NCBI GenBank assembly: GCA_963828415.1
Contig: CAWHEI010000015.1
Coordinates: forward strand, 180,285 to 244,284
Reading direction: 5' to 3'
Origin: Ilumatobacteraceae bacterium
GTDB lineage: Bacteria; Actinomycetota; Acidimicrobiia; Acidimicrobiales; Ilumatobacteraceae
Length of the DNA stretch: 64,000 nucleotides
Position numbers and translations under genes: made by a program. The notes beneath the pieces were generated by a model, which worked only from the letters and a program-made list of their open reading frames with translations, did no database searches and was not told the origin of the DNA. This document shows positions 1-64,000 of this stretch, piece after piece (positions within the stretch are counted from its first letter, which is position 1; the number at the start of each line of letters is the position of its first letter).

Positions 1-655
1 CCTCGGGGCGCTGCTCGCGTGCGCTGTCGACGTCGAAACCGACTGACTCGAGCAAGCGCGCCACCTCCGGGTCGGCGACCACTTCGGCCCATTCGGCTGC
101 GCTCGACGCCGAGAAACCGGCCGACGACCAGGTCGCTGCAGCCTCGGCCGACAGTCCCCGATCAATCCATTCCAACGCCTTCTTGACCTTGACCCCGGCC
201 GCTTCGGCATAGGCGATCTCGGCCGGGCTCCGCCCCGATCGCAAGTACGCCAGCGCCTTGGACGGCTTGAGGCCGCCCTCGGTGACGTCCGCGAGTTGGG
301 CAGCCTCGGCAACGTCCGCGTCGGTCTTCGCCCACGGAGCAAACTGCTTGCCCGACGTGAAGCCACGATCGATGGCGCGCAGAATCGTCGCCGCGTCGAA
401 GCCCTCCCAGGTCTCGACGAACGCGGTGTCAGTCGGCAGCCCACGCGCCTCGAGCGAGGCAGCGAACGCAGCGTCGGGGGCCGGGCGTCCCGAGCGGCGG
501 AACTCGGTGATCTCGTCGGTGGTGAGCGACGAGTCGTACCAGCGCGCCGCATGCGGTGGCGGGAGTGTCGCATCGCGGAACATGATCGTGACGACTGCAT
601 CTGGCAATCCCGACGCGATCCAGCGTTCCCGGTCCTGGCGATCAGCGTGCGTCAT
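1..655 (-). CDS. hypothetical protein, partial (3' end lies beyond the left edge)
   Basis: The minus-strand frame is open from ATG 655 to position 1. It is absent from the ORF track because its stop is outside the window. GC3 is high. It has Trp/acidic helical repeats (ARWYDSSLTTDEITEF, ETWEGFDAATILRAI, AEWAEVVADPEVARLL). No family recognised. Confidence 0.55.
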   Translation of the reverse strand, partial: MTHADRQDRERWIASGLPDAVVTIMFRDATLPPPHAARWYDSSLTTDEITEFRRSGRPAPDAAFAASLEARGLPTDTAFVETWEGFDAATILRAIDRGFTSGKQFAPWAKTDADVAEAAQLADVTEGGLKPSKALAYLRSGRSPAEIAYAEAAGVKVKKALEWIDRGLSAEAAATWSSAGFSASSAAEWAEVVADPEVARLLESVGFDVDSAREQRPE

Positions 656-730
656 CGCGCCATGATCCCCGTTCGGGGCCGCCGACCGCAAACAGCCCGC
701 CCGCCACCACCCCGACTCCACCCCGTCACA

Positions 731-931
731 CCCCGTTTGTGCGCAGATTCGGGTGACCCGCCCCACCCGGAATGCAACGCAAACGGGAGAGACCCCGCGC
801 TGCACCGTTTGTGCGCAGATTCGGGTGACCCGTCCCACCCGGAATGCAACGCAAACGGGAGAGACCCCGCGCTGCACCGTTGGTGCGCAGATTCGGGTGA
901 GCCGTCCCACCCGGAATGCAACGCAAACGGG
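731..931. repeat. Family A hairpin repeat, 3 tandem units of 72 bp
   Basis: Each unit is a ~57-nt imperfect hairpin, CCCGTTTGTGCGCAGATTCGGGTG-acccgcc-CCACCCGGAATGCAACGCAAACGGG. Units start at 731, 803 and 875. A related single copy lies at 11421..11478. Confidence 0.9.
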
Positions 932-949
932 ATGGGGGGTTGGCGAGGC

Positions 950-1834
950 TCAGCGGAGGGGGGCGATGACCTGTTCGGAGAAGCGCAGAATCGGATCGGT
1001 CGACGGTGGGTTGCCGAAGTCCATCACCACGTGGTCGACGCCGACCTCGTGCCAGCGGGCGATCAGCTCGTGCAACTCGGCCGACTCGGCGTCGGTCTCG
1101 GGTAGCGCACGCTCGATCGTGATGCCGGTCTCGATGTCGACCGGATCCCGTCCCGCGGCGGTGGCGGCACGCTTGACGATGTCGTACTTGCGCAGCCAGT
1201 CGTCCTCCTTGCGGGACATGTTGTGCCACATGTCGGCGATCCGTCCCGCCAGCGGCAGGCCGACCTGCTCGCCGTTCGCGCCGATGCACACCGGCGGCAC
1301 CACCTCAGGCAAGGGCGGAGCGGCTGCGCCGTCGATCGAGAAGTACGTGCCCTCGAAGCTGGGATCGTCCTCGGTCCACATCAGCCGACAGATCGTCACG
1401 ACCTCCTCGAGTTGCGCGTATCGCACCGACGGCGACGGGAACTCGTAGCCATACGCCGTGTACTCGTCGCCGCGCCAGCCGGCACCGATGCCGAGCATGA
1501 ATCGGTTCTCGGAGAACACCTGCAACGTGGCGGCCATCTTGGCGGTGAGCGCCGGCGGCCGGTAGCCCTGGCCGAGCACGTGGTGGCACAGCTGCACATC
1601 GGGGAACTTCGCGGCCAACCAGGTGAGCGACGTCCACGCTTCGACGAACGGATCGGTCTTCGCGTCGAATCCCCAGAAGTGATCGGCCACCCACATCGAG
1701 TCGAAGTGGTCGTTGACGGTCGGCAGGATGTACTTCGCCTGCTCGACGACGATCGGCTTGTGATCGCTCCAGCGGTTGCCGATGCACGGCGAGAGCCAAC
1801 CGAATCGGAGCGGACGTCGTTGTGCTGCAGCCAT
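950..1834 (-). CDS. LLM-class (luciferase-like) flavin/F420-dependent oxidoreductase
   Basis: 294-aa ORF with luciferase-like monooxygenase motifs (FDSMWVADHFW, MLGIGAGW, MWTEDDPSFEGTYF) and good GC3 bias. Confidence 0.85.
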   Translation of the reverse strand: MAAAQRRPLRFGWLSPCIGNRWSDHKPIVVEQAKYILPTVNDHFDSMWVADHFWGFDAKTDPFVEAWTSLTWLAAKFPDVQLCHHVLGQGYRPPALTAKMAATLQVFSENRFMLGIGAGWRGDEYTAYGYEFPSPSVRYAQLEEVVTICRLMWTEDDPSFEGTYFSIDGAAAPPLPEVVPPVCIGANGEQVGLPLAGRIADMWHNMSRKEDDWLRKYDIVKRAATAAGRDPVDIETGITIERALPETDAESAELHELIARWHEVGVDHVVMDFGNPPSTDPILRFSEQVIAPLR

Positions 1835-1920
1835 GCGGCGAACCTACCGTGTCGAGCGCTGCGGGAACTCGGGTCGGAGGCCCCTACCCCAACCGAAGGC
1901 CCCCTGCGAACGTTGTTGTC

Positions 1921-3019
1921 GTGGGAAGCGCGTCGCTGATCGACGCGGCCGCGTCCGGCCGGGTGTTGACCGACGGGCTCGGACCGCTCGTCGCTCGCCT
2001 GCGTGAGCGCGGCTGCACCGTCGTCGCTCCCGTCGCCAAGGATCGAGTGGTCGCCCTCGGCGAGATCGAGTCGGCGGACGAACTCGCCACGGGCTGGGTC
2101 GACGTCCAGGAGCCGGGCCACTACTGCGCCGAGTCGAGCACCACCGGTCCGTTCCGACACGCCGCGCCCGCCGCACCATGGAAACGATGGCTGCACCCCG
2201 AACAGCGCCTCGTCGTGCGGATGCGATCGGGCAGTGCTCGACCGGATCTCGACACGACCGACCGCACCGGTCGCACCACTCGCCTTCCTCGGCATCCAGT
2301 CCTGCGACCTCGCCGCGATCGGACGGCTCGACGTGGTGCTGGCAAACGACGAGGACTACTGCACACGACGCGAGTCGCTCGTGATCGTCGCCGTCGCATG
2401 CACCGACCCTGCCGCTGACTGCTTCTGTGTGTCGGCCGGAACGGGCCCATGGCCCGGCCCGGGCGCCGACATCGTGTTGCGAATGCTCGACGACGACACG
2501 CTGCTCGCGACCCCCATCACCACCAGCGGCGCCGACCTGCTCGACGAGATCGGCCCACTCCGCGATGCGACGCCCGCCGAGATCGCCGCCGCCGACCAAC
2601 ACATCGCCACCGGTGCGGCCCGCCAGACCCGGCGGCTCGACCCCTCGGCGATCGCCGCCGCAGCGGCCGCTCCCGACGGCCCGGGCTGGGAGGCGGTGGC
2701 CGAGCGCTGCCTGACCTGCGGCAACTGCACGTTCGTCTGCCCCACCTGCTTCTGCACCTCGGTGGTCGACTCGGCTGCGCTGGACGGCAGCGCCTTCGAA
2801 CGCCACGAGCGATGGGACAGCTGCTTCTCGCTCGACTTCGCCCACGTCCACGGCGGTTCGGTCCGCACGTCGGCCGCCTCGCGCTACCGCCAGTGGTACC
2901 TGCACAAGCTCGTCACCTGGCACGACCAGTTCGGCGAGTCCGGCTGCGTGGGCTGCGGGCGATGCATCACCTGGTGCCCGACCGGCATCGACATCACGGA
3001 GGCGATCGACCATGGCTGA
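1921..3019 (+). CDS. [NiFe] hydrogenase beta subunit (AsrA/HydB-like 4Fe-4S protein), apparent frameshift near 2230
   Basis: The N-terminal part is in frame 1 from GTG 1921 ([18 protein letters not shown]...EPGHYCAE...[10 protein letters not shown]). The rest is in frame 2 ([52 protein letters not shown]). One base must be removed around GGG 2229-2231 to join them. Confidence 0.75.
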
Positions 3020-3539
3020 CCATCACCTCACCCGCGACCTCACCCACGACCTCACCCACCGGGACCTGACGATCCACGACCTGACGGCGGAGCTCGCCGC
3101 CAACCCGCTGCTGGGCGATCTCCGCCCCGACTTCCTCGAACTGATCGCCGGATGCTGCGTGAACATCGCGTTCGCCACGGGGCAACGGCTGATCACGGTC
3201 GGCGACCCTGCCGACCACTTCTGGATCATCCGCCACGGTCGGGTCGACGTCGAGCTGCACGGCGCCGCACGCGGCACGATCACGATCGACCGGTTGGAGC
3301 CAGGTGAGATCCTCGGCGTCTCGTGGATCGCCGCGCCGTACGTCAGCGAGTTCGATGCCACCGCGGTGGAACACGGCAGCGCCATCGAGGTCGACGCGGC
3401 GTGTCTGCGAGGCAAGTGCACCGACGATCCCGAGCTCGGCCACGAGCTCTACCGGCGCTTCGCCACCATGCTCAAGTCGCGGCTGCACGCGACACGGCTG
3501 CAGCTCCTCGATCTCTACGGACCCGGCGATGCGCGCTGA
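3012..3539 (+). CDS. cyclic-nucleotide-binding-like (Crp-type beta-barrel) domain protein
   Basis: 175 aa. ATG 3012 overlaps the beta-subunit stop. It shows the cNMP-binding barrel pattern ([53 protein letters not shown]). The N-terminus carries (DLTH)-like repeats. Confidence 0.8.
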
Positions 3540-4368
3540 GTCGCCCTCGTGCACGCTGACCCCGGCGATGGCTGCGGTCGAGGCGGCGGTCGACGAGCTT
3601 GCCGACACGGTCACGATCTCGCTGACGATGCCCGACGAACTCGCCATGCCGCTGCCCGGCCAGTTCGCGATGCTCTGGGTTCCCGGCATCGGCGAGATCC
3701 CGATCTCGTACAGCGGCATCGGGCCGGGTCGGCGGGTCGACCACACCGTGCGCGCCGTCGGCGCCGCCAGCGCGGCGCTCTGCGAGCGGGCACCAGGCGA
3801 CCTGGTCGGCGTGCGCGGCCCCTTCGGGAAGGGCTGGGAACTCGACGCGCTGTCCGGCGCCGACGTGTTGATCATCGCCGGCGGGCTCGGCCTCGCTCCG
3901 CTTCGACCGGTGATCGAGGCTGCCGCCGCGGGCAGGCTGGGCGCCCGGTCGGTGCAGTTGCTCGTCGGTGCCCGAAGCCCCGACGCGATCCCCTACGCCG
4001 ACCAGATCGACGAGCGCTGGCAGACACTTCGGCCCAGGGTGACCGTCGACCGCGCCGACTCGTCGTGGACAGGCCCGGTCGGTCCGCTGCACGTCGGCCT
4101 CGCCGAACGTTTCGAGAACCCCATCGAGCGTCCCGACGAGGTCGCCGCGCTGGTCTGCGGTCCGGAGATCATGATGCAGGTGCTGAGCCGACAACTCGAC
4201 ATCGCCGGGGTCCCGAGAAGCCGTATCCAGGTCTCACTCGAACGCAACATGCAGTGCGGATTCGGGCAGTGCGGCCACTGCCAACTCGGCGCGCTGTTCA
4301 CCTGCGTCGACGGGCCGGTCGTCGACTGGGCCATCGCCGCCCCCCTGCTCGCGGTACGGGAGCGATGA
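3529..4368 (+). CDS. [NiFe] hydrogenase gamma subunit (FAD/NAD(P)-binding, 2Fe-2S; AsrB/HydG-like)
   Basis: ATG 3529 overlaps the upstream stop at 3539. It has a ferredoxin-reductase-like fold ([41 protein letters not shown]) and a C-terminal [10 protein letters not shown]...C cluster motif. Confidence 0.85.
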
Positions 4369-4369
4369 C

Positions 4370-5215
4370 ATGAGCAGCGACCTCACCACCGACCTGGCGA
4401 CCGGCACCACCGACCCGACCATCACCACCGGCCGCCCGCGTGTCGCCGTCTGGAAGTTCTCCAGCTGCGACGGGTGCCAGCTGACGCTGCTCGACTGCGA
4501 GGACGAACTGCTCGCGTTGACCGAGGTCGTCGACCTCGTCCACTTCCTCGAGGCGGGGCCGTCGGGTGACGAGGGCCCGTTCGACCTGTCGCTCGTCGAA
4601 GGCTCGATCTCGACACCCGAGGAGATCGATCGGATCCACCACGTGCGCGACGTCTCGCGCCATCTCGTGACGATCGGCGCGTGCGCCACCGCCGGAGGCA
4701 TCCAGGCCCTGCGCAACTTCGGCGACGTCGACGAACTCCTGCGGATCGTCTACGCCCGACCGGACTTCCTCTCGACCCTGGCGAACGTGTCGCCGATCAG
4801 CGAACACGTCGAGGTCGACTTCGAGCTGCGCGGCTGCCCGATCGACAAGCGCCAACTCCTCGAGGTGATCTCGGCGTTCGTGGTCGGTCGCCGACCCGAG
4901 GTGCCGAGCCACGACGTGTGCTTCGAGTGCAAGGCCGCCGGCACGGTGTGCGTGCTGGTCGCCGGCGACACGCCGTGTCTCGGGCCGGTCACCCACGCCG
5001 GCTGTGGGGCGCTGTGCCCGCGTTTCGGTCGCGGTTGCTACGGGTGCTTCGGCCCGATGGATTCCGCCCGGCCGGAACCGCTGATCGCCACACTGCGCGC
5101 ACGCGGCGTGAGCGAGGAGGAACTGACCCGTCTGTTCCACACCTTCAACGCGTGGTCCGAACCGTTCCGGGACCAGCCAGGCCCGGTGCCCGTCGAGATC
5201 GGAGCAACACGATGA
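4370..5215 (+). CDS. [NiFe] hydrogenase small (delta) subunit, NuoB/20-kDa-like
   Basis: 281 aa. It has the proximal-cluster motif KFSSCDGCQ, plus GACATAGG and a Cys-rich C-terminal region. It lies immediately upstream of, and overlaps, the large subunit gene. Confidence 0.9.
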
Positions 5216-6552
5216 CCCACCGTGCCGGAGCCGGGCCGCTCGGCGCCGGCCCACTCGACAGCGGGGCGCTCACCCGCGTCGAGGGCGAGGGAGCGATGCA
5301 CGTCGAGATCGTCGACGGCCGCCTCGTCGGCGTGACGTTGCAGATCTACGAGCCCCCGCGGTTCTACGAGGGCTTCCTGCGCGGGCGCGGCCACACCGAA
5401 CCGCCCGACATCACGGCTCGCATCTGCGGCATCTGCCCGGTCGCCTATCAGATGTCGGCGTGTCTGGCGATCGAGCAGGCGTGCGGGGTCGAGGTCACCG
5501 ACGGCATCGCCGAGCTGCGCCGACTGCTCTACTGCGGCGAGTGGATCGAGAGTCACACGCTGCACATCCACATGCTGCACGCCCCCGACTTCCTCGGCGT
5601 CGACAGCGTCGTCGATCTCGTCGCGCTCGACCGGGCGGCGGTCGAGCGTGGGCTCGAACTGAAGAAGATCGGCAACGAGCTGCTCGAACTGATCGGCGGC
5701 CGAGCGATCCACCCGGTGAACGTGCGGGTGGGCGGCTTCTACCGTCCCCCGACTCGCGAGGCGTTGCGAGCGTTCCGGCCACGGCTCGCCCGAGCGTTGG
5801 AGCTGGCGGTCGAGGTGTGCGAGTGGGTCGCCGGCTTCGACTTTCCCGACCTCGACACCGACCACGAGCTCGTCGCGCTCGACGATGGCGACCACTACCC
5901 GGTGTTCGGCGATCGGATCGTGTCCGATCGTGGCCTCGACATCACCGTCGACGAGTTCGCACGCCACTTCGAGGAGTTCCAGGTGCCGCATTCGACGGCG
6001 AAGCACGCCCGGCTCCTCTCGCGCAGCAACTACCTCGTCGGCCCACTCGCCCGCTACCGCCTGGCCCGCGAGAAGCTCCTGCCGGCGGCCGCTGCCGCGG
6101 CGAGCGCCGCCGGTCTGGGCGCCACGTGCCCGAACCCGTTCCGCAGCATCATCGTGCGTGCGGTCGAGGTGGTCCACGCCTGTGAGGAGGCGCTGCGCAT
6201 CACCGACGGCCTGATCGACACCAGCATCGACGTCGACCCCGGATCGGTCGAGGTGCCGGCCCGGGCGGGCACCGGCCACGGCGCCACCGAGGCGCCGCGG
6301 GGTCTGCTGTACCACCGCTACACCCTCGACGAGGCCGGGACGATCACCGACGCCGAGATCGTCCCGCCGACGTCGCAGAACCAGCCGACGATCGAGCACG
6401 ACCTGTTCCACTTCGTCGAGTCGCGCCTCGACATGACCGACGACGCACTGGCCCGAGCCGCCGAGGTGACGATCCGCAACCACGATCCGTGCATCTCGTG
6501 CGCAACCCACTTCCTCGACCTCACCGTCGACCGCCGCGGGGGGACGTCATGA
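5212..6552 (+). CDS. [NiFe] hydrogenase large (alpha) subunit, group 3b-like
   Basis: ATGA overlap at 5212-5215. It has the N-terminal metal motif [11 protein letters not shown] and the C-terminal motif DPCISCATH. The subunit set beta/gamma/delta/alpha matches sulfhydrogenase-type group 3b. Confidence 0.92.
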
Positions 6553-7037
6553 GGCCCCTGGTGATCGGCGTGGGCAATCGCTGGCGCGGCGACGACGGCA
6601 TCGGTCCGAAGACGATCGAGGCGCTCGCCGCGCTCGGCGCCGACGGCCCTGAGGCTGATCTGGTTGCACTCGACGGCGAGCCGGGCCGGTTGGTCGCCGT
6701 CTGGGAGGGCCGGTCGCGCGTCGTGATCGTCGACGCCATTGTCACCGGTGACGCGTCGGGAACGGTCCATTGCATTGCGGCGCACCCCGGTGCCGGCCCC
6801 GACCGGATCGATGGTTGGCAGACAGCAACCGGCTCGCACGGCAACGGCATCGCCGCGGCGATCGCTCTGGGCCGCGCGCTCGACAGGCTTCCCGAACAGC
6901 TGGTGGTGGTCGGCGTCGAACCCGGCTGCCTCGATCACGGCGACGAGTTGTCGCCCGCGGTCGCCGCCGCGATCGACATCGTCACCGAGCTGGTCACCCA
7001 CGTCGTCAACGAGGACCTCGATTCCCCATGTGCCTGA
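6549..7037 (+). CDS. hydrogenase maturation endopeptidase (HyaD/HoxW/HycI family)
   Basis: ATGA overlap with the large subunit stop. The N-terminus is [19 protein letters not shown], followed by the VVIVDA and GSHG motifs. Confidence 0.85.
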   Translation: MRPLVIGVGNRWRGDDGIGPKTIEALAALGADGPEADLVALDGEPGRLVAVWEGRSRVVIVDAIVTGDASGTVHCIAAHPGAGPDRIDGWQTATGSHGNGIAAAIALGRALDRLPEQLVVVGVEPGCLDHGDELSPAVAAAIDIVTELVTHVVNEDLDSPCA

Positions 7038-7291
7038 GCGATCTCGGTCGAGTCGTCGATGTCGACGAGGCGCGCCACAGCGTGTCCGTCGACGTCGGCG
7101 ATCGCGTCATCCAGGTGTCGACGGTGACGCTCGGGCTCGACGGTCCCTCGCCGGCCATCGGTGACTGGCTCGTCGTCCACACCGGATTCGCCGTCGAACG
7201 CCTCACCGAAGCGGCAGCCGACGAGATTCAGCAAGCGCGACGCGGGCTCGCCCCGTCGACGCTCGAACTCGACCCGAAGGAGCGGTCATGA
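7028..7291 (+). CDS. hypC: hydrogenase assembly chaperone HypC/HupF family
   Basis: 87 aa starting MCLSDLGRVV, the HypC N-terminal Cys signature. It overlaps the protease gene by 10 nt. Confidence 0.85.
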   Translation: MCLSDLGRVVDVDEARHSVSVDVGDRVIQVSTVTLGLDGPSPAIGDWLVVHTGFAVERLTEAAADEIQQARRGLAPSTLELDPKERS

Positions 7292-8232
7292 CGAACACCA
7301 TGCGCAACACCGGCCTCGCCCTCGCGGGCGTGACCGCCGTCGTCTCCGGTCTCTCCGTCTTCGTGAACGGCTACGGCGTCGCCCACTTCGACGATGCCAC
7401 CACGTACACCACCGCCAAGAACCTCGTCACCGCCGTGGTCCTGATGGTGGCCGTCGTCGTGATGCGCGGGCGACGGGCGCCCGACGCTGCGGCACCTCCG
7501 ACCGCGAGCGCGGCGACGCGCACGCGTCGCGACACCGCAACGCTGGCCGCGATCGCGGTCATCGGAGGCAGCGTGCCGTTCGTGTTGTTCTTCGAGGGCC
7601 TGGCTCAGGTCTCGTCGACCAACGCAGCGTTCATCCACAAGACGCTGGTCGCGTGGGTGGCGATCATGGCGGTGGCGTTCCTGGGCGAACGCGTCACGGT
7701 CTGGCACGTGACGGCGATCGCGCTGATCCTGCTCGGCTATGCGCAACTGGCTGGAGGAGTCGGGTTCCCCGACGTCGGCACCGGCGAGGCGCTGCTCCTG
7801 GCCGCCACACTGTGCTGGTCGGTCGAGGTGATCCTCTCCCGCTCGCTGCTGCGGCGCGGCGTGGCCCCCATGGTCGTCAGCACGTGGCGGATGGCGGGCG
7901 GCATCGTGCTGTTGCTCGCCTGGGCGATCGTCCGCGGGGCGCTCGGCGACCTGCTCGGGCTGTCGGCCACCCAGTGGGCGTGGGCCGTGCTCACCGGCTT
8001 GTTCCTCACCGCGTACGTCGTCAGCTGGCACCACGCGCTCGCTCGGGCACCGGCGGTCGACGTGACCGCCGTGCTCAGCATCGGCGCGGTGATCACCGCG
8101 GCGCTGAACGCAGGAGTGCGCGGGGCCGTCATCGAACCGGTCGGGCTGATCCTGCTGCTCACCGGCGGGCTGCTCGTTGCGTGGGCCTCGATCGTCGGGC
8201 GCCGGACACCGCAGCAGGCGGCGGCGTTGTGA
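7288..8232 (+). CDS. EamA/DMT-family transporter
   Basis: 314 aa with about 10 hydrophobic helices in two EamA-like halves. ATGA overlap with the hypC stop. Confidence 0.8.
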   Translation: MTNTMRNTGLALAGVTAVVSGLSVFVNGYGVAHFDDATTYTTAKNLVTAVVLMVAVVVMRGRRAPDAAAPPTASAATRTRRDTATLAAIAVIGGSVPFVLFFEGLAQVSSTNAAFIHKTLVAWVAIMAVAFLGERVTVWHVTAIALILLGYAQLAGGVGFPDVGTGEALLLAATLCWSVEVILSRSLLRRGVAPMVVSTWRMAGGIVLLLAWAIVRGALGDLLGLSATQWAWAVLTGLFLTAYVVSWHHALARAPAVDVTAVLSIGAVITAALNAGVRGAVIEPVGLILLLTGGLLVAWASIVGRRTPQQAAAL

Positions 8233-8984
8233 GCGTCGATGGCGCCGTCCGGTTCGCCCGCTTCGCGGTGCCGCCGAACCAGCGCGGCTTCTGCGGCCCG
8301 GCCCGCGAGGGCGAGCTCGCCGCCTACCGAGCCGAAGAGCTGCGTGTCGATGCGGGACTGCACGAGTTGGCGTCGGGGTTCGAGGGTGCGTGGCCGTACC
8401 TCGAGTTGCTGGCGGGCGCGGCGGGCGTCGACGATCCGCTGGATGATCGGGTCGTGCAGGCCTACTGGATCGGCAACGATCTCTGCTCGCGGGTGACGCA
8501 CAACGACTGGGGTTGGCACCTCGTCGATCGATTCGGTCCGCGCGCCGGCGGCGACGTCGATCGGCTCACCGCCAGGGTCGGCAACGGCGCGGTGCCGCAC
8601 CACTCGTTCCACGTGTTCTGCGTGTATCCCTGGGTGGGGCTGCTGCGCGAGGGACTCGGCGGTGTCGAGCCGCTGCGGATCCTGGGCCAGTGTCATGTGA
8701 GCTGGGCGACGGTGATCGGTCGCAACGGCGACGACCTGCTCGTGGAGGGTCCCGAGTTGACCTGGGACGGACACGCGCTCGCGCTCGGCGGCGCCGAGCG
8801 GCGATCAGTGTGGCTCGATCCGCGTCTCGTTCGCCTCGGACACGAGATCGACGACGGCTCGGTGGTGGCGATCCACTGGAACGAGGTCGTCGACGTGCTC
8901 GATCACGGTCAACAGCGCTGGCTCGAACGGCTCACGCGCAGTCAGATCGAGGTCGCCAACGACCTCGGCGTCCCCGTGCTCTGA
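8229..8984 (+). CDS. hypothetical protein coupled to the hydrogenase operon
   Basis: 251 aa from GTG 8229, with a GTGA overlap with the EamA stop. Codon bias is strong (VRFARFAVPPNQRGFCGP..., HSFHVFCVYPWVGLL). No family recognised by eye. Confidence 0.7.
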   Translation: MSVDGAVRFARFAVPPNQRGFCGPAREGELAAYRAEELRVDAGLHELASGFEGAWPYLELLAGAAGVDDPLDDRVVQAYWIGNDLCSRVTHNDWGWHLVDRFGPRAGGDVDRLTARVGNGAVPHHSFHVFCVYPWVGLLREGLGGVEPLRILGQCHVSWATVIGRNGDDLLVEGPELTWDGHALALGGAERRSVWLDPRLVRLGHEIDDGSVVAIHWNEVVDVLDHGQQRWLERLTRSQIEVANDLGVPVL

Positions 8985-9023
8985 CCGCCCGCGCCGACCG
9001 CGACCACGCCGTACGCTGGTGCC

Positions 9024-10100
9024 GTGACCGAACTGGCCGGGCAGCTGCGCGTCGTGATGATCGTCATCGACGCGATGCCGCACCGACACGTGAGCCCGGC
9101 CCTGACGCCCAACCTGTGGGGCCAGGCGTCGACCGGCGGGCGGGCACCGATGGGTGCGCTGTCGCTGCCGGTGTCGGTCACCTATGCGAACCACGCTGCG
9201 TTCGTCACGGGCGTCGACCCGACGATCACCGGCGTGCACGGCAACCACACCTGGACCGACGAGGGCTGGACGCCGGCTCCGAAACTGGGGCCGCGCGCGA
9301 CGACCCTGTTCGAGCGGGTCCGAGCCGCAGGTGGGACATCGGCGATGGTCGTCGGCGACCAGAAACTGGTCGGCCAGATGGGCGGGTCGAGCGCCGACGT
9401 GTGTTGGCCGCCCGCCGGTCGCCTCCCTGACGGCACCGAGCGCTGCCTGTTCGGCTACGCCTCCGATGCGGCGGTTCTCGCGGCACTCGATGGCATCGAC
9501 CTCGACGTCGACGTCGCCGTGATCCACCTCAACGAACCCGACACCACGTCGCACCTGTTCGGACCGGACTCGCCGGAGGCGTTCGAGCAGTACCGAGCGA
9601 CCGACGCTGCATACGGCGAGGTGATCTCCCGGCTCGCCGATGCGTGGGACAGCACGCTGGTGCTGACCGTGTCGGATCACGACCAGGAGACGATCACCGA
9701 CTTCACCCCGGTCGAACTGGCCGAAGCGTTCGCCACCATCGAGGGCGTGGACGTCGCCGACGAGGGGACGGCCGCACTCGTGCACCGGGCGCCCGGCAGC
9801 ATCGACGACGACCGGCTGGCCGACCTCATCCGATCGGTCGACGGTGTCGAGGCGGCGGTGGCGCTCACACCGGAGATCTGGATGGCGTGGACGGAACCCG
9901 GCCGAGCGTTCGGGACCACGCCGATTCCGATTCATGGCCAGCACGGCAGCCCGCGCTGTCGCACGCAGATGGCGATCGTGTCCGGCGGCGACGGGCGCGT
10001 CGGCGGCGTCGCACGACAGCTCGAACGCCGCCAGCCATCGGTGCTCGACTGGGCACCGATGATCGCCCGGCTCCTCCAGCTCGACGAGGGCTCGACGTGA
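9024..10100 (+). CDS. alkaline-phosphatase-superfamily enzyme (nucleotide pyrophosphatase/phosphodiesterase type)
   Basis: 358 aa with motifs VIDAMPHRHV..NLW, YANHAAFVTG, HLNEPDTTSHLFGP and VSDHDQE. Confidence 0.8.
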   Translation: MTELAGQLRVVMIVIDAMPHRHVSPALTPNLWGQASTGGRAPMGALSLPVSVTYANHAAFVTGVDPTITGVHGNHTWTDEGWTPAPKLGPRATTLFERVRAAGGTSAMVVGDQKLVGQMGGSSADVCWPPAGRLPDGTERCLFGYASDAAVLAALDGIDLDVDVAVIHLNEPDTTSHLFGPDSPEAFEQYRATDAAYGEVISRLADAWDSTLVLTVSDHDQETITDFTPVELAEAFATIEGVDVADEGTAALVHRAPGSIDDDRLADLIRSVDGVEAAVALTPEIWMAWTEPGRAFGTTPIPIHGQHGSPRCRTQMAIVSGGDGRVGGVARQLERRQPSVLDWAPMIARLLQLDEGST

Positions 10101-10876
10101 GCGGCGGTGTCGATCGGGTCGACGTGGCAGCGTTCCGGCGCGACGGCTGGCTCATGCTTCCCCAGGCGCTGTCGTCGGTGCAACTCGACGCGCTCGACAC
10201 GGCGGTCACACGACTGCAGGGGTGGGCCGAGACCGGCGGGCCGGGTCTGCACCACTTCGAACAGACCGACACGGGCGCGGTGCTGGCACGCAGCGAAGAC
10301 TTCGTCGACGCCGACCCGGTCTTCCACGACGTCATCCGAAGCGGCATCGTCGTCGACGTCCTCGCCCAACTGTTCGGCGACGAGCCGGTGCTGTTCAAGG
10401 AGAAGATCAACTACAAGCAGCCGGGCGGTGGCGGCTTCGCTCCGCACCAGGACGCGACGGCGTACCGCTTCGTCGACCATCACATCTCGTGCATGGTGCC
10501 GCTCGACCCGGCGACCCCCGAGAGCGGCTGTCTGTACGTGGCGCCCGGCTACGAGGCGGGTCGTCTGCCGACCGACGAGCGAGGTCGGGTCGAGGAGTCG
10601 ACCGCTGCAGGGCTCGGCTGGCAGCCGGTGCCGCTCGAGCCGGGGGACCTGTTGTTCTTCGACTCGTACACGCCGCACTACAGCGACACGAACACCACGA
10701 CCCGGGCACGGCGGGCGGCGTACCTCACCTACAACGCGACGTCGCTCGGCGATCACCGCGACCGCTACTACGCCGACAAACGCGCCGAGTTCGAACGGGC
10801 AGGCGGTGACTTCGAGGGCGAACGAGTCCGGATCAGCATCAGCGACGACTTCCTCGGACGACCGGTGCAGCGGTGA
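10097..10876 (+). CDS. PhyH-family Fe(II)/2-oxoglutarate dioxygenase (PhnY*-like)
   Basis: GTG 10097 overlaps the upstream stop. Motifs are FRRDGWLML, HQDATAY (HxD), FFDSYTPHYS (distal His) and RRAAYLTYN. Confidence 0.85.
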   Translation: MSGGVDRVDVAAFRRDGWLMLPQALSSVQLDALDTAVTRLQGWAETGGPGLHHFEQTDTGAVLARSEDFVDADPVFHDVIRSGIVVDVLAQLFGDEPVLFKEKINYKQPGGGGFAPHQDATAYRFVDHHISCMVPLDPATPESGCLYVAPGYEAGRLPTDERGRVEESTAAGLGWQPVPLEPGDLLFFDSYTPHYSDTNTTTRARRAAYLTYNATSLGDHRDRYYADKRAEFERAGGDFEGERVRISISDDFLGRPVQR

Positions 10877-11406
10877 ACGAACTCGCCGCGCTCTACGCCT
10901 CGCCGGCCGCGCTGCGGATGTACGACGAGGCGGTCACCGAACTCGACCATGCACTGCAGGCAGCAGCGCTCGCGCGATCCGAGGGTGCGCCCGACCACCT
11001 GGTGGCTGCGGCGCTGCTCCACGACGTCGGCCATCTCGTGTCGGACGACAACGTCACGCTCGACGACGACCTCACCGACGACTTCCACCACGAGCGGGTG
11101 GGCGCCCAGTACCTCGCCCGCTGGTTCGGACCGGAGGTCACCGCGCCCGTCGCGCTCCACGTGGCCGCGAAGCGCTATCTCTGTGCGGTCGAGCCCGGCT
11201 ACCTCGACGGCCTGTCGCCGTCGTCAGCCCGAAGCCTCGCGCTCCAGGGCGGGCCGATGTCGGCTGACGAGGTGACACGGTTCGAACAGCTCCCCCATCA
11301 CGACGCCGCGGTACGGGTTCGTCGCTGGGACGACCAGGCCAAGGTCGCCGGTCTCGACGTCGGCGTCTTCGCCGACCACCAACTGCTCCTCGACACGCTG
11401 GCCTGA
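10873..11406 (+). CDS. HD-domain oxygenase, PhnZ-like (phosphonate C-P cleavage family)
   Basis: The start overlaps the PhyH stop. HD ligand pattern: LDHALQ, LLHDVGH, FHHERVGAQYL, HVAAKRYL, RRWDDQAK. Confidence 0.8.
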   Translation: MNELAALYASPAALRMYDEAVTELDHALQAAALARSEGAPDHLVAAALLHDVGHLVSDDNVTLDDDLTDDFHHERVGAQYLARWFGPEVTAPVALHVAAKRYLCAVEPGYLDGLSPSSARSLALQGGPMSADEVTRFEQLPHHDAAVRVRRWDDQAKVAGLDVGVFADHQLLLDTLA

Positions 11407-11420
11407 GCCCGCGCCGGAAA

Positions 11421-11478
11421 CCACGTTTGCGTTGCGGTTCGGGTGACCCGCCCCACCCGAAACCGCACACAAACGTGG
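11421..11478. repeat. Family A hairpin, single copy, between convergent genes (possible bidirectional terminator)
   Basis: CCACGTTTGCGTTGCGGTTCGGGTG-acccgcc-CCACCCGAAACCGCACACAAACGTGG. It shares the core TTCGGGTGACCCGCCCCACCCG with the 731..931 units. Confidence 0.85.
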
Positions 11479-11506
11479 TCGGAGGGCGCGGTTCGGGGAG
11501 TTCGGG

Positions 11507-11956
11507 TCAGGTGAGGTGGCGGCCGCAGTGGGGCCAGGGGCGGGCGCCGCGCTCGCTGTAGAGGGCGAGGGCCATCGCGTCCTGATCCGCGGGCGCCGCG
11601 GCGGCCGGGTCGACGCCGACGAGCTGCGGCGCGTGACGCTCGGCGACGGAGTTCCACGTCGAACGATCGAACTGGTAGGCGCCGCGGTACTTGCCGGATC
11701 GGCTGGTGATCGCATAGTTGCCGTGCGACTCGCACTCGCGCAGCGCGGCCCACTCGGCCGGGTCCGGCCCGGGTGGCAGGACGGGCACGGGCAACGTGTC
11801 GATCGGCATTCCGAGGAACTCGAGTGCATTGCGGTGCGCTCGTTGCGTGGCGCTGCCGTACCAGCCATCGGTCGCCACGCCCAGCGCTTCTTGGAGTGCG
11901 GCGACTCGGGGACCTCGTTCGTCCCACGCGTAGGTGTCGGCGACGATGACGATCAC
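11507..11956 (-). CDS. Rpf-like transglycosylase with peptidoglycan-binding domain (C-terminal portion or separate gene)
   Basis: It has a PG-binding-like segment (LQEALGVATDGWYGSATQRAHRNALEFLG) and an Rpf/transglycosylase core (WAALRECESHGNYAI..GKYRGAYQFDRSTW..QDAMALALY..PWPHCG). GTG 11956 forms GTGA with the stop of the upstream ORF. Confidence 0.7.
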   Translation of the reverse strand: MIVIVADTYAWDERGPRVAALQEALGVATDGWYGSATQRAHRNALEFLGMPIDTLPVPVLPPGPDPAEWAALRECESHGNYAITSRSGKYRGAYQFDRSTWNSVAERHAPQLVGVDPAAAAPADQDAMALALYSERGARPWPHCGRHLT

Positions 11957-12246
11957 GGGATCCACCGTCGGTGCCGCAGCAGGCTCCCGGACGGGCTCCG
12001 GGGCGCGAGCGACGTCGCGTTCGGCAACCGGAACGGATCCGGAACTGGTGCACTCGGTGGAGCGGTTCGTTCCGCGAGTCGCGGTGTGGCGGGTGCAGCG
12101 ACCCGCGAAGCGTCGTCGCCGAGTGCTCGTGCGACGACGGGTGTGCCTCCGATCACGAGGACCGCCGCGATCAACGCCGCGGACCGGCGAATGGTCCGAG
12201 TCGGCACGTGGACGCGCGAGGAAGGGTGGTGGGGGTGGGGGGTCAT
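11953..12246 (-). CDS. signal-anchor/Pro-Ala-rich ORF, probably the N-terminus of the Rpf-like protein in another frame
   Basis: ATG 12246 is preceded by AAGGAG. It has a TM/signal segment RRSAALIAAVLVIGGTPVVARA and then an Ala/Pro linker. It is in a different frame from 11507..11956. Confidence 0.5.
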   Translation of the reverse strand: MTPHPHHPSSRVHVPTRTIRRSAALIAAVLVIGGTPVVARALGDDASRVAAPATPRLAERTAPPSAPVPDPFRLPNATSLAPRSPSGSLLRHRRWIP

Positions 12247-12416
12247 GACGCTCCTTGGCAGCGGGGACCAACGTGGGTCCGCACGGCGTGTCGGCGCGTG
12301 ATCGCGCCGGGCCTGGTGTTCGTGACCCGCAATGTTACGGAATCATGACGAAACACCTCGCGGCGCGGGTGGGTCATCGGTCACATCAGTCGGCGCCGGT
12401 GAGTACGGTCTCACAG

Positions 12417-12797
12417 ATGGAACCGGTGATCGCCGAGGTGCTCGACGCCAACCGTGCGTTCTACGACGCACACGAGGCGCGCGACCTCGATGCGATGCGG
12501 GCGGTGTGGGAGCACCACGACCATGTCGTGTGCGTGCATCCGGGGTGGCCGATCCTGCGCACCTGGGCCCACGTCGAAGAGTCGTGGCGGCGAATCTTCG
12601 ACGGGCCGGGCCGCAACCAGTTCATCCTCACCAACGAGGCCGTTGCCGTGCACGGCGACACCGCGTGGGTGACGCTCGACGAGAACCTCGTCGATGCCGG
12701 CGGTACCGGCACCGTCGCAGCCACGAACCTCTACGTCCGCCGCGACGGTCGCTGGCTGCTCGTCGCGCACCACGGCTCGCCGGTCATCGCGAGCTGA
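12417..12797 (+). CDS. SnoaL/NTF2-like (DUF4440-type) protein
   Basis: 126 aa from ATG 12417, with an alternative ATG at 12345. It shows the NTF2-like pattern (ANRAFYDAHEARDLDAMRAVW..., AWVTLDENL, RRDGRWLLVAHHGSP). Confidence 0.75.
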   Translation: MEPVIAEVLDANRAFYDAHEARDLDAMRAVWEHHDHVVCVHPGWPILRTWAHVEESWRRIFDGPGRNQFILTNEAVAVHGDTAWVTLDENLVDAGGTGTVAATNLYVRRDGRWLLVAHHGSPVIAS

Positions 12798-12817
12798 ACC
12801 GGACGACGGCGTCGGTG

Positions 12818-13753
12818 TCAGCCGGATCGATCCGGGATGCCGAGTGTGACATCCATCGAGATCCGGTACGAGAACGTCGCCGCCGTCGGCCCATCGAGGC
12901 CCAGCAGGGCGGCAACGTCGAGGGTCGGGTGACGCGGGAAGTCGACGGTCCACTCACCGTCGAGCGGGCCTCCGTCGTGGAACACGATGTCGCCCACGGA
13001 ACTCACCAGTACTTCTTGCACCTCGGTGGACGACGGCTCGCCCGGGGCACGCAGTTGTCGCAGCAGGAACACCTGGTGGGGTGCATACTTCAGGACCGAC
13101 GTCAGATCGATCGCCGACGCGACGCCGTCGATGCGATGCTCGGTGGCGTCGTCGAGCAGCCGATCGAGCACCGCATCGACCACTTCCTGACCCGTGCTCC
13201 ACGCGGAACGAGCGACAGCCTGCCCAGCGGTGAGTTCGACGGTGTTGATCACTTCCTCGGTCACACGCTGGTCGGGAGCGCCGGGGAACACCGCGGCGGT
13301 CGTCGAGAACCGGGGCGCCGACTGCTCCAGGTCGGCCATCTCGATGGTGCCGAGATTCTTCGGGTAGCCGAACCCCTCGCGACCTTCGATCACCGCGATC
13401 GCCTGATCGACCCACACGAGCGGCACGTACCACCCGATCCGCGGGAGTTCGAGACCACCGGGCAGTTCGGCCACCAGCATCCAGACCATCAGGTCGTTCT
13501 CGGCGTAATACCCCTGGCGCGACGACGGCGCGTCGGGCGACGAGCTGCGTTCGATCGCCACATAGGTCACCACGACGAACGGCAGCACGGGCACGAATCG
13601 GCGGCCGCCTCCGGCCTGGTTCAACTCGGCGTCGAGCAACCGCTGCAACGCCGAATATCTCGTCTCGACGACGAAGCCGTGGAACGACGACCCCTCGGCG
13701 CGATACGGCGGCGGGGCGAATGGGTCGGAGTCTCGATAGATGTATGGGCTCAT
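12818..13753 (-). CDS. acetoacetate decarboxylase (ADC)-fold family protein
   Basis: 311 aa from ATG 13753, with an ATGA overlap with the cyclase stop. It has the ADC-family-like motif VIEGREGFGYPK and a beta-rich composition. Confidence 0.7.
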   Translation of the reverse strand: MSPYIYRDSDPFAPPPYRAEGSSFHGFVVETRYSALQRLLDAELNQAGGGRRFVPVLPFVVVTYVAIERSSSPDAPSSRQGYYAENDLMVWMLVAELPGGLELPRIGWYVPLVWVDQAIAVIEGREGFGYPKNLGTIEMADLEQSAPRFSTTAAVFPGAPDQRVTEEVINTVELTAGQAVARSAWSTGQEVVDAVLDRLLDDATEHRIDGVASAIDLTSVLKYAPHQVFLLRQLRAPGEPSSTEVQEVLVSSVGDIVFHDGGPLDGEWTVDFPRHPTLDVAALLGLDGPTAATFSYRISMDVTLGIPDRSG

Positions 13754-16700
13754 GTCGTCTCCGTGACTGCCTGGGTGGGGTCGATCAGTGAATGCGACAC
13801 GCATCGCATCGGTTCGACGCCGACGCGGCGCACCGCCCGCCCGAGGCGGCGTTCGTCGAGCCGGCGCCGCAGGCGACCCGCGACCTGGGGTCGGCGAAGC
13901 TCGTCGGCGCGCACGAGCGCTGCGTGATAGCTCGGTCGACCGACCGGGAACAGCATCCGGAACACGCCGAACGACACGAGCACCCGCCGATGCAGCACCC
14001 GCAACGACCGTGCCCGCAACGGCGCCTCGCGCTGGGCGCGTTCGCGCATGATCGCCACGGCTTCGTCGAGAAACACGTATTGACAGAGTAGGTAGAAGAA
14101 GCTCGGCGGCGTGGCCAGGAGCGAATCAGACGCCGCCCGAACTGCGCGCTCGGCCGCGGCGAAGTCGGGCTCGGTACGAGCGGCGATCAGCCCTCGACAA
14201 ACCGACCGGAACAGGATCGACACGCCGTCGGCCGGCAGATCGTTGCCTGCGTCGAGGCGACCCTGCGCCTCGGCATCGCGACCCATCGCGAGCAACGCCA
14301 TCGCCTCGCCGTTGTAGCCCCACGCGCTCATTCGGGGATCACCACGCGACGAGGCGCTCACCCCCAGCCGCCCATAGCGGTCGAGTGCAGTCTCGAGGTC
14401 ATTGGCGTAACAGTCGGCGTACCCGGCCGATGATTCGACAACTTCAGCGATGTACGGCGACCCCCACGTGTCGCAGGCAGCACTCGCCTCGGCCAGCAGT
14501 CGAGATGCCGTCTCGAGATCCCCGTCACCGATCAGACGCATGCCGCGGAACACCTTGGCTTCCGCGACGCCGCTGGGTCCAGCGTCGGCGACGGCGCGGT
14601 CCAGGAGGCGGGCGTACACGTCGGCGACGCGCCGCAGACCGAGGCTGCGCGAGCCCACCTCGGCCATGCCATACGTCGAGGTCAGCTCGCTGCTGACAGC
14701 GCCCTCCTCCGCGAGGTTCAGCGACGTCAGCGCCACGAACAGCGTGAGCACCGCATCGTCGTCGTCCGACGCCATCAGATTGACCACCCGGAGCGCCGTC
14801 AATGCGGCAGTGGCGCGTTCGCGGGCGTGTTCACTCACGTCGACGCGAGCCCCCCAGAGGCGATGTCGGATCTGACGGACCACCCCCTCGGCGATCACCC
14901 GGAACCACTCGCCGACCGTCTCCGGAATGGCCACGTCGAGCAGGACGAGCGCCTGGGCGAGTTCCTGACGGTGCTGCTCGAGTGCCCCAGCGCTCCGCGC
15001 CGCTTCGGCAAGCGCGATGTGCCATCGGGCGCGGGTGACGTGATCGACTGCGAGGCCGTGTCGCGCCGCCAGGTCCTGAGCAGAACTCACGTAGCGTGCC
15101 GTCTGCGGACCAGCGAAGATCGGACCAGAACGAAGCGCCGCGTCGGACAGATACGGAAGCGCCCTCGCCGCGTCGTCGGCCTCGCTCCAATGGTGGGCGA
15201 GCAGCTCGACTGCGTCGGGATCATCGGGCCGTTCGGCCTCGATCATCTCGGCGGCTCGACGATGCAGCGACCGGTGCTGGGCCGGCGTCAACAGGGATGC
15301 GGCGACGTCGCGGGTGATCGAGTGCTGGAACCGGAAACGATCCCCGTCGACGACGAGCAACCCGCGAGCAACCAGTTCGGTGAGAGCTGCGTCGGCTTGT
15401 TCGACCGTCGGTGCCATCGGATGCAGCTCGCGCGCCTGGCCGGCGGTGAATCTCGATCCGAGGATGGCTGCCGCCTTCAGCGTCAGGGCAGTGAGTGGTT
15501 CGAGACAGTCGACGGTGCCCGCGACCACGCGATGCACATCGGTCGGCACGACGACCGGTTGCATCGCGGCGGTGATCGCGTGGACCCGAACGAGGTCGCC
15601 GACCGGTTCGATCTCGCCGGCGACCACCGCTGCGTCGACGAGCTGTTCGACCAGGAACGGGTTCCCAGCGGCGTGGCGATGGATTCGATCGACCACCGAC
15701 TCCGGCACCGCCCGCACCCCGAGACGTCGGCGGATGACCTCGGCGACGCCCTCGCGGTCCAAACCCTCCAACTCGATGACCTCGGCGTCGTCCCGACCGA
15801 CCAGTGCCAACCACATCACGACCTCGGGGGCCGAACGACTCTCGACGATCACGGCGGCACCCTCCCGATCGGCGAGCACCGACCCGACCACCTCGAGCGA
15901 GGCCGGGTCGAACCAGTGGGCGTCGTGGATGACGACGATCATCGGGCCGTCCGGCAACGCTTCGCGCAAGTCGCGCTGCAACCCAGCCGAAGCTGCGGAG
16001 CGAATCGGTCCGGGCGCGATGGCCGAGGTGCTGTCCCCGTAGAGCGAGTCGAGCGTGTGCCCAGCCGCCTCGGGCCGCACCTGCCGGAGGAACTGGCTGA
16101 CGCCACGCAACGGGGTGTCCCCGAGGATCGGGTGGCCCCGGAACTCGACCAACTCGAGCCCCATCGACGCCGCCTCCGCGATGCCGGCGGCGATCAGTGT
16201 CGACTTGCCGGCGCCCGGGGGACCTTCGAGCACGAGCACCCGGGGACGTTCACCGCGGCGAGCAGCATCCAGGTTCCTGCGGATCTGTTCGAGTTCCCCG
16301 CGACGCGCGACGATTCCCGCTCCCATCGCGGTGCCACCAGGAGTGCCCCCGGCGGCGACGCCGCTGGCACGAGTCGGCACCGACACGGCCACCTCGCCCA
16401 AGCCCTTCAGGTCGTAGTGGACGGTGCGATAGTCGAGACCGGTGTCTGCCAGCCGTGCGGTCTCGGCGTCGACTCGAACCTGTCCGCGTTCGAGTCCGGC
16501 GAGCCGCGCAGCGAGGTTCACGGTGGGCCCGAGACAGGTGAACGTGCGATGGCGGTCGTCGCCGAACGCACCGATGACGGTGGTTCCGGTGGCGATGCCG
16601 ATCGTCAGCGACAGCCGCAGCTCCGCCGCCGCCTCGATCGAGCGCAGCGCGGTGTCGACGGCACGCAGCGGTGCATGTTCGGGCGATCGGTCGGCCTGCG

Positions 16701-17577
16701 TGCCGAACATCGCCGCGATCTGCAAGCCCTTCTCGTCCCAGATCAGCTGGTCGATCGGGGCGTCGCCGAGCACGAACAGGCGATGCAGGCCGGCGACCGC
16801 GTCGACGATCCGTCCGGAATCGGTGAGGTGCGACCCGTGCTCGTCGGAGAGCTGGCAGAACAAGACGGTCAGCGGTCGGACCTCGCCGAGCCAGTCGGTC
16901 GATGCCGTCTCGCCCGCCAAGGTCCTCGGCAGCAGGTCGCTCAGCCCCGACGTCGACGTGTCGACCGGCCACGTCGCTGCCGGGCCGCGCCACCCGGCGA
17001 CCGACTCGTGCTCGTACACCGAATCCGGTGCCACGTGCGTCTGAGCTTGCGCCGCCAACGCCGGCGGATCGCCGATCAGCGTCCACACCCGCCGTTCGCC
17101 GACGGGGACGAGCAGCAGCTGGCTGAGACCGGCGGCCAAGCCCACGCGCAGCGACGGCAGGTCGGGCTGATCGCCTCGGAGTTGCGAGATCGAACGGGCA
17201 GCCTGCCGGGCACGCCGACGGACGTCGTCCGGATCGTCGCCGGGGAACACCGCCACCGTGGCGTCGCCGATCCGGACGAGCGTCTGGCCACCGAAGCTGC
17301 CGATGATCGAGTCCATCGCCGAGTAGCTCCGATCGAGCAGTTCGGTGAGCGAGGCGTGGCCTCGACGACCCAAGCCATCGAGACGCACGACCGTGGGCGT
17401 GAACCCGACGAGGTCGGCGACCAGCGCGATCCCCGGGAGGTCCACCGACGCGGGACCGACGGGATGCTCCGATGCGAGCGCCCTGACCGCGGCGGGAAGG
17501 AACCGGCGTTCGGCGGCAACGATGACGTCGGAGTTCGCTGTCGCCGGCGGCTTCACCGTGACCCTCCGCTCGCCCAT
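13750..17577 (-). CDS. tandem class III nucleotidyl cyclase domains + STAND/AAA NTPase + helical-repeat (TPR-like) protein
   Basis: 1275 aa. CHD1 has ADLVGFT and RIGDATVAVF. CHD2 has TIGIATG and GPTVNLAARL. The Walker A GPPGAGKST is at 16201..16224, and a long helical C-terminus follows. An alternative GTG start at 17556 forms GTGA with the upstream stop. Confidence 0.9.
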   Translation of the reverse strand: MGERRVTVKPPATANSDVIVAAERRFLPAAVRALASEHPVGPASVDLPGIALVADLVGFTPTVVRLDGLGRRGHASLTELLDRSYSAMDSIIGSFGGQTLVRIGDATVAVFPGDDPDDVRRRARQAARSISQLRGDQPDLPSLRVGLAAGLSQLLLVPVGERRVWTLIGDPPALAAQAQTHVAPDSVYEHESVAGWRGPAATWPVDTSTSGLSDLLPRTLAGETASTDWLGEVRPLTVLFCQLSDEHGSHLTDSGRIVDAVAGLHRLFVLGDAPIDQLIWDEKGLQIAAMFGTQADRSPEHAPLRAVDTALRSIEAAAELRLSLTIGIATGTTVIGAFGDDRHRTFTCLGPTVNLAARLAGLERGQVRVDAETARLADTGLDYRTVHYDLKGLGEVAVSVPTRASGVAAGGTPGGTAMGAGIVARRGELEQIRRNLDAARRGERPRVLVLEGPPGAGKSTLIAAGIAEAASMGLELVEFRGHPILGDTPLRGVSQFLRQVRPEAAGHTLDSLYGDSTSAIAPGPIRSAASAGLQRDLREALPDGPMIVVIHDAHWFDPASLEVVGSVLADREGAAVIVESRSAPEVVMWLALVGRDDAEVIELEGLDREGVAEVIRRRLGVRAVPESVVDRIHRHAAGNPFLVEQLVDAAVVAGEIEPVGDLVRVHAITAAMQPVVVPTDVHRVVAGTVDCLEPLTALTLKAAAILGSRFTAGQARELHPMAPTVEQADAALTELVARGLLVVDGDRFRFQHSITRDVAASLLTPAQHRSLHRRAAEMIEAERPDDPDAVELLAHHWSEADDAARALPYLSDAALRSGPIFAGPQTARYVSSAQDLAARHGLAVDHVTRARWHIALAEAARSAGALEQHRQELAQALVLLDVAIPETVGEWFRVIAEGVVRQIRHRLWGARVDVSEHARERATAALTALRVVNLMASDDDDAVLTLFVALTSLNLAEEGAVSSELTSTYGMAEVGSRSLGLRRVADVYARLLDRAVADAGPSGVAEAKVFRGMRLIGDGDLETASRLLAEASAACDTWGSPYIAEVVESSAGYADCYANDLETALDRYGRLGVSASSRGDPRMSAWGYNGEAMALLAMGRDAEAQGRLDAGNDLPADGVSILFRSVCRGLIAARTEPDFAAAERAVRAASDSLLATPPSFFYLLCQYVFLDEAVAIMRERAQREAPLRARSLRVLHRRVLVSFGVFRMLFPVGRPSYHAALVRADELRRPQVAGRLRRRLDERRLGRAVRRVGVEPMRCVSHSLIDPTQAVTETT

Positions 17578-19709
17578 GGTCCTCGGAACGGCGCGAAGTC
17601 GGTCTCGCCGTAGATGGCGATGTCGTCGCCGGTGATCGCCCGAGCGCCGGCGAGACCACCCATCACGGCCGCTTCGATACAGCCGTACCCGAGGCCGGTA
17701 CGCACCCAGTCGCCGACCACGACGAGGCCGTCGAGGCCGGTACCGCCGGGCGTCGGACGCGCGTCCATCGAACCGACGGGCGACTGGCAGTACCGAGCGG
17801 TCGGGTCGATGTTGGTGGACCAGAACTGATCGTCGAGCGCGTCCGCGCTCGACGCGGGATACAACACAGCGTCGTCGAAGCCCGACGCCACCGCATCGGC
17901 CGCCGCCGGCCAGAGCGTGGCCCCGTGCTGGTCGAGCCAGCGCCGCAGATCGTCACCGGCGCGGTCGTGCACGGCAGCCGGGATGCTCGGATCCGGCACC
18001 GGCGGCCCGGCCGGAGCTGCTGGTAGGACGCCGCACAGGTACTGCAACGACTCGGGCGGATCGCCGGGTGTCCAGTGCTCGGCGGCGAGCAGATGGCTCA
18101 TGTCGGCCCAGGTGTCGATCGGTGGCGCGAACGCCGTTGCGATCGTGGCGGGCTGCGCGGCGCCCAGATCGCCCGACGTCGGGTTCATCCAGAGTTGGAC
18201 CCCCTGCGTCGCAACGGTGGGAATGGCGTCGACCGCAGCGCGTAGCGACGCCGACGAGGCGAGCACGTCGGGCGCCACCATGGGCAGGCACGACGGCGGC
18301 AGCCCGAGCACCAGCGTGTCGAAGTCGCGACCGCGTTCGAGTCGCAGTGTCGACACGTCGGGCCAATCGTTCCACGCCGACTCGAGATCGACGCCCTGCT
18401 GTTGCAGCTCCGCGCCCTGCACGAGCTGGTCGTATCGAGGTGTGGTGGGCCACACCTCCAGGCCGTCCAGATCGACCAGCGGCGAGTAGCGACCGTCGGG
18501 CGCCGTGACGGCGACGGTGGCCTGGACGCCGAACTCGATGGCGAGCACCTGCTTGCTGTCCGGGTCGACTTCGACGCTGCGCAGGACGTGGAAGAACTCG
18601 ATGGCGACGCCTCGCCGTTCCAGGGCCTGATGGATGGGGGCGACGACCGTGTCGCCGGCGCCGGCGTTCATCCGCCAGAACACTGCGCCGCTGGAAGCGA
18701 GGAGCAGTCGCAACAACATGCGCAGCCCGGTGCCGGCCTCGAGGTCGGGGCGCGCCGGATCGCCGTCGATGAAGGCGAAGATGTACGAGTAGGCGCCGCG
18801 CACGAATCCGGACCCGAGCGTGAGATCGTGCGCGCCGGCGCCACGGAGATACGTGGTCAGCTCGGTGTGGTTGATCACGTCGAAACCGTGAGCGAAGACG
18901 CCATCTCTCGCGAATCCCCGCAGGTAGGCGAGACCCAGGTCGACCAGCGCGATGACTTCGAGCAACTCGGAGTCAGCCTCGATCAGGTCATCGAGCCACC
19001 CATGCGTGAGTCGTTGGACGGCGGATGCCGCGGCCTCGAGCTCGGCACACAGCGCCACCGCGCCCGCGTCGAGCAGATGGGCGATCTCGTGGAATCCGGC
19101 GAACAGCCAACGGATCCCCTCGCTGACGTGCCCGGACGTCGGTGGCGGCGCCGAGAGTCCGGTGACCCCCGGCAGTGTCACGTCCGAGGTGTCGGCCATC
19201 GAATGCCCCAAGACCGCGTCCGAGGGTTCGTAGCCCTCGAGCAGCTCCAGGCCGAAGCTCACCATCCGGGCCATCAGGTCGGCCGGCGAACCCAACCGTC
19301 CGGCTTCGCCGGGAAGTTGGTCGTTGCTCGGCACGTTGTCGGTGACGCGCACCCAGTGCTGATCGATCGAACTGAACCACGAGACATCGCTCCACGGACT
19401 GAACGCGTCCTGCCAGGTCGCCAGCGGATGCGTCGGCGGCCGGTCGAGTTCGCCGTAGACCTCTCTGATCATCCAGAAGGCGTTCTCGTAGAAGCCCGAC
19501 CAGACGTGCAGTCCGTGCTCTTCGATGCGTCCGTGCCGGTCGAGATTGCGGCCGCTGGCCAGCTTTCCTCCGAGGCGCCATCCCTGCTGGTGGATGGTGA
19601 CGTCGTACCGTTCCGGTTGGCGGGAGAGCCAGTAGGCACACGACAACGACGACATGCCGCCACCGACGACGAGCACCCGCTGGGACGTCGCTGGTTGCGT
19701 GGCGGACAT
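17553..19709 (-). CDS. FAD/NAD(P)-binding oxidoreductase (COG3349/HpnE- or amine-oxidase-like) with large insertions
   Basis: 718 aa from ATG 19709, preceded by AGGAG. It has the dinucleotide fold VLVVGGGMSSLSCAYWL, then GWRLGGK, EEHGLHVWSGFYENAF and a C-terminal VVVGDWV. Confidence 0.85.
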   Translation of the reverse strand: MSATQPATSQRVLVVGGGMSSLSCAYWLSRQPERYDVTIHQQGWRLGGKLASGRNLDRHGRIEEHGLHVWSGFYENAFWMIREVYGELDRPPTHPLATWQDAFSPWSDVSWFSSIDQHWVRVTDNVPSNDQLPGEAGRLGSPADLMARMVSFGLELLEGYEPSDAVLGHSMADTSDVTLPGVTGLSAPPPTSGHVSEGIRWLFAGFHEIAHLLDAGAVALCAELEAAASAVQRLTHGWLDDLIEADSELLEVIALVDLGLAYLRGFARDGVFAHGFDVINHTELTTYLRGAGAHDLTLGSGFVRGAYSYIFAFIDGDPARPDLEAGTGLRMLLRLLLASSGAVFWRMNAGAGDTVVAPIHQALERRGVAIEFFHVLRSVEVDPDSKQVLAIEFGVQATVAVTAPDGRYSPLVDLDGLEVWPTTPRYDQLVQGAELQQQGVDLESAWNDWPDVSTLRLERGRDFDTLVLGLPPSCLPMVAPDVLASSASLRAAVDAIPTVATQGVQLWMNPTSGDLGAAQPATIATAFAPPIDTWADMSHLLAAEHWTPGDPPESLQYLCGVLPAAPAGPPVPDPSIPAAVHDRAGDDLRRWLDQHGATLWPAAADAVASGFDDAVLYPASSADALDDQFWSTNIDPTARYCQSPVGSMDARPTPGGTGLDGLVVVGDWVRTGLGYGCIEAAVMGGLAGARAITGDDIAIYGETDFAPFRGPWASGGSR

Positions 19710-19837
19710 CGGGCTCCTGAATCGTTCGATACTGACCTCGACAACGTACTCCCCCGTACGGCGCGCCGATCCGCCGGCCAACGCGGACCGGGTGGCCGAT
19801 CTCGCCACCCTGCGACCCAGTCGACAAGGATGTCGAC

Positions 19838-20320
19838 ATGTCGACACTGCCCACGGTTCCGCAGTTCGGTGCGCTCCTGCGGTCACACATCGCGAGCGTC
19901 CCCGACGCTGCACGCCCCGCGTTCCTGTCCGGGCTCGAGCGTTCGGCAGCGGCGCGCTACCGGGAGTGGGCCGACGCCGCTGCGGAGCACTCCGCCGTGC
20001 TCCTCGACTGCGCCGCCCGCGAAGACGAGATCGCCGAACTGGTCGCCGGGTTGTTCCCGCTCGACGCCGAGATGCAGCAGGCGGTCGACGACGCGCTCCC
20101 GGCCGCCGTCGCCGTGTACTACGAGGTGTTCGCCCCGTACGACGTGCTCGATCAGCTCTACCTGCAGTCCGAGGCCGAACTGCAAGGTGCGCAGGCATGG
20201 GTCGGCATCGCCGCCGGCATCGACGACGACGCGACTCGTGACGTGCTGGCGCGCTGCACCGCGCTCGAACAAGAGAGCGCCGCTGCCGTGAAGGACCTCC
20301 TGGCGACCGTTCGCGTCTGA
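19838..20320 (+). CDS. hypothetical all-helical protein
   Basis: 160 aa. ATG is preceded by AAGGA and GC3 is high. It is divergent from the oxidoreductase operon. No family recognised. Confidence 0.7.
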   Translation: MSTLPTVPQFGALLRSHIASVPDAARPAFLSGLERSAAARYREWADAAAEHSAVLLDCAAREDEIAELVAGLFPLDAEMQQAVDDALPAAVAVYYEVFAPYDVLDQLYLQSEAELQGAQAWVGIAAGIDDDATRDVLARCTALEQESAAAVKDLLATVRV

Positions 20321-20336
20321 CGTCGCCGTCGCCGCA

Positions 20337-21854
20337 TCACATCAGGCTCGGCACGGCGTGCCCCTCGGGAACGCCCCATCCAGGTTCGTAGCCGAACACC
20401 TCGCGGGCTCCCGTTGCGCCGAAGCGGTCGTCGAGCACGTCGACGTGGTCGAGTGAGATCAGTGCGGGATGCACCACACCGCACGCCCGGCTCAGCGCGA
20501 GCAGATCCTTGCGCAGGGTGATCACGTAGTTCGCGAGCCGAGCAGCCTTCAGCTCCGGATCGAGTCCACGAACCAGCCACGGGTTCTGGGTCGCCACCCC
20601 GGTCGGGCACCGTCCGGTGTGACAACGCTGGGCCTGGATGCACCCGATCGCCATCATCGCCTCGCGGGCGACGTTCACCATGTCGCACCCGAGCCCGAAC
20701 GCGAGCGTCGACTCGTGTGGGAAGCCGAGCTTGCCCGACCCGATGAAGACCACTCGATCGGTGATCCCCCGCCGTGCGAACTCGCTGTAGACGCGGCTGA
20801 AGCCGACCTTGAACGGCAGTGCCACCTGGTCGGTGAACACGAGCGGGCCGGCGCCGGTGCCGCCTTCGCCCCCGTCGACAGTGATGAAGTCGACACCCCG
20901 TTCGCCCGACACCATCGCCTCGGCGAGGTCGCTCCAGATGTTCGGCTCGCCGATCGCCGACTTGATCCCCACCGGCAGCCCGGTCGCGTCCGCGATGCGT
21001 TCGACGAAGTCGAGCAACGAGTCGACGTCGTGGAACTCGGGATGGGCGGCCGGGCTGATGCAGTCCTCTCCCTGAGGCACTCCACGGATCCGACTGATCT
21101 CCGCAGTGACCTTCGCGGCAGGGAGCACTCCGCCCAAGCCGGGCTTGGCGCCCTGACTCAACTTGATCTCGATCGCCCGCACCGGGTTGGTACCGACCGT
21201 CTCGACGAGGCGATCGAGGTCGAATCGGCCGTGGTCGTCGCGGGCGCCGAAGTAGCCGCTGCCCAACTGCCAGATCAGCTCACCGCCGTGCTGGTGGTGC
21301 GGCGAGATTCCGCCTTCGCCGGTGTTGTGTAGGCAGCCGGCGATCTGCGCGCCCTCGTTGAGCGCGGCGATCGCATTCGACGAGAGCGCTCCGTAGCTCA
21401 TGGCCGACACGTTGATGACCGACGACGGCTGGAACGCCTTCGTCCGGCCGCGGGCGGCGCCCATCACCTTCGCAGCGGGAATTCGGTACTGGTCGTCGTA
21501 GTCGAGCGCGCCCGGCAGCGGCGCCGGGATCGGGAACGGCGAGTGCTTGATGATGAAGTAGTTGGGCGAGGTCTCCAGGTCCTTGCTGGTGCCGAACGCG
21601 AAGTAGTTGTTCTCCTGCTTCGACGATGCGTAGATCCAGCGTCGTTGTTCGCGGTTGAACGGCCGCTCTTCGGTGTTGCTGGTCACGATGTACTGGCGCA
21701 GCTCGGGGCCGACCTCTTCGAGGAAATAGCGGGCGTGACCCAACAGTGGGAAGTTGCGCAGGATGGCGTGACGTCGCTGGGTCAGGTCGTAGGCGGTCAC
21801 CACAGCCGCCGCACCTGCCGCCACCGCGCCCGCCACCCTGAGTCGCCTCACCAT
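20337..21854 (-). CDS. FMN-binding glutamate synthase family protein (GltB domain-2-like)
   Basis: 505 aa with an N-terminal TM segment. Core motifs are NTGEGGISPHH, KLSQGAKPGLGGVLP and TVDGGEGGTGAGP. Confidence 0.9.
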   Translation of the reverse strand: MVRRLRVAGAVAAGAAAVVTAYDLTQRRHAILRNFPLLGHARYFLEEVGPELRQYIVTSNTEERPFNREQRRWIYASSKQENNYFAFGTSKDLETSPNYFIIKHSPFPIPAPLPGALDYDDQYRIPAAKVMGAARGRTKAFQPSSVINVSAMSYGALSSNAIAALNEGAQIAGCLHNTGEGGISPHHQHGGELIWQLGSGYFGARDDHGRFDLDRLVETVGTNPVRAIEIKLSQGAKPGLGGVLPAAKVTAEISRIRGVPQGEDCISPAAHPEFHDVDSLLDFVERIADATGLPVGIKSAIGEPNIWSDLAEAMVSGERGVDFITVDGGEGGTGAGPLVFTDQVALPFKVGFSRVYSEFARRGITDRVVFIGSGKLGFPHESTLAFGLGCDMVNVAREAMMAIGCIQAQRCHTGRCPTGVATQNPWLVRGLDPELKAARLANYVITLRKDLLALSRACGVVHPALISLDHVDVLDDRFGATGAREVFGYEPGWGVPEGHAVPSLM

Positions 21855-21963
21855 GCCTGAACCGTACGGAGTCGATCCGCCCCGGGTGAAGGGTCTTCGG
21901 TCATCGCCGTCTCCGCATCACATCAGGCCCGGCGCGGTGTGACGCCTGTGGTACACACGCGCG

Positions 21964-24339
21964 ATGGCAGGCCCGAACGACATCATCGAGTACGACCCGG
22001 CCGACGCGTTTCCCGGCGTGATCGGACGCACGCTCGACGAGTCGACGCCCGCGTGGCCCGCCCCGAAGCGTGCCGCCGCCGGCACGCCGAACGTGATCGT
22101 GATGCTGTGGGACGACGTGGGCTTCGGGCAGTTCTCCGCCTACGGCGGGCTGTGCGAGACGCCGACGCTCGACCGCCTCGCCGACCGCGGGCTGCGCTAC
22201 GCGAACTTCCATACGACCGCGCTGTGCACGCCGACGCGTGGCTCGCTGCTGACCGGGCGCAACCATCACACGATCGGGCTGTCGGCGATCACCGAGACCT
22301 CGCTCGGATTCCCCGCTCACAACTGTTTCGTCGGCCACGAGCACGGCTTCCTGTCCGAGATGCTGCTCGAGCACGGTTACAACACCTTCGCTGTCGGCAA
22401 GTGGCACCTCACCGCGCCGACCGAGTCGACCACGGCCGGTCCGTTCAACCGGTGGCCGCTCGGCCGTGGGTTCGAGCGGTTCTACGGGTTCATGCCGGGC
22501 TCGACCGACCAGTGGTTTCCCGACCTCACCTACGACAACCATCCGGTCAGCCCGCCGTCGACGCCCGAGGAGGGTTACCACCTCAACATCGACCTCGCCG
22601 ACCGTGCGATCCAGTTCGTCAAGGACGCCCACGTCCACGCACCGGACAAGCCGTTCTTCCTCTACTACACGCCTGGCGCCGGCCACTCGCCCCACCAGGT
22701 CGAGCCCGAATGGAGCGACAAGTACCGAGGCCGCTTCGACGGCGGTTGGGACGAGTACCGGCGTGTCGTGTTCGAACGCCAGCGAGTGCTCGGCATCGTC
22801 GAGGAGCACGCCGAGCTGTCCGAACGCGACCCCGACGTGGCCGCGTGGGACTCGCTGTCCGACGACGCGAAGCGGATGTACGCCCGCCAGATGGAGGTGT
22901 ACGCCGGGTTCATCGAGCAGACCGATCACCACTTCGGACGGGTGATCGACTTCGTCGAAGAACTCGGCGAACTCGACAACACGATCGTGGTGGTGATGTC
23001 CGACAACGGCGCCAGCGCAGAGGGCGGCGAGCACGGCACGTTCAACGAGGCGATGTTCTTCAACGGAGCAGAGGAGACCCTGGAGGACAACCTCGAGCAC
23101 TTCGACGAGTGGGGCGGACCGGACACCTACGCGCACTACTCGTGGGGCTGGACGTGGGCGGGCAACACCCCGTTCCGACGCTGGAAACGCGAGACGTACC
23201 GCGGCGGTGTGACCGACCCGTGCATCGTGTCGTGGCCGGCCGGGATCGCCGCCCGCGGCGAGGTTCGCCATCAGTACGCGCACCTCGTCGACATCGTGCC
23301 GACGCTGCTCGACACGCTCGGGATCACACCTCCGGCGACCATCGGCGGCGTCGAGCAGTCACCGATCCACGGAACGAGCTTCGCCCACACCTTCGGCGAC
23401 GCCGACGCGGCGACCGAGCACACCACGCAGTACTTCGAGATGTTCGGCAGCCGGTCGATCTACCACGACGGTTGGAAGGCCAACTGTCCGTGGCCGGGTC
23501 CGAGCTTCGTGGAGGCGGCGCTGAAGAACCGTCGGTTCGGCTCGGCGCTGACAGCCGACGACCTCGTCGACCTCGACGCGACCGGGTGGGAGCTGTACCA
23601 CCTGACCGACGACCCGACCGAGACCCGCAACCTCGCCGCCGACGACCCTGCCAAGCTCGCCGAGATGATCGAGCGGTGGTACACCGAGGCGGAGACGTAC
23701 GGCGTGTTCCCGTTGGCGTCCGCCGGGGCGAGTCGGCTGCTGACACCGCGACCGGTGCTCTCGTCGAACCGCAACGTGCAGGTCTGGTACCCCGACGCAG
23801 CTCCCGTGTACTTCGGGGCCGGACCCAAACCGTACAACCGGGCCTACAGCATCACCGCCGACGTCACGATCCCCGATGACGGCGCCGAGGGCATCATCGT
23901 GTCGCACGGCAGCCGTCACGGCGGCTACGTCCTGTTCGTGCAGGACGGGCGGCTGCACCACGTGTACAACTACCTCGCAGCGGATCGCTTCGACGTGTCG
24001 TCGAACGTTGCCGTGCCGGTCGGCGACGTCACGCTGCGCTACGAGTTCGTGCCGACGGGCCCGGTTCGGTTCGGCGAGGGCAAGGGTCCGGCCGGCAACG
24101 GTCTGCTGTACATCGACGACACGCTCGTCGGCGCGATCGAGATGTCGCACACCACCCCGAACCGGATCGGCCCCGTCGGCTTCAGCTGCGGGTACGCCGC
24201 CTACGACACCGTCGATCCGACCCGGTACTCGATCCCGTTCCGCTTCACCGGCACGATCCACCGCGTCACCTACGACCTCTCCGGCGACGGCATGCTCCAC
24301 GACGCCGCCGAGATGCAGCGCCTCATGTCCCAGCAGTAG
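21964..24339 (+). CDS. arylsulfatase (Cys-type, formylglycine-dependent)
   Basis: 791 aa. It has a sulfatase N-domain (MLWDDVGFGQFSAYGG), the FGly motif CTPTRGSLLTGR and a large C-terminal beta domain. Confidence 0.92.
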   Translation: MAGPNDIIEYDPADAFPGVIGRTLDESTPAWPAPKRAAAGTPNVIVMLWDDVGFGQFSAYGGLCETPTLDRLADRGLRYANFHTTALCTPTRGSLLTGRNHHTIGLSAITETSLGFPAHNCFVGHEHGFLSEMLLEHGYNTFAVGKWHLTAPTESTTAGPFNRWPLGRGFERFYGFMPGSTDQWFPDLTYDNHPVSPPSTPEEGYHLNIDLADRAIQFVKDAHVHAPDKPFFLYYTPGAGHSPHQVEPEWSDKYRGRFDGGWDEYRRVVFERQRVLGIVEEHAELSERDPDVAAWDSLSDDAKRMYARQMEVYAGFIEQTDHHFGRVIDFVEELGELDNTIVVVMSDNGASAEGGEHGTFNEAMFFNGAEETLEDNLEHFDEWGGPDTYAHYSWGWTWAGNTPFRRWKRETYRGGVTDPCIVSWPAGIAARGEVRHQYAHLVDIVPTLLDTLGITPPATIGGVEQSPIHGTSFAHTFGDADAATEHTTQYFEMFGSRSIYHDGWKANCPWPGPSFVEAALKNRRFGSALTADDLVDLDATGWELYHLTDDPTETRNLAADDPAKLAEMIERWYTEAETYGVFPLASAGASRLLTPRPVLSSNRNVQVWYPDAAPVYFGAGPKPYNRAYSITADVTIPDDGAEGIIVSHGSRHGGYVLFVQDGRLHHVYNYLAADRFDVSSNVAVPVGDVTLRYEFVPTGPVRFGEGKGPAGNGLLYIDDTLVGAIEMSHTTPNRIGPVGFSCGYAAYDTVDPTRYSIPFRFTGTIHRVTYDLSGDGMLHDAAEMQRLMSQQ

Positions 24340-24381
24340 CCGCCCGACATCCCTCCCCGCACCCAACCAGCACCGCCCACC

Positions 24382-24664
24382 GATGAGCCGAACAACCGCA
24401 TACGGCGGTCTCGCTCATCACAACCGGACCCAATCTCCCCGCGATGAGCCAAGCGACCGCATACGGCGGTCTCGCTCATCACAACCGGACCCGAATCTCC
24501 CCGCGATGAGCGAACCGACCGCATACGGCGGTCTCGCTCATCACAACCGGACCCAATCTCCCCGCGATGAGCGAACCGACCGCATACGGCGGTCTCGCTC
24601 ATCACAACCGGACCCAATCTCCCCGCGATGAGCCAAGCGACCGCATACGGCGGTTTCGCTCATC
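24382..24664. repeat. Family B hairpin repeat array, 5 units, 61-62 bp period
   Basis: The unit is a 38-nt hairpin, GATGAGC(G/C)AA(C/G)CGACCGCATACGGCGGT(C/T)TCGCTCATC, plus a 23-nt spacer, ACAACCGGACCC(G)AATCTCCCCGC. Units start at 24382, 24443, 24505, 24566 and 24627. Confidence 0.92.
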
Positions 24665-24669
24665 ACAAC

Positions 24670-25401
24670 TCAGAGGTGGAGGACGTCGGGGAGCCAGGTG
24701 TCGAGGCGTTCGGTGATGATGTCGTCACTCTTGGCGAGCAGGTGGCCGTCGCCGGGGAGGATCTCGACGTCGCCGTACCCGGCGATCGCGGCCACCACGT
24801 GGCTCGCCTCAGGAGGAAGCAACTCGTCGCGATCGCCGTGGAACAACAACAACGGCCTGCCGCCCAACGCCCCGGCGACCTCACATCCGGCCGACTGCGT
24901 GGCGAACGTGACGACGCCCACGACCGACACCGGCATGATCACCGCGGTACGAACGGCGACGGCGCCACCGAAGCTGTGCCCCATCACCACCACACGGTCG
25001 GCGCCGGCATCGCGGGCGAGCTCCACTCCGCATGCGAGGTCGTGTGCGCACAGATCGAGGTTGTTCGGCTCGCGGTAGCCGACTCGCACGAACTCGACGC
25101 CGCGCTCGGCCCACCGCTCACCGAGGCGCTGGTACAACGCGTGACCCGGCCCGAGCACGCCACCCAACGCGCCGCCGCACGCCACGATCGCCGCCGGCTG
25201 CGGCGACACACCCTCGGGCGGTCGATGCCGGAACACGGTCAAGAGGCCTCGCGACGTGTACACCTCGCGATGCGACAACGACGGTGTGAGAGCAACCTCG
25301 GACGACGCCAACGGGCGCAGCGCCTCGAGCGCCGTCGGGTCGGACGGGTCGGCAAGTGGGGCCTCGGCTGGCCGTTCGTCCGCTCCGCCGCCGTCGACCA
25401 T
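24670..25401 (-). CDS. alpha/beta hydrolase (dienelactone-hydrolase-like)
   Basis: 243 aa with the nucleophile elbow VVVMGHSFGGAVAV and a C-terminal GDGHLL. Confidence 0.8.
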   Translation of the reverse strand: MVDGGGADERPAEAPLADPSDPTALEALRPLASSEVALTPSLSHREVYTSRGLLTVFRHRPPEGVSPQPAAIVACGGALGGVLGPGHALYQRLGERWAERGVEFVRVGYREPNNLDLCAHDLACGVELARDAGADRVVVMGHSFGGAVAVRTAVIMPVSVVGVVTFATQSAGCEVAGALGGRPLLLFHGDRDELLPPEASHVVAAIAGYGDVEILPGDGHLLAKSDDIITERLDTWLPDVLHL

Positions 25402-25424
25402 GGCTGATTAGCGTACAAACGCAC

Positions 25425-25976
25425 ATGCCCAGGTCAGCCACCGGAACCAGCACCGTCGACTTCCGCAACCGAACCGATCGCGAGCACGCTCGCCGCATCG
25501 GCCGAGCCTGGATCGAACTCCGCCGGGGCGCCGCGGCGTCGGCACTGCGCTCGTACCTGTTCGGCACCGAGAAGCAGCTCGAGCAGGGTCAGATGGATGC
25601 GCTCGACCTGCTCACACGGCGAGACGAGCGCCCGATGAAGGAACTCGCCGCACGCCTACGTGTCGAGCCGTCCACGGCAACGCGAGCAGTGCAACGACTG
25701 GAGAACGACGGCCTGGTCGAGCGGTTCACCTCGCCGGAGGACGGCCGAGTCGTCCTCGTGCGAATCACCGACGAGGGCCGCCGCCGCCACGACAGCGTCG
25801 CCGCGCGCCGATCGACCGCGATGATGCACATCCTCAGCGAGTTCGAGCCGGACGAACGGGCGCAGCTCGCCGATCTGCTGGACCGGTTGATCGCCTCGAT
25901 CGACGACGTCGTCGAACGTCTCGACGCCACCGCCGACACCGCGTCCGACACCGGTTCCGACTCCGAAACGAACTGA
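25425..25976 (+). CDS. MarR-family transcriptional regulator
   Basis: 183 aa with a winged HTH (MKELAARLRVEPSTATRAVQRLENDGLVERFTSPEDGRVVLVRITDEG). It is divergent from the hydrolase gene. Confidence 0.85.
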   Translation: MPRSATGTSTVDFRNRTDREHARRIGRAWIELRRGAAASALRSYLFGTEKQLEQGQMDALDLLTRRDERPMKELAARLRVEPSTATRAVQRLENDGLVERFTSPEDGRVVLVRITDEGRRRHDSVAARRSTAMMHILSEFEPDERAQLADLLDRLIASIDDVVERLDATADTASDTGSDSETN

Positions 25977-26030
25977 CAACCGCCGACACGGCGACGTTCG
26001 CACGCGGGGCCGACGGGTACAGTCGCCGCC

Positions 26031-26642
26031 ATGGCCGATCAGGCAACGTTCGCCGACGAGGCGATGCAGTACGCACCTCAGCTCTATTCCGGCGCCATGC
26101 GCATGACGCGCAACCGCAGTGACGCCGAGGATCTCGTCCAGGAGACCTACCTCAAGGGCTACCGGAGCTACCACACCTTCACCGAGGGCACGAACCTGCG
26201 GGCGTGGCTGTTCCGGATCATGACCAACACCTACATCAACTCCTACCGGGCCAAGCAACGCCGCCCGGACGAGACCGAACTGGGCGAGTTCGAGGACCTG
26301 TACCTGTACAAGAACCTCGGTGCACTGCAGGACGCCAGCGTCGGCCGCTCCGCCGAGGAGTCGCTGATGGAGTTGCTCCCTGACGACGAGGTGAAGCAAG
26401 CGCTCGAAGACCTCCCGGACAACTTCCGCCTGCCGGTGATCCTCGCCGACGTCGAGGGGTTCTCGTACAAGGAGATCGCCGAGATGCTCGACATCCCGAT
26501 CGGTACCGTGATGTCGCGGCTGCATCGGGGAAGAAAAGCGATGCAGAAGGCGTTGTACGACTTTGCCCTCGAACGGGGGCTCGTCACTGCCCAGCCAGCA
26601 GCGGCGGCTGACGGCACCTTCGGACAGGACAACGGACGATGA
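26031..26642 (+). CDS. sigH: ECF sigma factor, SigH/SigR type
   Basis: 203 aa with region 2 ([35 protein letters not shown]) and region 4 ([26 protein letters not shown]). It overlaps the downstream ZAS anti-sigma gene. Confidence 0.9.
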
Positions 26643-26926
26643 GCGACGACGCAACGACGACCGACACACCGGTGATCTCCGACTGCGCGCAGACGCTGCA
26701 GGAGCTCGACGTGTTCCTCGACGGCGAACTCTCCGATCACCAACACGCCGCGATCCGCCACCACCTCGAAGGCTGCATGGACTGTCTCGGCGCCTTCGAC
26801 TTCCATGCCGAACTCAAGATCGTGGTCGCCCAGAAGTGCAACAACGACGAGATGCCACCCGAACTGCTCGGCAAGATCGAACGCTGCTTCGGCACCGATT
26901 TCGACGGCGACGGCAAGATCGGGTGA
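26639..26926 (+). CDS. rshA: zinc-binding anti-sigma factor, RsrA/RshA type
   Basis: 95 aa with the ZAS motif HxxxCxxC (HHLEGCMDC) and an upstream Cys (SDCAQTL). ATGA overlap with the sigH stop. Confidence 0.85.
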
Positions 26927-26967
26927 CGGTTTCGCCCGATTCCGACCCCGCGGGTTAGCCTCACGGA

Positions 26968-27126
26968 ATGCTCGCAGCCAACGTCTGGCACTGGTGGATC
27001 GGTATCGCCCTCGTACTCCTCGCTGTCATCTCGGTCGTCGCGCTCATTGCGTCCTACGTGGCCTACGTGCGAGCCAAGAGTTACCCCAGCAAGGCGCAGC
27101 AGTCGCACCATCACACCGACCTCTAG
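26968..27126 (+). CDS. small membrane protein (52 aa), not in the ORF track
   Basis: ATG 26968 to TAG 27126: MLAANVWHWWIGIALVLLAVISVVALIASYVAYVRAKSYPSKAQQSHHHTDL. It has one TM helix. GC3 is high in this frame and low in the competing frame 3. Confidence 0.6.
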   Translation: MLAANVWHWWIGIALVLLAVISVVALIASYVAYVRAKSYPSKAQQSHHHTDL

Positions 27127-27149
27127 GGGTCGCTGACCGAGGCGTTGCA

Positions 27150-28028
27150 CTGAACGACACCGCCGACCTCCTCGACCGGTGCACCTTTCCGCCGCCGGGC
27201 ACCGCGGTGACGTGCGGCCTCTCCGGAGGCGCCGACTCCACCGCGTTGGTCGCGCTCGCCGTCGCCGCTGGGTGTGACGTCGCGGCGGTCCACGTCCACC
27301 ACGGCCTGCGAGCCTCCGCCGACGACGACGCCGAGATCGCCCGCCACAGCGCCACCAACCTCGGGGCCAGTTTCCGCATGACCCGCGTCGATGTCTCCGC
27401 CGGACCCAACCTCGAGGCACGGGCACGGAGCGCTCGCCGAGCGGCACTCGGGCCCGACGCCATGACCGGACACACCGCCGACGATCAGGCCGAGACCCTG
27501 CTGCTCGCCTTGCTGCGTGGCGCAGGAGCGACCGGCCTCGGTGCGATCGGGCCGGGAAGACGCCACCCGATCCTGGCGCTGCGGCGCGCCGAGACGCGCT
27601 CGTTGTGTGACCAACTCGGTCTCGTCGTCGCCGAGGACCCGAGCAACGACGACCGTCGCTTCCGCCGAAACCGGATCCGCCACGAGTTGTTGCCACTGCT
27701 CGACGACATCGCCGAACGTGACGTGACCGTGCTGCTCGCACGCACCGCCGACCTGCTGCGCTCCGACGACCAGTTCCTCGACGAACTCGCCGCAGGCATC
27801 GACCCGACCGACGCCGACGCGCTCAGCGCTGCGCCCAGGGTGCTCAGCGCTCGTGCGATTCGACAGTGGCTCGAACACGAGGGATACCCGCCCGATGCCG
27901 ACACGGTGCGACGGGTGCTCGCCGTCGCCGGCGGCGCTGCTGCCGCCTGCGAACTCGTCGGAGGACGACGCATCGAACGCCACAGCAACCGCCTCGTCCT
28001 TGCCACGACGCCAGCACCGAACCGGTAG
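27150..28028 (+). CDS. tilS: tRNA(Ile)-lysidine synthetase
   Basis: PP-loop SGGADSTAL, then TGHTADDQAETLLLALLRG and DPSNDDRRFRRNRIR. The start is uncertain: no ATG lies after 27126, and the candidates are CTG 27150 or GTG 27207. Confidence 0.8.
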   Translation: MNDTADLLDRCTFPPPGTAVTCGLSGGADSTALVALAVAAGCDVAAVHVHHGLRASADDDAEIARHSATNLGASFRMTRVDVSAGPNLEARARSARRAALGPDAMTGHTADDQAETLLLALLRGAGATGLGAIGPGRRHPILALRRAETRSLCDQLGLVVAEDPSNDDRRFRRNRIRHELLPLLDDIAERDVTVLLARTADLLRSDDQFLDELAAGIDPTDADALSAAPRVLSARAIRQWLEHEGYPPDADTVRRVLAVAGGAAAACELVGGRRIERHSNRLVLATTPAPNR

Positions 28029-28077
28029 CCTGGCCATCCGTCATGTCAAGTCGCGTCCGTCCAGAAGCTGCCAACTG

Positions 28078-28584
28078 ATGCCACCGCGTCTTCGTGGAAA
28101 GTGGGCACTCGGCATCACGCCACGGAACTTCACCTGGATCCTCAAGGACAAGCTGGCGATCTGTGAACGTCCTGGCGGTGTCGGCGACAGTCACCGCCGA
28201 GTCCGGCGTCAAGAAGAGATCATCTGGCTGCGCGAGAACGGCTTCGGCTGCGTGATCTCGATCATCGTGGCCCCTCACAACCTGCACAACTACGACGAAC
28301 TGCAGCTGCCGTATCGGCATCGCCCGTTCAACGCCGAGCACACCGATCAGTACCTGACGGCGCTCTACACCGAGATCCGCGAGCTCCTCAAGCACGGTAC
28401 GAAGGTGCTCGTCCACGGCGACGAGGTCGGCGACCGCATCATCGGGATCATGGGCGGCTACATCCGCTGGGCCGGACTCATCGAAGAGCCGACCAAGGCA
28501 ATCCAGGTCACCGAACGGCTCGCCGGGCGCCAGCTCGACCCGTTCGCACGTGAGATCATCCTGCGCGCCGACACGCTGCGCTGA
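28078..28584 (+). CDS. dual-specificity-phosphatase-like protein lacking the catalytic Cys
   Basis: 168 aa. Its fold-like pattern ends in VLVHGDEVGDRIIG, where HCX5R would be expected; Cys is replaced by Gly and the Arg is kept. Confidence 0.6.
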   Translation: MPPRLRGKWALGITPRNFTWILKDKLAICERPGGVGDSHRRVRRQEEIIWLRENGFGCVISIIVAPHNLHNYDELQLPYRHRPFNAEHTDQYLTALYTEIRELLKHGTKVLVHGDEVGDRIIGIMGGYIRWAGLIEEPTKAIQVTERLAGRQLDPFAREIILRADTLR

Positions 28585-28593
28585 ACGGGCGGG

Positions 28594-29235
28594 TCAGGCT
28601 CGGATCGGCGGCGACACGCCGCAGGCCTTGCGGTCGACGACGAGCAGCGGCAATGGATCGATGGCGACGTTGTTCGGCCTGACCTCGAAGTGCAGGTGGA
28701 AGTTGTTCTCGCCCGCCGTGCCGCTGTTGCCGACGTACCCGATCGTCTGCCCGGCGCTCACCGAACTGCCCTCGACCAGGCCGACAGCGTCCTCGGCGAG
28801 GTGGAAGTACTTGTAGGTCGTCTTCGTCGAGGCGTCGTACAGCGTCCAGCCCCACCCCGCGGTGCCCGTGTTCGTGTAGCGCTGCGTGAGCACGCCGGCG
28901 ACCACGGCGAACACGGGAAGCCCGGCCGACCCCATGATGTCGACGCCCTCGTGGAGGCGCGTGGAGCCGCGTGCGTCACCGAAGTTGTCGAGCACGTAGC
29001 AGTCGGATCCGGGTGACACCGGAAACAGCAGCTTGCCGGCAGGAACCGGCGACGGACGCAGCGCCAGTCGTTCCGCCGTCTTCAGCGCCGTGCCGGGCTC
29101 GTCGAGTCGGGCGATCGATCCTTCGGCACGAGCGCGCGGTGTCGCCGTTGCTGCCAGCCCGCACGCACAGGCTGCGCCGAGCATCGTGCCCAGGAACCGG
29201 CGGCGACTCGAACGAGGTTCGCGCTCGCGTGCCAT
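28594..29235 (-). CDS. M23-family metallopeptidase, Tat-exported
   Basis: 213 aa from ATG 29235. It has the twin-arginine signal SRRRFLGTMLGAACA and the M23 motifs HEGVDI and GNSGTAGENNFHLHFEV. Confidence 0.85.
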   Translation of the reverse strand: MAREREPRSSRRRFLGTMLGAACACGLAATATPRARAEGSIARLDEPGTALKTAERLALRPSPVPAGKLLFPVSPGSDCYVLDNFGDARGSTRLHEGVDIMGSAGLPVFAVVAGVLTQRYTNTGTAGWGWTLYDASTKTTYKYFHLAEDAVGLVEGSSVSAGQTIGYVGNSGTAGENNFHLHFEVRPNNVAIDPLPLLVVDRKACGVSPPIRA

Positions 29236-29312
29236 GTGTGTGTCATCGGCGCCGGAGTGCGTCGACTTGACCCCGTCAGCTCCCACGGCCACACCTTCCG
29301 CTCGTCCCCAAC

Positions 29313-29411
29313 GATGAGCGAAACGACCGGATACGGCGGTTTCGCTCATCGCGAACCTCCGCGCGTGCCCAACGATGAGCGAAACGACCGGATACGGCGG
29401 TTTCGCTCATC
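29313..29411. repeat. Family B hairpin pair (2 units, 61 bp apart)
   Basis: GATGAGCGAAACGACCGGATACGGCGGTTTCGCTCATC occurs at 29313 and 29374, separated by a locus-specific 23-nt spacer. Confidence 0.9.
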
Positions 29412-29474
29412 GCAATCCGGGACGGAGTCGGGGCGGGCGAACCGATCGGCTGGGGGTGTGTGGGACTAGCGTTC

Positions 29475-30453
29475 ATGGTGATGGGTGGAAAAAGGGTCTT
29501 CGTGAGTGGCGTGGGCGGGGAACTCGGCACCACGATCGCCGGCTTGCTCGAGAGCGAGACCTGGGTCGGGGAGCTGTCGGGTATCGACGCCGATCCGCCT
29601 CGGCACCGCCTACATCGTACGGTCTTTCACCGAATTCATCCCGACGAGCACGATCGAATCGTCGACACCGTCGCCCGGTTCAATCCACACGTACTCGTCC
29701 ACGTTGGGGTCTGGGAGCCCGACGCACGCGCCGCTCCGAGCGCCGCGGCGACGCTGACGGACCAGGCAGCCACGTCGATCCTGGGTGCTGCTGCCGAGTG
29801 CTCGGCGCTCGAACACGTCGTCGTGCGCAGTGGTATCGAGATCTACGGACGGGGACGAGGCGCGCTCGACACGCCCCAGCGAGTCGGCGCCGATCGCACC
29901 CACGAGCGACTGGGGTCGCACCGTCGCAGCAATCGAGCACACCGCCGCCAAAGTGGGCCAGCGCGTCGGCGTCACCGTCGGAGCCGTTCGTCTCGCGCCC
30001 GTGCTCGGCCCCCACGTGCCGTCACCGCTCGGGCGGCTGCTGCGTCAACCGGGCGTGCCGTTCAGCGTGCTCGCCGACCCTCCGTTCGCCGTGATCGAAG
30101 ACCGCGACGCCGCCAGGGCGATCGTGGCCGCCGCCCGGGTCGGACTCGCAGAACCCGTCAACGTCGTGGCCGCCGGTGCGATCACGGCACTCCAGGCCGC
30201 TCGACGCGGCGGACGGATCCCGATTCCACTGGTCGGTCCCGACTGGCGCGTCGCCCGCGCGCTCAGCTTCCTGCTCGGCGCGCCGATTCCCGACCATGTT
30301 TCCGAGGCACTGCATCGCGGACGCCTCGCCGACAACGGCCGCATGCGCGAACTTCTCGGGGTGATGCCCGAACACGGCACCGTCGACGTGATCGACCGGC
30401 TGTACCACTGGCCGAGCATCATCCATCAACCCGCACGAGTACAGGTGGCCTGA
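29475..30453 (+). CDS. NAD-dependent epimerase/dehydratase (SDR), apparent frameshift near 29850-29880
   Basis: The N-terminal part is in frame 3 (KRVFVSGVGGELGTTIAGLL ... VVVRSGIEIYG). The C-terminal part is in frame 1 (SESAPIAPTSDWGRTVAAIEH ... RLAPVLGPHVPSPLG ... to stop 30453). The junction lies at the GGGG 29851-54 or CCCC 29874-77 run. Confidence 0.7.
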
Positions 30454-31211
30454 TGACCTCGACCCTCGGACGCGTCGTGAACTTCCCGGTGCGTGGCACC
30501 GCCTCGCGAGCAGGAGCAGTCGTCTCACGCGCCGCCGCCGACGTCGGCTCGTCGGTCACCCGGTTCACCGATGAGCAGACCGGTCTGGTCGACGACTGGG
30601 GCCGCGATCCGGGTCTCGTGCGCACGATGATCACCGCATCACGGCTGCGGTGGGACGTCACCGTGGGCGGCGACCAGCGCCTGCCGCGGCGCAAGGGAGC
30701 GCTGATCGTCGTCAACGCCCGCACCTTTGCGCTGGCTCCCATCTACGCCGCGTTGGCGCTCAGCGAGGTCGTCGACCGACCGGTTCGCTTCGTCGGTCGA
30801 CCCGACACGGCACCGGTGGGCGCCTTCGTGCGTCGAATCGGTGGGTTGCTCGACCACCCCGACGAAGTGGCCGGCGCACTTGCCGCCGGGCAACTCGTGA
30901 TCATGGGCGCAGCACACAACGAACGGCTCCGTAAGGTCGGCCGTGTCGATCACGCCCTCGTCGGCGGCGCGCTCGCGGCCGGCGTCCAGGTGTTCCCGGC
31001 GGCCACATCGTCGAGCCCGATCGGTCGGGCCGCCCGCCTCGAGATCGGCCCGGCGTCAAAGGCACCGCGCCGCCGACGCGGCCCGCTGAGCGAGCTCGAA
31101 CTCGCCGATCAGTTGGCCCGCGACATCGAACTGCTGCTGTCGGAGCTGGGCAACATCCGCACCGGGACGCCGATCGACTGGCTCCCGATCGGTGGGGCGG
31201 GAGGCGCCTGA
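30453..31211 (+). CDS. lysophospholipid/glycerol-3-phosphate acyltransferase-like protein (degenerate HX4D)
   Basis: 252 aa. ATG 30453 overlaps the upstream TGA. It has a PlsC-like layout (GALIVVNARTFALAP, VRFVGRPD, LVIMGAAHN) but no clear HxxxxD. Confidence 0.6.
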   Translation: MTSTLGRVVNFPVRGTASRAGAVVSRAAADVGSSVTRFTDEQTGLVDDWGRDPGLVRTMITASRLRWDVTVGGDQRLPRRKGALIVVNARTFALAPIYAALALSEVVDRPVRFVGRPDTAPVGAFVRRIGGLLDHPDEVAGALAAGQLVIMGAAHNERLRKVGRVDHALVGGALAAGVQVFPAATSSSPIGRAARLEIGPASKAPRRRRGPLSELELADQLARDIELLLSELGNIRTGTPIDWLPIGGAGGA

Positions 31212-32080
31212 TGACCTACGTCCGAAGTACTGACGGCACACGAATCCACTACCGGATCACCGGGCGGCCAAACGGCGCCCCGATCCTGTTCATCCAGGGC
31301 CTCGGTGCCGACAAGCACGGCTGGGACCTGCAGCGGCTCGCGACCGCCCCCTGGTACCGCGGTATCGCCCTCGACAACCGAGGCGCCGGCCGCAGCGACA
31401 AGCCACACGGGGCGTACTCGCTCGAACAGATGGCCGACGACGCGATCGCTGTGCTCGATCACGCCGGCGAAGCGACCGCCCACGTCGTTGGCGCGTCGAT
31501 GGGTGGCGCCATCAGCCAGATCATCGCGGTCAAGTATCCCGAGCGGACCCGGTCGGTCACGCTCGCGTGCACCGCCGGCAGAAACCACCCCTGGCGCGAG
31601 GAACTGCTCGCCAGCTGGCGCGACGCAGCGCTCGAACGGGGCATCGGGTCGATGGGCTCCGACGCGGCGCGCTGGATGATCGGGCCACGCTCGTTCCGTC
31701 GGCTCCTGCCGGCCATCGGTTGGCTCGGACCGCTTGCGCTCGGCGGACCGTCCCACGCATTCGCCGCCCAGTGCGATGCGATCCTGGCCGCCGGCGACTC
31801 CCACCAGGAACTGATCGAGCTGCTGCCCACGATCGCCGTCCCGACGCTGGTCATGGTCGGCAACCAGGACATCCTCACGCCGAGAGGCGACAGCGAGGAC
31901 CTCGCCGCGACGATCCCCACGGCCGAACTCGTCGTGATCAGCGGGGCTGCACACGGGTTCATGGTCGAACACGCCACCACGTTCAACCGGGTGCTGCTGG
32001 AGTTCCTCGGTCGCGCCGAGCGCGCCTACCAGGCCCGTCGGGCCGAACACGACGAGCTCGACGCTGCACTCGCCGGCTGA
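31211..32080 (+). CDS. alpha/beta-fold hydrolase
   Basis: 289 aa with ILFIQGLGADKHGW, the nucleophile elbow VVGASMGGAISQ and a C-terminal GAAHGFMVEH. ATGA-type overlap with the upstream gene. Confidence 0.85.
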   Translation: MTYVRSTDGTRIHYRITGRPNGAPILFIQGLGADKHGWDLQRLATAPWYRGIALDNRGAGRSDKPHGAYSLEQMADDAIAVLDHAGEATAHVVGASMGGAISQIIAVKYPERTRSVTLACTAGRNHPWREELLASWRDAALERGIGSMGSDAARWMIGPRSFRRLLPAIGWLGPLALGGPSHAFAAQCDAILAAGDSHQELIELLPTIAVPTLVMVGNQDILTPRGDSEDLAATIPTAELVVISGAAHGFMVEHATTFNRVLLEFLGRAERAYQARRAEHDELDAALAG

Positions 32081-32098
32081 GGCCGCTAGACCCTGCGC

Positions 32099-33046
32099 AT
32101 GCGAGTCGTCGTGGTCGGTGCGGGGATCAGTGGGCTCGTGGCGGGGCGACGTCTCGTCGATGCCGGCGCCGAAGTGGTGCTCGTCGACAAGGGACGTTCA
32201 CCGGGCGGTCGCCTGGCAACCCGCCGAATCGGCACGGCCACCGTCGACCACGGCGCCCAGTTCTTCACGGTGCGCACACCGGCGTTCCAACGACAGGTCG
32301 ACGACTGGGTCGAGCGTGGGCTCGTGGCGATCTGGTCACACGGCTTCACGTCCGACGACGGGCATCCCCGTTACGCGGCCACCTCGGGCATGAACTCGTT
32401 GGCGAAGGAACTCGCTGTCGGCCTCGATGTGCGCTGTTCGACCATGGCGTTCGGCATCCGTCCCGCCCCCGAGGATTCGGGCGCGCCGTGGCAGGTCGCG
32501 ATCGATGACGGCACCGTGCACCACGCCGACGCCGTCATCGTCACCACGCCGCTCCCCCAGGCGTTCGCGCTGCTCGCCGACTCGGGGATCAACCTCGACG
32601 AATCGCTGATGCGAACCGACTACGAGCGCACGATCGCGCTGTTGGCCACGCTCGACCGTGCTCCAGCGATCGCAGCGCCGGGCGGTGTGCAGGTCCCGAC
32701 ACCGGAGCTGAGCTTCATCGCCGACAACATGGCCAAAGGAGTGAGCGCCACACCGGCGATCACGGTGCACGCATCGGCGACGTGGAGCGAGGAGCGCTGG
32801 GACGAGGACGTCGACGCGCTCCGCGACGCCCTGATCGGTCTCGTCGCACCCTGGCTCGGCGAGGCAGCGGTCACCGAGGCGCACGTGAAGAAGTGGAGGT
32901 TCGCGACGCCACGAACGCCATGGCCCGAGCCGTGCTGGGTCGCACACGGTGGCACCATCGTGCTCGCCGGTGATGCCTTCGACGGGCCACGCGTCGAAGC
33001 CGCACACAACTCCGGCCTGGCCGCTGCGCACGCCCTCGTCGGCTGA
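32099..33046 (+). CDS. NAD(P)/FAD-dependent oxidoreductase (COG3380/renalase-like)
   Basis: 315 aa with MRVVVVGAGISGLVAGRRL, VLVDKGRSPGGRLATRR and a C-terminal LAGDAFDGPRVEAAHNSG. Confidence 0.85.
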   Translation: MRVVVVGAGISGLVAGRRLVDAGAEVVLVDKGRSPGGRLATRRIGTATVDHGAQFFTVRTPAFQRQVDDWVERGLVAIWSHGFTSDDGHPRYAATSGMNSLAKELAVGLDVRCSTMAFGIRPAPEDSGAPWQVAIDDGTVHHADAVIVTTPLPQAFALLADSGINLDESLMRTDYERTIALLATLDRAPAIAAPGGVQVPTPELSFIADNMAKGVSATPAITVHASATWSEERWDEDVDALRDALIGLVAPWLGEAAVTEAHVKKWRFATPRTPWPEPCWVAHGGTIVLAGDAFDGPRVEAAHNSGLAAAHALVG

Positions 33047-33068
33047 GCAGGTTCAGCCGACGACGACG

Positions 33069-33674
33069 TCAGCCCGCGTCGGCCTCGCCGCAACGCACGG
33101 CGGTCACCTGACGCGACTCGAGGTCGACGATCGTCACGCTGTCGGGTCCGAAGCGGCGAAGGAAGTCGCTGAACGTGGGAATGTCCTCACCCTCACACTC
33201 GCGCTCGATCACCGGCGCATACGGAATGCGCCAGCCGCTGTCGAACTCAGCGAGGCCGTCGTTGAGATCGACGATCGGTGGCAGCTCGACGGTCGCCCGG
33301 GGCGCCTGCGGCAGGATGGCGAACCAGACGACGGCGTCGCCGAGCATGTCGGCGAAGACGGCACACCGGTTCGGAATCTCGAGTTCGTCGCAGTCGATCT
33401 CGCCGAGCGTGCCGGGAACGATGCGCACGACTCGTTCGGCATCGACCGCCAGGTCGAGGAATCCAGTGGTGACACCGGACGGCGTCACCGAGAACGCGTC
33501 CGTCTGTGTCGCCGACACGATCGGTTCGATCAGATCGATCTTGCGCTCGATGACCTCGGGTTCGATCACGGCCTCGATCGAGGCGTCGTCGGTGAGGATC
33601 GCTCGGGCGAGCAGGGCCAGCGCAGCGAGCGCGCCGAGCGCCGCCACGAAGCGCCAGTTGAAGATCTGCCTCAC
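33069..33674 (-). CDS. hypothetical membrane-anchored/exported protein
   Basis: 201 aa. GTG 33674 forms GTGA with the hemL stop. It has an N-terminal anchor WRFVAALGALAALALLARA and four Cys. No family recognised. Confidence 0.65.
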   Translation of the reverse strand: MRQIFNWRFVAALGALAALALLARAILTDDASIEAVIEPEVIERKIDLIEPIVSATQTDAFSVTPSGVTTGFLDLAVDAERVVRIVPGTLGEIDCDELEIPNRCAVFADMLGDAVVWFAILPQAPRATVELPPIVDLNDGLAEFDSGWRIPYAPVIERECEGEDIPTFSDFLRRFGPDSVTIVDLESRQVTAVRCGEADAG

Positions 33675-35062
33675 GTGTCCCCGGTTGCCGGGTCCGTGGC
33701 GAGGTCGGCGCGAGCCGCGGCGGCGGCGCGGTGGGCGGCCTCACCGATGGCCGCCAGCACCTGATCGGTGTGGCCGAGCCCGACGAACAGGGCTTCGTAC
33801 GCACCCGGCGCCAGCGCCACACCTTCAGCGAGCATCGCCCGGAAGAACGCGGCGTAGGCACGCTCATCGGTCCGCTTGGCATCGTCGAAGTTCTCGACGG
33901 TGCCCGCCTCGGACCCGCACACGATCCCGAGCAGCGTGCCGACCACCGGGAAACTGGCATCGAATCCGGCCGCCTCGCAGGCGTCGCGCAGCAGCGCCGA
34001 GAGGTGGCGGGCTCGCGCCATCAGCTCGATGTAGACATCCGAGGTCAACGTGTCGAGGGCGGCCAGTCCAGCGGCCGTGGCGATCGGGTTGCCCGACAGC
34101 GTGCCGGCGTGGAACACCGGACCGATCGGTGACAGATGTTCCATCACGGCCACCGAGCCGCCGATCGCCCCGATCGGCAGACCGCCCCCGATCACCTTGC
34201 CGAAGCAGGTGATGTCGGGACGGACATCGAACCGCGCCTGCGCGCCACCCGCGCCCAGACGGAATCCGGTGATGACCTCGTCGAAGATCAGCAGCGCGCC
34301 GACACGGTCGCACTCGGCACGCAGCCCGTCGAGGAATCCCGGCGCCGGTGCGACGACCCCCATGTTGGCGGCGACCGGTTCGACGATGACCGCGGCCACG
34401 CGGTCGTCGAGTTCCGGGACCACGTTGTACGGCGCCACGATCGTGTTGGCGACCGCGGCGTCGGGAACCCCGGCGGTTCCCGGCAGCCCAAGTGTGGCCA
34501 CCCCACTGCCGCCGGTGACCAGCAATGCGTCGGTCGCTCCGTGGAAGTTCCCGGCGAACGTGACGATCCGGTCGCGTCCCGTGACGCCGCGGGCGAGTCG
34601 AATCGCCGTGCTCGTGGCCTCGGTGCCGGAGTTCATCAAGCGCACGCGCTCGCAGCTCGGCACCCGATCGGCGATGGCCTCGGCGAGCTTCATCTCGCGT
34701 GGTGTCGGCGCTCCGTACGAGGTGCCGTCGACCACGGCCGCCGACACCGCTGCGGTGATCGCCGGGTGAGCGTGGCCCAAGATGACAGCGCCATAGCTCT
34801 GGACGAGGTCGTAGTACGTGGTGCCTTCGACGTCGGTGATCGTTGCGCCCGAAGCCCGCGCGACCACGTAGGGCTCGCCACCGACGGCCTTGAACGCCCG
34901 GATCGACGAGTTCACACCACCGGGGATCGCCCGACGGGAACGTTCGAACAGCACCGCATTCGACGGGACGCCGGCACCGGTGCACACCGTGGGCGTGCAC
35001 CCAGCGAGCTCGCAGCCCGCCGGATCACACGGAGCGATGCCACTCGCCGTTGCGCTGGTCAC
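33671..35062 (-). CDS. hemL: glutamate-1-semialdehyde 2,1-aminomutase
   Basis: Motifs are LFERSRRAIPGGVNSSIRAF, ILGHAHP, EPVAANMGVV and FDEVITGFR. GTG 35062 forms GTGA with the hemB stop. An alternative ATG lies at 35101. Confidence 0.92.
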   Translation of the reverse strand: MTSATASGIAPCDPAGCELAGCTPTVCTGAGVPSNAVLFERSRRAIPGGVNSSIRAFKAVGGEPYVVARASGATITDVEGTTYYDLVQSYGAVILGHAHPAITAAVSAAVVDGTSYGAPTPREMKLAEAIADRVPSCERVRLMNSGTEATSTAIRLARGVTGRDRIVTFAGNFHGATDALLVTGGSGVATLGLPGTAGVPDAAVANTIVAPYNVVPELDDRVAAVIVEPVAANMGVVAPAPGFLDGLRAECDRVGALLIFDEVITGFRLGAGGAQARFDVRPDITCFGKVIGGGLPIGAIGGSVAVMEHLSPIGPVFHAGTLSGNPIATAAGLAALDTLTSDVYIELMARARHLSALLRDACEAAGFDASFPVVGTLLGIVCGSEAGTVENFDDAKRTDERAYAAFFRAMLAEGVALAPGAYEALFVGLGHTDQVLAAIGEAAHRAAAAARADLATDPATGDT

Positions 35063-36057
35063 GGTGCAATCCCTCCGTTCGCCACGGACTCTGCGAACCA
35101 TCGGGCAAAGTAGGTGAGCACGATGTCGGCCCCCGCCCGCTTGATCGCGGTGAGGTGTTCGAGGGCGACGGCGTCACCATCGATCCACCCACGTTCTGCC
35201 GCGGCGTGGATCATCGAATACTCGCCACTGACGTGATACGCCGCCAGCGGGACGTCGACACGTGCCGACGCTTCGGCGATCACGTCGAGATACGCGAGCG
35301 CCGGCTTGACCATCACGATGTCGGCACCTTCGGCGACATCGAGTTCGATCTCGAGTTGCGCCTCGCGGGCATTGCGCCAATCCTGCTGGTATCCCTTGCG
35401 GTCGCCCCCACCGACGATCGACACGTCGACGGCGTCACGGAACGGGCCATACAGAGCGCTGGCGAACTTCGCGGCGTACGCCATCACGGCGACGTCGGTG
35501 AACCCGGCGCCGTCGAGCGCGTCGCGGATCACGGCAACCTGACCGTCCATCATGCCGCTCGGAGCAACGACCTGTGCTCCGGCCGCGGCCTGCGCCAACG
35601 CTGCCTTCGCATAGATCGCCAGGGTGGCGTCGTTGTCGACCGCGCCGTTCGAGTCGACAATGCCGCAGTGGCCGTGATCGGTGTACTCGTCGACGCACAG
35701 GTCGGCCATCACGACGATGTCGTCGCCCAGGTCGTCGCGCAGGTCTCGTAGCGCCACCTGCACGATGCCGTCAGGGTCGTAGGCGCCGCTGCCGGTGGCA
35801 TCCTTCGACGCCGGTACGCCGAACAGGATCACCGCACGCACGCCGAGTTCGGCCAGCGCGGCGACCTCGGCTCGCAGCGATGCTCGAGTGTGTTGGACCA
35901 CGCCCGGCAACGACGCAATCGGCTGCGGCTCGTCGATGCCCTCACGCACGAACAGTGGAGCCACGAGGTCGCTGACGCGGAGATGGTGCTCGGCGACGAG
36001 TTCGCGCATCGCAGGACTCCGTCGAAGTCGGCGTGGACGGACCGATGGGGTCAGCAT
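35059..36057 (-). CDS. hemB: porphobilinogen synthase (delta-aminolevulinate dehydratase)
   Basis: 332 aa from ATG 36057. Motifs are RPRRLRR, DLCVDEYTDHGHCG, PSGMMDGQV, MAYAAKFASALYGPFRDA, VKPA and YHVSGEY. Confidence 0.92.
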   Translation of the reverse strand: MLTPSVRPRRLRRSPAMRELVAEHHLRVSDLVAPLFVREGIDEPQPIASLPGVVQHTRASLRAEVAALAELGVRAVILFGVPASKDATGSGAYDPDGIVQVALRDLRDDLGDDIVVMADLCVDEYTDHGHCGIVDSNGAVDNDATLAIYAKAALAQAAAGAQVVAPSGMMDGQVAVIRDALDGAGFTDVAVMAYAAKFASALYGPFRDAVDVSIVGGGDRKGYQQDWRNAREAQLEIELDVAEGADIVMVKPALAYLDVIAEASARVDVPLAAYHVSGEYSMIHAAAERGWIDGDAVALEHLTAIKRAGADIVLTYFARWFAESVANGGIAP

Positions 36058-36142
36058 CTCGGGGCTGGGCACGCCGCCGAGCCTAACGGTGGCGTCCTGC
36101 AGCGCCGAGTTCGCCGACCGACCACGCGGTAGCGTGCTCGGC

Positions 36143-37366
36143 GTGTCGGTCCACGCTTGGTTCTCCAACGACGAGCTGTTTCTTGCGCCAGGCGACACGA
36201 TGACCCTGCCCCTCACCGTGCACAATCTCGGCGACGAGACCGAGTCGTACACGATCGTGCCGGCAGGCCTCACGGCGAGCTGGACGGCGATCACGCCCGG
36301 CAACCTGACGTTGTTCGGTGGCTCCCAGGACGTGATCGACGTCACGATCGCACCGCCGGCGCTCCCCTCGACGACCGCGGGTCCGACGGCGATCTCCATC
36401 CGCGTGATCCCCCTCGGTGATTCCGACGATGCCGTCGTCGCCGAAGCCACCCTGGTGATCGAGCCGTTCGACGACTGCCGGATCGTGGCGCTCCAGCCGA
36501 TCCAGCGGACGCGTCACCGCGCGACGTACGAGTTCATGGTCGAGAACCACGGCAACACCGTGGCCAGCTGTCGGCTTCATCTGGTCGACCCGACCGAACG
36601 CGTCGACGGCGACTTCGACCCGCCGGCCGTCGGCGTCGGGCCCGGCGCGGCCACGCTCGTTCGGCTCAAAGCGCGCGCTCATCGCGGCGGTTTCCGTCGT
36701 TCGACGCGCACGCTCGACTTCGAGGTCGAAGCCGGCCGCCAAGGGCTTCCTCCAGTCGTGGCGCCGATGTCGCTGGTGCACTCGCCGACGATTCCGGGTG
36801 CAGCACTCTGGCGCATCGCCGCGGTCATCGCACTGGTCGGCGCTGCCGCGCTGGCATGGTTCGCGGTGGTCGAACCGGCCATCGAGGAAGCTGCTGCCGA
36901 CCAGGTCGACAGCATCGTCGCCGACCTCGACACGTCGAGCGCCGGCGACGGTGGGCCGAACACGACGACTCCGTCGACGACCCCGACCGAGGCCGACGTC
37001 GCACAGACATCCGGCACGTCCACCTTCATCCGCCTCGCCGTCGACGCACCACTCACGCAGACCGCCGATCAGTCGACGACTCTGGCCGACGGTGCCGTGT
37101 TCGACATGACCGACATTCGCATCGAGAACCCGTACAACGACCGCGGCGTCGCCACCCTGCTGGTCAACAGCGAACCGATGTTCATCTGGTCGCTCGAGAA
37201 CATCCGAGGTTCGTTCTTCGAGCCGCGGATCACGCCGATCAGGCTCAACCCCGGCGACAACCTCACGTTCTCGGTGCGCTGCGACGAGATCGGCGACACG
37301 AGCCGCTCGACCTGCACGAACGCGCTCAACATCGTCGGCGTGAGCGTCGACGATCAGCCCGGCTGA
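36143..37366 (+). CDS. hypothetical membrane protein with N-terminal Ig/CARDB-like repeats
   Basis: About 407 aa from GTG 36143 (or 36134). It has two beta-rich repeats (LPLTVHNLGDETESYTIV; YEFMVENHGNTVASCRLHL), a TM helix ALWRIAAVIALVGAAALAWFAVV, a Thr/Pro linker and a C-terminal beta domain. Confidence 0.65.
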   Translation: MSVHAWFSNDELFLAPGDTMTLPLTVHNLGDETESYTIVPAGLTASWTAITPGNLTLFGGSQDVIDVTIAPPALPSTTAGPTAISIRVIPLGDSDDAVVAEATLVIEPFDDCRIVALQPIQRTRHRATYEFMVENHGNTVASCRLHLVDPTERVDGDFDPPAVGVGPGAATLVRLKARAHRGGFRRSTRTLDFEVEAGRQGLPPVVAPMSLVHSPTIPGAALWRIAAVIALVGAAALAWFAVVEPAIEEAAADQVDSIVADLDTSSAGDGGPNTTTPSTTPTEADVAQTSGTSTFIRLAVDAPLTQTADQSTTLADGAVFDMTDIRIENPYNDRGVATLLVNSEPMFIWSLENIRGSFFEPRITPIRLNPGDNLTFSVRCDEIGDTSRSTCTNALNIVGVSVDDQPG

Positions 37367-37385
37367 ACTCCGACCGAGGCGCGGA

Positions 37386-39839
37386 TCAGCCGCCGAGGCC
37401 GAAGCCCGGCACGCCGGTCATTGCGCTGGGTTGCTCGATGACGAGCAGCGGAGCAGACGCTGTCGTTCCGTCGGCGGCCTGCGCGACCACGGTCCGGATG
37501 CCACCGTGTTCGCTGGTACGAGTGGGGATCGTGGCCACGAAGGCGCCCTCAGCCGTGGTCACGGTGTCGACGCGGCTCGACGGATCGTCACCGAACAGGA
37601 CCGACACGGGCGTCGACGGTGGAAAACCGGCGCCGCCGACACCGAACTCGCGACCGGCTTCGACTTCAATTCGATCGACGAGGAATTGGGGTTCGTAGCG
37701 ACCGAGACCGTCGGGGACCATCACGGTGTACTGCCCCGTCGGCGTGGCCACCTCGATCACGGCCGTGCGCTGGCCCGACGCTGTCGGCGCGAACGTGACG
37801 CCAATCGAGCAGGTCGACCGAGGATTCAACGAACGTCCTTCGCAGCTGTTCGATGAGATCACGAAGTCGAAGGGGTGCGGGCCGACCACGCGGACCGACG
37901 CCACCGAGGTGGGCACGAGCGAGATGTTCTCGACGTCGAAGAGGAACTCGGGTCCGGTCTGACCGACGACGACGGAGCCGAGCGCCTGGCCCGCTGGGTC
38001 GGTGCGCAGCATCGGGTCGCCGCCAGCACCGCGGACCGTGGTCGACACCGACACCGCTTGGAACCCGGTCTCGGCAACGGTCAACTGCGCCGTGACCGGC
38101 CCCGGTGCGTTCGGCGTGAACGTGAGGCGAACCGTGCAGTCTCCGCCAGGCGGAACGGGGACGCCGAGCGCACACGTGCTCTGTTCCTGGTTGACCGTGA
38201 AGCGACCGTCGGACACCGTCACCTTCGATGGGATGAACGTGGTGGGGCCGTCGTTGTTGACCGCGACGTACCACTCGTCGCTCGAGAAGCCGACCAGGGT
38301 GGTCCCGAGGTCGCCCTCGGCCAGCGACAGGGTGGGCGGACTCACCGTGGTGACGATCTGGCGTCCCGGCGGGCTCCCCGGAACGAGTTGGGCCGCCGCG
38401 AGCGAGTCGAACACGACCGTGCGACCCGTGTCGCTGAGCTGCGGACCCGAGTGCGCGCCGACGGCGGGTCGAACGCTGTCGTCGATCATGGTCACGCGAC
38501 GCAACGTGTTGCGGGCGACATCGGCAACGAGCAGGTCGCCGTCGGTGGCCGCACCACCACCGGCGGATTTGACCACCTGGAGGTTCGTGGCCTTCGTGAT
38601 GAACGCGACCAGTTGCCCGTCGGCGCTGAGCGATGGTTGCGACGACGGAGCAGTTCCGGCGACGACCGGGGCGGTGGCTGGTTCGCTGCTCACCAACGTC
38701 ATGGTGGTGCGGTCCGGCTCGTCGTAGCGACCGTTGACGTCGATGTCGCGGTCGAGGTGGTACACCTGCGTCGGACAGCCGTCTGCGCACGGCGGAAACA
38801 CCGCCGGGGTCAGGCCGACGTCGCTGCTCGTGAATGCCACGACCCGCCCGTCTCGCGACAGCACGGGCTCGGAAGCACCCGCCAACGTGGGGAGTCCGTC
38901 GACGCGCTTCGACACCAGTTTGACGGCTTCGAACGGATCGCCCTGCCCGCGATCCCACACGAAGATCTGTGGAGTTGCCGGGCCACCTTCGACAGCGCCG
39001 TAGCCCCACCCGGGAACGGCGTCGGTCGAGGCCGCGTCAGAGCGGTACGCGACGAAGCGGCCGTCGCCCGAGATCGCCGGTTGATCGAGTCCGACGTGGA
39101 CGTACTGCGTGTCCGGCGAGACGATCGGCATACCCGCCACCAGGCGGGAACGGCCCGGGCTCCCGATCGGCTGACCGAGGTCGACCAGGCTGACCGTGGT
39201 GATCTCCTCGCCGTCGAGCAACTCGGTGGCGGGGTGGGTGTACGCGATGGCGTTGCCGGCGCGAGCCACCGCCGGTGGATCGGAGATGTCGACGTCGTCA
39301 CGAGCGATCGCTGAGCCGTCGAGCTGACTCGACACGAGCTCCCAATCGCCCGGTGTACCGCCACAGTGTTCGAGCCGCTGGCGGTAGACGTCCCAGCGCA
39401 GTCCGGTGTCGTCGTCGCGGAACACGTCCAGCGCCAGTTCGGTGACCACGACGATGCTGCAACCGTCGCCGGACAGCACCGGATGGATCGAGTTGCCCGG
39501 GCGAAGGCCGGCGGGGACCACGGTGACCTCGTTGGTCGTCTGCGTGTCGCGGTCGGTGAGGTACACCGTGGAGGTACGGGGATCGGTTGCCGCGACGGCT
39601 GGATCGCCGGCACCCGGTATGCCTTCGTAGGCAACGAATCGACCGTCACCCGACACGGTCGCTCGAGCTCCGAGCCCCTGGCCGCCGGGTGCCACGGTGG
39701 CAACGGACGTGCCGAGGGTTGCCTGATCGAGCACGACGATGGGGCGCGCAGAGACGGCGCTGGCGCCCAGGACGAACCCAGCACACAGCACACCCGACAG
39801 GGCGCCGACGACACGTCTGCGCCCGCTGCGTTCGGTCAC
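37386..39839 (-). CDS. large secreted beta-propeller (PD40/TolB-like repeats) protein with ASH/choice-of-anchor-D-like Ig domains
   Basis: GTG 39839 is preceded by GAGGAG. The signal peptide is RRRVVGALSGVLCAGFVLGASAVSA. Repeats include SGDGRFVAY, SRDGRVVAF, SADGQLVAF and SDTGRTVVF. The Ig-like modules carry PPGGDCTVRLTFTP and PRSTCSIGVTFAP. Confidence 0.8.
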   Translation of the reverse strand: MTERSGRRRVVGALSGVLCAGFVLGASAVSARPIVVLDQATLGTSVATVAPGGQGLGARATVSGDGRFVAYEGIPGAGDPAVAATDPRTSTVYLTDRDTQTTNEVTVVPAGLRPGNSIHPVLSGDGCSIVVVTELALDVFRDDDTGLRWDVYRQRLEHCGGTPGDWELVSSQLDGSAIARDDVDISDPPAVARAGNAIAYTHPATELLDGEEITTVSLVDLGQPIGSPGRSRLVAGMPIVSPDTQYVHVGLDQPAISGDGRFVAYRSDAASTDAVPGWGYGAVEGGPATPQIFVWDRGQGDPFEAVKLVSKRVDGLPTLAGASEPVLSRDGRVVAFTSSDVGLTPAVFPPCADGCPTQVYHLDRDIDVNGRYDEPDRTTMTLVSSEPATAPVVAGTAPSSQPSLSADGQLVAFITKATNLQVVKSAGGGAATDGDLLVADVARNTLRRVTMIDDSVRPAVGAHSGPQLSDTGRTVVFDSLAAAQLVPGSPPGRQIVTTVSPPTLSLAEGDLGTTLVGFSSDEWYVAVNNDGPTTFIPSKVTVSDGRFTVNQEQSTCALGVPVPPGGDCTVRLTFTPNAPGPVTAQLTVAETGFQAVSVSTTVRGAGGDPMLRTDPAGQALGSVVVGQTGPEFLFDVENISLVPTSVASVRVVGPHPFDFVISSNSCEGRSLNPRSTCSIGVTFAPTASGQRTAVIEVATPTGQYTVMVPDGLGRYEPQFLVDRIEVEAGREFGVGGAGFPPSTPVSVLFGDDPSSRVDTVTTAEGAFVATIPTRTSEHGGIRTVVAQAADGTTASAPLLVIEQPSAMTGVPGFGLGG

Positions 39840-39897
39840 CTCGCTCCTCACCTCGTGTCTCGTCCTCGAACCGGTTCCAATTCTGGCAGGTCTGAGT

Positions 39898-40668
39898 TCA
39901 TTGCGGACGCGGCGACCGTAGCCGCGCTGCCCACCCCGAGTCGGCAAGCAGACGTTCGAGTTCGGTCACGAGTCCGTCAAGAGAATGATCGGCCGCAACA
40001 CCCGACACCTTGAGCCCCAATCGGTCCGCGGTCGCGGCCGTCGTCGGCCCGATCGCGACGACGATCGGAGGCGCACTGGTCCCGAACGCGCGGCACCAGC
40101 CCTCGACGGCCGAACCGCTCGCGAAGAGCACGGCGTCGGCGTCGACCAGTGCCGTCCGATCCGGCTCGAGGGTGACCGTTCGGTACGCCGTGACGACGGT
40201 GACGTCGTGGCCCGCTCGGCGGAGTTCGTCGGCCAGGGTCGGTGCCGCGATGTCGGCTTGGGCGACGAGGACACGCTGGGGTGATGCAGCCTGGGTGACG
40301 AATGCGTCGGCGAGATCCAGCGCCCGTTGCACCGACGGCGTGAGGTCGACTGATCGACCCGAGCGGGCCTCCAGCACGCCGGCGGTGGCCGTCCCCACGG
40401 CAGCGAGTCGAACGCCCGGCGCAGTGCTTGCTGCTGCAGCCACTCGTTCCGCGCCGGCCGCCGACGTGACGACGAGCCAGTCGAACTCGTCCAGCCGCGA
40501 CAGCGCGTCGTTCACAGCGGCGCCTCCGTCGACCGGTTCGGCGACGGCGATCAACGGAACGTGGACGACACTCGCGCCACGCTCGGTGAGCTTCACGGCG
40601 AGCTCACCGGGGCGTTCCCGAGTGAGAACCACACGGCAACCCTCCAGCGGATCGCGAGTGGCGCTCAC
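39898..40668 (-). CDS. hemD: uroporphyrinogen-III synthase
   Basis: 256 aa. GTG 40668 forms GTGA with the hemC stop. It has the HemD pattern (VVLTRERPGELAVKLTERGASVVHVPLI, WLVVTSAAGA, VLFASGSAV). Confidence 0.85.
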   Translation of the reverse strand: MSATRDPLEGCRVVLTRERPGELAVKLTERGASVVHVPLIAVAEPVDGGAAVNDALSRLDEFDWLVVTSAAGAERVAAAASTAPGVRLAAVGTATAGVLEARSGRSVDLTPSVQRALDLADAFVTQAASPQRVLVAQADIAAPTLADELRRAGHDVTVVTAYRTVTLEPDRTALVDADAVLFASGSAVEGWCRAFGTSAPPIVVAIGPTTAATADRLGLKVSGVAADHSLDGLVTELERLLADSGWAARLRSPRPQ

Positions 40669-41570
40669 GTCACCGCGGCTCGTGCTGCCCGTGCTGCGCT
40701 TCGGGCGATCTCGATGTCAGCGGTGCCGCCCGGGAGTTCGATTTCGTCGGAGACCGAGACCCCGGAGTCGAGGTCGGCGAGGAACGTCCACAGCGTGCCG
40801 TCCGAGACGTGTGCCCCGACGGGAAGTGAACATCCGCTGCCGAGTTCGGCCAGGAAGGCTCGTTCGGCCTCGACACTCTGGCGGGTGCCGGCATGGTCGA
40901 TCGCGGACAGCACGGCGAGCGTGGCCTGGTCGTCGGCTCGGCACTCGACAGCGACGCAACCCTGGCCGACAGCCGGGACGAACTCGTCGACGGCGAGGGT
41001 CTCGGCGATCCGCTCGGTGAGGCCCAAGATGTCGAGCGCCGCGACGGCCATCACGATCGCGCCGCCGTCGGGAATCTTCGAGAGACGGCTGTCGATGTTG
41101 CCGCGCAACTCGGCGAACTGCAGGTCGGGGCGGACCCTGCGCAGCTGCGCACGGCGACGGACCGAGCCGGTGGCCACCGTGGATCCGTGGGCGAGCGAGG
41201 CGAGGTCGGCTCCGACGAGGGCGTCGCGGGGATCCCGGCGCTCGCAGAACGCGGCGAGGACGAGCCCGTCTGCCGGCGCCGACGGCAGATCCTTCGCCGA
41301 GTGCACAGCAAGGTCGGCTCGCCCGTCGAGCACGGCGCGTTGCACCTCCTTGACGAACACGCCTTGGCCGCCGATCTCGTGGAGCGGGACGTCGAGACGC
41401 ACGTCACCGGTCGTCTCGACGGTCACCAGTTCGACCGACCGGCCGGTGGCGGCGGTGATCGCCGATGCAACGGACCCTGACTGGCCGAGTGCTTGTCGCG
41501 AGCCCCTGGTGGCGAGTCGCAACGGCGACGGTTCGCTCACGGTGTGGTCACCCGAGGTCGAAGAGGTCAC
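40665..41570 (-). CDS. hemC: hydroxymethylbilane synthase (porphobilinogen deaminase)
   Basis: Motifs are LRLATRGSRQAL, TTGDVRLDVPLHEIGGQGVFVKE, DLAVHSAKDLPS, LRGNIDSRL and GCSLPVGA. The start is uncertain: GTG 41570 or GTG 41540. Confidence 0.9.
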   Translation of the reverse strand: MTSSTSGDHTVSEPSPLRLATRGSRQALGQSGSVASAITAATGRSVELVTVETTGDVRLDVPLHEIGGQGVFVKEVQRAVLDGRADLAVHSAKDLPSAPADGLVLAAFCERRDPRDALVGADLASLAHGSTVATGSVRRRAQLRRVRPDLQFAELRGNIDSRLSKIPDGGAIVMAVAALDILGLTERIAETLAVDEFVPAVGQGCVAVECRADDQATLAVLSAIDHAGTRQSVEAERAFLAELGSGCSLPVGAHVSDGTLWTFLADLDSGVSVSDEIELPGGTADIEIARSAARAARAAVT

Positions 41571-42813
41571 GCATCGCTGCTGCGTTGCGCTCGCCCTGCG
41601 GCGTGCCGGCTTGAGCCTTGAGACGTACCGACGGCTCGTGCAGCAACTTCGCGATGATCGCCTTGGTCAACGAATCGAGTGCGTCGCGCTGGGCATCGTC
41701 GAGATCTCCGAGCCGGGCGGCGAACCGGTCGAGCTCGGCGAGTCGCACCCGTTCGGCAGCGCCGTGCATCGATGCCACCAACGGTGCGGCCTGACGTGCG
41801 GTGGACTCGACGAGGAACTGTTCGACTTCGTCGCCGACGATCACCCTGACGCGTTCGGCCTCGGCGGCACGATGCGACAAACCGCGATCGGCCCAGTCGC
41901 GGAGATCGTCGAGGTCGGCCAGGGTGACTCCAGCGAGCTGCGCGACCGATGGATCGACGTTGCGCGGAACACCGATGTCGACGATGTGCAGCGGGCGCGT
42001 ACTCACTCGCGCCGCACGCGCGTCGGCGACCAGCGAATGAGTGAGCACCGCTTGGTCCGCTCCGGTACCGACGATGATCACGTCGGCAGCGGCGACGGCC
42101 TCGGGGAGACGATCGAACCCGACGGCCACACCCTCGACCCGCTCGGCGAGTGCCGAGCCGCGATCGGGTGTGCGATTGGCGACCAGAATCTCCGCACCAC
42201 CAGCGCGTCGAAGCGCCACGGCGACACCTTCGCCCATCGATCCGGCACCGACGACCAGTACCCGCCGTCCCGAGAGCTCGCCGACCACGTCGGAGATCAT
42301 CTCGACCGCGGCATGGCTGATCGATGCAGTACCGCGGGCGATGCCCGTCTCGTTGCGAGCCCGTTTGCCCGTGGCCAGCGCGCTTCTGAACAGCTGGTTG
42401 AGCGTCGATCGTGACGCCCCTTCGCGCTGGGCGACGTCCCAGGCCGTGCGCACCTGGCCGAGGATCTCGCTCTCGCCGAGGACGGCAGAGTCGAGCCCGG
42501 CGGCCACCTCGAAGAGATGGGTCACCGCAGCGGTGTCGTGCTGGCTGTACAGGTGCGGAGTGAGTTCGTCGACACCGAGATCACCCAACTCACACAGCAG
42601 GTCGCGGACGTCGCCGTAGGCGCCGTGGAACAGCTCGGCGACGACGTACACCTCGGTGCGATTGCAGGTGGACAGGATCACTGCTTCGCGCACGTTGTCG
42701 CGTTGGGCGAGGCCGCTCACCGCTTTGGCGAGATGGTCGGGCGAGATCGTGACGCGCTCGAGCAACGCCAGTGGACCACTGCGGTGGTTGACGCCGACGA
42801 CGAGAATGGACAT
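41548..42813 (-). CDS. hemA: glutamyl-tRNA reductase
   Basis: 421 aa from ATG 42813. Motifs are MSILVVGVNHRS, ILSTCNRTEVY, GLDSAVLGESEILGQV and VLVVGAGSMG. Confidence 0.92.
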   Translation of the reverse strand: MSILVVGVNHRSGPLALLERVTISPDHLAKAVSGLAQRDNVREAVILSTCNRTEVYVVAELFHGAYGDVRDLLCELGDLGVDELTPHLYSQHDTAAVTHLFEVAAGLDSAVLGESEILGQVRTAWDVAQREGASRSTLNQLFRSALATGKRARNETGIARGTASISHAAVEMISDVVGELSGRRVLVVGAGSMGEGVAVALRRAGGAEILVANRTPDRGSALAERVEGVAVGFDRLPEAVAAADVIIVGTGADQAVLTHSLVADARAARVSTRPLHIVDIGVPRNVDPSVAQLAGVTLADLDDLRDWADRGLSHRAAEAERVRVIVGDEVEQFLVESTARQAAPLVASMHGAAERVRLAELDRFAARLGDLDDAQRDALDSLTKAIIAKLLHEPSVRLKAQAGTPQGERNAAAMRDLFDLG

Positions 42814-42824
42814 TCGACGCCAGC

Positions 42825-43529
42825 CTAGGCCGTGACCCCGCGCCGTGGCTCGCCGGGCACCGCACGTAATCCGGGAGCTGGAGCCGCCGTGGCCCGGCGC
42901 TGCTCGTAGTAGCTGAGGATCTGCAGCTCGACGGCGAGATCGACCTTGCGCACGCTGACGCCGTGCGGAACGCCGATGACGATCGGAGCGAAGTTCAACA
43001 AGCTGGTGACGCCTGCTGCGACGAGTGCGTCGGCGGCCTGTTGGGCAGCCGAGCCCGGCGTGGCGATGACGCCGATCGAGATCTTCTTCGCGTGCACCAC
43101 CTGGGCGAGTTCGTCGAGGTGACGCACACGCACACCGCCCACCAGCGAGCCGACCTTGGTCTCGTCGACGTCGACCATGGCCCCGACCGGGAACCCACGA
43201 TCGCCGAACCCGTTGTAGCCGGCGAGGGCCTGACCGAGGTTGCCGGCGCCGACGATGACGACGGGCCAATCGTGGGTGAGGCCGAGTTCGCGCCGGATCT
43301 GATACACGAGGAACTCGACGTCGTAGCCGACGCCGCGGGTGCCGTAGCTCCCGAGGTAGCTCAGATCCTTGCGGACCTTCGCAGCGTTGAGGCCCGCGAA
43401 CTCGGCGAGTTCCTCAGACGAGATGTTGGTGACGCCCGCCTCGAACTGCTCGGAGAGGATCCGCAGGTAGACCGGTAGCCGAGCGACCGTTGCCTCGGGT
43501 ATCCGCCGTCGTGTGCGCTGACCTGCCAT
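42825..43529 (-). CDS. rex: redox-sensing transcriptional repressor Rex
   Basis: 234 aa with IPEATVARLPVYLRIL, AKVRKDLSYLGSYGTRGVGYDV and the Rossmann motif VVIVGAGNLGQALA. It lies directly upstream of hemACD. Confidence 0.92.
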   Translation of the reverse strand: MAGQRTRRRIPEATVARLPVYLRILSEQFEAGVTNISSEELAEFAGLNAAKVRKDLSYLGSYGTRGVGYDVEFLVYQIRRELGLTHDWPVVIVGAGNLGQALAGYNGFGDRGFPVGAMVDVDETKVGSLVGGVRVRHLDELAQVVHAKKISIGVIATPGSAAQQAADALVAAGVTSLLNFAPIVIGVPHGVSVRKVDLAVELQILSYYEQRRATAAPAPGLRAVPGEPRRGVTA

Positions 43530-43550
43530 GGTTCGACCACGTTAGGGCGC

Positions 43551-43568
43551 TCGTGCACGTTTTCACAA
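43551..43568 (-). promoter_or_regulatory. candidate Rex operator (ROP-like palindrome) upstream of rex
   Basis: The minus strand reads TTGTGAAAACGTGCACGA, compared with the remembered consensus TTGTGAA-N4-TTCACAA. The left half is perfect and the right half matches 5/7. It lies 22 nt upstream of the rex ATG and overlaps the fadD-like stop. Confidence 0.5.
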
Positions 43569-45077
43569 AGCGCCGACGCGGAGCGCGTCGTCGAGGTTCC
43601 GACGCACCAACTTGCCGGACGCATTGCGGGGCAGCGCATCGACGAAGATGACCTTGCTCGGGCACTTGTACCGGGCGAGGTGGTCGAGGGAGTACTCGAT
43701 CAGCGTCTCTTCGTCGACATCCGAATCCGGCGTGGTGACCACGTAGGCCTTGACCGCCTCGCCGGTGTGCGGATGGGCAACCCCGACCACAGCGGCCTCG
43801 GCGACGGCTGGGTGCATCGTGAGCATCTCTTCGACCTCGGCGGGGAACACGTTGAATCCCGACACGATGATCAGGTCCTTCGAACGGTCGACGAGGTACA
43901 GGTAGCCATCGTCGTCGGTGGTGGCCATGTCGCCGGTGTGCAGCCAGCCGTCGGCGTCGAGCACGTCAGCGGTCGCCTCGGGGTCGCCGTAATAACCGGA
44001 GAAGACGTTCGCACCCCGAACCAGGACTTCGCCGACATCGCCGACGAGGGCATCGCCATTGACGTTGACCAAGCGGATCTCGACGCCGGCAAGTGCGCGA
44101 CCGACCGATCCGAATCGCGGTGTGACACCGGTCGAGGTGGTGACGATCGGCGACGCCTCGGTGAGGCCGTAGCCCTCGCGGATCTCGATGTCGAACCGCT
44201 CGTGCATGGTGCGAGCAACGCTGATCGGCAGGCGCGACGCCCCGGACAGCGCCAGCCGCACGGTCGAGAAGGCGTCGGCTTCGAGTTCGTCGAAGTGGGC
44301 AAAGGCACCCCACAGTGCCGGGGCGCCGGGAATGACCGTGACGCCGCGGTCGCGGATCGACTGGACGGCAGTGGCGGGGTCGAAGCGCTGCACCAACACG
44401 AGGGTGGCGCCGACGCACAACCCCAGGCCGATCACCACGTTCAGCCCGAAGATGTGGAACAGGGGCAGCACGCCGTAGATCACGTCGTCGGCGCTGATGT
44501 GGCCCTGTGCCGACCGACTCTGATCGAGGTTGGCCTGCAGGTTCATGTGGCTGAGCATCGCGGCGCGAGGCGACCCGGCCGTGCCGCTGGTGAACATCAG
44601 GACCGCCAGCTGCGACTCGTCGACCTCGACCACGTCGACCGCTGCGGCGGCGAGGAGGTCGTCGAATGCGACCACGCCGTCAGCCGCTGCCGTCGGTTCG
44701 GTGAGCACGGCGACCTCGATCGATGGCACCGCGGCACGATCGACGTTCGACCAGTTCCCCGCACCGATCTGATCGACGACGACCACGCGTGGCGCGACGA
44801 CGGTGAGTTCGGACTGCAATTCGGGGCCGGGGCTCGAGGGGTTGAGTGGCACCGCCACGGCGCCGAGGCCGATCGTGGCGAGATACGCGATCACGAAGTG
44901 CGGCGAGTTGCCGAGGAGGAGAGCGACGCGATCATCGGCGACGACTCCGCTGGCCGCGAGGCCGCCGCGGAACGCTGCGACCTGCTCGCGGAGCTCGCCG
45001 TACGTCGTGACGCGGTTGCGCCAGATCAGTGCGACCGAGTCGGCGTCGTGGCCATCGATGATGTGCGCGAGATTCAC
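43563..45077 (-). CDS. AMP-dependent acyl-CoA synthetase/ligase (FadD-like)
   Basis: 504 aa with the AMP-binding motifs MFTSGTAGSPRAAMLSH, EGYGLTE, LHTGDMATTDDDGYLYLVDRSKD and PRNASGKLVRR. Confidence 0.88.
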   Translation of the reverse strand: MNLAHIIDGHDADSVALIWRNRVTTYGELREQVAAFRGGLAASGVVADDRVALLLGNSPHFVIAYLATIGLGAVAVPLNPSSPGPELQSELTVVAPRVVVVDQIGAGNWSNVDRAAVPSIEVAVLTEPTAAADGVVAFDDLLAAAAVDVVEVDESQLAVLMFTSGTAGSPRAAMLSHMNLQANLDQSRSAQGHISADDVIYGVLPLFHIFGLNVVIGLGLCVGATLVLVQRFDPATAVQSIRDRGVTVIPGAPALWGAFAHFDELEADAFSTVRLALSGASRLPISVARTMHERFDIEIREGYGLTEASPIVTTSTGVTPRFGSVGRALAGVEIRLVNVNGDALVGDVGEVLVRGANVFSGYYGDPEATADVLDADGWLHTGDMATTDDDGYLYLVDRSKDLIIVSGFNVFPAEVEEMLTMHPAVAEAAVVGVAHPHTGEAVKAYVVTTPDSDVDEETLIEYSLDHLARYKCPSKVIFVDALPRNASGKLVRRNLDDALRVGAL

Positions 45078-45260
45078 GGAGTCCCCCTGCGCAGCCCACT
45101 GCTGCGATCGAAGCGAATCGTACTCAGGTTGTGCGGTCCTGGCACAGCGTGACCGGTGATGAGGTGGCCGGCGGCTCAGCGGATTGGTCAGGGGCCGCTC
45201 GATCCCAGGTGGATCGGCGTTTGTGTGAGCGACAACGCAGACGTCGACCCAGCGTGACCG

Positions 45261-45344
45261 TCAGAGGTTGACGAGGGAGATCACCCCGGCGACGAGGATG
45301 ACCAGGAGCAACAATCCGAGCGTCAACGTGGTGGCGGGGCGCAT
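45261..45344 (-). CDS. possible 27-aa hydrophobic micro-protein
   Basis: ATG 45344 to TGA 45261: MRPATTLTLGLLLLVILVAGVISLVNL. GC3 is about 24/27 codons and it has a single TM helix. There is no clear RBS. Confidence 0.3.
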   Translation of the reverse strand: MRPATTLTLGLLLLVILVAGVISLVNL

Positions 45345-45376
45345 ACGGCGAGGCTATCCGGACGAACCGGACAGTC

Positions 45377-46253
45377 TCAGGGCTGACGGCGCAGCGTGAC
45401 CGGCTGGGTGATCCCGGCGTCGTCGGACGCTGTCAGGGTGACCTGGTCGCCGACGTCCAGTCCGAGCTCCTCGGCCGCCGACCGTTGATCCATCGACACG
45501 GCGAGCAGACCCGACGAATCGAGCACGAGCCCGACGGCGCCGCCACCGAGTTCGGCGTACGAACTCGCCCGCATCGCACTACGGCGCACCCCACCCGTCG
45601 GATCCGTCGGTGAGCTGAACCGAAGGTCGATGCGGGCGCCGAACCCACCGGGCAGATCATCGGGGCCGACGTTCAGCTGCGCATTTCCGTAGCGATCGAC
45701 CCAGAGCACCTGCGCGATGACGGTGTCGTCGTCGGCTTGCGGGAGCGCCACCACTCCCGGCAGCAGCAGATCGGCGTCGATCGACTCGCCGAGGTCGGTG
45801 ATGTCGACGCCGTTGCAGAGTTGCGCCGCCGCCGGAGCGAACACGTCGCGTCCGGCGAAGGTGGCACCGGGCGACGGCAGGTGCCAGGTGGTGTCGGACA
45901 ACTCGACGGCACGCTCGGCGCCACCCGCCAACGCCACCGCCGGAGCGAGCAGACCGTTGTCCGGGCCCGACGAGCACACCTTCACCTCCGGCGACCTCGA
46001 CGGCGATCGCCCGGCGAGACGTGGCGACGCCGGGGTCGACAACCGCGAGCACCACACCCGACGCGACGTAGCTGATGCTGCGGGCGAGCGCGAGTGAGCC
46101 CGCTCGGACATCGAATGGTGCGACGCCATGGGTGAGATCGATCACGCGAGCGTGCGGGGCGAGCTCGCGGATCACCGAGTGGACCACCCCGACGAACTCG
46201 TCGGCGGTGCCGTAGTCCGACAGGAACGACACGGTCTCGTAGCGGCGGCCCAT
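45377..46253 (-). CDS. SAM hydroxide adenosyltransferase / chlorinase-fluorinase family (DUF62), apparent frameshift near 45960
   Basis: The N-terminal frame reads FLSDYGTADEFVGVVHSVI..VIDLTHGV..VVDPGVATSRRAIAVE..GVLVGP. The C-terminal frame reads PDNGLLAPAV..ATFAGRDVFAPAAA..WVDRYGNAQLN. The junction is at GGGCCCGG, plus strand 45961-45968. Confidence 0.75.
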
Positions 46254-46401
46254 GCGGCGAACCTACAGCGAAGCCGGGCCCATCGGGGCCCCGGACGCGA
46301 CAAGGGCCGGTGCCAACCCCCCGATGGCACCAGCCCTGTCGGCGCTGCCCGCCGTTTCCGGCGGACGCGTCTCCACAGCCGTCACCATACGGCACGCGCG
46401 G

Positions 46402-46423
46402 CCATGTGAAAAGTGGCACATGG
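46402..46423. promoter_or_regulatory. CRP/FNR-type palindrome (TGTGA-N6-GCACA) inside an AT-rich island
   Basis: CCATGTGAAAAGTGGCACATGG has 7-bp perfect arms. The core TGTGA-N6-GCACA matches 9/10 of TGTGA-N6-TCACA. It lies about 150 nt upstream of the DUF62 gene start, in the only strongly AT-rich stretch nearby. Confidence 0.35.
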
Positions 46424-46476
46424 GAAAAACAACAATGAAATTCTTGACGTGTTCAGTCGGATTTCCGTTGGCGAGC

Positions 46477-47277
46477 TCAACCGAGTTCGCGACTTCGATG
46501 GGTGGCGGCTTCGACAGCCGCCGCGAAGGCACCGCGCAGATCGCGTTCGGCGAGTGCGGCGAGGCCGGCCGCGGTGGTCCCGTTCGGGGAGGTGACCATC
46601 TCGCGTAGCCGCGTCGGGTCTCCTTCTCGATCGAGCAGCGTCGCCGAACCGAGCAACAGTTGACGCACGACGCGCTGGGCCATGTCCGGTTCGAGACCTT
46701 CGGCGACGGCCGCGTCGATGAGCGCTTCGGCAACGAGGAACACATAGGCAGGTCCCGACCCGGCGACCCCGGTGAATGCGTCCAACGCCGGCTCGTCGAC
46801 CTCGTCGACCGTGCCGACCGCCTCGAGGATCCGCCGGGCCCACGACACGTCGTCGCGGTCTGCCGTTGCGCCCGCCGCAATCGCGCACGCGCCGAGCCGC
46901 ACGAGCGCCGGCGTGTTGGGCATCGCTCGGATCACGGCAACATCGGGACCAGCGGCGGCTTCGATCGTGGCGAGGCGCACACCGGCAGCGATCGAGAGCA
47001 CCCGCGTGGCGCCGCTCGCACCGGCCGCCGATGCCGCTGCGGGCGTGTCGGCCGGTTTCACGGCGACGACCGCGCCGACGCAGGGTGGCACCGCGACCTC
47101 GATGCGCACACCGGGAAACTGCGACGCCAGAACGTCTCGTCGGGCCGCCACGACCTCGACCACGGCGATCGCCGATGCGTCGAACGCTCCCGAGTCGAGG
47201 AGTCCTCCGAGCAAGGCAGCGCCCATGTTTCCGCCGCCGATGATCACCAACTCGATCGGAGTGCTGTCGTCGTCCAC
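46477..47277 (-). CDS. proC: pyrroline-5-carboxylate reductase
   Basis: 266 aa with IIGGGNMGAALLGG, AVKPADT, RAMPNTPALV, GSGPAYVFLVAEAL and VTSPNGTTAAGL. Confidence 0.9.
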   Translation of the reverse strand: MDDDSTPIELVIIGGGNMGAALLGGLLDSGAFDASAIAVVEVVAARRDVLASQFPGVRIEVAVPPCVGAVVAVKPADTPAAASAAGASGATRVLSIAAGVRLATIEAAAGPDVAVIRAMPNTPALVRLGACAIAAGATADRDDVSWARRILEAVGTVDEVDEPALDAFTGVAGSGPAYVFLVAEALIDAAVAEGLEPDMAQRVVRQLLLGSATLLDREGDPTRLREMVTSPNGTTAAGLAALAERDLRGAFAAAVEAATHRSRELG

Positions 47278-47332
47278 GCGCCGAACCTAGTGCCTCGAAG
47301 TTCGCCGCTCCCCGGACCAACATCCGAGTTGC

Positions 47333-47431
47333 GATGAGCGAACCGACCACATACGGCGCTTTGGCTCATCGCAGCCAGGCCGAACACGGCTGCGATGAGC
47401 GAACCGACCGCATACGGCGGTTTCGCTCATC
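47333..47431. repeat. Family B hairpin pair (2 units, 61 bp apart)
   Basis: GATGAGCGAACCGACCACATACGGCGCTTTGGCTCATC is at 47333 and GATGAGCGAACCGACCGCATACGGCGGTTTCGCTCATC at 47394, separated by a locus-specific 23-nt spacer. Confidence 0.9.
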
Positions 47432-47595
47432 GCTGGCGGTGGTGGGCCGGTTGTCCGGATGGGTGAGAGTGGGACCGACTCCCCCGAGCACACCCATCCG
47501 GACACCCGACAGTGGGCGACGACCACCCGAGAAGGGAACCGGAGCGGGGAACGGGAGAACGGAACGGGAGAACGGAAACGAGCGTGCGGCGACGA

Positions 47596-48054
47596 TCAGG
47601 CGAAGCGGCTGCGGAAGCCGATGCGCAGCAGCGCCTGGAAGCACTGTTCGACCTGCGCGTACAGCGTGCCGAGGGCACGATCCAGTTCGGCGAGGCTCAC
47701 ATGCGCGACCGGCATCTCGCCGCGCAGGAACACCGCATCTTCGATCCCGATCGAGAAGTGTGCGCCGACGATGGTGTTGTTGCGGCGCAGGAGGTGCTCG
47801 TACAGCTCACCGTCGTTCTCCTCCGGTGCCGGCATCACGTAGGTCTCGTACCGCAGTGTCCGCTGGCCCAGGGTGAGCCACACGGTGGTGAACTCCTTGT
47901 CGTCGCCGCGCATCCGCACGTACCACCGAACTGCACCGTCGTCGGTGCGATCGACGGCGAGGATGTGATCGTGTTCGTCGGCCAACTCGGCGAGCCACCC
48001 GTCGATCCGACCATCGAGGTCGGCGAGCTGATCGGCGTCGTAGGCGTCGGTCAT
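47596..48054 (-). CDS. YbjN-domain protein (conserved partner of mshA)
   Basis: 152 aa. ATG 48054 forms ATGA with the mshA stop. It shows the pattern RWYVRMRGDDKEFTTVWLTLGQRTLRYETYVMPAPEEN..YEHLLRRN. Confidence 0.75.
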   Translation of the reverse strand: MTDAYDADQLADLDGRIDGWLAELADEHDHILAVDRTDDGAVRWYVRMRGDDKEFTTVWLTLGQRTLRYETYVMPAPEENDGELYEHLLRRNNTIVGAHFSIGIEDAVFLRGEMPVAHVSLAELDRALGTLYAQVEQCFQALLRIGFRSRFA

Positions 48055-49265
48055 CGACAGGTGACCAACTCGCGCACCGTGAGATCTCCGTAGAGACGCC
48101 GCAGACGGGCCGCTGCGAAGCTCCACGTGTAGCGGCGCGCCCGCTCGACGGCAGCACGTGACATTCGCGTCCGGACCGCGTCGTCGCCGAGGATTCCGGC
48201 GATCGCCGCGGCGTAATCGCCCGGGTCACGACCTTCGATCAACCGTCCGGTGCGTCCGTCGTCGACGAGGCTGAGCAGGCCGCCGACCGCGCTCGCCACC
48301 ACCGGGATGCCGCACGCAGCGGCCTCGAGGGCGACGAGGCCGAAGCTCTCGCTGCGACTCGGGGCGACCACGACGTCAGCCGCGCGGTAGTACGTCGACA
48401 GGATGTGGTGCGGTTGCGGCTCGACGAATCGGACCCGATCGTGCAGGCCCAGTTCGTCGACCAGTGCGTGAGCGCGCATCGTCTCCACGTCGCCCTCGGT
48501 GCCGCTTGCACCTCCGACGATCACCAACTGCGCTCGAGCGTCGCCGAGCGCGGCCAGTGCTCGGATCGCCACGTCGGGACCCTTGAGCGGTTGGATGCGG
48601 CCGACGAACAGCAGCAGCGGACGGTCGATGTCGAACCCGAGGGCGCGGCGGGCGCCGGCTTGATCGCCGGGAGCGAAGAACGCGTGCTCGACGCCGGGGG
48701 CGATGATCTCGAGCCGGCCTTGCGGATCGCCGTAGTGGAGACGGAACTGGTCGGCCTCCTCCTCGCAACTCACGCAGATCGCGTCGGCGCAGTGGACGAT
48801 CTCGGCTTCCGCACGATCACGCCAGTCGGGTTCGGGGTCGCCGTGGGCAGCCTTGACGCGAGCAAGCGTGTGGAACGTCGACACGAACGGCACGTCGAGT
48901 TCGTGCTTGAGTCGGTGGCCCACGAGGCCGCTGAGCCAGTAGTTGCCGTGGATCACATCGGGTCGGTCGTTGCGGGCGAACCAGTCGAGCATCCCTCGGC
49001 GGAACTCGTCGGTCACCTCGGGCAGGGCCTCTTTCGGCAGGTGGTGCGGACCGGCCTGGATGTGGACGACGCGATGGCCCGGCTCGACCACGATCTCGTC
49101 GGGCAGTCCGTCACGATCGGCGCGAGTGAACGTGGTGGTCTCGACGCCGGCCTGGGCGAGCGCCGATCCGAGTTCGCGCACATACACGTTCATCCCGCCA
49201 CTGTCGCCGGATCCCGGCTGGAGGAGCGGAGACGTGTGGAGTGAGATCACCGCGGCACGTTGCAC
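48051..49265 (-). CDS. mshA: D-inositol-3-phosphate glycosyltransferase (mycothiol biosynthesis)
   Basis: The N-terminus from GTG 49265 is VQRAAVISLHTSPLLQPGSGDSGGMNVYV. A GT4 core follows (FVGRIQPLKG, PSRSESFGLVALEAAACGIPVV). Confidence 0.9.
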   Translation of the reverse strand: MQRAAVISLHTSPLLQPGSGDSGGMNVYVRELGSALAQAGVETTTFTRADRDGLPDEIVVEPGHRVVHIQAGPHHLPKEALPEVTDEFRRGMLDWFARNDRPDVIHGNYWLSGLVGHRLKHELDVPFVSTFHTLARVKAAHGDPEPDWRDRAEAEIVHCADAICVSCEEEADQFRLHYGDPQGRLEIIAPGVEHAFFAPGDQAGARRALGFDIDRPLLLFVGRIQPLKGPDVAIRALAALGDARAQLVIVGGASGTEGDVETMRAHALVDELGLHDRVRFVEPQPHHILSTYYRAADVVVAPSRSESFGLVALEAAACGIPVVASAVGGLLSLVDDGRTGRLIEGRDPGDYAAAIAGILGDDAVRTRMSRAAVERARRYTWSFAAARLRRLYGDLTVRELVTCR

Positions 49266-49295
49266 AACCCGCCAGACGATAACAACGCTTCGCAA

Positions 49296-49356
49296 GTTCC
49301 CCGAGCCCAGGGCTCCGGGAACCACGCTTGTTCCCCGGGGCCCGGGCTCGGGGAAC
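49296..49356. repeat. two copies of a 27-nt GC-rich palindrome between the RsiG-like gene and mshA
   Basis: GTTCCCCGAGCCCaGGGCTCCGGGAAC is at 49296-49322 and GTTCCCCGGGGCCCGGGCTCGGGGAAC at 49330-49356, 34 bp apart. The outer arms 49296-308 and 49344-356 are perfectly complementary. Confidence 0.85.
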
Positions 49357-49372
49357 CTCAACCCTTCTGAGG

Positions 49373-49864
49373 TCAGTCGGGGAGGCTGTCGACGTCGGCT
49401 TCACCGTCGCGGTAGCGACGAACGAGCTCGGCGCTGAGGGCATCGAGCTGATCGAAGCGAGCGCGACGATCGGTCGAGACCTTCTCCTCGAACTCGGCGA
49501 TGGCCGCCGTCAAGGTGACCAGCTGCGCGTCGTCGAGCGACTTGAGGCGACCCAGGCCGTTTGCGGCACAGAGTTCGTCGAGTTCGACAGCCAGCGGATG
49601 ATCGCTCAGATCCTCGGTCGGCCGAGGCGGACGCGCCGGGCCACCGGTGAGATGGCTCGACAGCACAGTGCGAAGTTCCTCGTCGACGACGACTTCCGCC
49701 CCGGCGACTCGGTGTTCGGCTTCGGCCTTGACGAGGTCGAGGCGGGCCTGGGCGACGCGGCGGGCATAGGACACGGCGTCGTCTTCGAGTTGGAGCTGGT
49801 TGCGCAGACCGCGCAGTTCGTCCAACGAGAGACTCGCGGGGTCGGGCAGCTGGATGGTGGTCAC
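49373..49864 (-). CDS. RsiG-like protein (candidate c-di-GMP-binding anti-sigma family)
   Basis: 163 aa with two helical segments carrying the remembered RsiG motif (E/D)xxxSxxRxxxQxxxD: D28-S32-R35-Q39-D43 is intact, and E126-S130-R133-F137-D141 has Q replaced by F. The C-terminus reads ELVRRYRDGEADVDSL. Confidence 0.55.
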   Translation of the reverse strand: MTTIQLPDPASLSLDELRGLRNQLQLEDDAVSYARRVAQARLDLVKAEAEHRVAGAEVVVDEELRTVLSSHLTGGPARPPRPTEDLSDHPLAVELDELCAANGLGRLKSLDDAQLVTLTAAIAEFEEKVSTDRRARFDQLDALSAELVRRYRDGEADVDSLPD

Positions 49865-50103
49865 GTGGATCCTCCGGACACGGGTGGCAGAACTGCCACC
49901 TCGTCATATTGGCCGACTGGGGCGTCGATCGAGATGTCCTCGCCGTTCACCCACACCCGGCAGGTACCGAGCACCTCGGCGAACCGAGCGCCGTAACGGG
50001 CTTCAGCCGCGGCGAGCACCTCGCGAACGGTGTCGCCGTCGACGACGTCGGTCCCGGTTCCGGCAGCCTCACGGGCCGAAGCGAACAGGCGAAGTCGTGG
50101 CAC
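49861..50103 (-). CDS. MoaD/ThiS-family sulfur-carrier-like protein
   Basis: 80 aa from GTG 50103. It has a beta-grasp pattern (RLRLFASAREAAGTG...VWVNGEDI...DEVAVLPPVSGG) ending in GG followed by ST. Its stop forms GTGA with the downstream gene start. Confidence 0.7.
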   Translation of the reverse strand: MPRLRLFASAREAAGTGTDVVDGDTVREVLAAAEARYGARFAEVLGTCRVWVNGEDISIDAPVGQYDEVAVLPPVSGGST

Positions 50104-50174
50104 GGCCTTCAATCTACAAGCGTCGTCTGCGCCAGACCGGGTTCGCGCCGTGTCGCGCACCGAGGCGAGGTCGG

Positions 50175-51161
50175 TCACGCCGGCAGCCCACCGGGAAGCA
50201 CGCCGGCGACGAACCCGACGAGCGCTACCGCGAGCGTGGCGCCGAGCGCCAGGCGGCGAGTCGACGTCTCCTCGAGTCGACGCGTCGCGCCGTAGAAACC
50301 CAGCGACGGTTGCGCCAGAATTCGCAACGCTGCGAAGCCGACCACGACCATCCATCCCGAGGTGACCATGGCGAGCACTCGCTCGTCGTGAGGCATCGCG
50401 CCGAGACCGTGGGTCCACCGATCGCTCACACCTCGCAGGGCCACTGCGAGATTGAGCACGACCATCGTCGCGAGCGTGGCCGTCCACCGGATCGGCAAGC
50501 CGGTACGCGATGTTCCGTCTCCGAGTCCGGCGCCCACGGAGGCCATCGACCATCGCAGTCGTACACCGGGCCACAGCACGCCGCCGGAGAGCAGCCAATG
50601 GCTGATCGAGAAGAACGCCTGCGCCAACACGAGCGCGGCGAACGTGCTCCATGCCGGCATCTCGAACGGAAAACGACCGCTCAGCAGCACGGCGACCAGC
50701 ACGGTCACGAACAGCATCCGGCGAATGCCCTCGACCGCGACGAGCGCCCAGGCGGTCACGGCCGAACGAGGACCTATGGTCGGATGAGACCCGCGAGGAT
50801 CGAGCAGTTCGAGGCCACGTCGCGCCCGGGCGACCTCACCCGTGTCGTCGGCGCCGTGCGCGTCGACCGAGACGAGAGTGCCGACACCGAGCAGGTCACC
50901 GAACACGTCGACGAACGACGCAGACCGCGTCAGCTTGCGACCACGTTCGGGCAGCGACCACAGCGCGGCGCTGATCACCACCGCCACGAGCAGCGCCGCC
51001 ACCTCCAGTACGAGCACGACGACGCTCATCGCTCCGGTCGACGTCGAGACCCGCCAAGCGAGCCAGAACGACCAGGCGACGAAGCCGACAACGGACGCGA
51101 ACCGACCCGCCCACCGCACGGCCGTGTTCACCGTTGCGCGCTCTGCCGCCGTCCGCTCCAT
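50175..51161 (-). CDS. hypothetical polytopic membrane protein
   Basis: 328 aa from ATG 51161 with about 8 hydrophobic helices and high GC3. No family recognised. Confidence 0.7.
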   Translation of the reverse strand: MERTAAERATVNTAVRWAGRFASVVGFVAWSFWLAWRVSTSTGAMSVVVLVLEVAALLVAVVISAALWSLPERGRKLTRSASFVDVFGDLLGVGTLVSVDAHGADDTGEVARARRGLELLDPRGSHPTIGPRSAVTAWALVAVEGIRRMLFVTVLVAVLLSGRFPFEMPAWSTFAALVLAQAFFSISHWLLSGGVLWPGVRLRWSMASVGAGLGDGTSRTGLPIRWTATLATMVVLNLAVALRGVSDRWTHGLGAMPHDERVLAMVTSGWMVVVGFAALRILAQPSLGFYGATRRLEETSTRRLALGATLAVALVGFVAGVLPGGLPA

Positions 51162-51229
51162 TTCACAGGGCTCATCGGCTGCCGATGCGGCCGACTTGAG
51201 GCGACCTGGACCGATAGCCTGCCGCTCCT

Positions 51230-51490
51230 GTGGGTACCGAGAAACGTGAACGTCAGAAGGCCAACCGTGCGCTGAAGCACCAGCAGGAGCAGCAGGCACA
51301 GAGCCGCCGCAAGCTCCTGCGCAAGGTCGCGATCGGCGTTGCTGCCGTCGCTGGCCTGGTGCTGTTCGTCTGGATCGCGAGCAACGTGGTCGGAAGCGAC
51401 GACGAACCGAGCACGCCGGTCACTCCGGTCACGCTCCCTGCCACGATCGACACGATCGGCGACAGCGTGCCCGCCACGACGGAGGGCTGA
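51230..51490 (+). CDS. small membrane-anchored protein
   Basis: 86 aa with a basic N-terminus (EKRERQKANRALKHQQEQQ), one TM helix (VAIGVAAVAGLVLFVWIA) and a Thr/Pro tail. Codon bias is good. It lies 5 nt upstream of the PPIase gene. Confidence 0.65.
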   Translation: MGTEKRERQKANRALKHQQEQQAQSRRKLLRKVAIGVAAVAGLVLFVWIASNVVGSDDEPSTPVTPVTLPATIDTIGDSVPATTEG

Positions 51491-51495
51491 TCGCA

Positions 51496-52209
51496 ATGGC
51501 CGCCACGAGATTCTTGGCCGCATTGGCGGCAACGGCGATCTTTGCTGCCGGTTGTGGCAGCGACGACGCTGCGTCAGAACCGGCCACCAGCGAGGTCACG
51601 GTGTCGGACACCACTGACGCAGCGGTCGACGAAACGATCGACGCGCCGCCGAGCGACAGCGACTGCCCGCCCGCCGAGGGCGCCGACACGCAAACCCAGC
51701 AGTTCGACGCCGCACCGCCGATGTGTCTCGAGGCCGGAGTGTCGTACGAAGCGATCGTGACGACCAACATGGGCGAGTTCACCATCGCCATCGATCAGGA
51801 ATCGGCACCGGTGGCAGCGAACAACTTCGTGTTCCTCGCTCGGAACCTGTACTTCGACGACACCGAATGCCATCGCATCATCCCGAACTTCGTGGTGCAG
51901 TGCGGCGATCCGACCGCGACCGGCACCGGCGGGCCCGGCTACACGATCGTCGACGAGCCACCGGCTCCGGGCCAGTACCAGATCGGTTCGATCGCGATGG
52001 CCAAGACGCAGGCGCCCGACAGCGCCGGCAGCCAGTTCTTCATCATCACCGGCTCCGACGGCGCGGCGCTCCCACCGGAGTACGCACTGTTCGGTCAAGT
52101 GGTCGACGGCCTCGACACCACCGTCGAGACCATGGCGGCCGCCGGTTCCCCCGACGGCGTCCCGACCGAACCCGTCGAGATCCAGTCGATCCGCATCGTC
52201 GAAGCCTGA
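51496..52209 (+). CDS. cyclophilin-type peptidyl-prolyl isomerase, lipoprotein
   Basis: It has the lipobox IFAAGC and a cyclophilin core (NNFVFLARNLYFDDTECHRIIPNFVVQCGDPTATGTGGPGY, SIAMAKT..DSAGSQFFI). Confidence 0.9.
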   Translation: MAATRFLAALAATAIFAAGCGSDDAASEPATSEVTVSDTTDAAVDETIDAPPSDSDCPPAEGADTQTQQFDAAPPMCLEAGVSYEAIVTTNMGEFTIAIDQESAPVAANNFVFLARNLYFDDTECHRIIPNFVVQCGDPTATGTGGPGYTIVDEPPAPGQYQIGSIAMAKTQAPDSAGSQFFIITGSDGAALPPEYALFGQVVDGLDTTVETMAAAGSPDGVPTEPVEIQSIRIVEA

Positions 52210-52236
52210 CCGGCCGGGCCCCTGCGCCCCGCCCGC

Positions 52237-52335
52237 GATGAGCCAAACCGCCGTATACGGTCGGTTCGCTCATCGCGGAGCCGATTGCGCTGCCTGCGAT
52301 GAGCCAGATGACCGTATACGGTCGGTTCGCTCATC
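52237..52335. repeat. Family B hairpin pair, inverted orientation (2 units, 61 bp apart)
   Basis: GATGAGCCAAACCGCCGTATACGGTCGGTTCGCTCATC is at 52237 and a near-identical copy at 52298. Both are the reverse complement of the form seen at the other loci. Confidence 0.9.
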
Positions 52336-52369
52336 GCGGCGGAGCAGTCGGTCGGGTCAGTCGGTGGGG

Positions 52370-52716
52370 TCAGTCGGTGGGGTCGGCGGCGCTGGGCGCA
52401 GCGGCTTCATCGCGGGTCAGGTGGTCCGGACCGTCGAGGGCCACGGGGGTCTGGCGGCGCGACGCCCGGCTGAGGGCGTGTGCACCGACGGGCGACGACA
52501 GCAACTGGAGGATCACCACCAGCAGCAGCGTCGTGTAGGCGAGCAGCGTGTCGATGGCGATCGCTGCGCCGATCGCTACGAGCACCAGACCGAGCGTGGG
52601 CGCCTTGGCTGCGGCGTGCATGCGCGAATACAGGTCGCGGAACTTGACGGCGCCGATCCCGCCGATCATGGCCAGTGCCGCGCCGGCGATGATCAACACG
52701 CCGCTGACGACGTTCA
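52370..52716 (-). CDS. mrpG: Na+/H+ antiporter Mrp/Mnh subunit G
   Basis: 115 aa from ATG 52716 (MNVVSGVLIIAGAALAMIGGIGAVKFRDLYSRMHAAAK). It is the last gene of the mrp operon. Confidence 0.85.
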
Positions 52717-52989
52717 TCAGTTGCCCCGCCGTTCGATGAAGCGCGAGAGCGCTGTGGTCCCGACGAACCCGACGAGCACGGCGACGAGGACGGTCTCGAT
52801 CGTGATGCCGCTGTCGCTGCGAGCCGCGGCGACGATGATGGCGATCACCACGATCGACTGCAGCCCGTCGAGGCCGACCACTCGGTCGGACAAGCTCGGC
52901 CCCCGCAGCAGCCGGAACAGGAATCCGGCGGCACCGACCGCCAACAACACGAGCGCGAACGCAGTCACCGCGAAACTCCCTGCGGCCAT
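52717..52989 (-). CDS. mrpF: Mrp/Mnh subunit F
   Basis: 90 aa with three TM helices and the pattern FRLLRGPSLSDRVVGLD. Confidence 0.85.
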   Translation of the reverse strand: MAAGSFAVTAFALVLLAVGAAGFLFRLLRGPSLSDRVVGLDGLQSIVVIAIIVAAARSDSGITIETVLVAVLVGFVGTTALSRFIERRGN

Positions 52990-53528
52990 GCGGCAACGAC
53001 TCGATCGAGTTCGACCCGTTGCTCCTTGGTGCCGAACGCTCGCACGGCGAGACGCTCGAGTCGCAGGACATCGCGCCGCAGCGACTCGACGTCGGTGAAG
53101 TGCAGCGCATGGACGTACAGCACCGGTGGCCGATCGGGATCATCGGCACGGACGTCGACGGTGAGCGTGCCGGGGGTCAACGTGATCGCGTTGCCGACCA
53201 AGGTGACGAGCCCATCGGTCGTCACGTGGAGCGGCACGGCGATGATCGCCCGGTTGACGTTCGAACCCGGCGTGATCACCTCCCAGGCGACCTGGAAGTT
53301 CGACTTGACCAGCTGCACCAGGAAGTAGACGAGGAACACGACCGCCGACAGAGGGTGGAACGATGTGAGCTGGATGCCGTGCACGCCGGTCGGCCGGGCG
53401 ATGAACACCACGAACACGGCGACGCCGAGCCCGGACAGCAGGCTCGCCAGGCCGAGGTCGCCCCACAGCAGTGCCCACACGAGCGTGAGCCAGATCACCA
53501 GTGCGGGAAGGCGGACCGACGGAGTCAC
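52965..53528 (-). CDS. mrpE: Mrp/Mnh subunit E
   Basis: GTG 53528 forms GTGA with the mrpD stop. It has the MnhE pattern (LTLVWALLWG, SNFQVAWEVITP, LVGNAITLTPGT). Confidence 0.85.
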   Translation of the reverse strand: MTPSVRLPALVIWLTLVWALLWGDLGLASLLSGLGVAVFVVFIARPTGVHGIQLTSFHPLSAVVFLVYFLVQLVKSNFQVAWEVITPGSNVNRAIIAVPLHVTTDGLVTLVGNAITLTPGTLTVDVRADDPDRPPVLYVHALHFTDVESLRRDVLRLERLAVRAFGTKEQRVELDRVVAAWPQGVSR

Positions 53529-55024
53529 TGGTGGTCTCCGATCACGGCCTCGACGTAGCGATCCGGATCGAGGAGGTCTTCGGCGGTGCGCTTGGAGTAG
53601 TCGTACAGCGGTCCGGCGAAGATCATCAGCGCCACGGACAGCGCCACCACGGTCGTCGCCGCGCCGGTCATCAGATGCGGCACCCGTGACTCGTCCGATG
53701 CGATCCACGACGCGATCGCCGGATCCTCGGGTTCACCCCAGAACACACCGGACCAGATCCGCACCATCACGTACATCGTCAGGAGGCTGACGATGAGGCT
53801 GACCGCAACGATCGCCCACTCGTCGGACTCGATACCCGAGCCGACCAGTGCGAACTTGCCGACGAAACCGGAGAACGGCGGGAGTCCGGCAATGCTGAGC
53901 GCTGGCAGCGCGAACAGCACGGCGATCATCGGCGCGCTGCGCACGAGACCACCGATGCGCGACAAGCGGTCGGAGCCGGCGCGCCGCTCGACGAGGCCGG
54001 CGACGAGGAACAGCGCCGTCTTCACCACGATGTGGTGCACCACGTAGAACACCGCGGCGGCGATGCCGGCGAGCGTGAACAGGGCGAGCCCGAAGATCAT
54101 GTAGCCGATGTGGCTGACGATGTGGAACGACAGCATGCGGCGCAGGTCGTCCTGCGCGAGCGCACCCAGCACGCCGATCACCATCGTGAATCCGGCGAGC
54201 ACGAGCAGGAACGATCCCTGCTGCGCCTCAGGTGGGAAGAGCAGCGTCTGCGAGCGGATGATCGCGTACACGCCGACCTTGGTGAGCAGCCCGGCGAACA
54301 CCGCCGTGATCGCCCCTGGCGCAGTGGGGTAGCTGTCCGGCAACCAGAAGAACAGCGGGAACAGCCCGGCCTTGATGCCGAACACGAGGATCAACAGCAG
54401 CGAGAATCCGGTCCGGACACCCGCCGACAGCTCAGGGATGCGCTGGCTGAGCTCAGCCATGTTGACCGTGCCCGTCGCCGCGTAGATGAGGGCGAGCGCG
54501 GTGATGAAGAACGTCGATGCCACCAGGCTGATCACGACGTAGGACATGCCGGAGCGGACCTGCCCGGGGCGACCGCCGAGCGTGAGCAGGACGTAGCTGG
54601 CCACGAGCATCATCTCGAACGCGACGAACAGGTTGAACAGGTCGCCGGTGACGAAGCTCGCCGAGACCCCGGCCGCCAGCACCAGGTACACCGGGTTGAA
54701 CGAGGCGTACCGCGACTCCTCGGCGCCCTGGCCGATGGCGTAGATCAGCACCGACAGCAGCATCAGTGACGACACGACCAGCATCACCGCCGACAGGCGG
54801 TCGACCACCAGGGTGATGCCGAGCGGAACCTTCCAGCCGCCCGCCTGCATCACGAGGATGTCGCCATCGTCGACCTCGGTGAGCATCAGCACGCTGACGA
54901 TCACGTTGACGGTCAGTGCGAGTAGGGAAATGATGCGCTGCGCCCAACGCCACGGCGAGGTGAGCACGGCCAACGACGCGCCGAGCAGCGGCACGATGAC
55001 GGGGAGGGGGACGAGGGCGTTCAC
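53525..55024 (-). CDS. mrpD: Mrp/Mnh subunit D (NuoN/ND2-like)
   Basis: 499 aa. GTG 55024 forms GTGA with the mrpC stop. It has the proton-pump pattern (LFNLFVAFEMMLVASY, FWLPDSYPTAPGAITAVFAGLLTKVG). Confidence 0.9.
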   Translation of the reverse strand: MNALVPLPVIVPLLGASLAVLTSPWRWAQRIISLLALTVNVIVSVLMLTEVDDGDILVMQAGGWKVPLGITLVVDRLSAVMLVVSSLMLLSVLIYAIGQGAEESRYASFNPVYLVLAAGVSASFVTGDLFNLFVAFEMMLVASYVLLTLGGRPGQVRSGMSYVVISLVASTFFITALALIYAATGTVNMAELSQRIPELSAGVRTGFSLLLILVFGIKAGLFPLFFWLPDSYPTAPGAITAVFAGLLTKVGVYAIIRSQTLLFPPEAQQGSFLLVLAGFTMVIGVLGALAQDDLRRMLSFHIVSHIGYMIFGLALFTLAGIAAAVFYVVHHIVVKTALFLVAGLVERRAGSDRLSRIGGLVRSAPMIAVLFALPALSIAGLPPFSGFVGKFALVGSGIESDEWAIVAVSLIVSLLTMYVMVRIWSGVFWGEPEDPAIASWIASDESRVPHLMTGAATTVVALSVALMIFAGPLYDYSKRTAEDLLDPDRYVEAVIGDHQ

Positions 55025-55440
55025 CGACGATCCTCGTCTCGCGCTTGCTCGCGTTCGGCCAGCACCTCTTCTTCGACCATCTGGTCGCCGTCGCGGCGAC
55101 GAGCGATGAACCGGTCCTCGACATCGTCCTCGACGACGTCGTCGTGGGTGATCCGCCAGCTGCGGTAGCCGAGCGCGAGGAGGAACGCGGTGACGCCGAA
55201 CGTGATCACGATCGAGGTGAGCGCAAGGGCCTGCGGAAGCGGGTCGGCGAAGTCGGTGGGGTCGGCGGTGCCGATGATCGGCGCCACCCCGCGCCCCGTG
55301 CCCGAGGTGAGCAGCAGGATGTTCGAGCCGTGCCCGATGAGGCCCACCCCGATCAGGATGCGCGACAGCCGTCGCTGCAGCAGGAGGTACGTGCCGGAGG
55401 CGAACAGGAACGCCGCCGCGAAGGCGAGGAGCACGCTCAT
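55021..55440 (-). CDS. mrpC: Mrp/Mnh subunit C (NuoK-like)
   Basis: 139 aa (FASGTYLLLQRRLSRILIGVGLIGHGSNILLL). ATGA overlap with the mrpB stop. Confidence 0.9.
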   Translation of the reverse strand: MSVLLAFAAAFLFASGTYLLLQRRLSRILIGVGLIGHGSNILLLTSGTGRGVAPIIGTADPTDFADPLPQALALTSIVITFGVTAFLLALGYRSWRITHDDVVEDDVEDRFIARRRDGDQMVEEEVLAEREQARDEDRR

Positions 55441-55973
55441 GGTTGCACCTGTCCGCGGGCACGCCCTGTCGATCCGGTCGGGTCGTCGCTGCCGTCGTCG
55501 CTCGCATCGGGAGCGTTCGGAAGGTCCTCACCGAATGCGGCGAACGCCATCAGGATCAGACCGATGACGACGAAGTCCACGCCGAGGTCGAACGTGAGCG
55601 CACTGGTGACCTTCACCTTGTCGAACACCGGCAGGTGGAACTCGACGTCGCCGTGTTCGAGGATCGTGCCGCCGAAGAGCAGCGGCAGGAACGCGGTGAA
55701 CGCAGACAGGAACAGGCCGGTTCCGAGGATCACGTGTGGCGGAAGACGGAACGTCGAGCGAACGGCGGCTGCACCGCCGGACACGTACCGCAGCGCGAGC
55801 GCTGCTCCGACGACGAGGCCGCCGACGAATCCGCCACCCGGCCGGTTGTGGCCGGAGAACACGAAGTAGATGGCGAGCACCAGGATCGACGGATAGAGGA
55901 TTCGGATCGACGTGTCGAGGATGAGGATCCGCCGGTCGCGGGTGGCGCCGGTCGGCGACATGGTGCGGCTCAT
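55437..55973 (-). CDS. mrpB: Mrp/Mnh subunit B
   Basis: 178 aa from ATG 55973, with an ATGA overlap with the mrpA stop. It has the motif VFSGHNRPGGGFVGGL. Confidence 0.85.
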   Translation of the reverse strand: MSRTMSPTGATRDRRILILDTSIRILYPSILVLAIYFVFSGHNRPGGGFVGGLVVGAALALRYVSGGAAAVRSTFRLPPHVILGTGLFLSAFTAFLPLLFGGTILEHGDVEFHLPVFDKVKVTSALTFDLGVDFVVIGLILMAFAAFGEDLPNAPDASDDGSDDPTGSTGRARGQVQP

Positions 55974-58360
55974 CGCAACGCCTCGGGCAGCTTGGTGTCG
56001 TCGCCAACGTCGAGGATCTCCTCGAACACCGGTGCGTCGACGTCGTTGCGGCGTCGTCCCGGTCGGGCAAGGCTGACCGCGCCGATCGCCGCCACCAGCA
56101 GCACCGTGATCTCGCCCATCGTGTCCCAACCGCGGAAGTCGACGAGGATCACGTTGACGACGTTGGCCCCCTTGCCCTTCGGCAACGAGTTCTCGATCAT
56201 CACCTCGGACATCGACGGCTCGTCGACGTCGGAGCGCGCGTTGCTCGCCGATAGGGCGAACACGAACACCGCCACCCCGATGGCGCCGGCGACCGCGATC
56301 CGCATCGGCGCCGCGATCGCCGGGGCACGGTGCCGCCACGAACGCGGCAGGAACCGAAGGACCAACACGAACAGCACGGTGCTGAGCGTCTCGATCGAGA
56401 ACTGGGTGAGCGCGAGGTCTGGCGCTCCCTGCGCGACGTAGAGCCCCGCCATCGCATAGCCGACCGCTCCGAGCATCAGCGCGGCGGCGATGCGGTGTCG
56501 AACGATGCATGCGCCGAGTCCTGCGGCCACCATGATCGCCACCAGTGCGACGTGGGCGGGCGTCTCGACGAACTGCGGAAGGGCGTCGAGTTCGGAGGCG
56601 AACGCGGCGAGTGGCACGATCGTGACGGTCAGCATGATGACGGCGAGGTAGATCGGCAGCGACCCGTTCTGCACGGTGGCGGTGACCCGGGTCGAGACCA
56701 CCGAGATCGAACGGAGCACGGCGAGGAATCCCTGCTCGGTCGAGGGGACGGCTCGCAGCCCGTCCGATGCGCGGGTCTGCAGATCGGCGACGGGAGCGCG
56801 CAGCACGGTGAGCGCGATGCCGCACGCAATGATCACCGCCGACAACAGCAGCGCCGTGTTGAAGCCGGCGAACAGCTCGACCGGTTTGGGCTCCGAGCCC
56901 GGATACAGCGTGATCGTCGCCGCTTCGATCAAGCCGTCGACGAGGACCGGCGCGACTCCGAACAGCACCGTCGCGATCGACAGCACGACGGACGGGCCGA
57001 CGAACACCGCCGAGGGTGCGTGAGCATCGAGGGACACGACCGTGCGATCGCCTTCCCCGAATGACCCGAAGATGCCCAAGACGAAGCGAGCCGAGTAGGC
57101 GAACGTGAGGATCGACGCCAGCACGATCACGACGAGCGTCGCGGAGCCGCCGGCGAAATCGGCGTACTCGAGGTAGCCGTCGAGCGCCTTCTCCTTCGCG
57201 ATGAAGCCGAACAATGGCGGAAGTCCGGCCATCGACGCCGCGCTGATCACGGCGACGACCTTGAGGACACGCCACCCGGGTGCCGACGAGAACCCGTGGA
57301 GCTCGCGGATGTCGCGGGTGCCGGTCTCGTGATCGACGATGCCGACCACCATGAACAGCGCCGCCTTGAACGCGCCGTGGGCGAGGATCAGCACGATGCC
57401 GGCCTCAGCGATGTGATAGTCGCCGACGCCGAAGAGCAACATCATGAACCCGAGCTGACTGACGGTGCCGTAGGCGAGCAGCAGCTTCAGGTCGTGCTGA
57501 CGAAGCGCACGAAGGCCGCCGACGAGCATCGTGGTGGCCCCGACGATCAGCACGAGCGCCCGCCAGCTGCCGGTGAGGGCGAACATCGGTGCGAGGCGCG
57601 CCACGAGGTAGACGCCCGCCTTCACCATCGTGGCCGAGTGCAGGTACGCACTCACCGGCGTCGGGGCGACCATGGCCGCCGGCAGCCAGCTGCTGAACGG
57701 GGCCTGCGCCGACTTGGTGAACGCGCCGATCAGCACCAGCACCAGGCCGGCATTGACCACCCCACCCGAGGGTGGATCGACCAGCAGTTCGGAGATCCGA
57801 TAGGTGCCACCGGCCTGGCCGATGATGATCAGCCCGGCGAGCATCGCCAACCCGCCGGCGCCGGTGATGAAGATCGCCTGCAGGGCGGCGGCACGCGCTC
57901 GCGGATTGGTGTCGTCGTTGCCGATGAGGAGGTACGACGTGACCGACGTGAGTTCCCAGAAGATGAACAGCGCGATGAGCTGATCAGACAGGACCACGCC
58001 GAGCATGGCCCCGGCGAACAGCGTGAGCACGCCGGCGAGGCGAGCGAGTCCGGGCTTGTCGTGACTGAAGTAGCCGAGCGAGTACACGCAGATCAACAGG
58101 CCGATGCCGGACACGAGCGCCACCATGACGAGCGCGAACGCATCGAGACGGAGGTCGATCGTGATGCCGAGTTGCTCGACCCAGGCGAACGACTCGGTCA
58201 CCGGTTCGCCGTCGATGACCGCGCTCGCTCGGGCCGCAGCCCAGATCACCGTCGCCAACGGCGCGACCGCGGCGACCAGGAACGCCCGCCGTCCGAGCGC
58301 GCGGCCGGCGGCGACGATGCCGATGCCGACGACGAGGTGGAGGGTGAGGAGGAAGAACAT
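55970..58360 (-). CDS. mrpA: Mrp/Mnh subunit A (NuoL/ND5-like)
   Basis: 796 aa with many TM helices and the motifs FIFWELTSVTSYLLIG and SAQAPFSSWLPAAMVAPTPVSAYLHSATMVKAG. Confidence 0.92.
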   Translation of the reverse strand: MFFLLTLHLVVGIGIVAAGRALGRRAFLVAAVAPLATVIWAAARASAVIDGEPVTESFAWVEQLGITIDLRLDAFALVMVALVSGIGLLICVYSLGYFSHDKPGLARLAGVLTLFAGAMLGVVLSDQLIALFIFWELTSVTSYLLIGNDDTNPRARAAALQAIFITGAGGLAMLAGLIIIGQAGGTYRISELLVDPPSGGVVNAGLVLVLIGAFTKSAQAPFSSWLPAAMVAPTPVSAYLHSATMVKAGVYLVARLAPMFALTGSWRALVLIVGATTMLVGGLRALRQHDLKLLLAYGTVSQLGFMMLLFGVGDYHIAEAGIVLILAHGAFKAALFMVVGIVDHETGTRDIRELHGFSSAPGWRVLKVVAVISAASMAGLPPLFGFIAKEKALDGYLEYADFAGGSATLVVIVLASILTFAYSARFVLGIFGSFGEGDRTVVSLDAHAPSAVFVGPSVVLSIATVLFGVAPVLVDGLIEAATITLYPGSEPKPVELFAGFNTALLLSAVIIACGIALTVLRAPVADLQTRASDGLRAVPSTEQGFLAVLRSISVVSTRVTATVQNGSLPIYLAVIMLTVTIVPLAAFASELDALPQFVETPAHVALVAIMVAAGLGACIVRHRIAAALMLGAVGYAMAGLYVAQGAPDLALTQFSIETLSTVLFVLVLRFLPRSWRHRAPAIAAPMRIAVAGAIGVAVFVFALSASNARSDVDEPSMSEVMIENSLPKGKGANVVNVILVDFRGWDTMGEITVLLVAAIGAVSLARPGRRRNDVDAPVFEEILDVGDDTKLPEALR

Positions 58361-58470
58361 CTGGCCGGGCCGACGATACGCGTTGCGTCGGCGAGCAGCC
58401 GCACTTCGCGACCGTGCTGTGCGTCGTGGTCGCTTTGGCCGGGTTACCGGTCGGTAGCTAGCTTGCGCGT

Positions 58471-59322
58471 ATGGGAACGATCAGCACCGTTGGAATCATC
58501 GGATCCGGGATCATGGGCTCGGGCCTCGCCGAAGTCGCCGCCCGAGCAGGCTTCGACGTCGTCGTGCGCTCGCGCACACAAGCCGGCGCCGACGCCGTGT
58601 TGCACGGCATCGATGCGGGACTCACCAAGCAGGTGGCTCGCGAGCGCCTGACCGAGGACGAGCGTCAGGCCATCCTCGGGCGGATCTCGGTGACCGACGA
58701 CCTGCACGGGCTCAAGGACTGCGACCTCGTGATCGAGAGCATCGTCGAGGACATGGCGACCAAGCGCGAACTGTTCGAACACCTCGACCGCATCGTGAAG
58801 CCCGAGGCGATCATCGCCACCAACACCTCGACGCTCGCCGTCGTCGAGTTGGCGATGACCACCGAGCGGCCCGACAAGGTCTGCGGCATCCACTTCTTCA
58901 ACCCGGCTCCGATGATGAAGCTCGTCGAGGTGATCAAGCCGCTGACGGCGTCGGACGACACGATCACGACGGCGCTCGAGTTCGCCGCCGCTTGCGGCAA
59001 GGACGCCGTGCAGGTCGAGGATCGCGCCGGCTTCATCGTCAACGCGCTGCTCTTCCCGTACCTCAACAACGCGATCCGCATGTGGGAGAACGGGACCGCC
59101 TCGATGGACGACATCGACACGGCGATGATGGGCGGCTGCAACTTCCCGATGGGGCCGTTCGCGCTGCTCGACCTCGTCGGCCTCGACACGTCGCTGGCGA
59201 TCCTCGACGCCCTGTATGCCGAGTTCCGCGACCCGAACTTCGCCGCCGCCCCGGCATTGCGCCGCATGGTCGCAGCGGGCCAGCTCGGCCGCAAGACCAA
59301 GCACGGCTTCCGCTCCTACTGA
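58471..59322 (+). CDS. 3-hydroxybutyryl-CoA (3-hydroxyacyl-CoA) dehydrogenase
   Basis: 283 aa with VGIIGSGIMGSGLA, ATNTSTL, HFFNPAPMMKLVEV, GFIVNALLFPY and GPFALLDLVGLD. Confidence 0.9.
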   Translation: MGTISTVGIIGSGIMGSGLAEVAARAGFDVVVRSRTQAGADAVLHGIDAGLTKQVARERLTEDERQAILGRISVTDDLHGLKDCDLVIESIVEDMATKRELFEHLDRIVKPEAIIATNTSTLAVVELAMTTERPDKVCGIHFFNPAPMMKLVEVIKPLTASDDTITTALEFAAACGKDAVQVEDRAGFIVNALLFPYLNNAIRMWENGTASMDDIDTAMMGGCNFPMGPFALLDLVGLDTSLAILDALYAEFRDPNFAAAPALRRMVAAGQLGRKTKHGFRSY

Positions 59323-59378
59323 ACCCGCCGTGCGCCACACGGTGCCGGGCGCGACGTGACGCTGCAACACTGAGGCGC

Positions 59379-60042
59379 GTGAGTCCGATCGAGCCGCAGC
59401 CGTCGAGATTCGCGATGCCCGATCCACTGGAGATCGAGCCTGGCGAGGACCTCGTCGCGATCGGCGCCGACCTCGAGCCGGGCACTCTGCTGACCGCCTA
59501 CCGCAACGGGCTGTTCCCGATGCCGGTCGACCCGGGCCGACGGCGCAGCAAGATGGCGTGGTTCTCGCCCGACCCACGCGGCATCATCCCGCTCGACGGG
59601 CTGCACGTGAGCCGGTCGCTGCGGCGGAGCATGCGGCGGTTCGACGTGACGATGGACACGAGGTTCACCGACGTCGTGCGCGGCATGCGCCGACCCGCAG
59701 CGGCCGGGCCGTTGGATCACAGGCCCGATCGTCGACGCGTACACAGCGCTGTTCGAACTCGGTTGGGGCCACTCGGTCGAAGTGTTCGACGACGGCGAGC
59801 TGGTCGGCGGGTTGTACGGATTGCGCATCGAGCGGTTCTTTGCCGGCGAGGCGATGTTCCACACCGGGACCGACGCGTCGAAGGCGGCGCTCGTCGCCCT
59901 CGTGGACTGGCTGAACGACACCGGCGCCGAACTGCTCGACGTCCAGTGGGTCACCGACCACCTCGCGACGCTCGGAGCCGTGGGAATCCCCCGCGCTGAA
60001 TACCTGGAGCGCTTGCGGTCCGCGGTCGTCGCCGCGGGCTGA
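59379..60042 (+). CDS. aat: leucyl/phenylalanyl-tRNA--protein transferase, apparent frameshift near 59685
   Basis: Frame 3 reads LLTAYRNGLFPMP..MAWFSPDPRGIIPLDGLHVSRSLRRS..FTDVVR. Frame 1 then continues CADPQRPGRWITGPIVDAYTALFELGWGHSVEVFDDGELVGGLYGL..FFAGEAMFH to stop 60042. Confidence 0.75.
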
Positions 60043-60051
60043 AAAATACAC

Positions 60052-60080
60052 GGAGCGGGTGGTCCGCCACCACCCGCTCC
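60052..60080 (+). terminator. stem-loop after aat (12-bp perfect stem, no U-tract)
   Basis: GGAGCGGGTGGT-ccgcc-ACCACCCGCTCC starts 10 nt after the aat stop. A second hairpin with the same CCGCC loop follows at 60090..60116. Confidence 0.5.
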
Positions 60081-60250
60081 GAGAGCTTCGCCGGCCGAAT
60101 CCGCCATTCGGCCGGCGGGGTTCCCGCCAGAGGGGAAACCTCATGGGAGCGGATCTCCCAAAGGGGGAGGGAGGAGATCCGGTCCGTTTGTCGTCCCGTG
60201 GGACGTTCAATTCTTCGGTCCGGACCGCCGTTGACTTGAGGACTTCTTCG

Positions 60251-62260
60251 ATGACCGAGCACACTCTCATCATGAGTTCATCGAACGCCGGCGCCGAGGG
60301 CGCGTCCACCCAGCCAGCGCGTACGAAGGACCGTCCGTGGATGATGCGGACCTACTCGGGCCATTCGAGTGCCGAGGCGTCGAACGAGCTGTACCGAACG
60401 AACCTCGCCAAGGGACAGACCGGTCTGTCGATTGCGTTCGACCTGCCGACCCAGACCGGCTACGACCCGGACTCGCCCATGTCGAAGGGCGAGGTCGGCA
60501 AGGTCGGCGTGCCGGTCGCTCACCTCGGTCACATGCGCACGCTGCTCGCCCAGATCCCGCCCGGCCAGATGAACACGTCGATGACGATCAACGCGACGGC
60601 GGCGTGGTTGCTGGCGCTGTACGTCGCCAACGCCGAGGAGCAGGGCACTGCGTCGAACGAACTGCGCGGCACGACGCAGAACGACATCGTCAAGGAGTAC
60701 CTGTCACGCGGCACCTACATCTTCCCGCCGGGGCCGTCGCGTCGTCTGATCGTCGACATGGTGGCGTGGTGCTCCGAACACGCTCCGCTGTGGAACCCGA
60801 TGAACGTGTGCTCGTACCACCTCCAAGAGGCAGGCGCGACGCCCGAGCAGGAGATCGCCTACTCGATGGCGACGGCGATCGGCGTGCTCGACGCGGTGCG
60901 CGATTCGGGCCAGGTGTCGCCCGAGCAGTTCAGCCAGGTGTTCGGGTCGATCTCGTTCTTCGTCAACGCGGGGATCCGCTTCGTCGAGGAGGTCTGCAAG
61001 CTGCGGGCGATGACCGACATGTGGGAGCAGATCGGTCGCGAGCGCTACGGCGTCACCGACGACAAGGCGCTGCGGTTCCGTTACGGCGTGCAGGTCAACT
61101 CGCTCGGCCTCACCGAGGCGCAGCCGGAGAACAACGTGCAGCGCATCGTGCTGGAGATGCTGGCGGTCACACTGTCGAAGCGAGCCCGGGCACGCTCGGT
61201 GCAGCTGCCGGCGTGGAACGAAGCGCTGGGGCTCCCCCGACCGTGGGATCAGCAGTGGTCGCTGCGGATGCAGCAGGTGCTGGCCTTCGAGACCGACCTG
61301 CTGGAGTACGACGACATCTTCGACGGCTCGACGGTGATCGAGGGACGCACCGAGGAACTGCGCGCGGCGGCGCAGGCCGAGCTCGATGACGTGTTGGAGA
61401 TGGGCGGCGCCTTCGAGGCGGTCGAGACGTTGAAGTCGCGATTGGTCACGTCGATGGCGGCGCGAACGCGTCGGATCGAGGCCGGCGAGCAGATCGTCGT
61501 CGGCGTCAACGACTTCGTCGAGGCGGCCGAGTCCCCGCTCGGCGGCGACGGCGCGATCCTCAAGGTCGACCCGGCGATCGAACGACAGCTGGTCGGCGAC
61601 CTCGCCGAGTGGCGATCGGTGCGAGATCAGGCTGCGGTCGATGCGGCGCTCGCCGAGCTCCGGGCGGCGGCCGAATCCGGCGACAACGTGATGCCACCGT
61701 CGATCGCGCTCGCCCGTGCAGGGGGCACGACCGGCGAATGGGGCGACGTGATGCGCTCGGTGTTCGGCGAGTACCGGGCACCGACCGGCGTCAGCGGCGC
61801 CACTGGGTCGGCGCAGGGCCTCGGCGAGGTCGTCGAGTTCGTGAAGTCGATGGCGGGCGGACCGCCGAAGTTCCTCGTCGCCAAACCCGGCCTCGACGGA
61901 CATTCGAACGGCGCCGAGCAGATCGCCGTGGCGGCCCGCGACTCGGGGATGGAGGTCGTGTACTCGGGCATCCGGTCGACCCCGGAACAGATCGCCGCGT
62001 CGGCGCGCGACGAGGATCCAGATGTGATCGGGTTGTCGATCCTGTCGGGCTCGCACCTCGACCTGGTCCCCGACGTGCTCGGCCACCTGAAGGCGATGGG
62101 CGTGGAAGCCCCGGTGATCGTCGGCGGGATCATCCCGGAGGACGACCGTCCCCGCCTGGCGGAGCTCGGCATCGCTGCGGTCTACACCCCGAAAGACTTC
62201 CAACTCGCCAAGATCATGCGCGACGTCGCCGACCTCGCCGTCGCCCACCGCACCCCCTGA
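60251..62260 (+). CDS. meaA: B12-dependent acyl-CoA mutase, MeaA/ethylmalonyl-CoA-mutase-like (fused catalytic + cobalamin domains)
   Basis: 669 aa from ATG 60251. It has the N-terminal signature RPWMMRTYSGHSSAEASNELYRTNLAKGQTGLSIAFDLPTQTGYDPD and the C-terminal B12 domain LVAKPGLDGHSNGAEQIAV..IGLSILSGSH. Confidence 0.88.
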   Translation: MTEHTLIMSSSNAGAEGASTQPARTKDRPWMMRTYSGHSSAEASNELYRTNLAKGQTGLSIAFDLPTQTGYDPDSPMSKGEVGKVGVPVAHLGHMRTLLAQIPPGQMNTSMTINATAAWLLALYVANAEEQGTASNELRGTTQNDIVKEYLSRGTYIFPPGPSRRLIVDMVAWCSEHAPLWNPMNVCSYHLQEAGATPEQEIAYSMATAIGVLDAVRDSGQVSPEQFSQVFGSISFFVNAGIRFVEEVCKLRAMTDMWEQIGRERYGVTDDKALRFRYGVQVNSLGLTEAQPENNVQRIVLEMLAVTLSKRARARSVQLPAWNEALGLPRPWDQQWSLRMQQVLAFETDLLEYDDIFDGSTVIEGRTEELRAAAQAELDDVLEMGGAFEAVETLKSRLVTSMAARTRRIEAGEQIVVGVNDFVEAAESPLGGDGAILKVDPAIERQLVGDLAEWRSVRDQAAVDAALAELRAAAESGDNVMPPSIALARAGGTTGEWGDVMRSVFGEYRAPTGVSGATGSAQGLGEVVEFVKSMAGGPPKFLVAKPGLDGHSNGAEQIAVAARDSGMEVVYSGIRSTPEQIAASARDEDPDVIGLSILSGSHLDLVPDVLGHLKAMGVEAPVIVGGIIPEDDRPRLAELGIAAVYTPKDFQLAKIMRDVADLAVAHRTP

Positions 62261-62272
62261 CGTCGACGTTTC

Positions 62273-62373
62273 TGTCAGCACCCAGCGCCGCTCTTCCTCT
62301 CGGCGCTGACACAAACCCTGACGATCGATCTGTGTCAGCACTGAGGGCTCCGTGGGGCCTGCAAGCTGACACA
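62273..62373. repeat. Family C hairpin pair (left flank of the AbiEi/DUF559 gene)
   Basis: TGTCAGC..GCTGACA is at 62273-62311 and TGTGTCAGCA..GCTGACACA at 62331-62373. The terminal stems are conserved and the ~20-nt interiors are variable. Confidence 0.85.
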
Positions 62374-62401
62374 GATTCGACGACAGGTCGGGTGCGGTCG
62401 G

Positions 62402-63313
62402 TCAGGTGCAGCGGGCGAGCGCGGCCCTGGTCTCCGCGATCACCGCCTCCGGACCCTGCACGATGTCGTCGTAGGTGAACTGGTACGGCAGTCGCCCCTC
62501 CGCGAGCAGCGCGTTCGTCCGAGCAGTGTCGCGACCGAGTTGCTCTTTGGTGCGGTGGTAGCGGTAGCCGAGGACCTCCACCACCACGGGGGTTCCCGGA
62601 AACTCGAAGTCGACGCGGACGAGGTGGCCTCTCGCCGAGGTGACCACCTGCTGGAGTTGCGGAAGCGGGAGGCCCGCACCTCGCAGGAGCCGGATGTATT
62701 CGCGTTCGAGCCAGCTGTGCGCGCCCTCGGCGTTCTCGATCGCTTCGAGGAGCCGGGGAACACCGTGACGGCCGGAGTTGCGCAACGCCACGATCCGACG
62801 GTGCAGCAACTCGGGGCTGAACCTGCCGTCACGCAGCCCGCTCTCGTACGACGCAGCCAGTCGTTCGATGGGTTCGCGGCGAGCCAGGTCGATCAGGGTT
62901 CGGGCACCCGACAGTGCAGGTACGTCGCCGACGACGCACCGATCGATGATGTCAAGACGTGTGGTGGTGTGGATGCGATGGCCGATCCGTTGCACGTCGC
63001 GACCGCGCAGAATCGTGACATCGAACGGAACGCGGAGTCGGTAGCCGTCGAATCCATGGAGCGCTGCAGCGGTGGGTCCGCTCGCCCACGCATCACCGCC
63101 GATGTCGAGCAGCAACGCCCGGAGGTCGGCGATCGCAGTGGTCGGTGCGCCGGGCAACCGGAAGGTGTCCGTTCCGACTTGGACGAGGGAGCCGCTCGTG
63201 ACTCGGCTCCGAAGCTGTGCGTTGGTCACCCCAACGCCGTTCGCCTGCCGCCGTGACAGCAGGCCCAGCTGACCAGTCGCGACCGCCACGATTCGGCGGT
63301 AGGTGTTGGTCAT
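62402..63313 (-). CDS. AbiEi-like N-terminal domain + DUF559 (Vsr-like endonuclease fold) protein
   Basis: 303 aa from ATG 63313, preceded by a G-run. The N-terminus is GQLGLLSRRQANGVGVTNAQLRSRVTSGSLVQVGTDTFRL. The C-terminus is VRVDFEFPGTPVVVEVLGYRYHRTKEQLGRDTARTNALLAEGRLPYQFTYDDI. Confidence 0.8.
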   Translation of the reverse strand: MTNTYRRIVAVATGQLGLLSRRQANGVGVTNAQLRSRVTSGSLVQVGTDTFRLPGAPTTAIADLRALLLDIGGDAWASGPTAAALHGFDGYRLRVPFDVTILRGRDVQRIGHRIHTTTRLDIIDRCVVGDVPALSGARTLIDLARREPIERLAASYESGLRDGRFSPELLHRRIVALRNSGRHGVPRLLEAIENAEGAHSWLEREYIRLLRGAGLPLPQLQQVVTSARGHLVRVDFEFPGTPVVVEVLGYRYHRTKEQLGRDTARTNALLAEGRLPYQFTYDDIVQGPEAVIAETRAALARCT

Positions 63314-63397
63314 CCCCCCATCGTGACGAGGGGGTGTCACAGCGCGTGATCGATCCCGCAGACAGCGAGGAAATCCGACGCTCAGACCGAACCCGTT

Positions 63398-63498
63398 TGT
63401 GTCAGCACGGAGAGTCATTGGGGCGCTTGGTGCTGACACAGATCACACGGCTGAATTTGTGTCAGCGCCGAGCGATGCTCTGAGCCTCGGGGCTGACA
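63398..63498. repeat. Family C hairpin pair (right flank of the AbiEi/DUF559 gene)
   Basis: TGTGTCAGCAC..GTGCTGACACA is at 63398-63440, with an 11-bp perfect stem. TGTGTCAGC..GCTGACA is at 63458-63498. Confidence 0.85.
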
Positions 63499-63506
63499 GA
63501 AATCGG

Positions 63507-64000
63507 TCAGACGGTGGCGGGGTGGCGCTGTTCGCGCTCGATCCACGAGTCGAGGGCGTCACTCGACTCGAAGCTCGTGATCAACGCGTAGCGCGAGGCA
63601 GTGCCGTTGTGGACCACCACATGCCAGAGACGCTGGGTGTCGACCACGAACCGGGCGCCCTTGTGCAGCGGCACGCGCTGCTCGGTCGACGGGTCGGGCA
63701 GACCGTCGGGGCCGTTGTCCATCAACAGCATGTAGCTGTCGGGGTTGTCGGTGAGTTCGATCCACGAACGCACGACCCAACCCTCGTCGTCGGGATTGAA
63801 GCGGTTGTTGTCGTCGCGGTGGATCGACTTCATCGCTTCCTCTCGGTCCTGGGGCTCGAGCTTGATGATGCGCACGCGACCGAAGTTCGCGCCGACGTCG
63901 TCGACGTAGTGGCGGATCGTCGGCGCGATCTCGGCGTTCGAGGTCCACAGGGCGTCCTTGTCGGTCTTGCCCTTGTCCCAGAACCCGCGGCAGTCGAGTT
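63507..64000 (-). CDS. cupin-type oxygenase-like protein (Asp/Asn beta-hydroxylase-like), partial (5' end beyond the right edge)
   Basis: The frame is open from the right edge to stop 63507. It reads ...WTSNAEIAPTIRHYVDDVGANFGRVRIIKLEPQDREEAMKSIHRDDNN...PLHKGARFVVDTQRLWHVVVHNG. The family call is tentative. Confidence 0.55.
   Translation of the reverse strand, partial: LDCRGFWDKGKTDKDALWTSNAEIAPTIRHYVDDVGANFGRVRIIKLEPQDREEAMKSIHRDDNNRFNPDDEGWVVRSWIELTDNPDSYMLLMDNGPDGLPDPSTEQRVPLHKGARFVVDTQRLWHVVVHNGTASRYALITSFESSDALDSWIEREQRHPATV

Follow-up and report, generated by a model that had tools for sequence, protein, structure and literature searches.

A chain of three overlapping genes

Within the window, the whole 64-kb stretch of DNA that we analysed, three minus-strand genes run head to tail. 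Gene 1 (17553..19709) encodes a 718-amino-acid flavoprotein recognized by Pfam NAD_binding_8, gene 2 (13750..17577 from an ATG, or 13750..17556 from a GTG) encodes a tandem-cyclase STAND NTPase with several Pfam domains, and gene 3 (12818..13753) encodes a 311-amino-acid protein matched by Pfam ADC. All three open reading frames (ORFs) have a coding-type GC3 of 0.82–0.85. The genes around this trio are of housekeeping type, and its base composition is like that of the rest of the window.

The chaining by overlaps described in an earlier note on this DNA held at each junction. Genes 1 and 2 meet in a GTGA at 17556-17553 (a 4-bp overlap), with the alternative ATG 17577 also present, and genes 2 and 3 share an ATGA at 13753-13750, a second 4-bp overlap in which the gene 3 ATG lies on the gene 2 stop. 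A Shine-Dalgarno-like AGGAG on the minus strand (19714..19718, read from 19718 to 19714) precedes the gene 1 ATG at 19709 with a spacer of 4 nt, where the note had placed a ribosome-binding site. Its statement that no other gene has an obvious one proved wrong: GGAGG at 17567-17563 stands 6 nt before GTG 17556 of gene 2, and GGAG at 13762-13759 stands 5 nt before ATG 13753 of gene 3. Upstream of ATG 17577 we found GAGGA alone, 2 nt away. Because GGAGG precedes the GTG, and because the flavoprotein stop and STAND start overlap by 4 bp in 2 related loci (L001 and L003), GTG 17556 is more likely than ATG 17577 to be the start of gene 2, giving a protein of 1,268 rather than 1,275 amino acids. From this layout the trio probably constitutes a single translationally coupled operon.

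A 160-amino-acid ORF at 19838-20320 diverges from the trio. Described earlier as a helical orphan, it does look like a real gene, with a GC3 of 0.86 and a call in another assembly. Its Pfam search gave no match, and no homologue was present at any related locus examined; it therefore lies outside the conserved unit.

A flavoprotein and an ADC-fold protein flank the cyclase

Gene 1 has an N-terminal dinucleotide-binding match (NAD_binding_8, 42 bits). Over its N-terminal 70–85 residues only, it also matches the NCBIfam models for HpnE (44.8 bits against a cut-off of 283) and PDS (19 bits against 569), with an N-terminal ZDS match likewise far below its cut-off. The AF2 model (pLDDT 89) has an FAD-oxidoreductase fold, and its top Foldseek match is rice PDS (5MOG; E 3e-18, TMt 0.77). 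Profile and fold searches thus agree with the earlier description of a COG3349/HpnE-like flavoprotein. Gene 1 shares the PDS superfamily and is not an orthologue of PDS or HpnE; we rejected both assignments on scores far under the equivalog cut-offs. Similar to PDS/CrtP and HpnE in fold and in its N-terminal FAD-binding region, gene 1 differs from PDS and HpnE by ~250 extra, mostly helical residues, and has no carotenoid or hopanoid genes nearby. The same note had called the flavoprotein insert-bearing. A helical region of ~200 amino acids (~residues 140–340) is indeed there, but it is common to the whole ~700-amino-acid family rather than special to gene 1. We found more than 1,165 homologues of this flavoprotein, many with a fused ADC domain.

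Gene 3 exceeds the cut-off of Pfam ADC (PF06314; 44.1 bits against 29.8). Its AF2 model (pLDDT 93) matches the ADC structures 3C8W, 3BGT and 3BH2 in Foldseek at TMt 0.75, with a probability of 1.00 for 3C8W and 3BGT, and also matches Sbi00515, MppR and Swit_4259. Profile and structure together bear out the double-barrel ADC fold proposed earlier, one shared at TMt 0.60–0.75 with Adc (3BH2, 3BGT), Sbi00515 (4ZBO), MppR (4JM3) and Swit_4259 (5UPB). In ADC superfamily enzymes, the lysine of the GRE..G.PK motif carries the Schiff base. The candidate Schiff-base lysine of gene 3, Lys132 (minus-strand codon 13358-13360), ends the corresponding motif GRExxGxPK and aligns with GREQTGIPK of 3CMB; both motif and lysine are invariant in 19 sequences spanning split and fused forms. 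The next residue is Asn133, whereas true Adc (EC 4.1.1.4), whose active-site set also includes Arg29 and Glu76, has a Lys-Lys pair, and we do not file gene 3 as an acetoacetate decarboxylase. It is also ~60 residues longer than these relatives and, unlike known ADC enzymes, obligately partnered with a flavoprotein, to which it is often fused. None of the 3 proteins of the trio reaches the cut-off of a characterized equivalog or pathway, in keeping with the earlier placement of the 3 in known families that are not known to be united by any described pathway.

Gene 2 combines a tandem cyclase, a STAND NTPase and a sensor-type domain

From its N terminus, gene 2 carries a tandem C1–C2 cyclase, a P-loop NTPase and a helical region, among which Pfam detects Guanylate_cyc (PF00211; 310-395) and AAA_16. 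On the minus strand, these features comprise a C1-like cyclase domain 1 (~residues 45–200; 16978..17445), placed by alignment to human soluble adenylyl cyclase (sAC); a C2-like domain 2 (~residues 228–400; 16378..16896), placed by a match to ADCY10 and by Guanylate_cyc; a STAND/MalT-type AAA_16 P-loop NTPase with Walker motifs (15862..16311); and a C-terminal helical sensor-type domain of ~430 amino acids (13777..15069), defined by a phmmer family and a custom HMM. The tandem cyclase had been read from the letters alone; alignment to C1 and C2 of human sAC and a custom HMM now agree on it.

The catalytic residues are divided between the 2 cyclase domains as in sAC, where C1 likewise gives both metal-binding Asp and C2 gives Thr, Asn and Arg. 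Domain 1 keeps the metal-binding D55 and D105 (sAC D47 and D99), conserved in 8 homologues, and has no Asn/Arg pair; domain 2, from which the first metal Asp is missing, keeps T347, N354 (sAC N412) and R358 (sAC R416). Metal Asp, Asn and Arg are retained together in 7 of the 8 tandem-cyclase homologues, and the homologue from locus L004 has Ile in place of the catalytic Asn. This pattern suggests a catalytically competent cyclase, which would be an intramolecular C1–C2 pseudo-heterodimer with one composite active site. Of the adenine-specifying residues (Lys with Asp or Thr), gene 2 retains the Thr, T347, but Gln277 replaces the base-specifying Lys, at whose position homologues carry Q, H, R, Y or K.

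The AAA_16 match (47.7 bits against a cut-off of 32.6) includes Walker A GPPGAGKST, conserved among homologues, and a Walker B region of the form hhhhDAHWxD. In gene 2 itself the C-terminal sensor domain has no Pfam match, and in the homologue from L004 Pfam detects TPR_12. Pfam (E ≤ 0.01) finds no helix-turn-helix (HTH) of any kind, hence no Rv0386-type LuxR HTH, as anticipated for a STAND protein without a DNA-binding domain. A cyclic nucleotide (cNMP) would then be the sole visible output of gene 2. The operon encodes no cNMP receptor; the nearest cNMP-binding gene in the window lies ~9 kb from the trio, inside a hydrogenase cluster.

Two known groups of proteins resemble gene 2. Its top PDB sequence match is ADCY10 (residues 228–373 against 284–431, E 1e-13), which likewise has an N-terminal tandem C1–C2 pseudo-heterodimer of class III (IIIb-type). 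Full-length sAC continues from the cyclase pair into a P-loop NTPase/TPR-like region, the same domain order. Gene 2 differs in being bacterial and translationally coupled to 2 enzymes, in having a C-terminal sensor from a bacterial family common to kinase-headed STAND proteins, and in carrying Val101 for Lys95 of the bicarbonate-binding pair (Lys95 and Arg176) and Gln277 for the adenine-specifying Lys334. The mycobacterial LAL-type proteins Rv0386, Rv1358 and Rv2488c also join a class III cyclase to an AAA_16/MalT-type ATPase and helical repeats. Each of these proteins has a single, homodimeric cyclase domain and a C-terminal LuxR HTH, whereas gene 2 has 2 complementary domains and no HTH. In Rv0386, an enzyme with mixed AC/GC activity, a Gln likewise replaces the substrate-specifying Lys.

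An exhaustive phmmer search gathered 433 representative clusters with the sensor domain, which is almost always C-terminal in proteins of 1,100–1,400 amino acids. Its heads include tandem cyclases (48) and Ser/Thr kinases (33), and our custom sensor HMM also matches the kinase-AAA_16 proteins of loci L046 and L070. On these predicted architectures, the domain swaps between cyclase and Ser/Thr kinase heads.

The trio is conserved and its enzymes are often fused

The order and overlaps of the trio recur in at least 5 other actinobacterial assemblies (L001, L003, L004, L087 and L090), an arrangement that exceeds chance. Flavoprotein, STAND protein and ADC-fold protein follow in this order in L001, L004 and L090; in L003 the flavoprotein is cut by the contig end, and the L087 contig holds the STAND and ADC ORFs only. 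The STAND–ADC junction is a 4-bp overlap in 3 of the loci (L001, L003 and L004) and an 8-bp overlap in L090. Identity is lowest in L004, at 47% for the flavoprotein, 32% for the STAND protein and 39% for the ADC-fold protein, and the genes flanking the trio vary among the 5 loci.

Outside this lineage, the flavoprotein and ADC domain occur fused in many phyla and as adjacent separate genes in other bacteria. Among long (>950 amino acids) flavoprotein homologues, 25 of 26 bear an ADC domain, N-terminal in 10 and C-terminal in 15; fusions have therefore arisen in both orders. ADC was detected at 56 of 83 loci, in most cases as the immediate upstream neighbour of the flavoprotein, and ~24 of 80 loci had no detected ADC, many of them on short contigs. 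By this Rosetta-stone link, the flavoprotein and ADC-fold protein probably belong together as 2 halves of one enzyme system. The earlier note had asked how far the association extends beyond the lineage: the trio holds in Actinomycetota down to 32–47% identity, and the fused flavoprotein–ADC pair across many phyla.

Diverse signalling genes adjoin the enzyme pair

With one genome per species from 185,579 species, flavoprotein relatives were confirmed at no fewer than (that is, at least) 584 stretches in ~10 phyla. Culturable carriers are found in Janthinobacterium, Massilia, Duganella, Pseudoalteromonas, Sorangium and Nostoc. We analysed the neighbourhoods of 79 species-level loci, which represent at least 8 phyla. 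The density of signalling ORFs is 0.72 per kb at distances of up to 300 bp from the flavoprotein/ADC module and 0.03–0.045 per kb at 2–8 kb, a ~20-fold enrichment directly beside it. A signalling gene lies within 300 bp in 32 loci and within 3 kb in 57 of 79, while ~20 of 79 have none inside 10 kb, many of these on short contigs. Many of the 80 loci come from related genera (Oxalobacteraceae, Pseudoalteromonas), so that fewer independent events lie behind these counts than the figures suggest.

By Pfam, the neighbours are cyclase-AAA_16-TPR, Pkinase-AAA_16-GAF-HisKA and Pkinase-AAA_16-TPR proteins, 7TMR-DISM hybrid His-kinases and 7TMR-DISM-GGDEF proteins; kinase-headed proteins with the same sensor domain as gene 2 also adjoin flavoprotein–ADC fusions. 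In the reciprocal test, the flavoprotein/ADC module was adjacent in 3 of 6 informative sensor relatives (L090, L084 and L091) and not adjacent in the other 3 (L086, L094 and L095). In most of the 80 species-level genomes, the pair has a cyclase-STAND protein or another signalling protein next to it. It is the constant part and its signalling partner is interchangeable, a link broader than a cyclase plus 2 enzymes. Because outputs vary around a constant enzyme pair, we argue for a link between enzyme and input.

Other neighbours bear on the substrate. One cluster sub-type (8 loci) includes a polyprenyl synthetase with 49–65% identity across phyla, to which L064 adds a ~29% relative, and FadL/TodX transporters adjoin the module in 6 loci. 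Together with the PDS structural match and the N-terminal matches to HpnE, PDS and ZDS, these genes hint at a hydrophobic enzyme substrate. No polyprenyl synthetase or FadL gene lies near the trio in the window, so the isoprenoid hint stems from other sub-types.

Discussion

Our results support the earlier proposal of a sensor-cyclase coupled to a two-enzyme small-molecule module, through profile and fold searches and through co-occurrence. We found no published description of such a module. As evenly balanced as we hold the case to be, our best explanation of the operon is an enzyme-coupled signalling module. Gene 1 would be the FAD oxidase or desaturase half of an enzyme system and gene 3 its ADC-fold half, with the Schiff-base Lys132 kept; in an actinobacterial lineage, gene 2 would have been inserted between these halves. 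The enzyme pair would make or convert a small hydrophobic molecule, possibly derived from an isoprenoid or a lipid, and the STAND sensor would detect either the molecule itself or the enzyme loaded with it. Nucleotide-dependent oligomerization of gene 2 would then turn on cyclic nucleotide synthesis. What we observed directly is the layout of the operon, the folds, the catalytic motifs that are kept, the gene fusions and the neighbourhood that recurs; we infer that the enzymes are active, what their substrate is, that the ligand is a substrate or product of theirs, which cyclic nucleotide is made and which way the signal runs.

The enzymes might instead be the regulated party. A STAND cyclase that senses an unrelated cue could control the expression or activity of a biosynthetic or catabolic flavoprotein/ADC pathway by way of cNMP and a Crp-type factor whose gene lies elsewhere, much as LAL, MalT and AfsR-type STAND proteins control their own clusters. 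AAA_16/MalT-type STAND ATPases are classic cluster-situated regulators, Rv0386-type proteins unite a cyclase with an ATPase, TPR and a LuxR HTH, one cluster sub-type looks biosynthetic (polyprenyl synthetase), and the window does encode a cNMP-binding protein. However, gene 2 lacks an HTH and sits mid-operon, translationally coupled, and would therefore be made only when the enzymes are made. It is also unlikely that 4 partner outputs (cNMP, Ser/Thr phosphorylation, His-Asp relay and c-di-GMP) would converge on one enzyme, and a shared input is simpler; we consider this reading unlikely. The split of the enzyme exactly at the STAND insertion in this lineage raises another idea, that the helical C terminus of gene 2 mainly binds flavoprotein and ADC-fold protein to assemble the 2 parts of the enzyme or to gate it, the cyclase being vestigial or secondary. 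Translational coupling of all 3 genes favours stoichiometric co-assembly, TPR-like domains commonly bind proteins, and the catalytic Asn is gone from the L004 homologue. A scaffold is nevertheless improbable when 7 of 8 tandem-cyclase homologues keep the metal Asp, Asn and Arg, and when the fused flavoprotein–ADC protein, which needs no scaffold, has signalling neighbours all the same.

Defence systems include STAND NTPases as well as class III-like cyclases, and PADLOC returned a weak, generic cyclase-domain match to PycC (E 6.5e-8), so one could picture an anti-phage or conflict role in which the STAND protein senses an invader, the cyclase makes a nucleotide signal of the Pycsar kind, and the effectors are the flavoprotein and the ADC-fold protein. 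We think this very improbable: PADLOC matched neither the flavoprotein nor the ADC-fold protein and called no system (Pycsar, Avs or others), the base composition matches the window and the neighbours are housekeeping-type, and the partners of the enzyme pair elsewhere (7TMR-DISM kinases, GGDEF, FadL and polyprenyl synthetase) do not form a defence-island pattern. Least probable of all, and strongly disfavoured, is a fortuitous operon of 3 co-transcribed but functionally unrelated genes. High-GC operons often contain 4-bp overlaps, which alone prove nothing, but gene order is kept down to 32–47% identity, fusions occur in both orders and the ~20-fold signalling enrichment extends across phyla.

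Starting from the enzyme-coupled signalling module, a bolder and distinctly tentative reading, which we would not expect to hold but do not dismiss, makes the flavoprotein–ADC protein the synthase or processing enzyme of an unrecognized class of bacterial signal, possibly isoprenoid-derived. Dedicated receptors would share one input and swap their outputs among cyclic nucleotide, Ser/Thr phosphorylation, His-Asp phosphorelay and c-di-GMP. If this were true, the actinobacterial trio would be a compact hormone-synthase-plus-receptor operon, its receptor a bacterial counterpart of sAC. Known enzyme-plus-receptor pairs and stand-alone sensor partners offer analogies (LuxI/LuxR, AfsA/ArpA, H-NOX beside His-kinase or GGDEF genes, and MalT with the maltose genes): they share the concepts of interchangeable transducers encoded beside a protein that handles a small molecule, and of a STAND switch under metabolite control. 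The likeness goes no further than analogy, as these systems are unrelated to the trio in sequence and differ in enzymes, sensor and outputs.

Several carriers of the module are culturable, and the idea is therefore directly testable. If correct, it would give a large orphan family of flavoproteins and ADC-fold proteins a testable partner across phyla. It would also offer a possible input for the large cyclase-AAA_16-TPR and kinase-AAA_16 STAND proteins, which are abundant in actinobacteria, myxobacteria and cyanobacteria; to our knowledge, almost none of these proteins has a known ligand. The trio would provide a bacterial model for soluble adenylyl cyclase, in which, as far as we know, the role of the C-terminal NTPase/TPR half of the full-length protein is still unclear. 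More broadly, the family would present a case of one sensory input re-wired to 4 second-messenger and phosphorylation outputs.

Layout and start sites of the trio

Three overlapping minus-strand genes encode a flavoprotein (gene 1, 17553-19709, 718 aa), a tandem-cyclase STAND NTPase (gene 2, 13750-17577, 1275 aa) and an acetoacetate decarboxylase (ADC)-fold protein (gene 3, 12818-13753, 311 aa). Their GC3 of 0.82-0.85 is of the coding type, and the window is 66-71% GC along its whole length. The overlaps described in the earlier note can be read at both junctions: the gene 1 stop (TGA, 17555-17553) overlaps GTG 17556, and the gene 2 stop (TGA, 13752-13750) overlaps ATG 13753 of gene 3. That note saw an obvious ribosome-binding site only ahead of gene 1 (AGGAG at 19718-19714, start ATG 19709), yet Shine-Dalgarno-like motifs also precede the internal starts, with GGAGG (17567-17563) 6 nt upstream of GTG 17556 and GGAG (13762-13759) 5 nt upstream of ATG 13753. 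The alternative gene 2 start, ATG 17577, lies 25 nt within gene 1 and has merely GAGGA, 2 nt upstream. Given the GGAGG spacing, the poor motif at ATG 17577 and the 4-bp overlap of flavoprotein stop with STAND start in two related loci (L001 and L003), GTG 17556 is favoured as the probable start of gene 2. A consensus scan for sigma-70 promoters and intrinsic terminators, uninformative in a genome of 68% GC, found none.

The trio is a conserved unit

Close relatives of the ADC protein were few (10 matches), and their contigs share the gene order of the trio, in line with the synteny expected if the three genes belong together. L001 and L003 encode ADC proteins of 71% and 69% identity, the L003 flavoprotein being cut by the contig end, and a Solirubrobacterales metagenome-assembled genome (L004) retains all three genes at 47% (flavoprotein), 32% (STAND) and 39% (ADC) identity. 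The STAND-ADC overlap is 4 bp in each of these loci. Another contig, L087, contains mutually overlapping STAND and ADC ORFs, and L090 contains a complete trio whose flavoprotein-STAND and STAND-ADC overlaps are 4 bp and 8 bp, respectively. L002 has STAND-homologous segments in several reading frames (116-3989) ahead of an ADC gene truncated to 242 aa, a pattern explained by decay of this copy of the module or by indel errors from long-read assembly. Because the flanking genes vary among these related loci, the trio itself is the conserved unit. Divergence made an alignment of 8 STAND sequences unsuitable for scanning the collection; one of 4 sequences recovered a single metagenome locus.

The divergent 160-aa ORF at 19838-20320 appears coding but has no Pfam match and no homologue at any related locus, which rules it out as a member of the system. 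On the other side of the trio, a plus-strand SnoaL-like gene (12255-12797) converges with the ADC gene, with ~20 bp between stops, and downstream plus-strand genes (7288-11406) encode an EamA transporter, DUF6390, a type I phosphodiesterase/nucleotide pyrophosphatase, PhyH and an HD-domain protein. Nucleotides are conceivable substrates for the phosphodiesterase and the HD protein. Near the cyclase gene, a 175-aa cNMP-binding-domain protein (3012-3539, plus strand), ~9 kb from the trio, was the single candidate found for a cyclic-nucleotide receptor. It lies within a NiFe-hydrogenase cluster (~1-7000; HypC, HycI, large and small subunits, NAD_binding_1 and an Fe-S protein); these assignments come from the precomputed Pfam annotation of the corresponding region in a second assembly (L088).

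Each component belongs to a known superfamily

All three proteins are members of known superfamilies. Gene 1 carries NAD_binding_8 at its N-terminus (Pfam), where NCBIfam gave weak HpnE, phytoene desaturase and zeta-carotene desaturase matches, all far under cut-off; PDB sequence searches, single or profile, matched only the N-terminal FAD motif. A confident AlphaFold2 model (pLDDT 89, pTM 0.93; 34-sequence alignment) best matched rice phytoene desaturase (5MOG; E 3e-18, TM 0.77 on target), followed by LSD1, nicotine oxidases, protoporphyrinogen oxidase and L-amino-acid oxidases. This fold and the weak N-terminal matches agree with the earlier assignment to HpnE/COG3349-like flavoproteins. The 'insert' proposed for gene 1 is a real helical region (approximately residues 140-340) but is common to the whole ~700-aa family. 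That family is large, with >1165 homologue matches; scanning one genome per species confirmed at least 584 relatives.

In gene 2, Guanylate_cyc and AAA_16 scored above the Pfam threshold and no DNA-binding domain was found by Pfam, bearing out its description as a cyclase-AAA/STAND protein lacking such a domain. Unlike the Rv0386 type, with its single cyclase domain and LuxR HTH, gene 2 has two cyclase domains and no HTH. Among PDB sequences it best matches human soluble adenylyl cyclase (sAC, ADCY10), whose full-length form has the same domain order: tandem cyclase, P-loop NTPase and helical region. Residue alignment to human sAC showed that domain 1 holds both metal aspartates (D55=D47, D105=D99) and no Asn/Arg pair, and that domain 2 lacks the first of these aspartates but retains T347=T405, N354=N412 and R358=R416. 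Such complementary C1/C2 degeneracy predicts a pseudo-heterodimer with one active site. Gln277 replaces the adenine-specifying Lys334 of sAC at a position that varies among homologues, and the Walker A and AAA_16-type Walker B motifs are intact.

The ADC fold proposed for gene 3 holds on two counts: its Pfam ADC score of 44.1 bits exceeds the 29.8 threshold, and its model (pLDDT 93) matches acetoacetate decarboxylases 3C8W, 3BGT and 3BH2 at TM 0.75, as well as the ADC-superfamily enzymes Sbi00515, MppR and Swit_4259. We used this fold search in place of a PDB profile search, which with the close ADC alignment returned spurious spike-protein matches only. A GRExxGxPK motif including Lys132 is unchanged in 19 of 19 split and fused ADC sequences and aligns with GREQTGIPK of 3CMB; this is the Schiff-base lysine of characterised ADC-superfamily members. 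Global MAFFT alignment of ADC proteins with full-length fusions split the ADC domain across the flavoprotein, and cut-out domains were aligned instead.

Flavoprotein and ADC as a probable enzyme pair

Among the homologues listed, 25 of the 26 flavoproteins longer than 950 aa contain an ADC domain, N-terminal in 10 and C-terminal in 15. That fusions arose independently in both orders strongly indicates that flavoprotein and ADC act as one enzyme system. ADC was detected in 56 of 83 loci, mostly immediately upstream of the flavoprotein; the STAND gene separates the two in the actinobacterial lineage. Several Acidobacteriota and Gemmatimonadota loci encode three or four tandem flavoprotein paralogues (L034, 7623-14243; L054, 9761-16467; L025, 839-11673). 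In L025, where no ADC domain was detected, the paralogues flank a tandem-cyclase STAND gene. In Rhodobacteraceae (L033, 9992-12967; L038, 9995-12970), a 991-aa flavoprotein ORF with an extra C-terminal part of ~270 aa overlaps the start of a cyclase-AAA_16 gene; in Sulfitobacter (L032) a separate unknown protein comes after the flavoprotein, and the extension may be its counterpart.

The enzyme pair adjoins diverse signalling proteins

The module occurs in Actinomycetota, Chloroflexota, Gemmatimonadota, Acidobacteriota, Bacteroidota, Verrucomicrobiota, Cyanobacteria, Myxococcota, Nitrospirota, Margulisiibacteriota and Alpha-, Beta- and Gammaproteobacteria. Co-occurrence thus extends well beyond the original lineage, with the enzyme pair beside signalling proteins in many phyla. 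Pfam resolved its large neighbours into four types: cyclase(-cyclase)-AAA_16-TPR; Pkinase-AAA_16-GAF-HisKA-HATPase of ~1800 aa, at times with receiver/Hpt; Pkinase-AAA_16-TPR; and 7TMR-DISM hybrid histidine kinases with 7TMR-DISMED2-7TM-GGDEF proteins. Using custom domain HMMs and signalling ORFs of at least 450 aa, we counted such ORFs within 300 bp of the module in 32, within 1 kb in 42 and within 3 kb in 57 of 79 species-level loci, counts that are not independent because many loci come from related genera. Beyond these, two loci have a tandem-cyclase STAND gene amid flavoprotein paralogues. Signalling-ORF density was 0.72 per kb at up to 300 bp from the module versus 0.03-0.045 per kb at 2-8 kb. 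A caffeoyl-CoA-type O-methyltransferase gene lies between the ADC-flavoprotein fusion and 7TMR-DISM hybrid kinase genes in L031 (12172-12831, minus strand) and at the equivalent position in other Oxalobacteraceae loci.

When the C-terminal 439 residues of gene 2, spanning its helical sensor domain, were searched exhaustively, 433 representative clusters emerged; a word-indexed search had returned mostly generic cyclase/AAA_16 proteins at ~30% query cover. The domain is nearly always C-terminal in proteins of 1100-1400 aa, and the heads on 96 long matches were a tandem cyclase in 48 and a Ser/Thr kinase in 33. Its HMM matched, at full length, kinase-AAA_16 proteins beside flavoprotein/ADC genes in Polyangiaceae and Sorangium. 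In a small reciprocal test via representative proteins, 3 of 6 informative relatives adjoined the module (the L090 trio, a fusion directly downstream in L084 and one 0.8 kb downstream in L091), the other 3 had no adjacent module, and one more contig was too short. Since the PK-AAA_16-GAF-HK and single-cyclase-AAA_16-TPR neighbours bear other sensor regions, at least three sensor scaffolds are involved beside the module.

Neighbouring genes point to a hydrophobic substrate

Eight loci from different phyla (L027, L032, L037, L041, L061, L065, L079 and L081; for example, L065, 9959-19911) share a sub-type in which the flavoprotein is followed by a ~300-aa unknown protein, a polyprenyl synthetase and an 825-1250-aa protein whose ADC domain is N-terminal and whose large remainder is uncharacterised. 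The synthetase is 49-65% identical across phyla, and a ninth locus (L064) encodes a ~29% relative. After the ADC-domain protein, a cyclase-AAA_16-TPR gene often comes next. We ruled out a hidden ADC domain in the ~300-aa protein (hhalign probability 0.3%). L065 and L037 also contain a saccharopine-dehydrogenase-like gene. In 6 loci the module has FadL/TodX outer-membrane transporters next to it, and in Pseudoalteromonas TonB-dependent receptors; in the window, neither these nor a polyprenyl synthetase was found near the trio. Together with the phytoene-desaturase-like fold, these neighbours point to a hydrophobic, possibly isoprenoid-derived substrate for the enzyme pair.

A proposed mechanism and its alternatives

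We found no link between the flavoprotein/ADC pair and signalling proteins in the open-access literature. Because the enzyme pair is constant and the outputs vary (cNMP, Ser/Thr phosphorylation, His-Asp relay and c-di-GMP), we infer that the pair sits on the input side of signalling. The flavoprotein would oxidise or desaturate a hydrophobic substrate, and its ADC-fold partner would then process a carbonyl-bearing intermediate through a Lys132 Schiff base, possibly by decarboxylation, retro-aldol cleavage or hydration, all reactions of characterised ADC-superfamily members. The C-terminal sensor of the STAND protein may read the substrate, the product or the enzyme complex, with switching via the NTPase turning on the C1-C2 cyclase, the sole visible output.

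Control could instead run the opposite way, the STAND protein being a cluster-situated regulator of the enzymes, a reading made plausible by LAL and MalT regulators; we nevertheless consider it unlikely, as it fits the mid-operon gene position and the variety of outputs less well. That the STAND protein serves as a scaffold for a split enzyme seems more doubtful still. A defence system is very improbable: PADLOC gave just a generic PycC cyclase match, base composition is host-like and the neighbours are non-defence genes. Conservation contradicts a chance grouping, which we regard as the least probable reading. An enzyme pair feeding a signalling protein, as we propose, would give an orphan flavoprotein/ADC enzyme family a testable link, offer a candidate input for STAND signalling proteins without a ligand and may provide a bacterial model for the non-catalytic half of soluble adenylyl cyclase, whose domain architecture gene 2 parallels.
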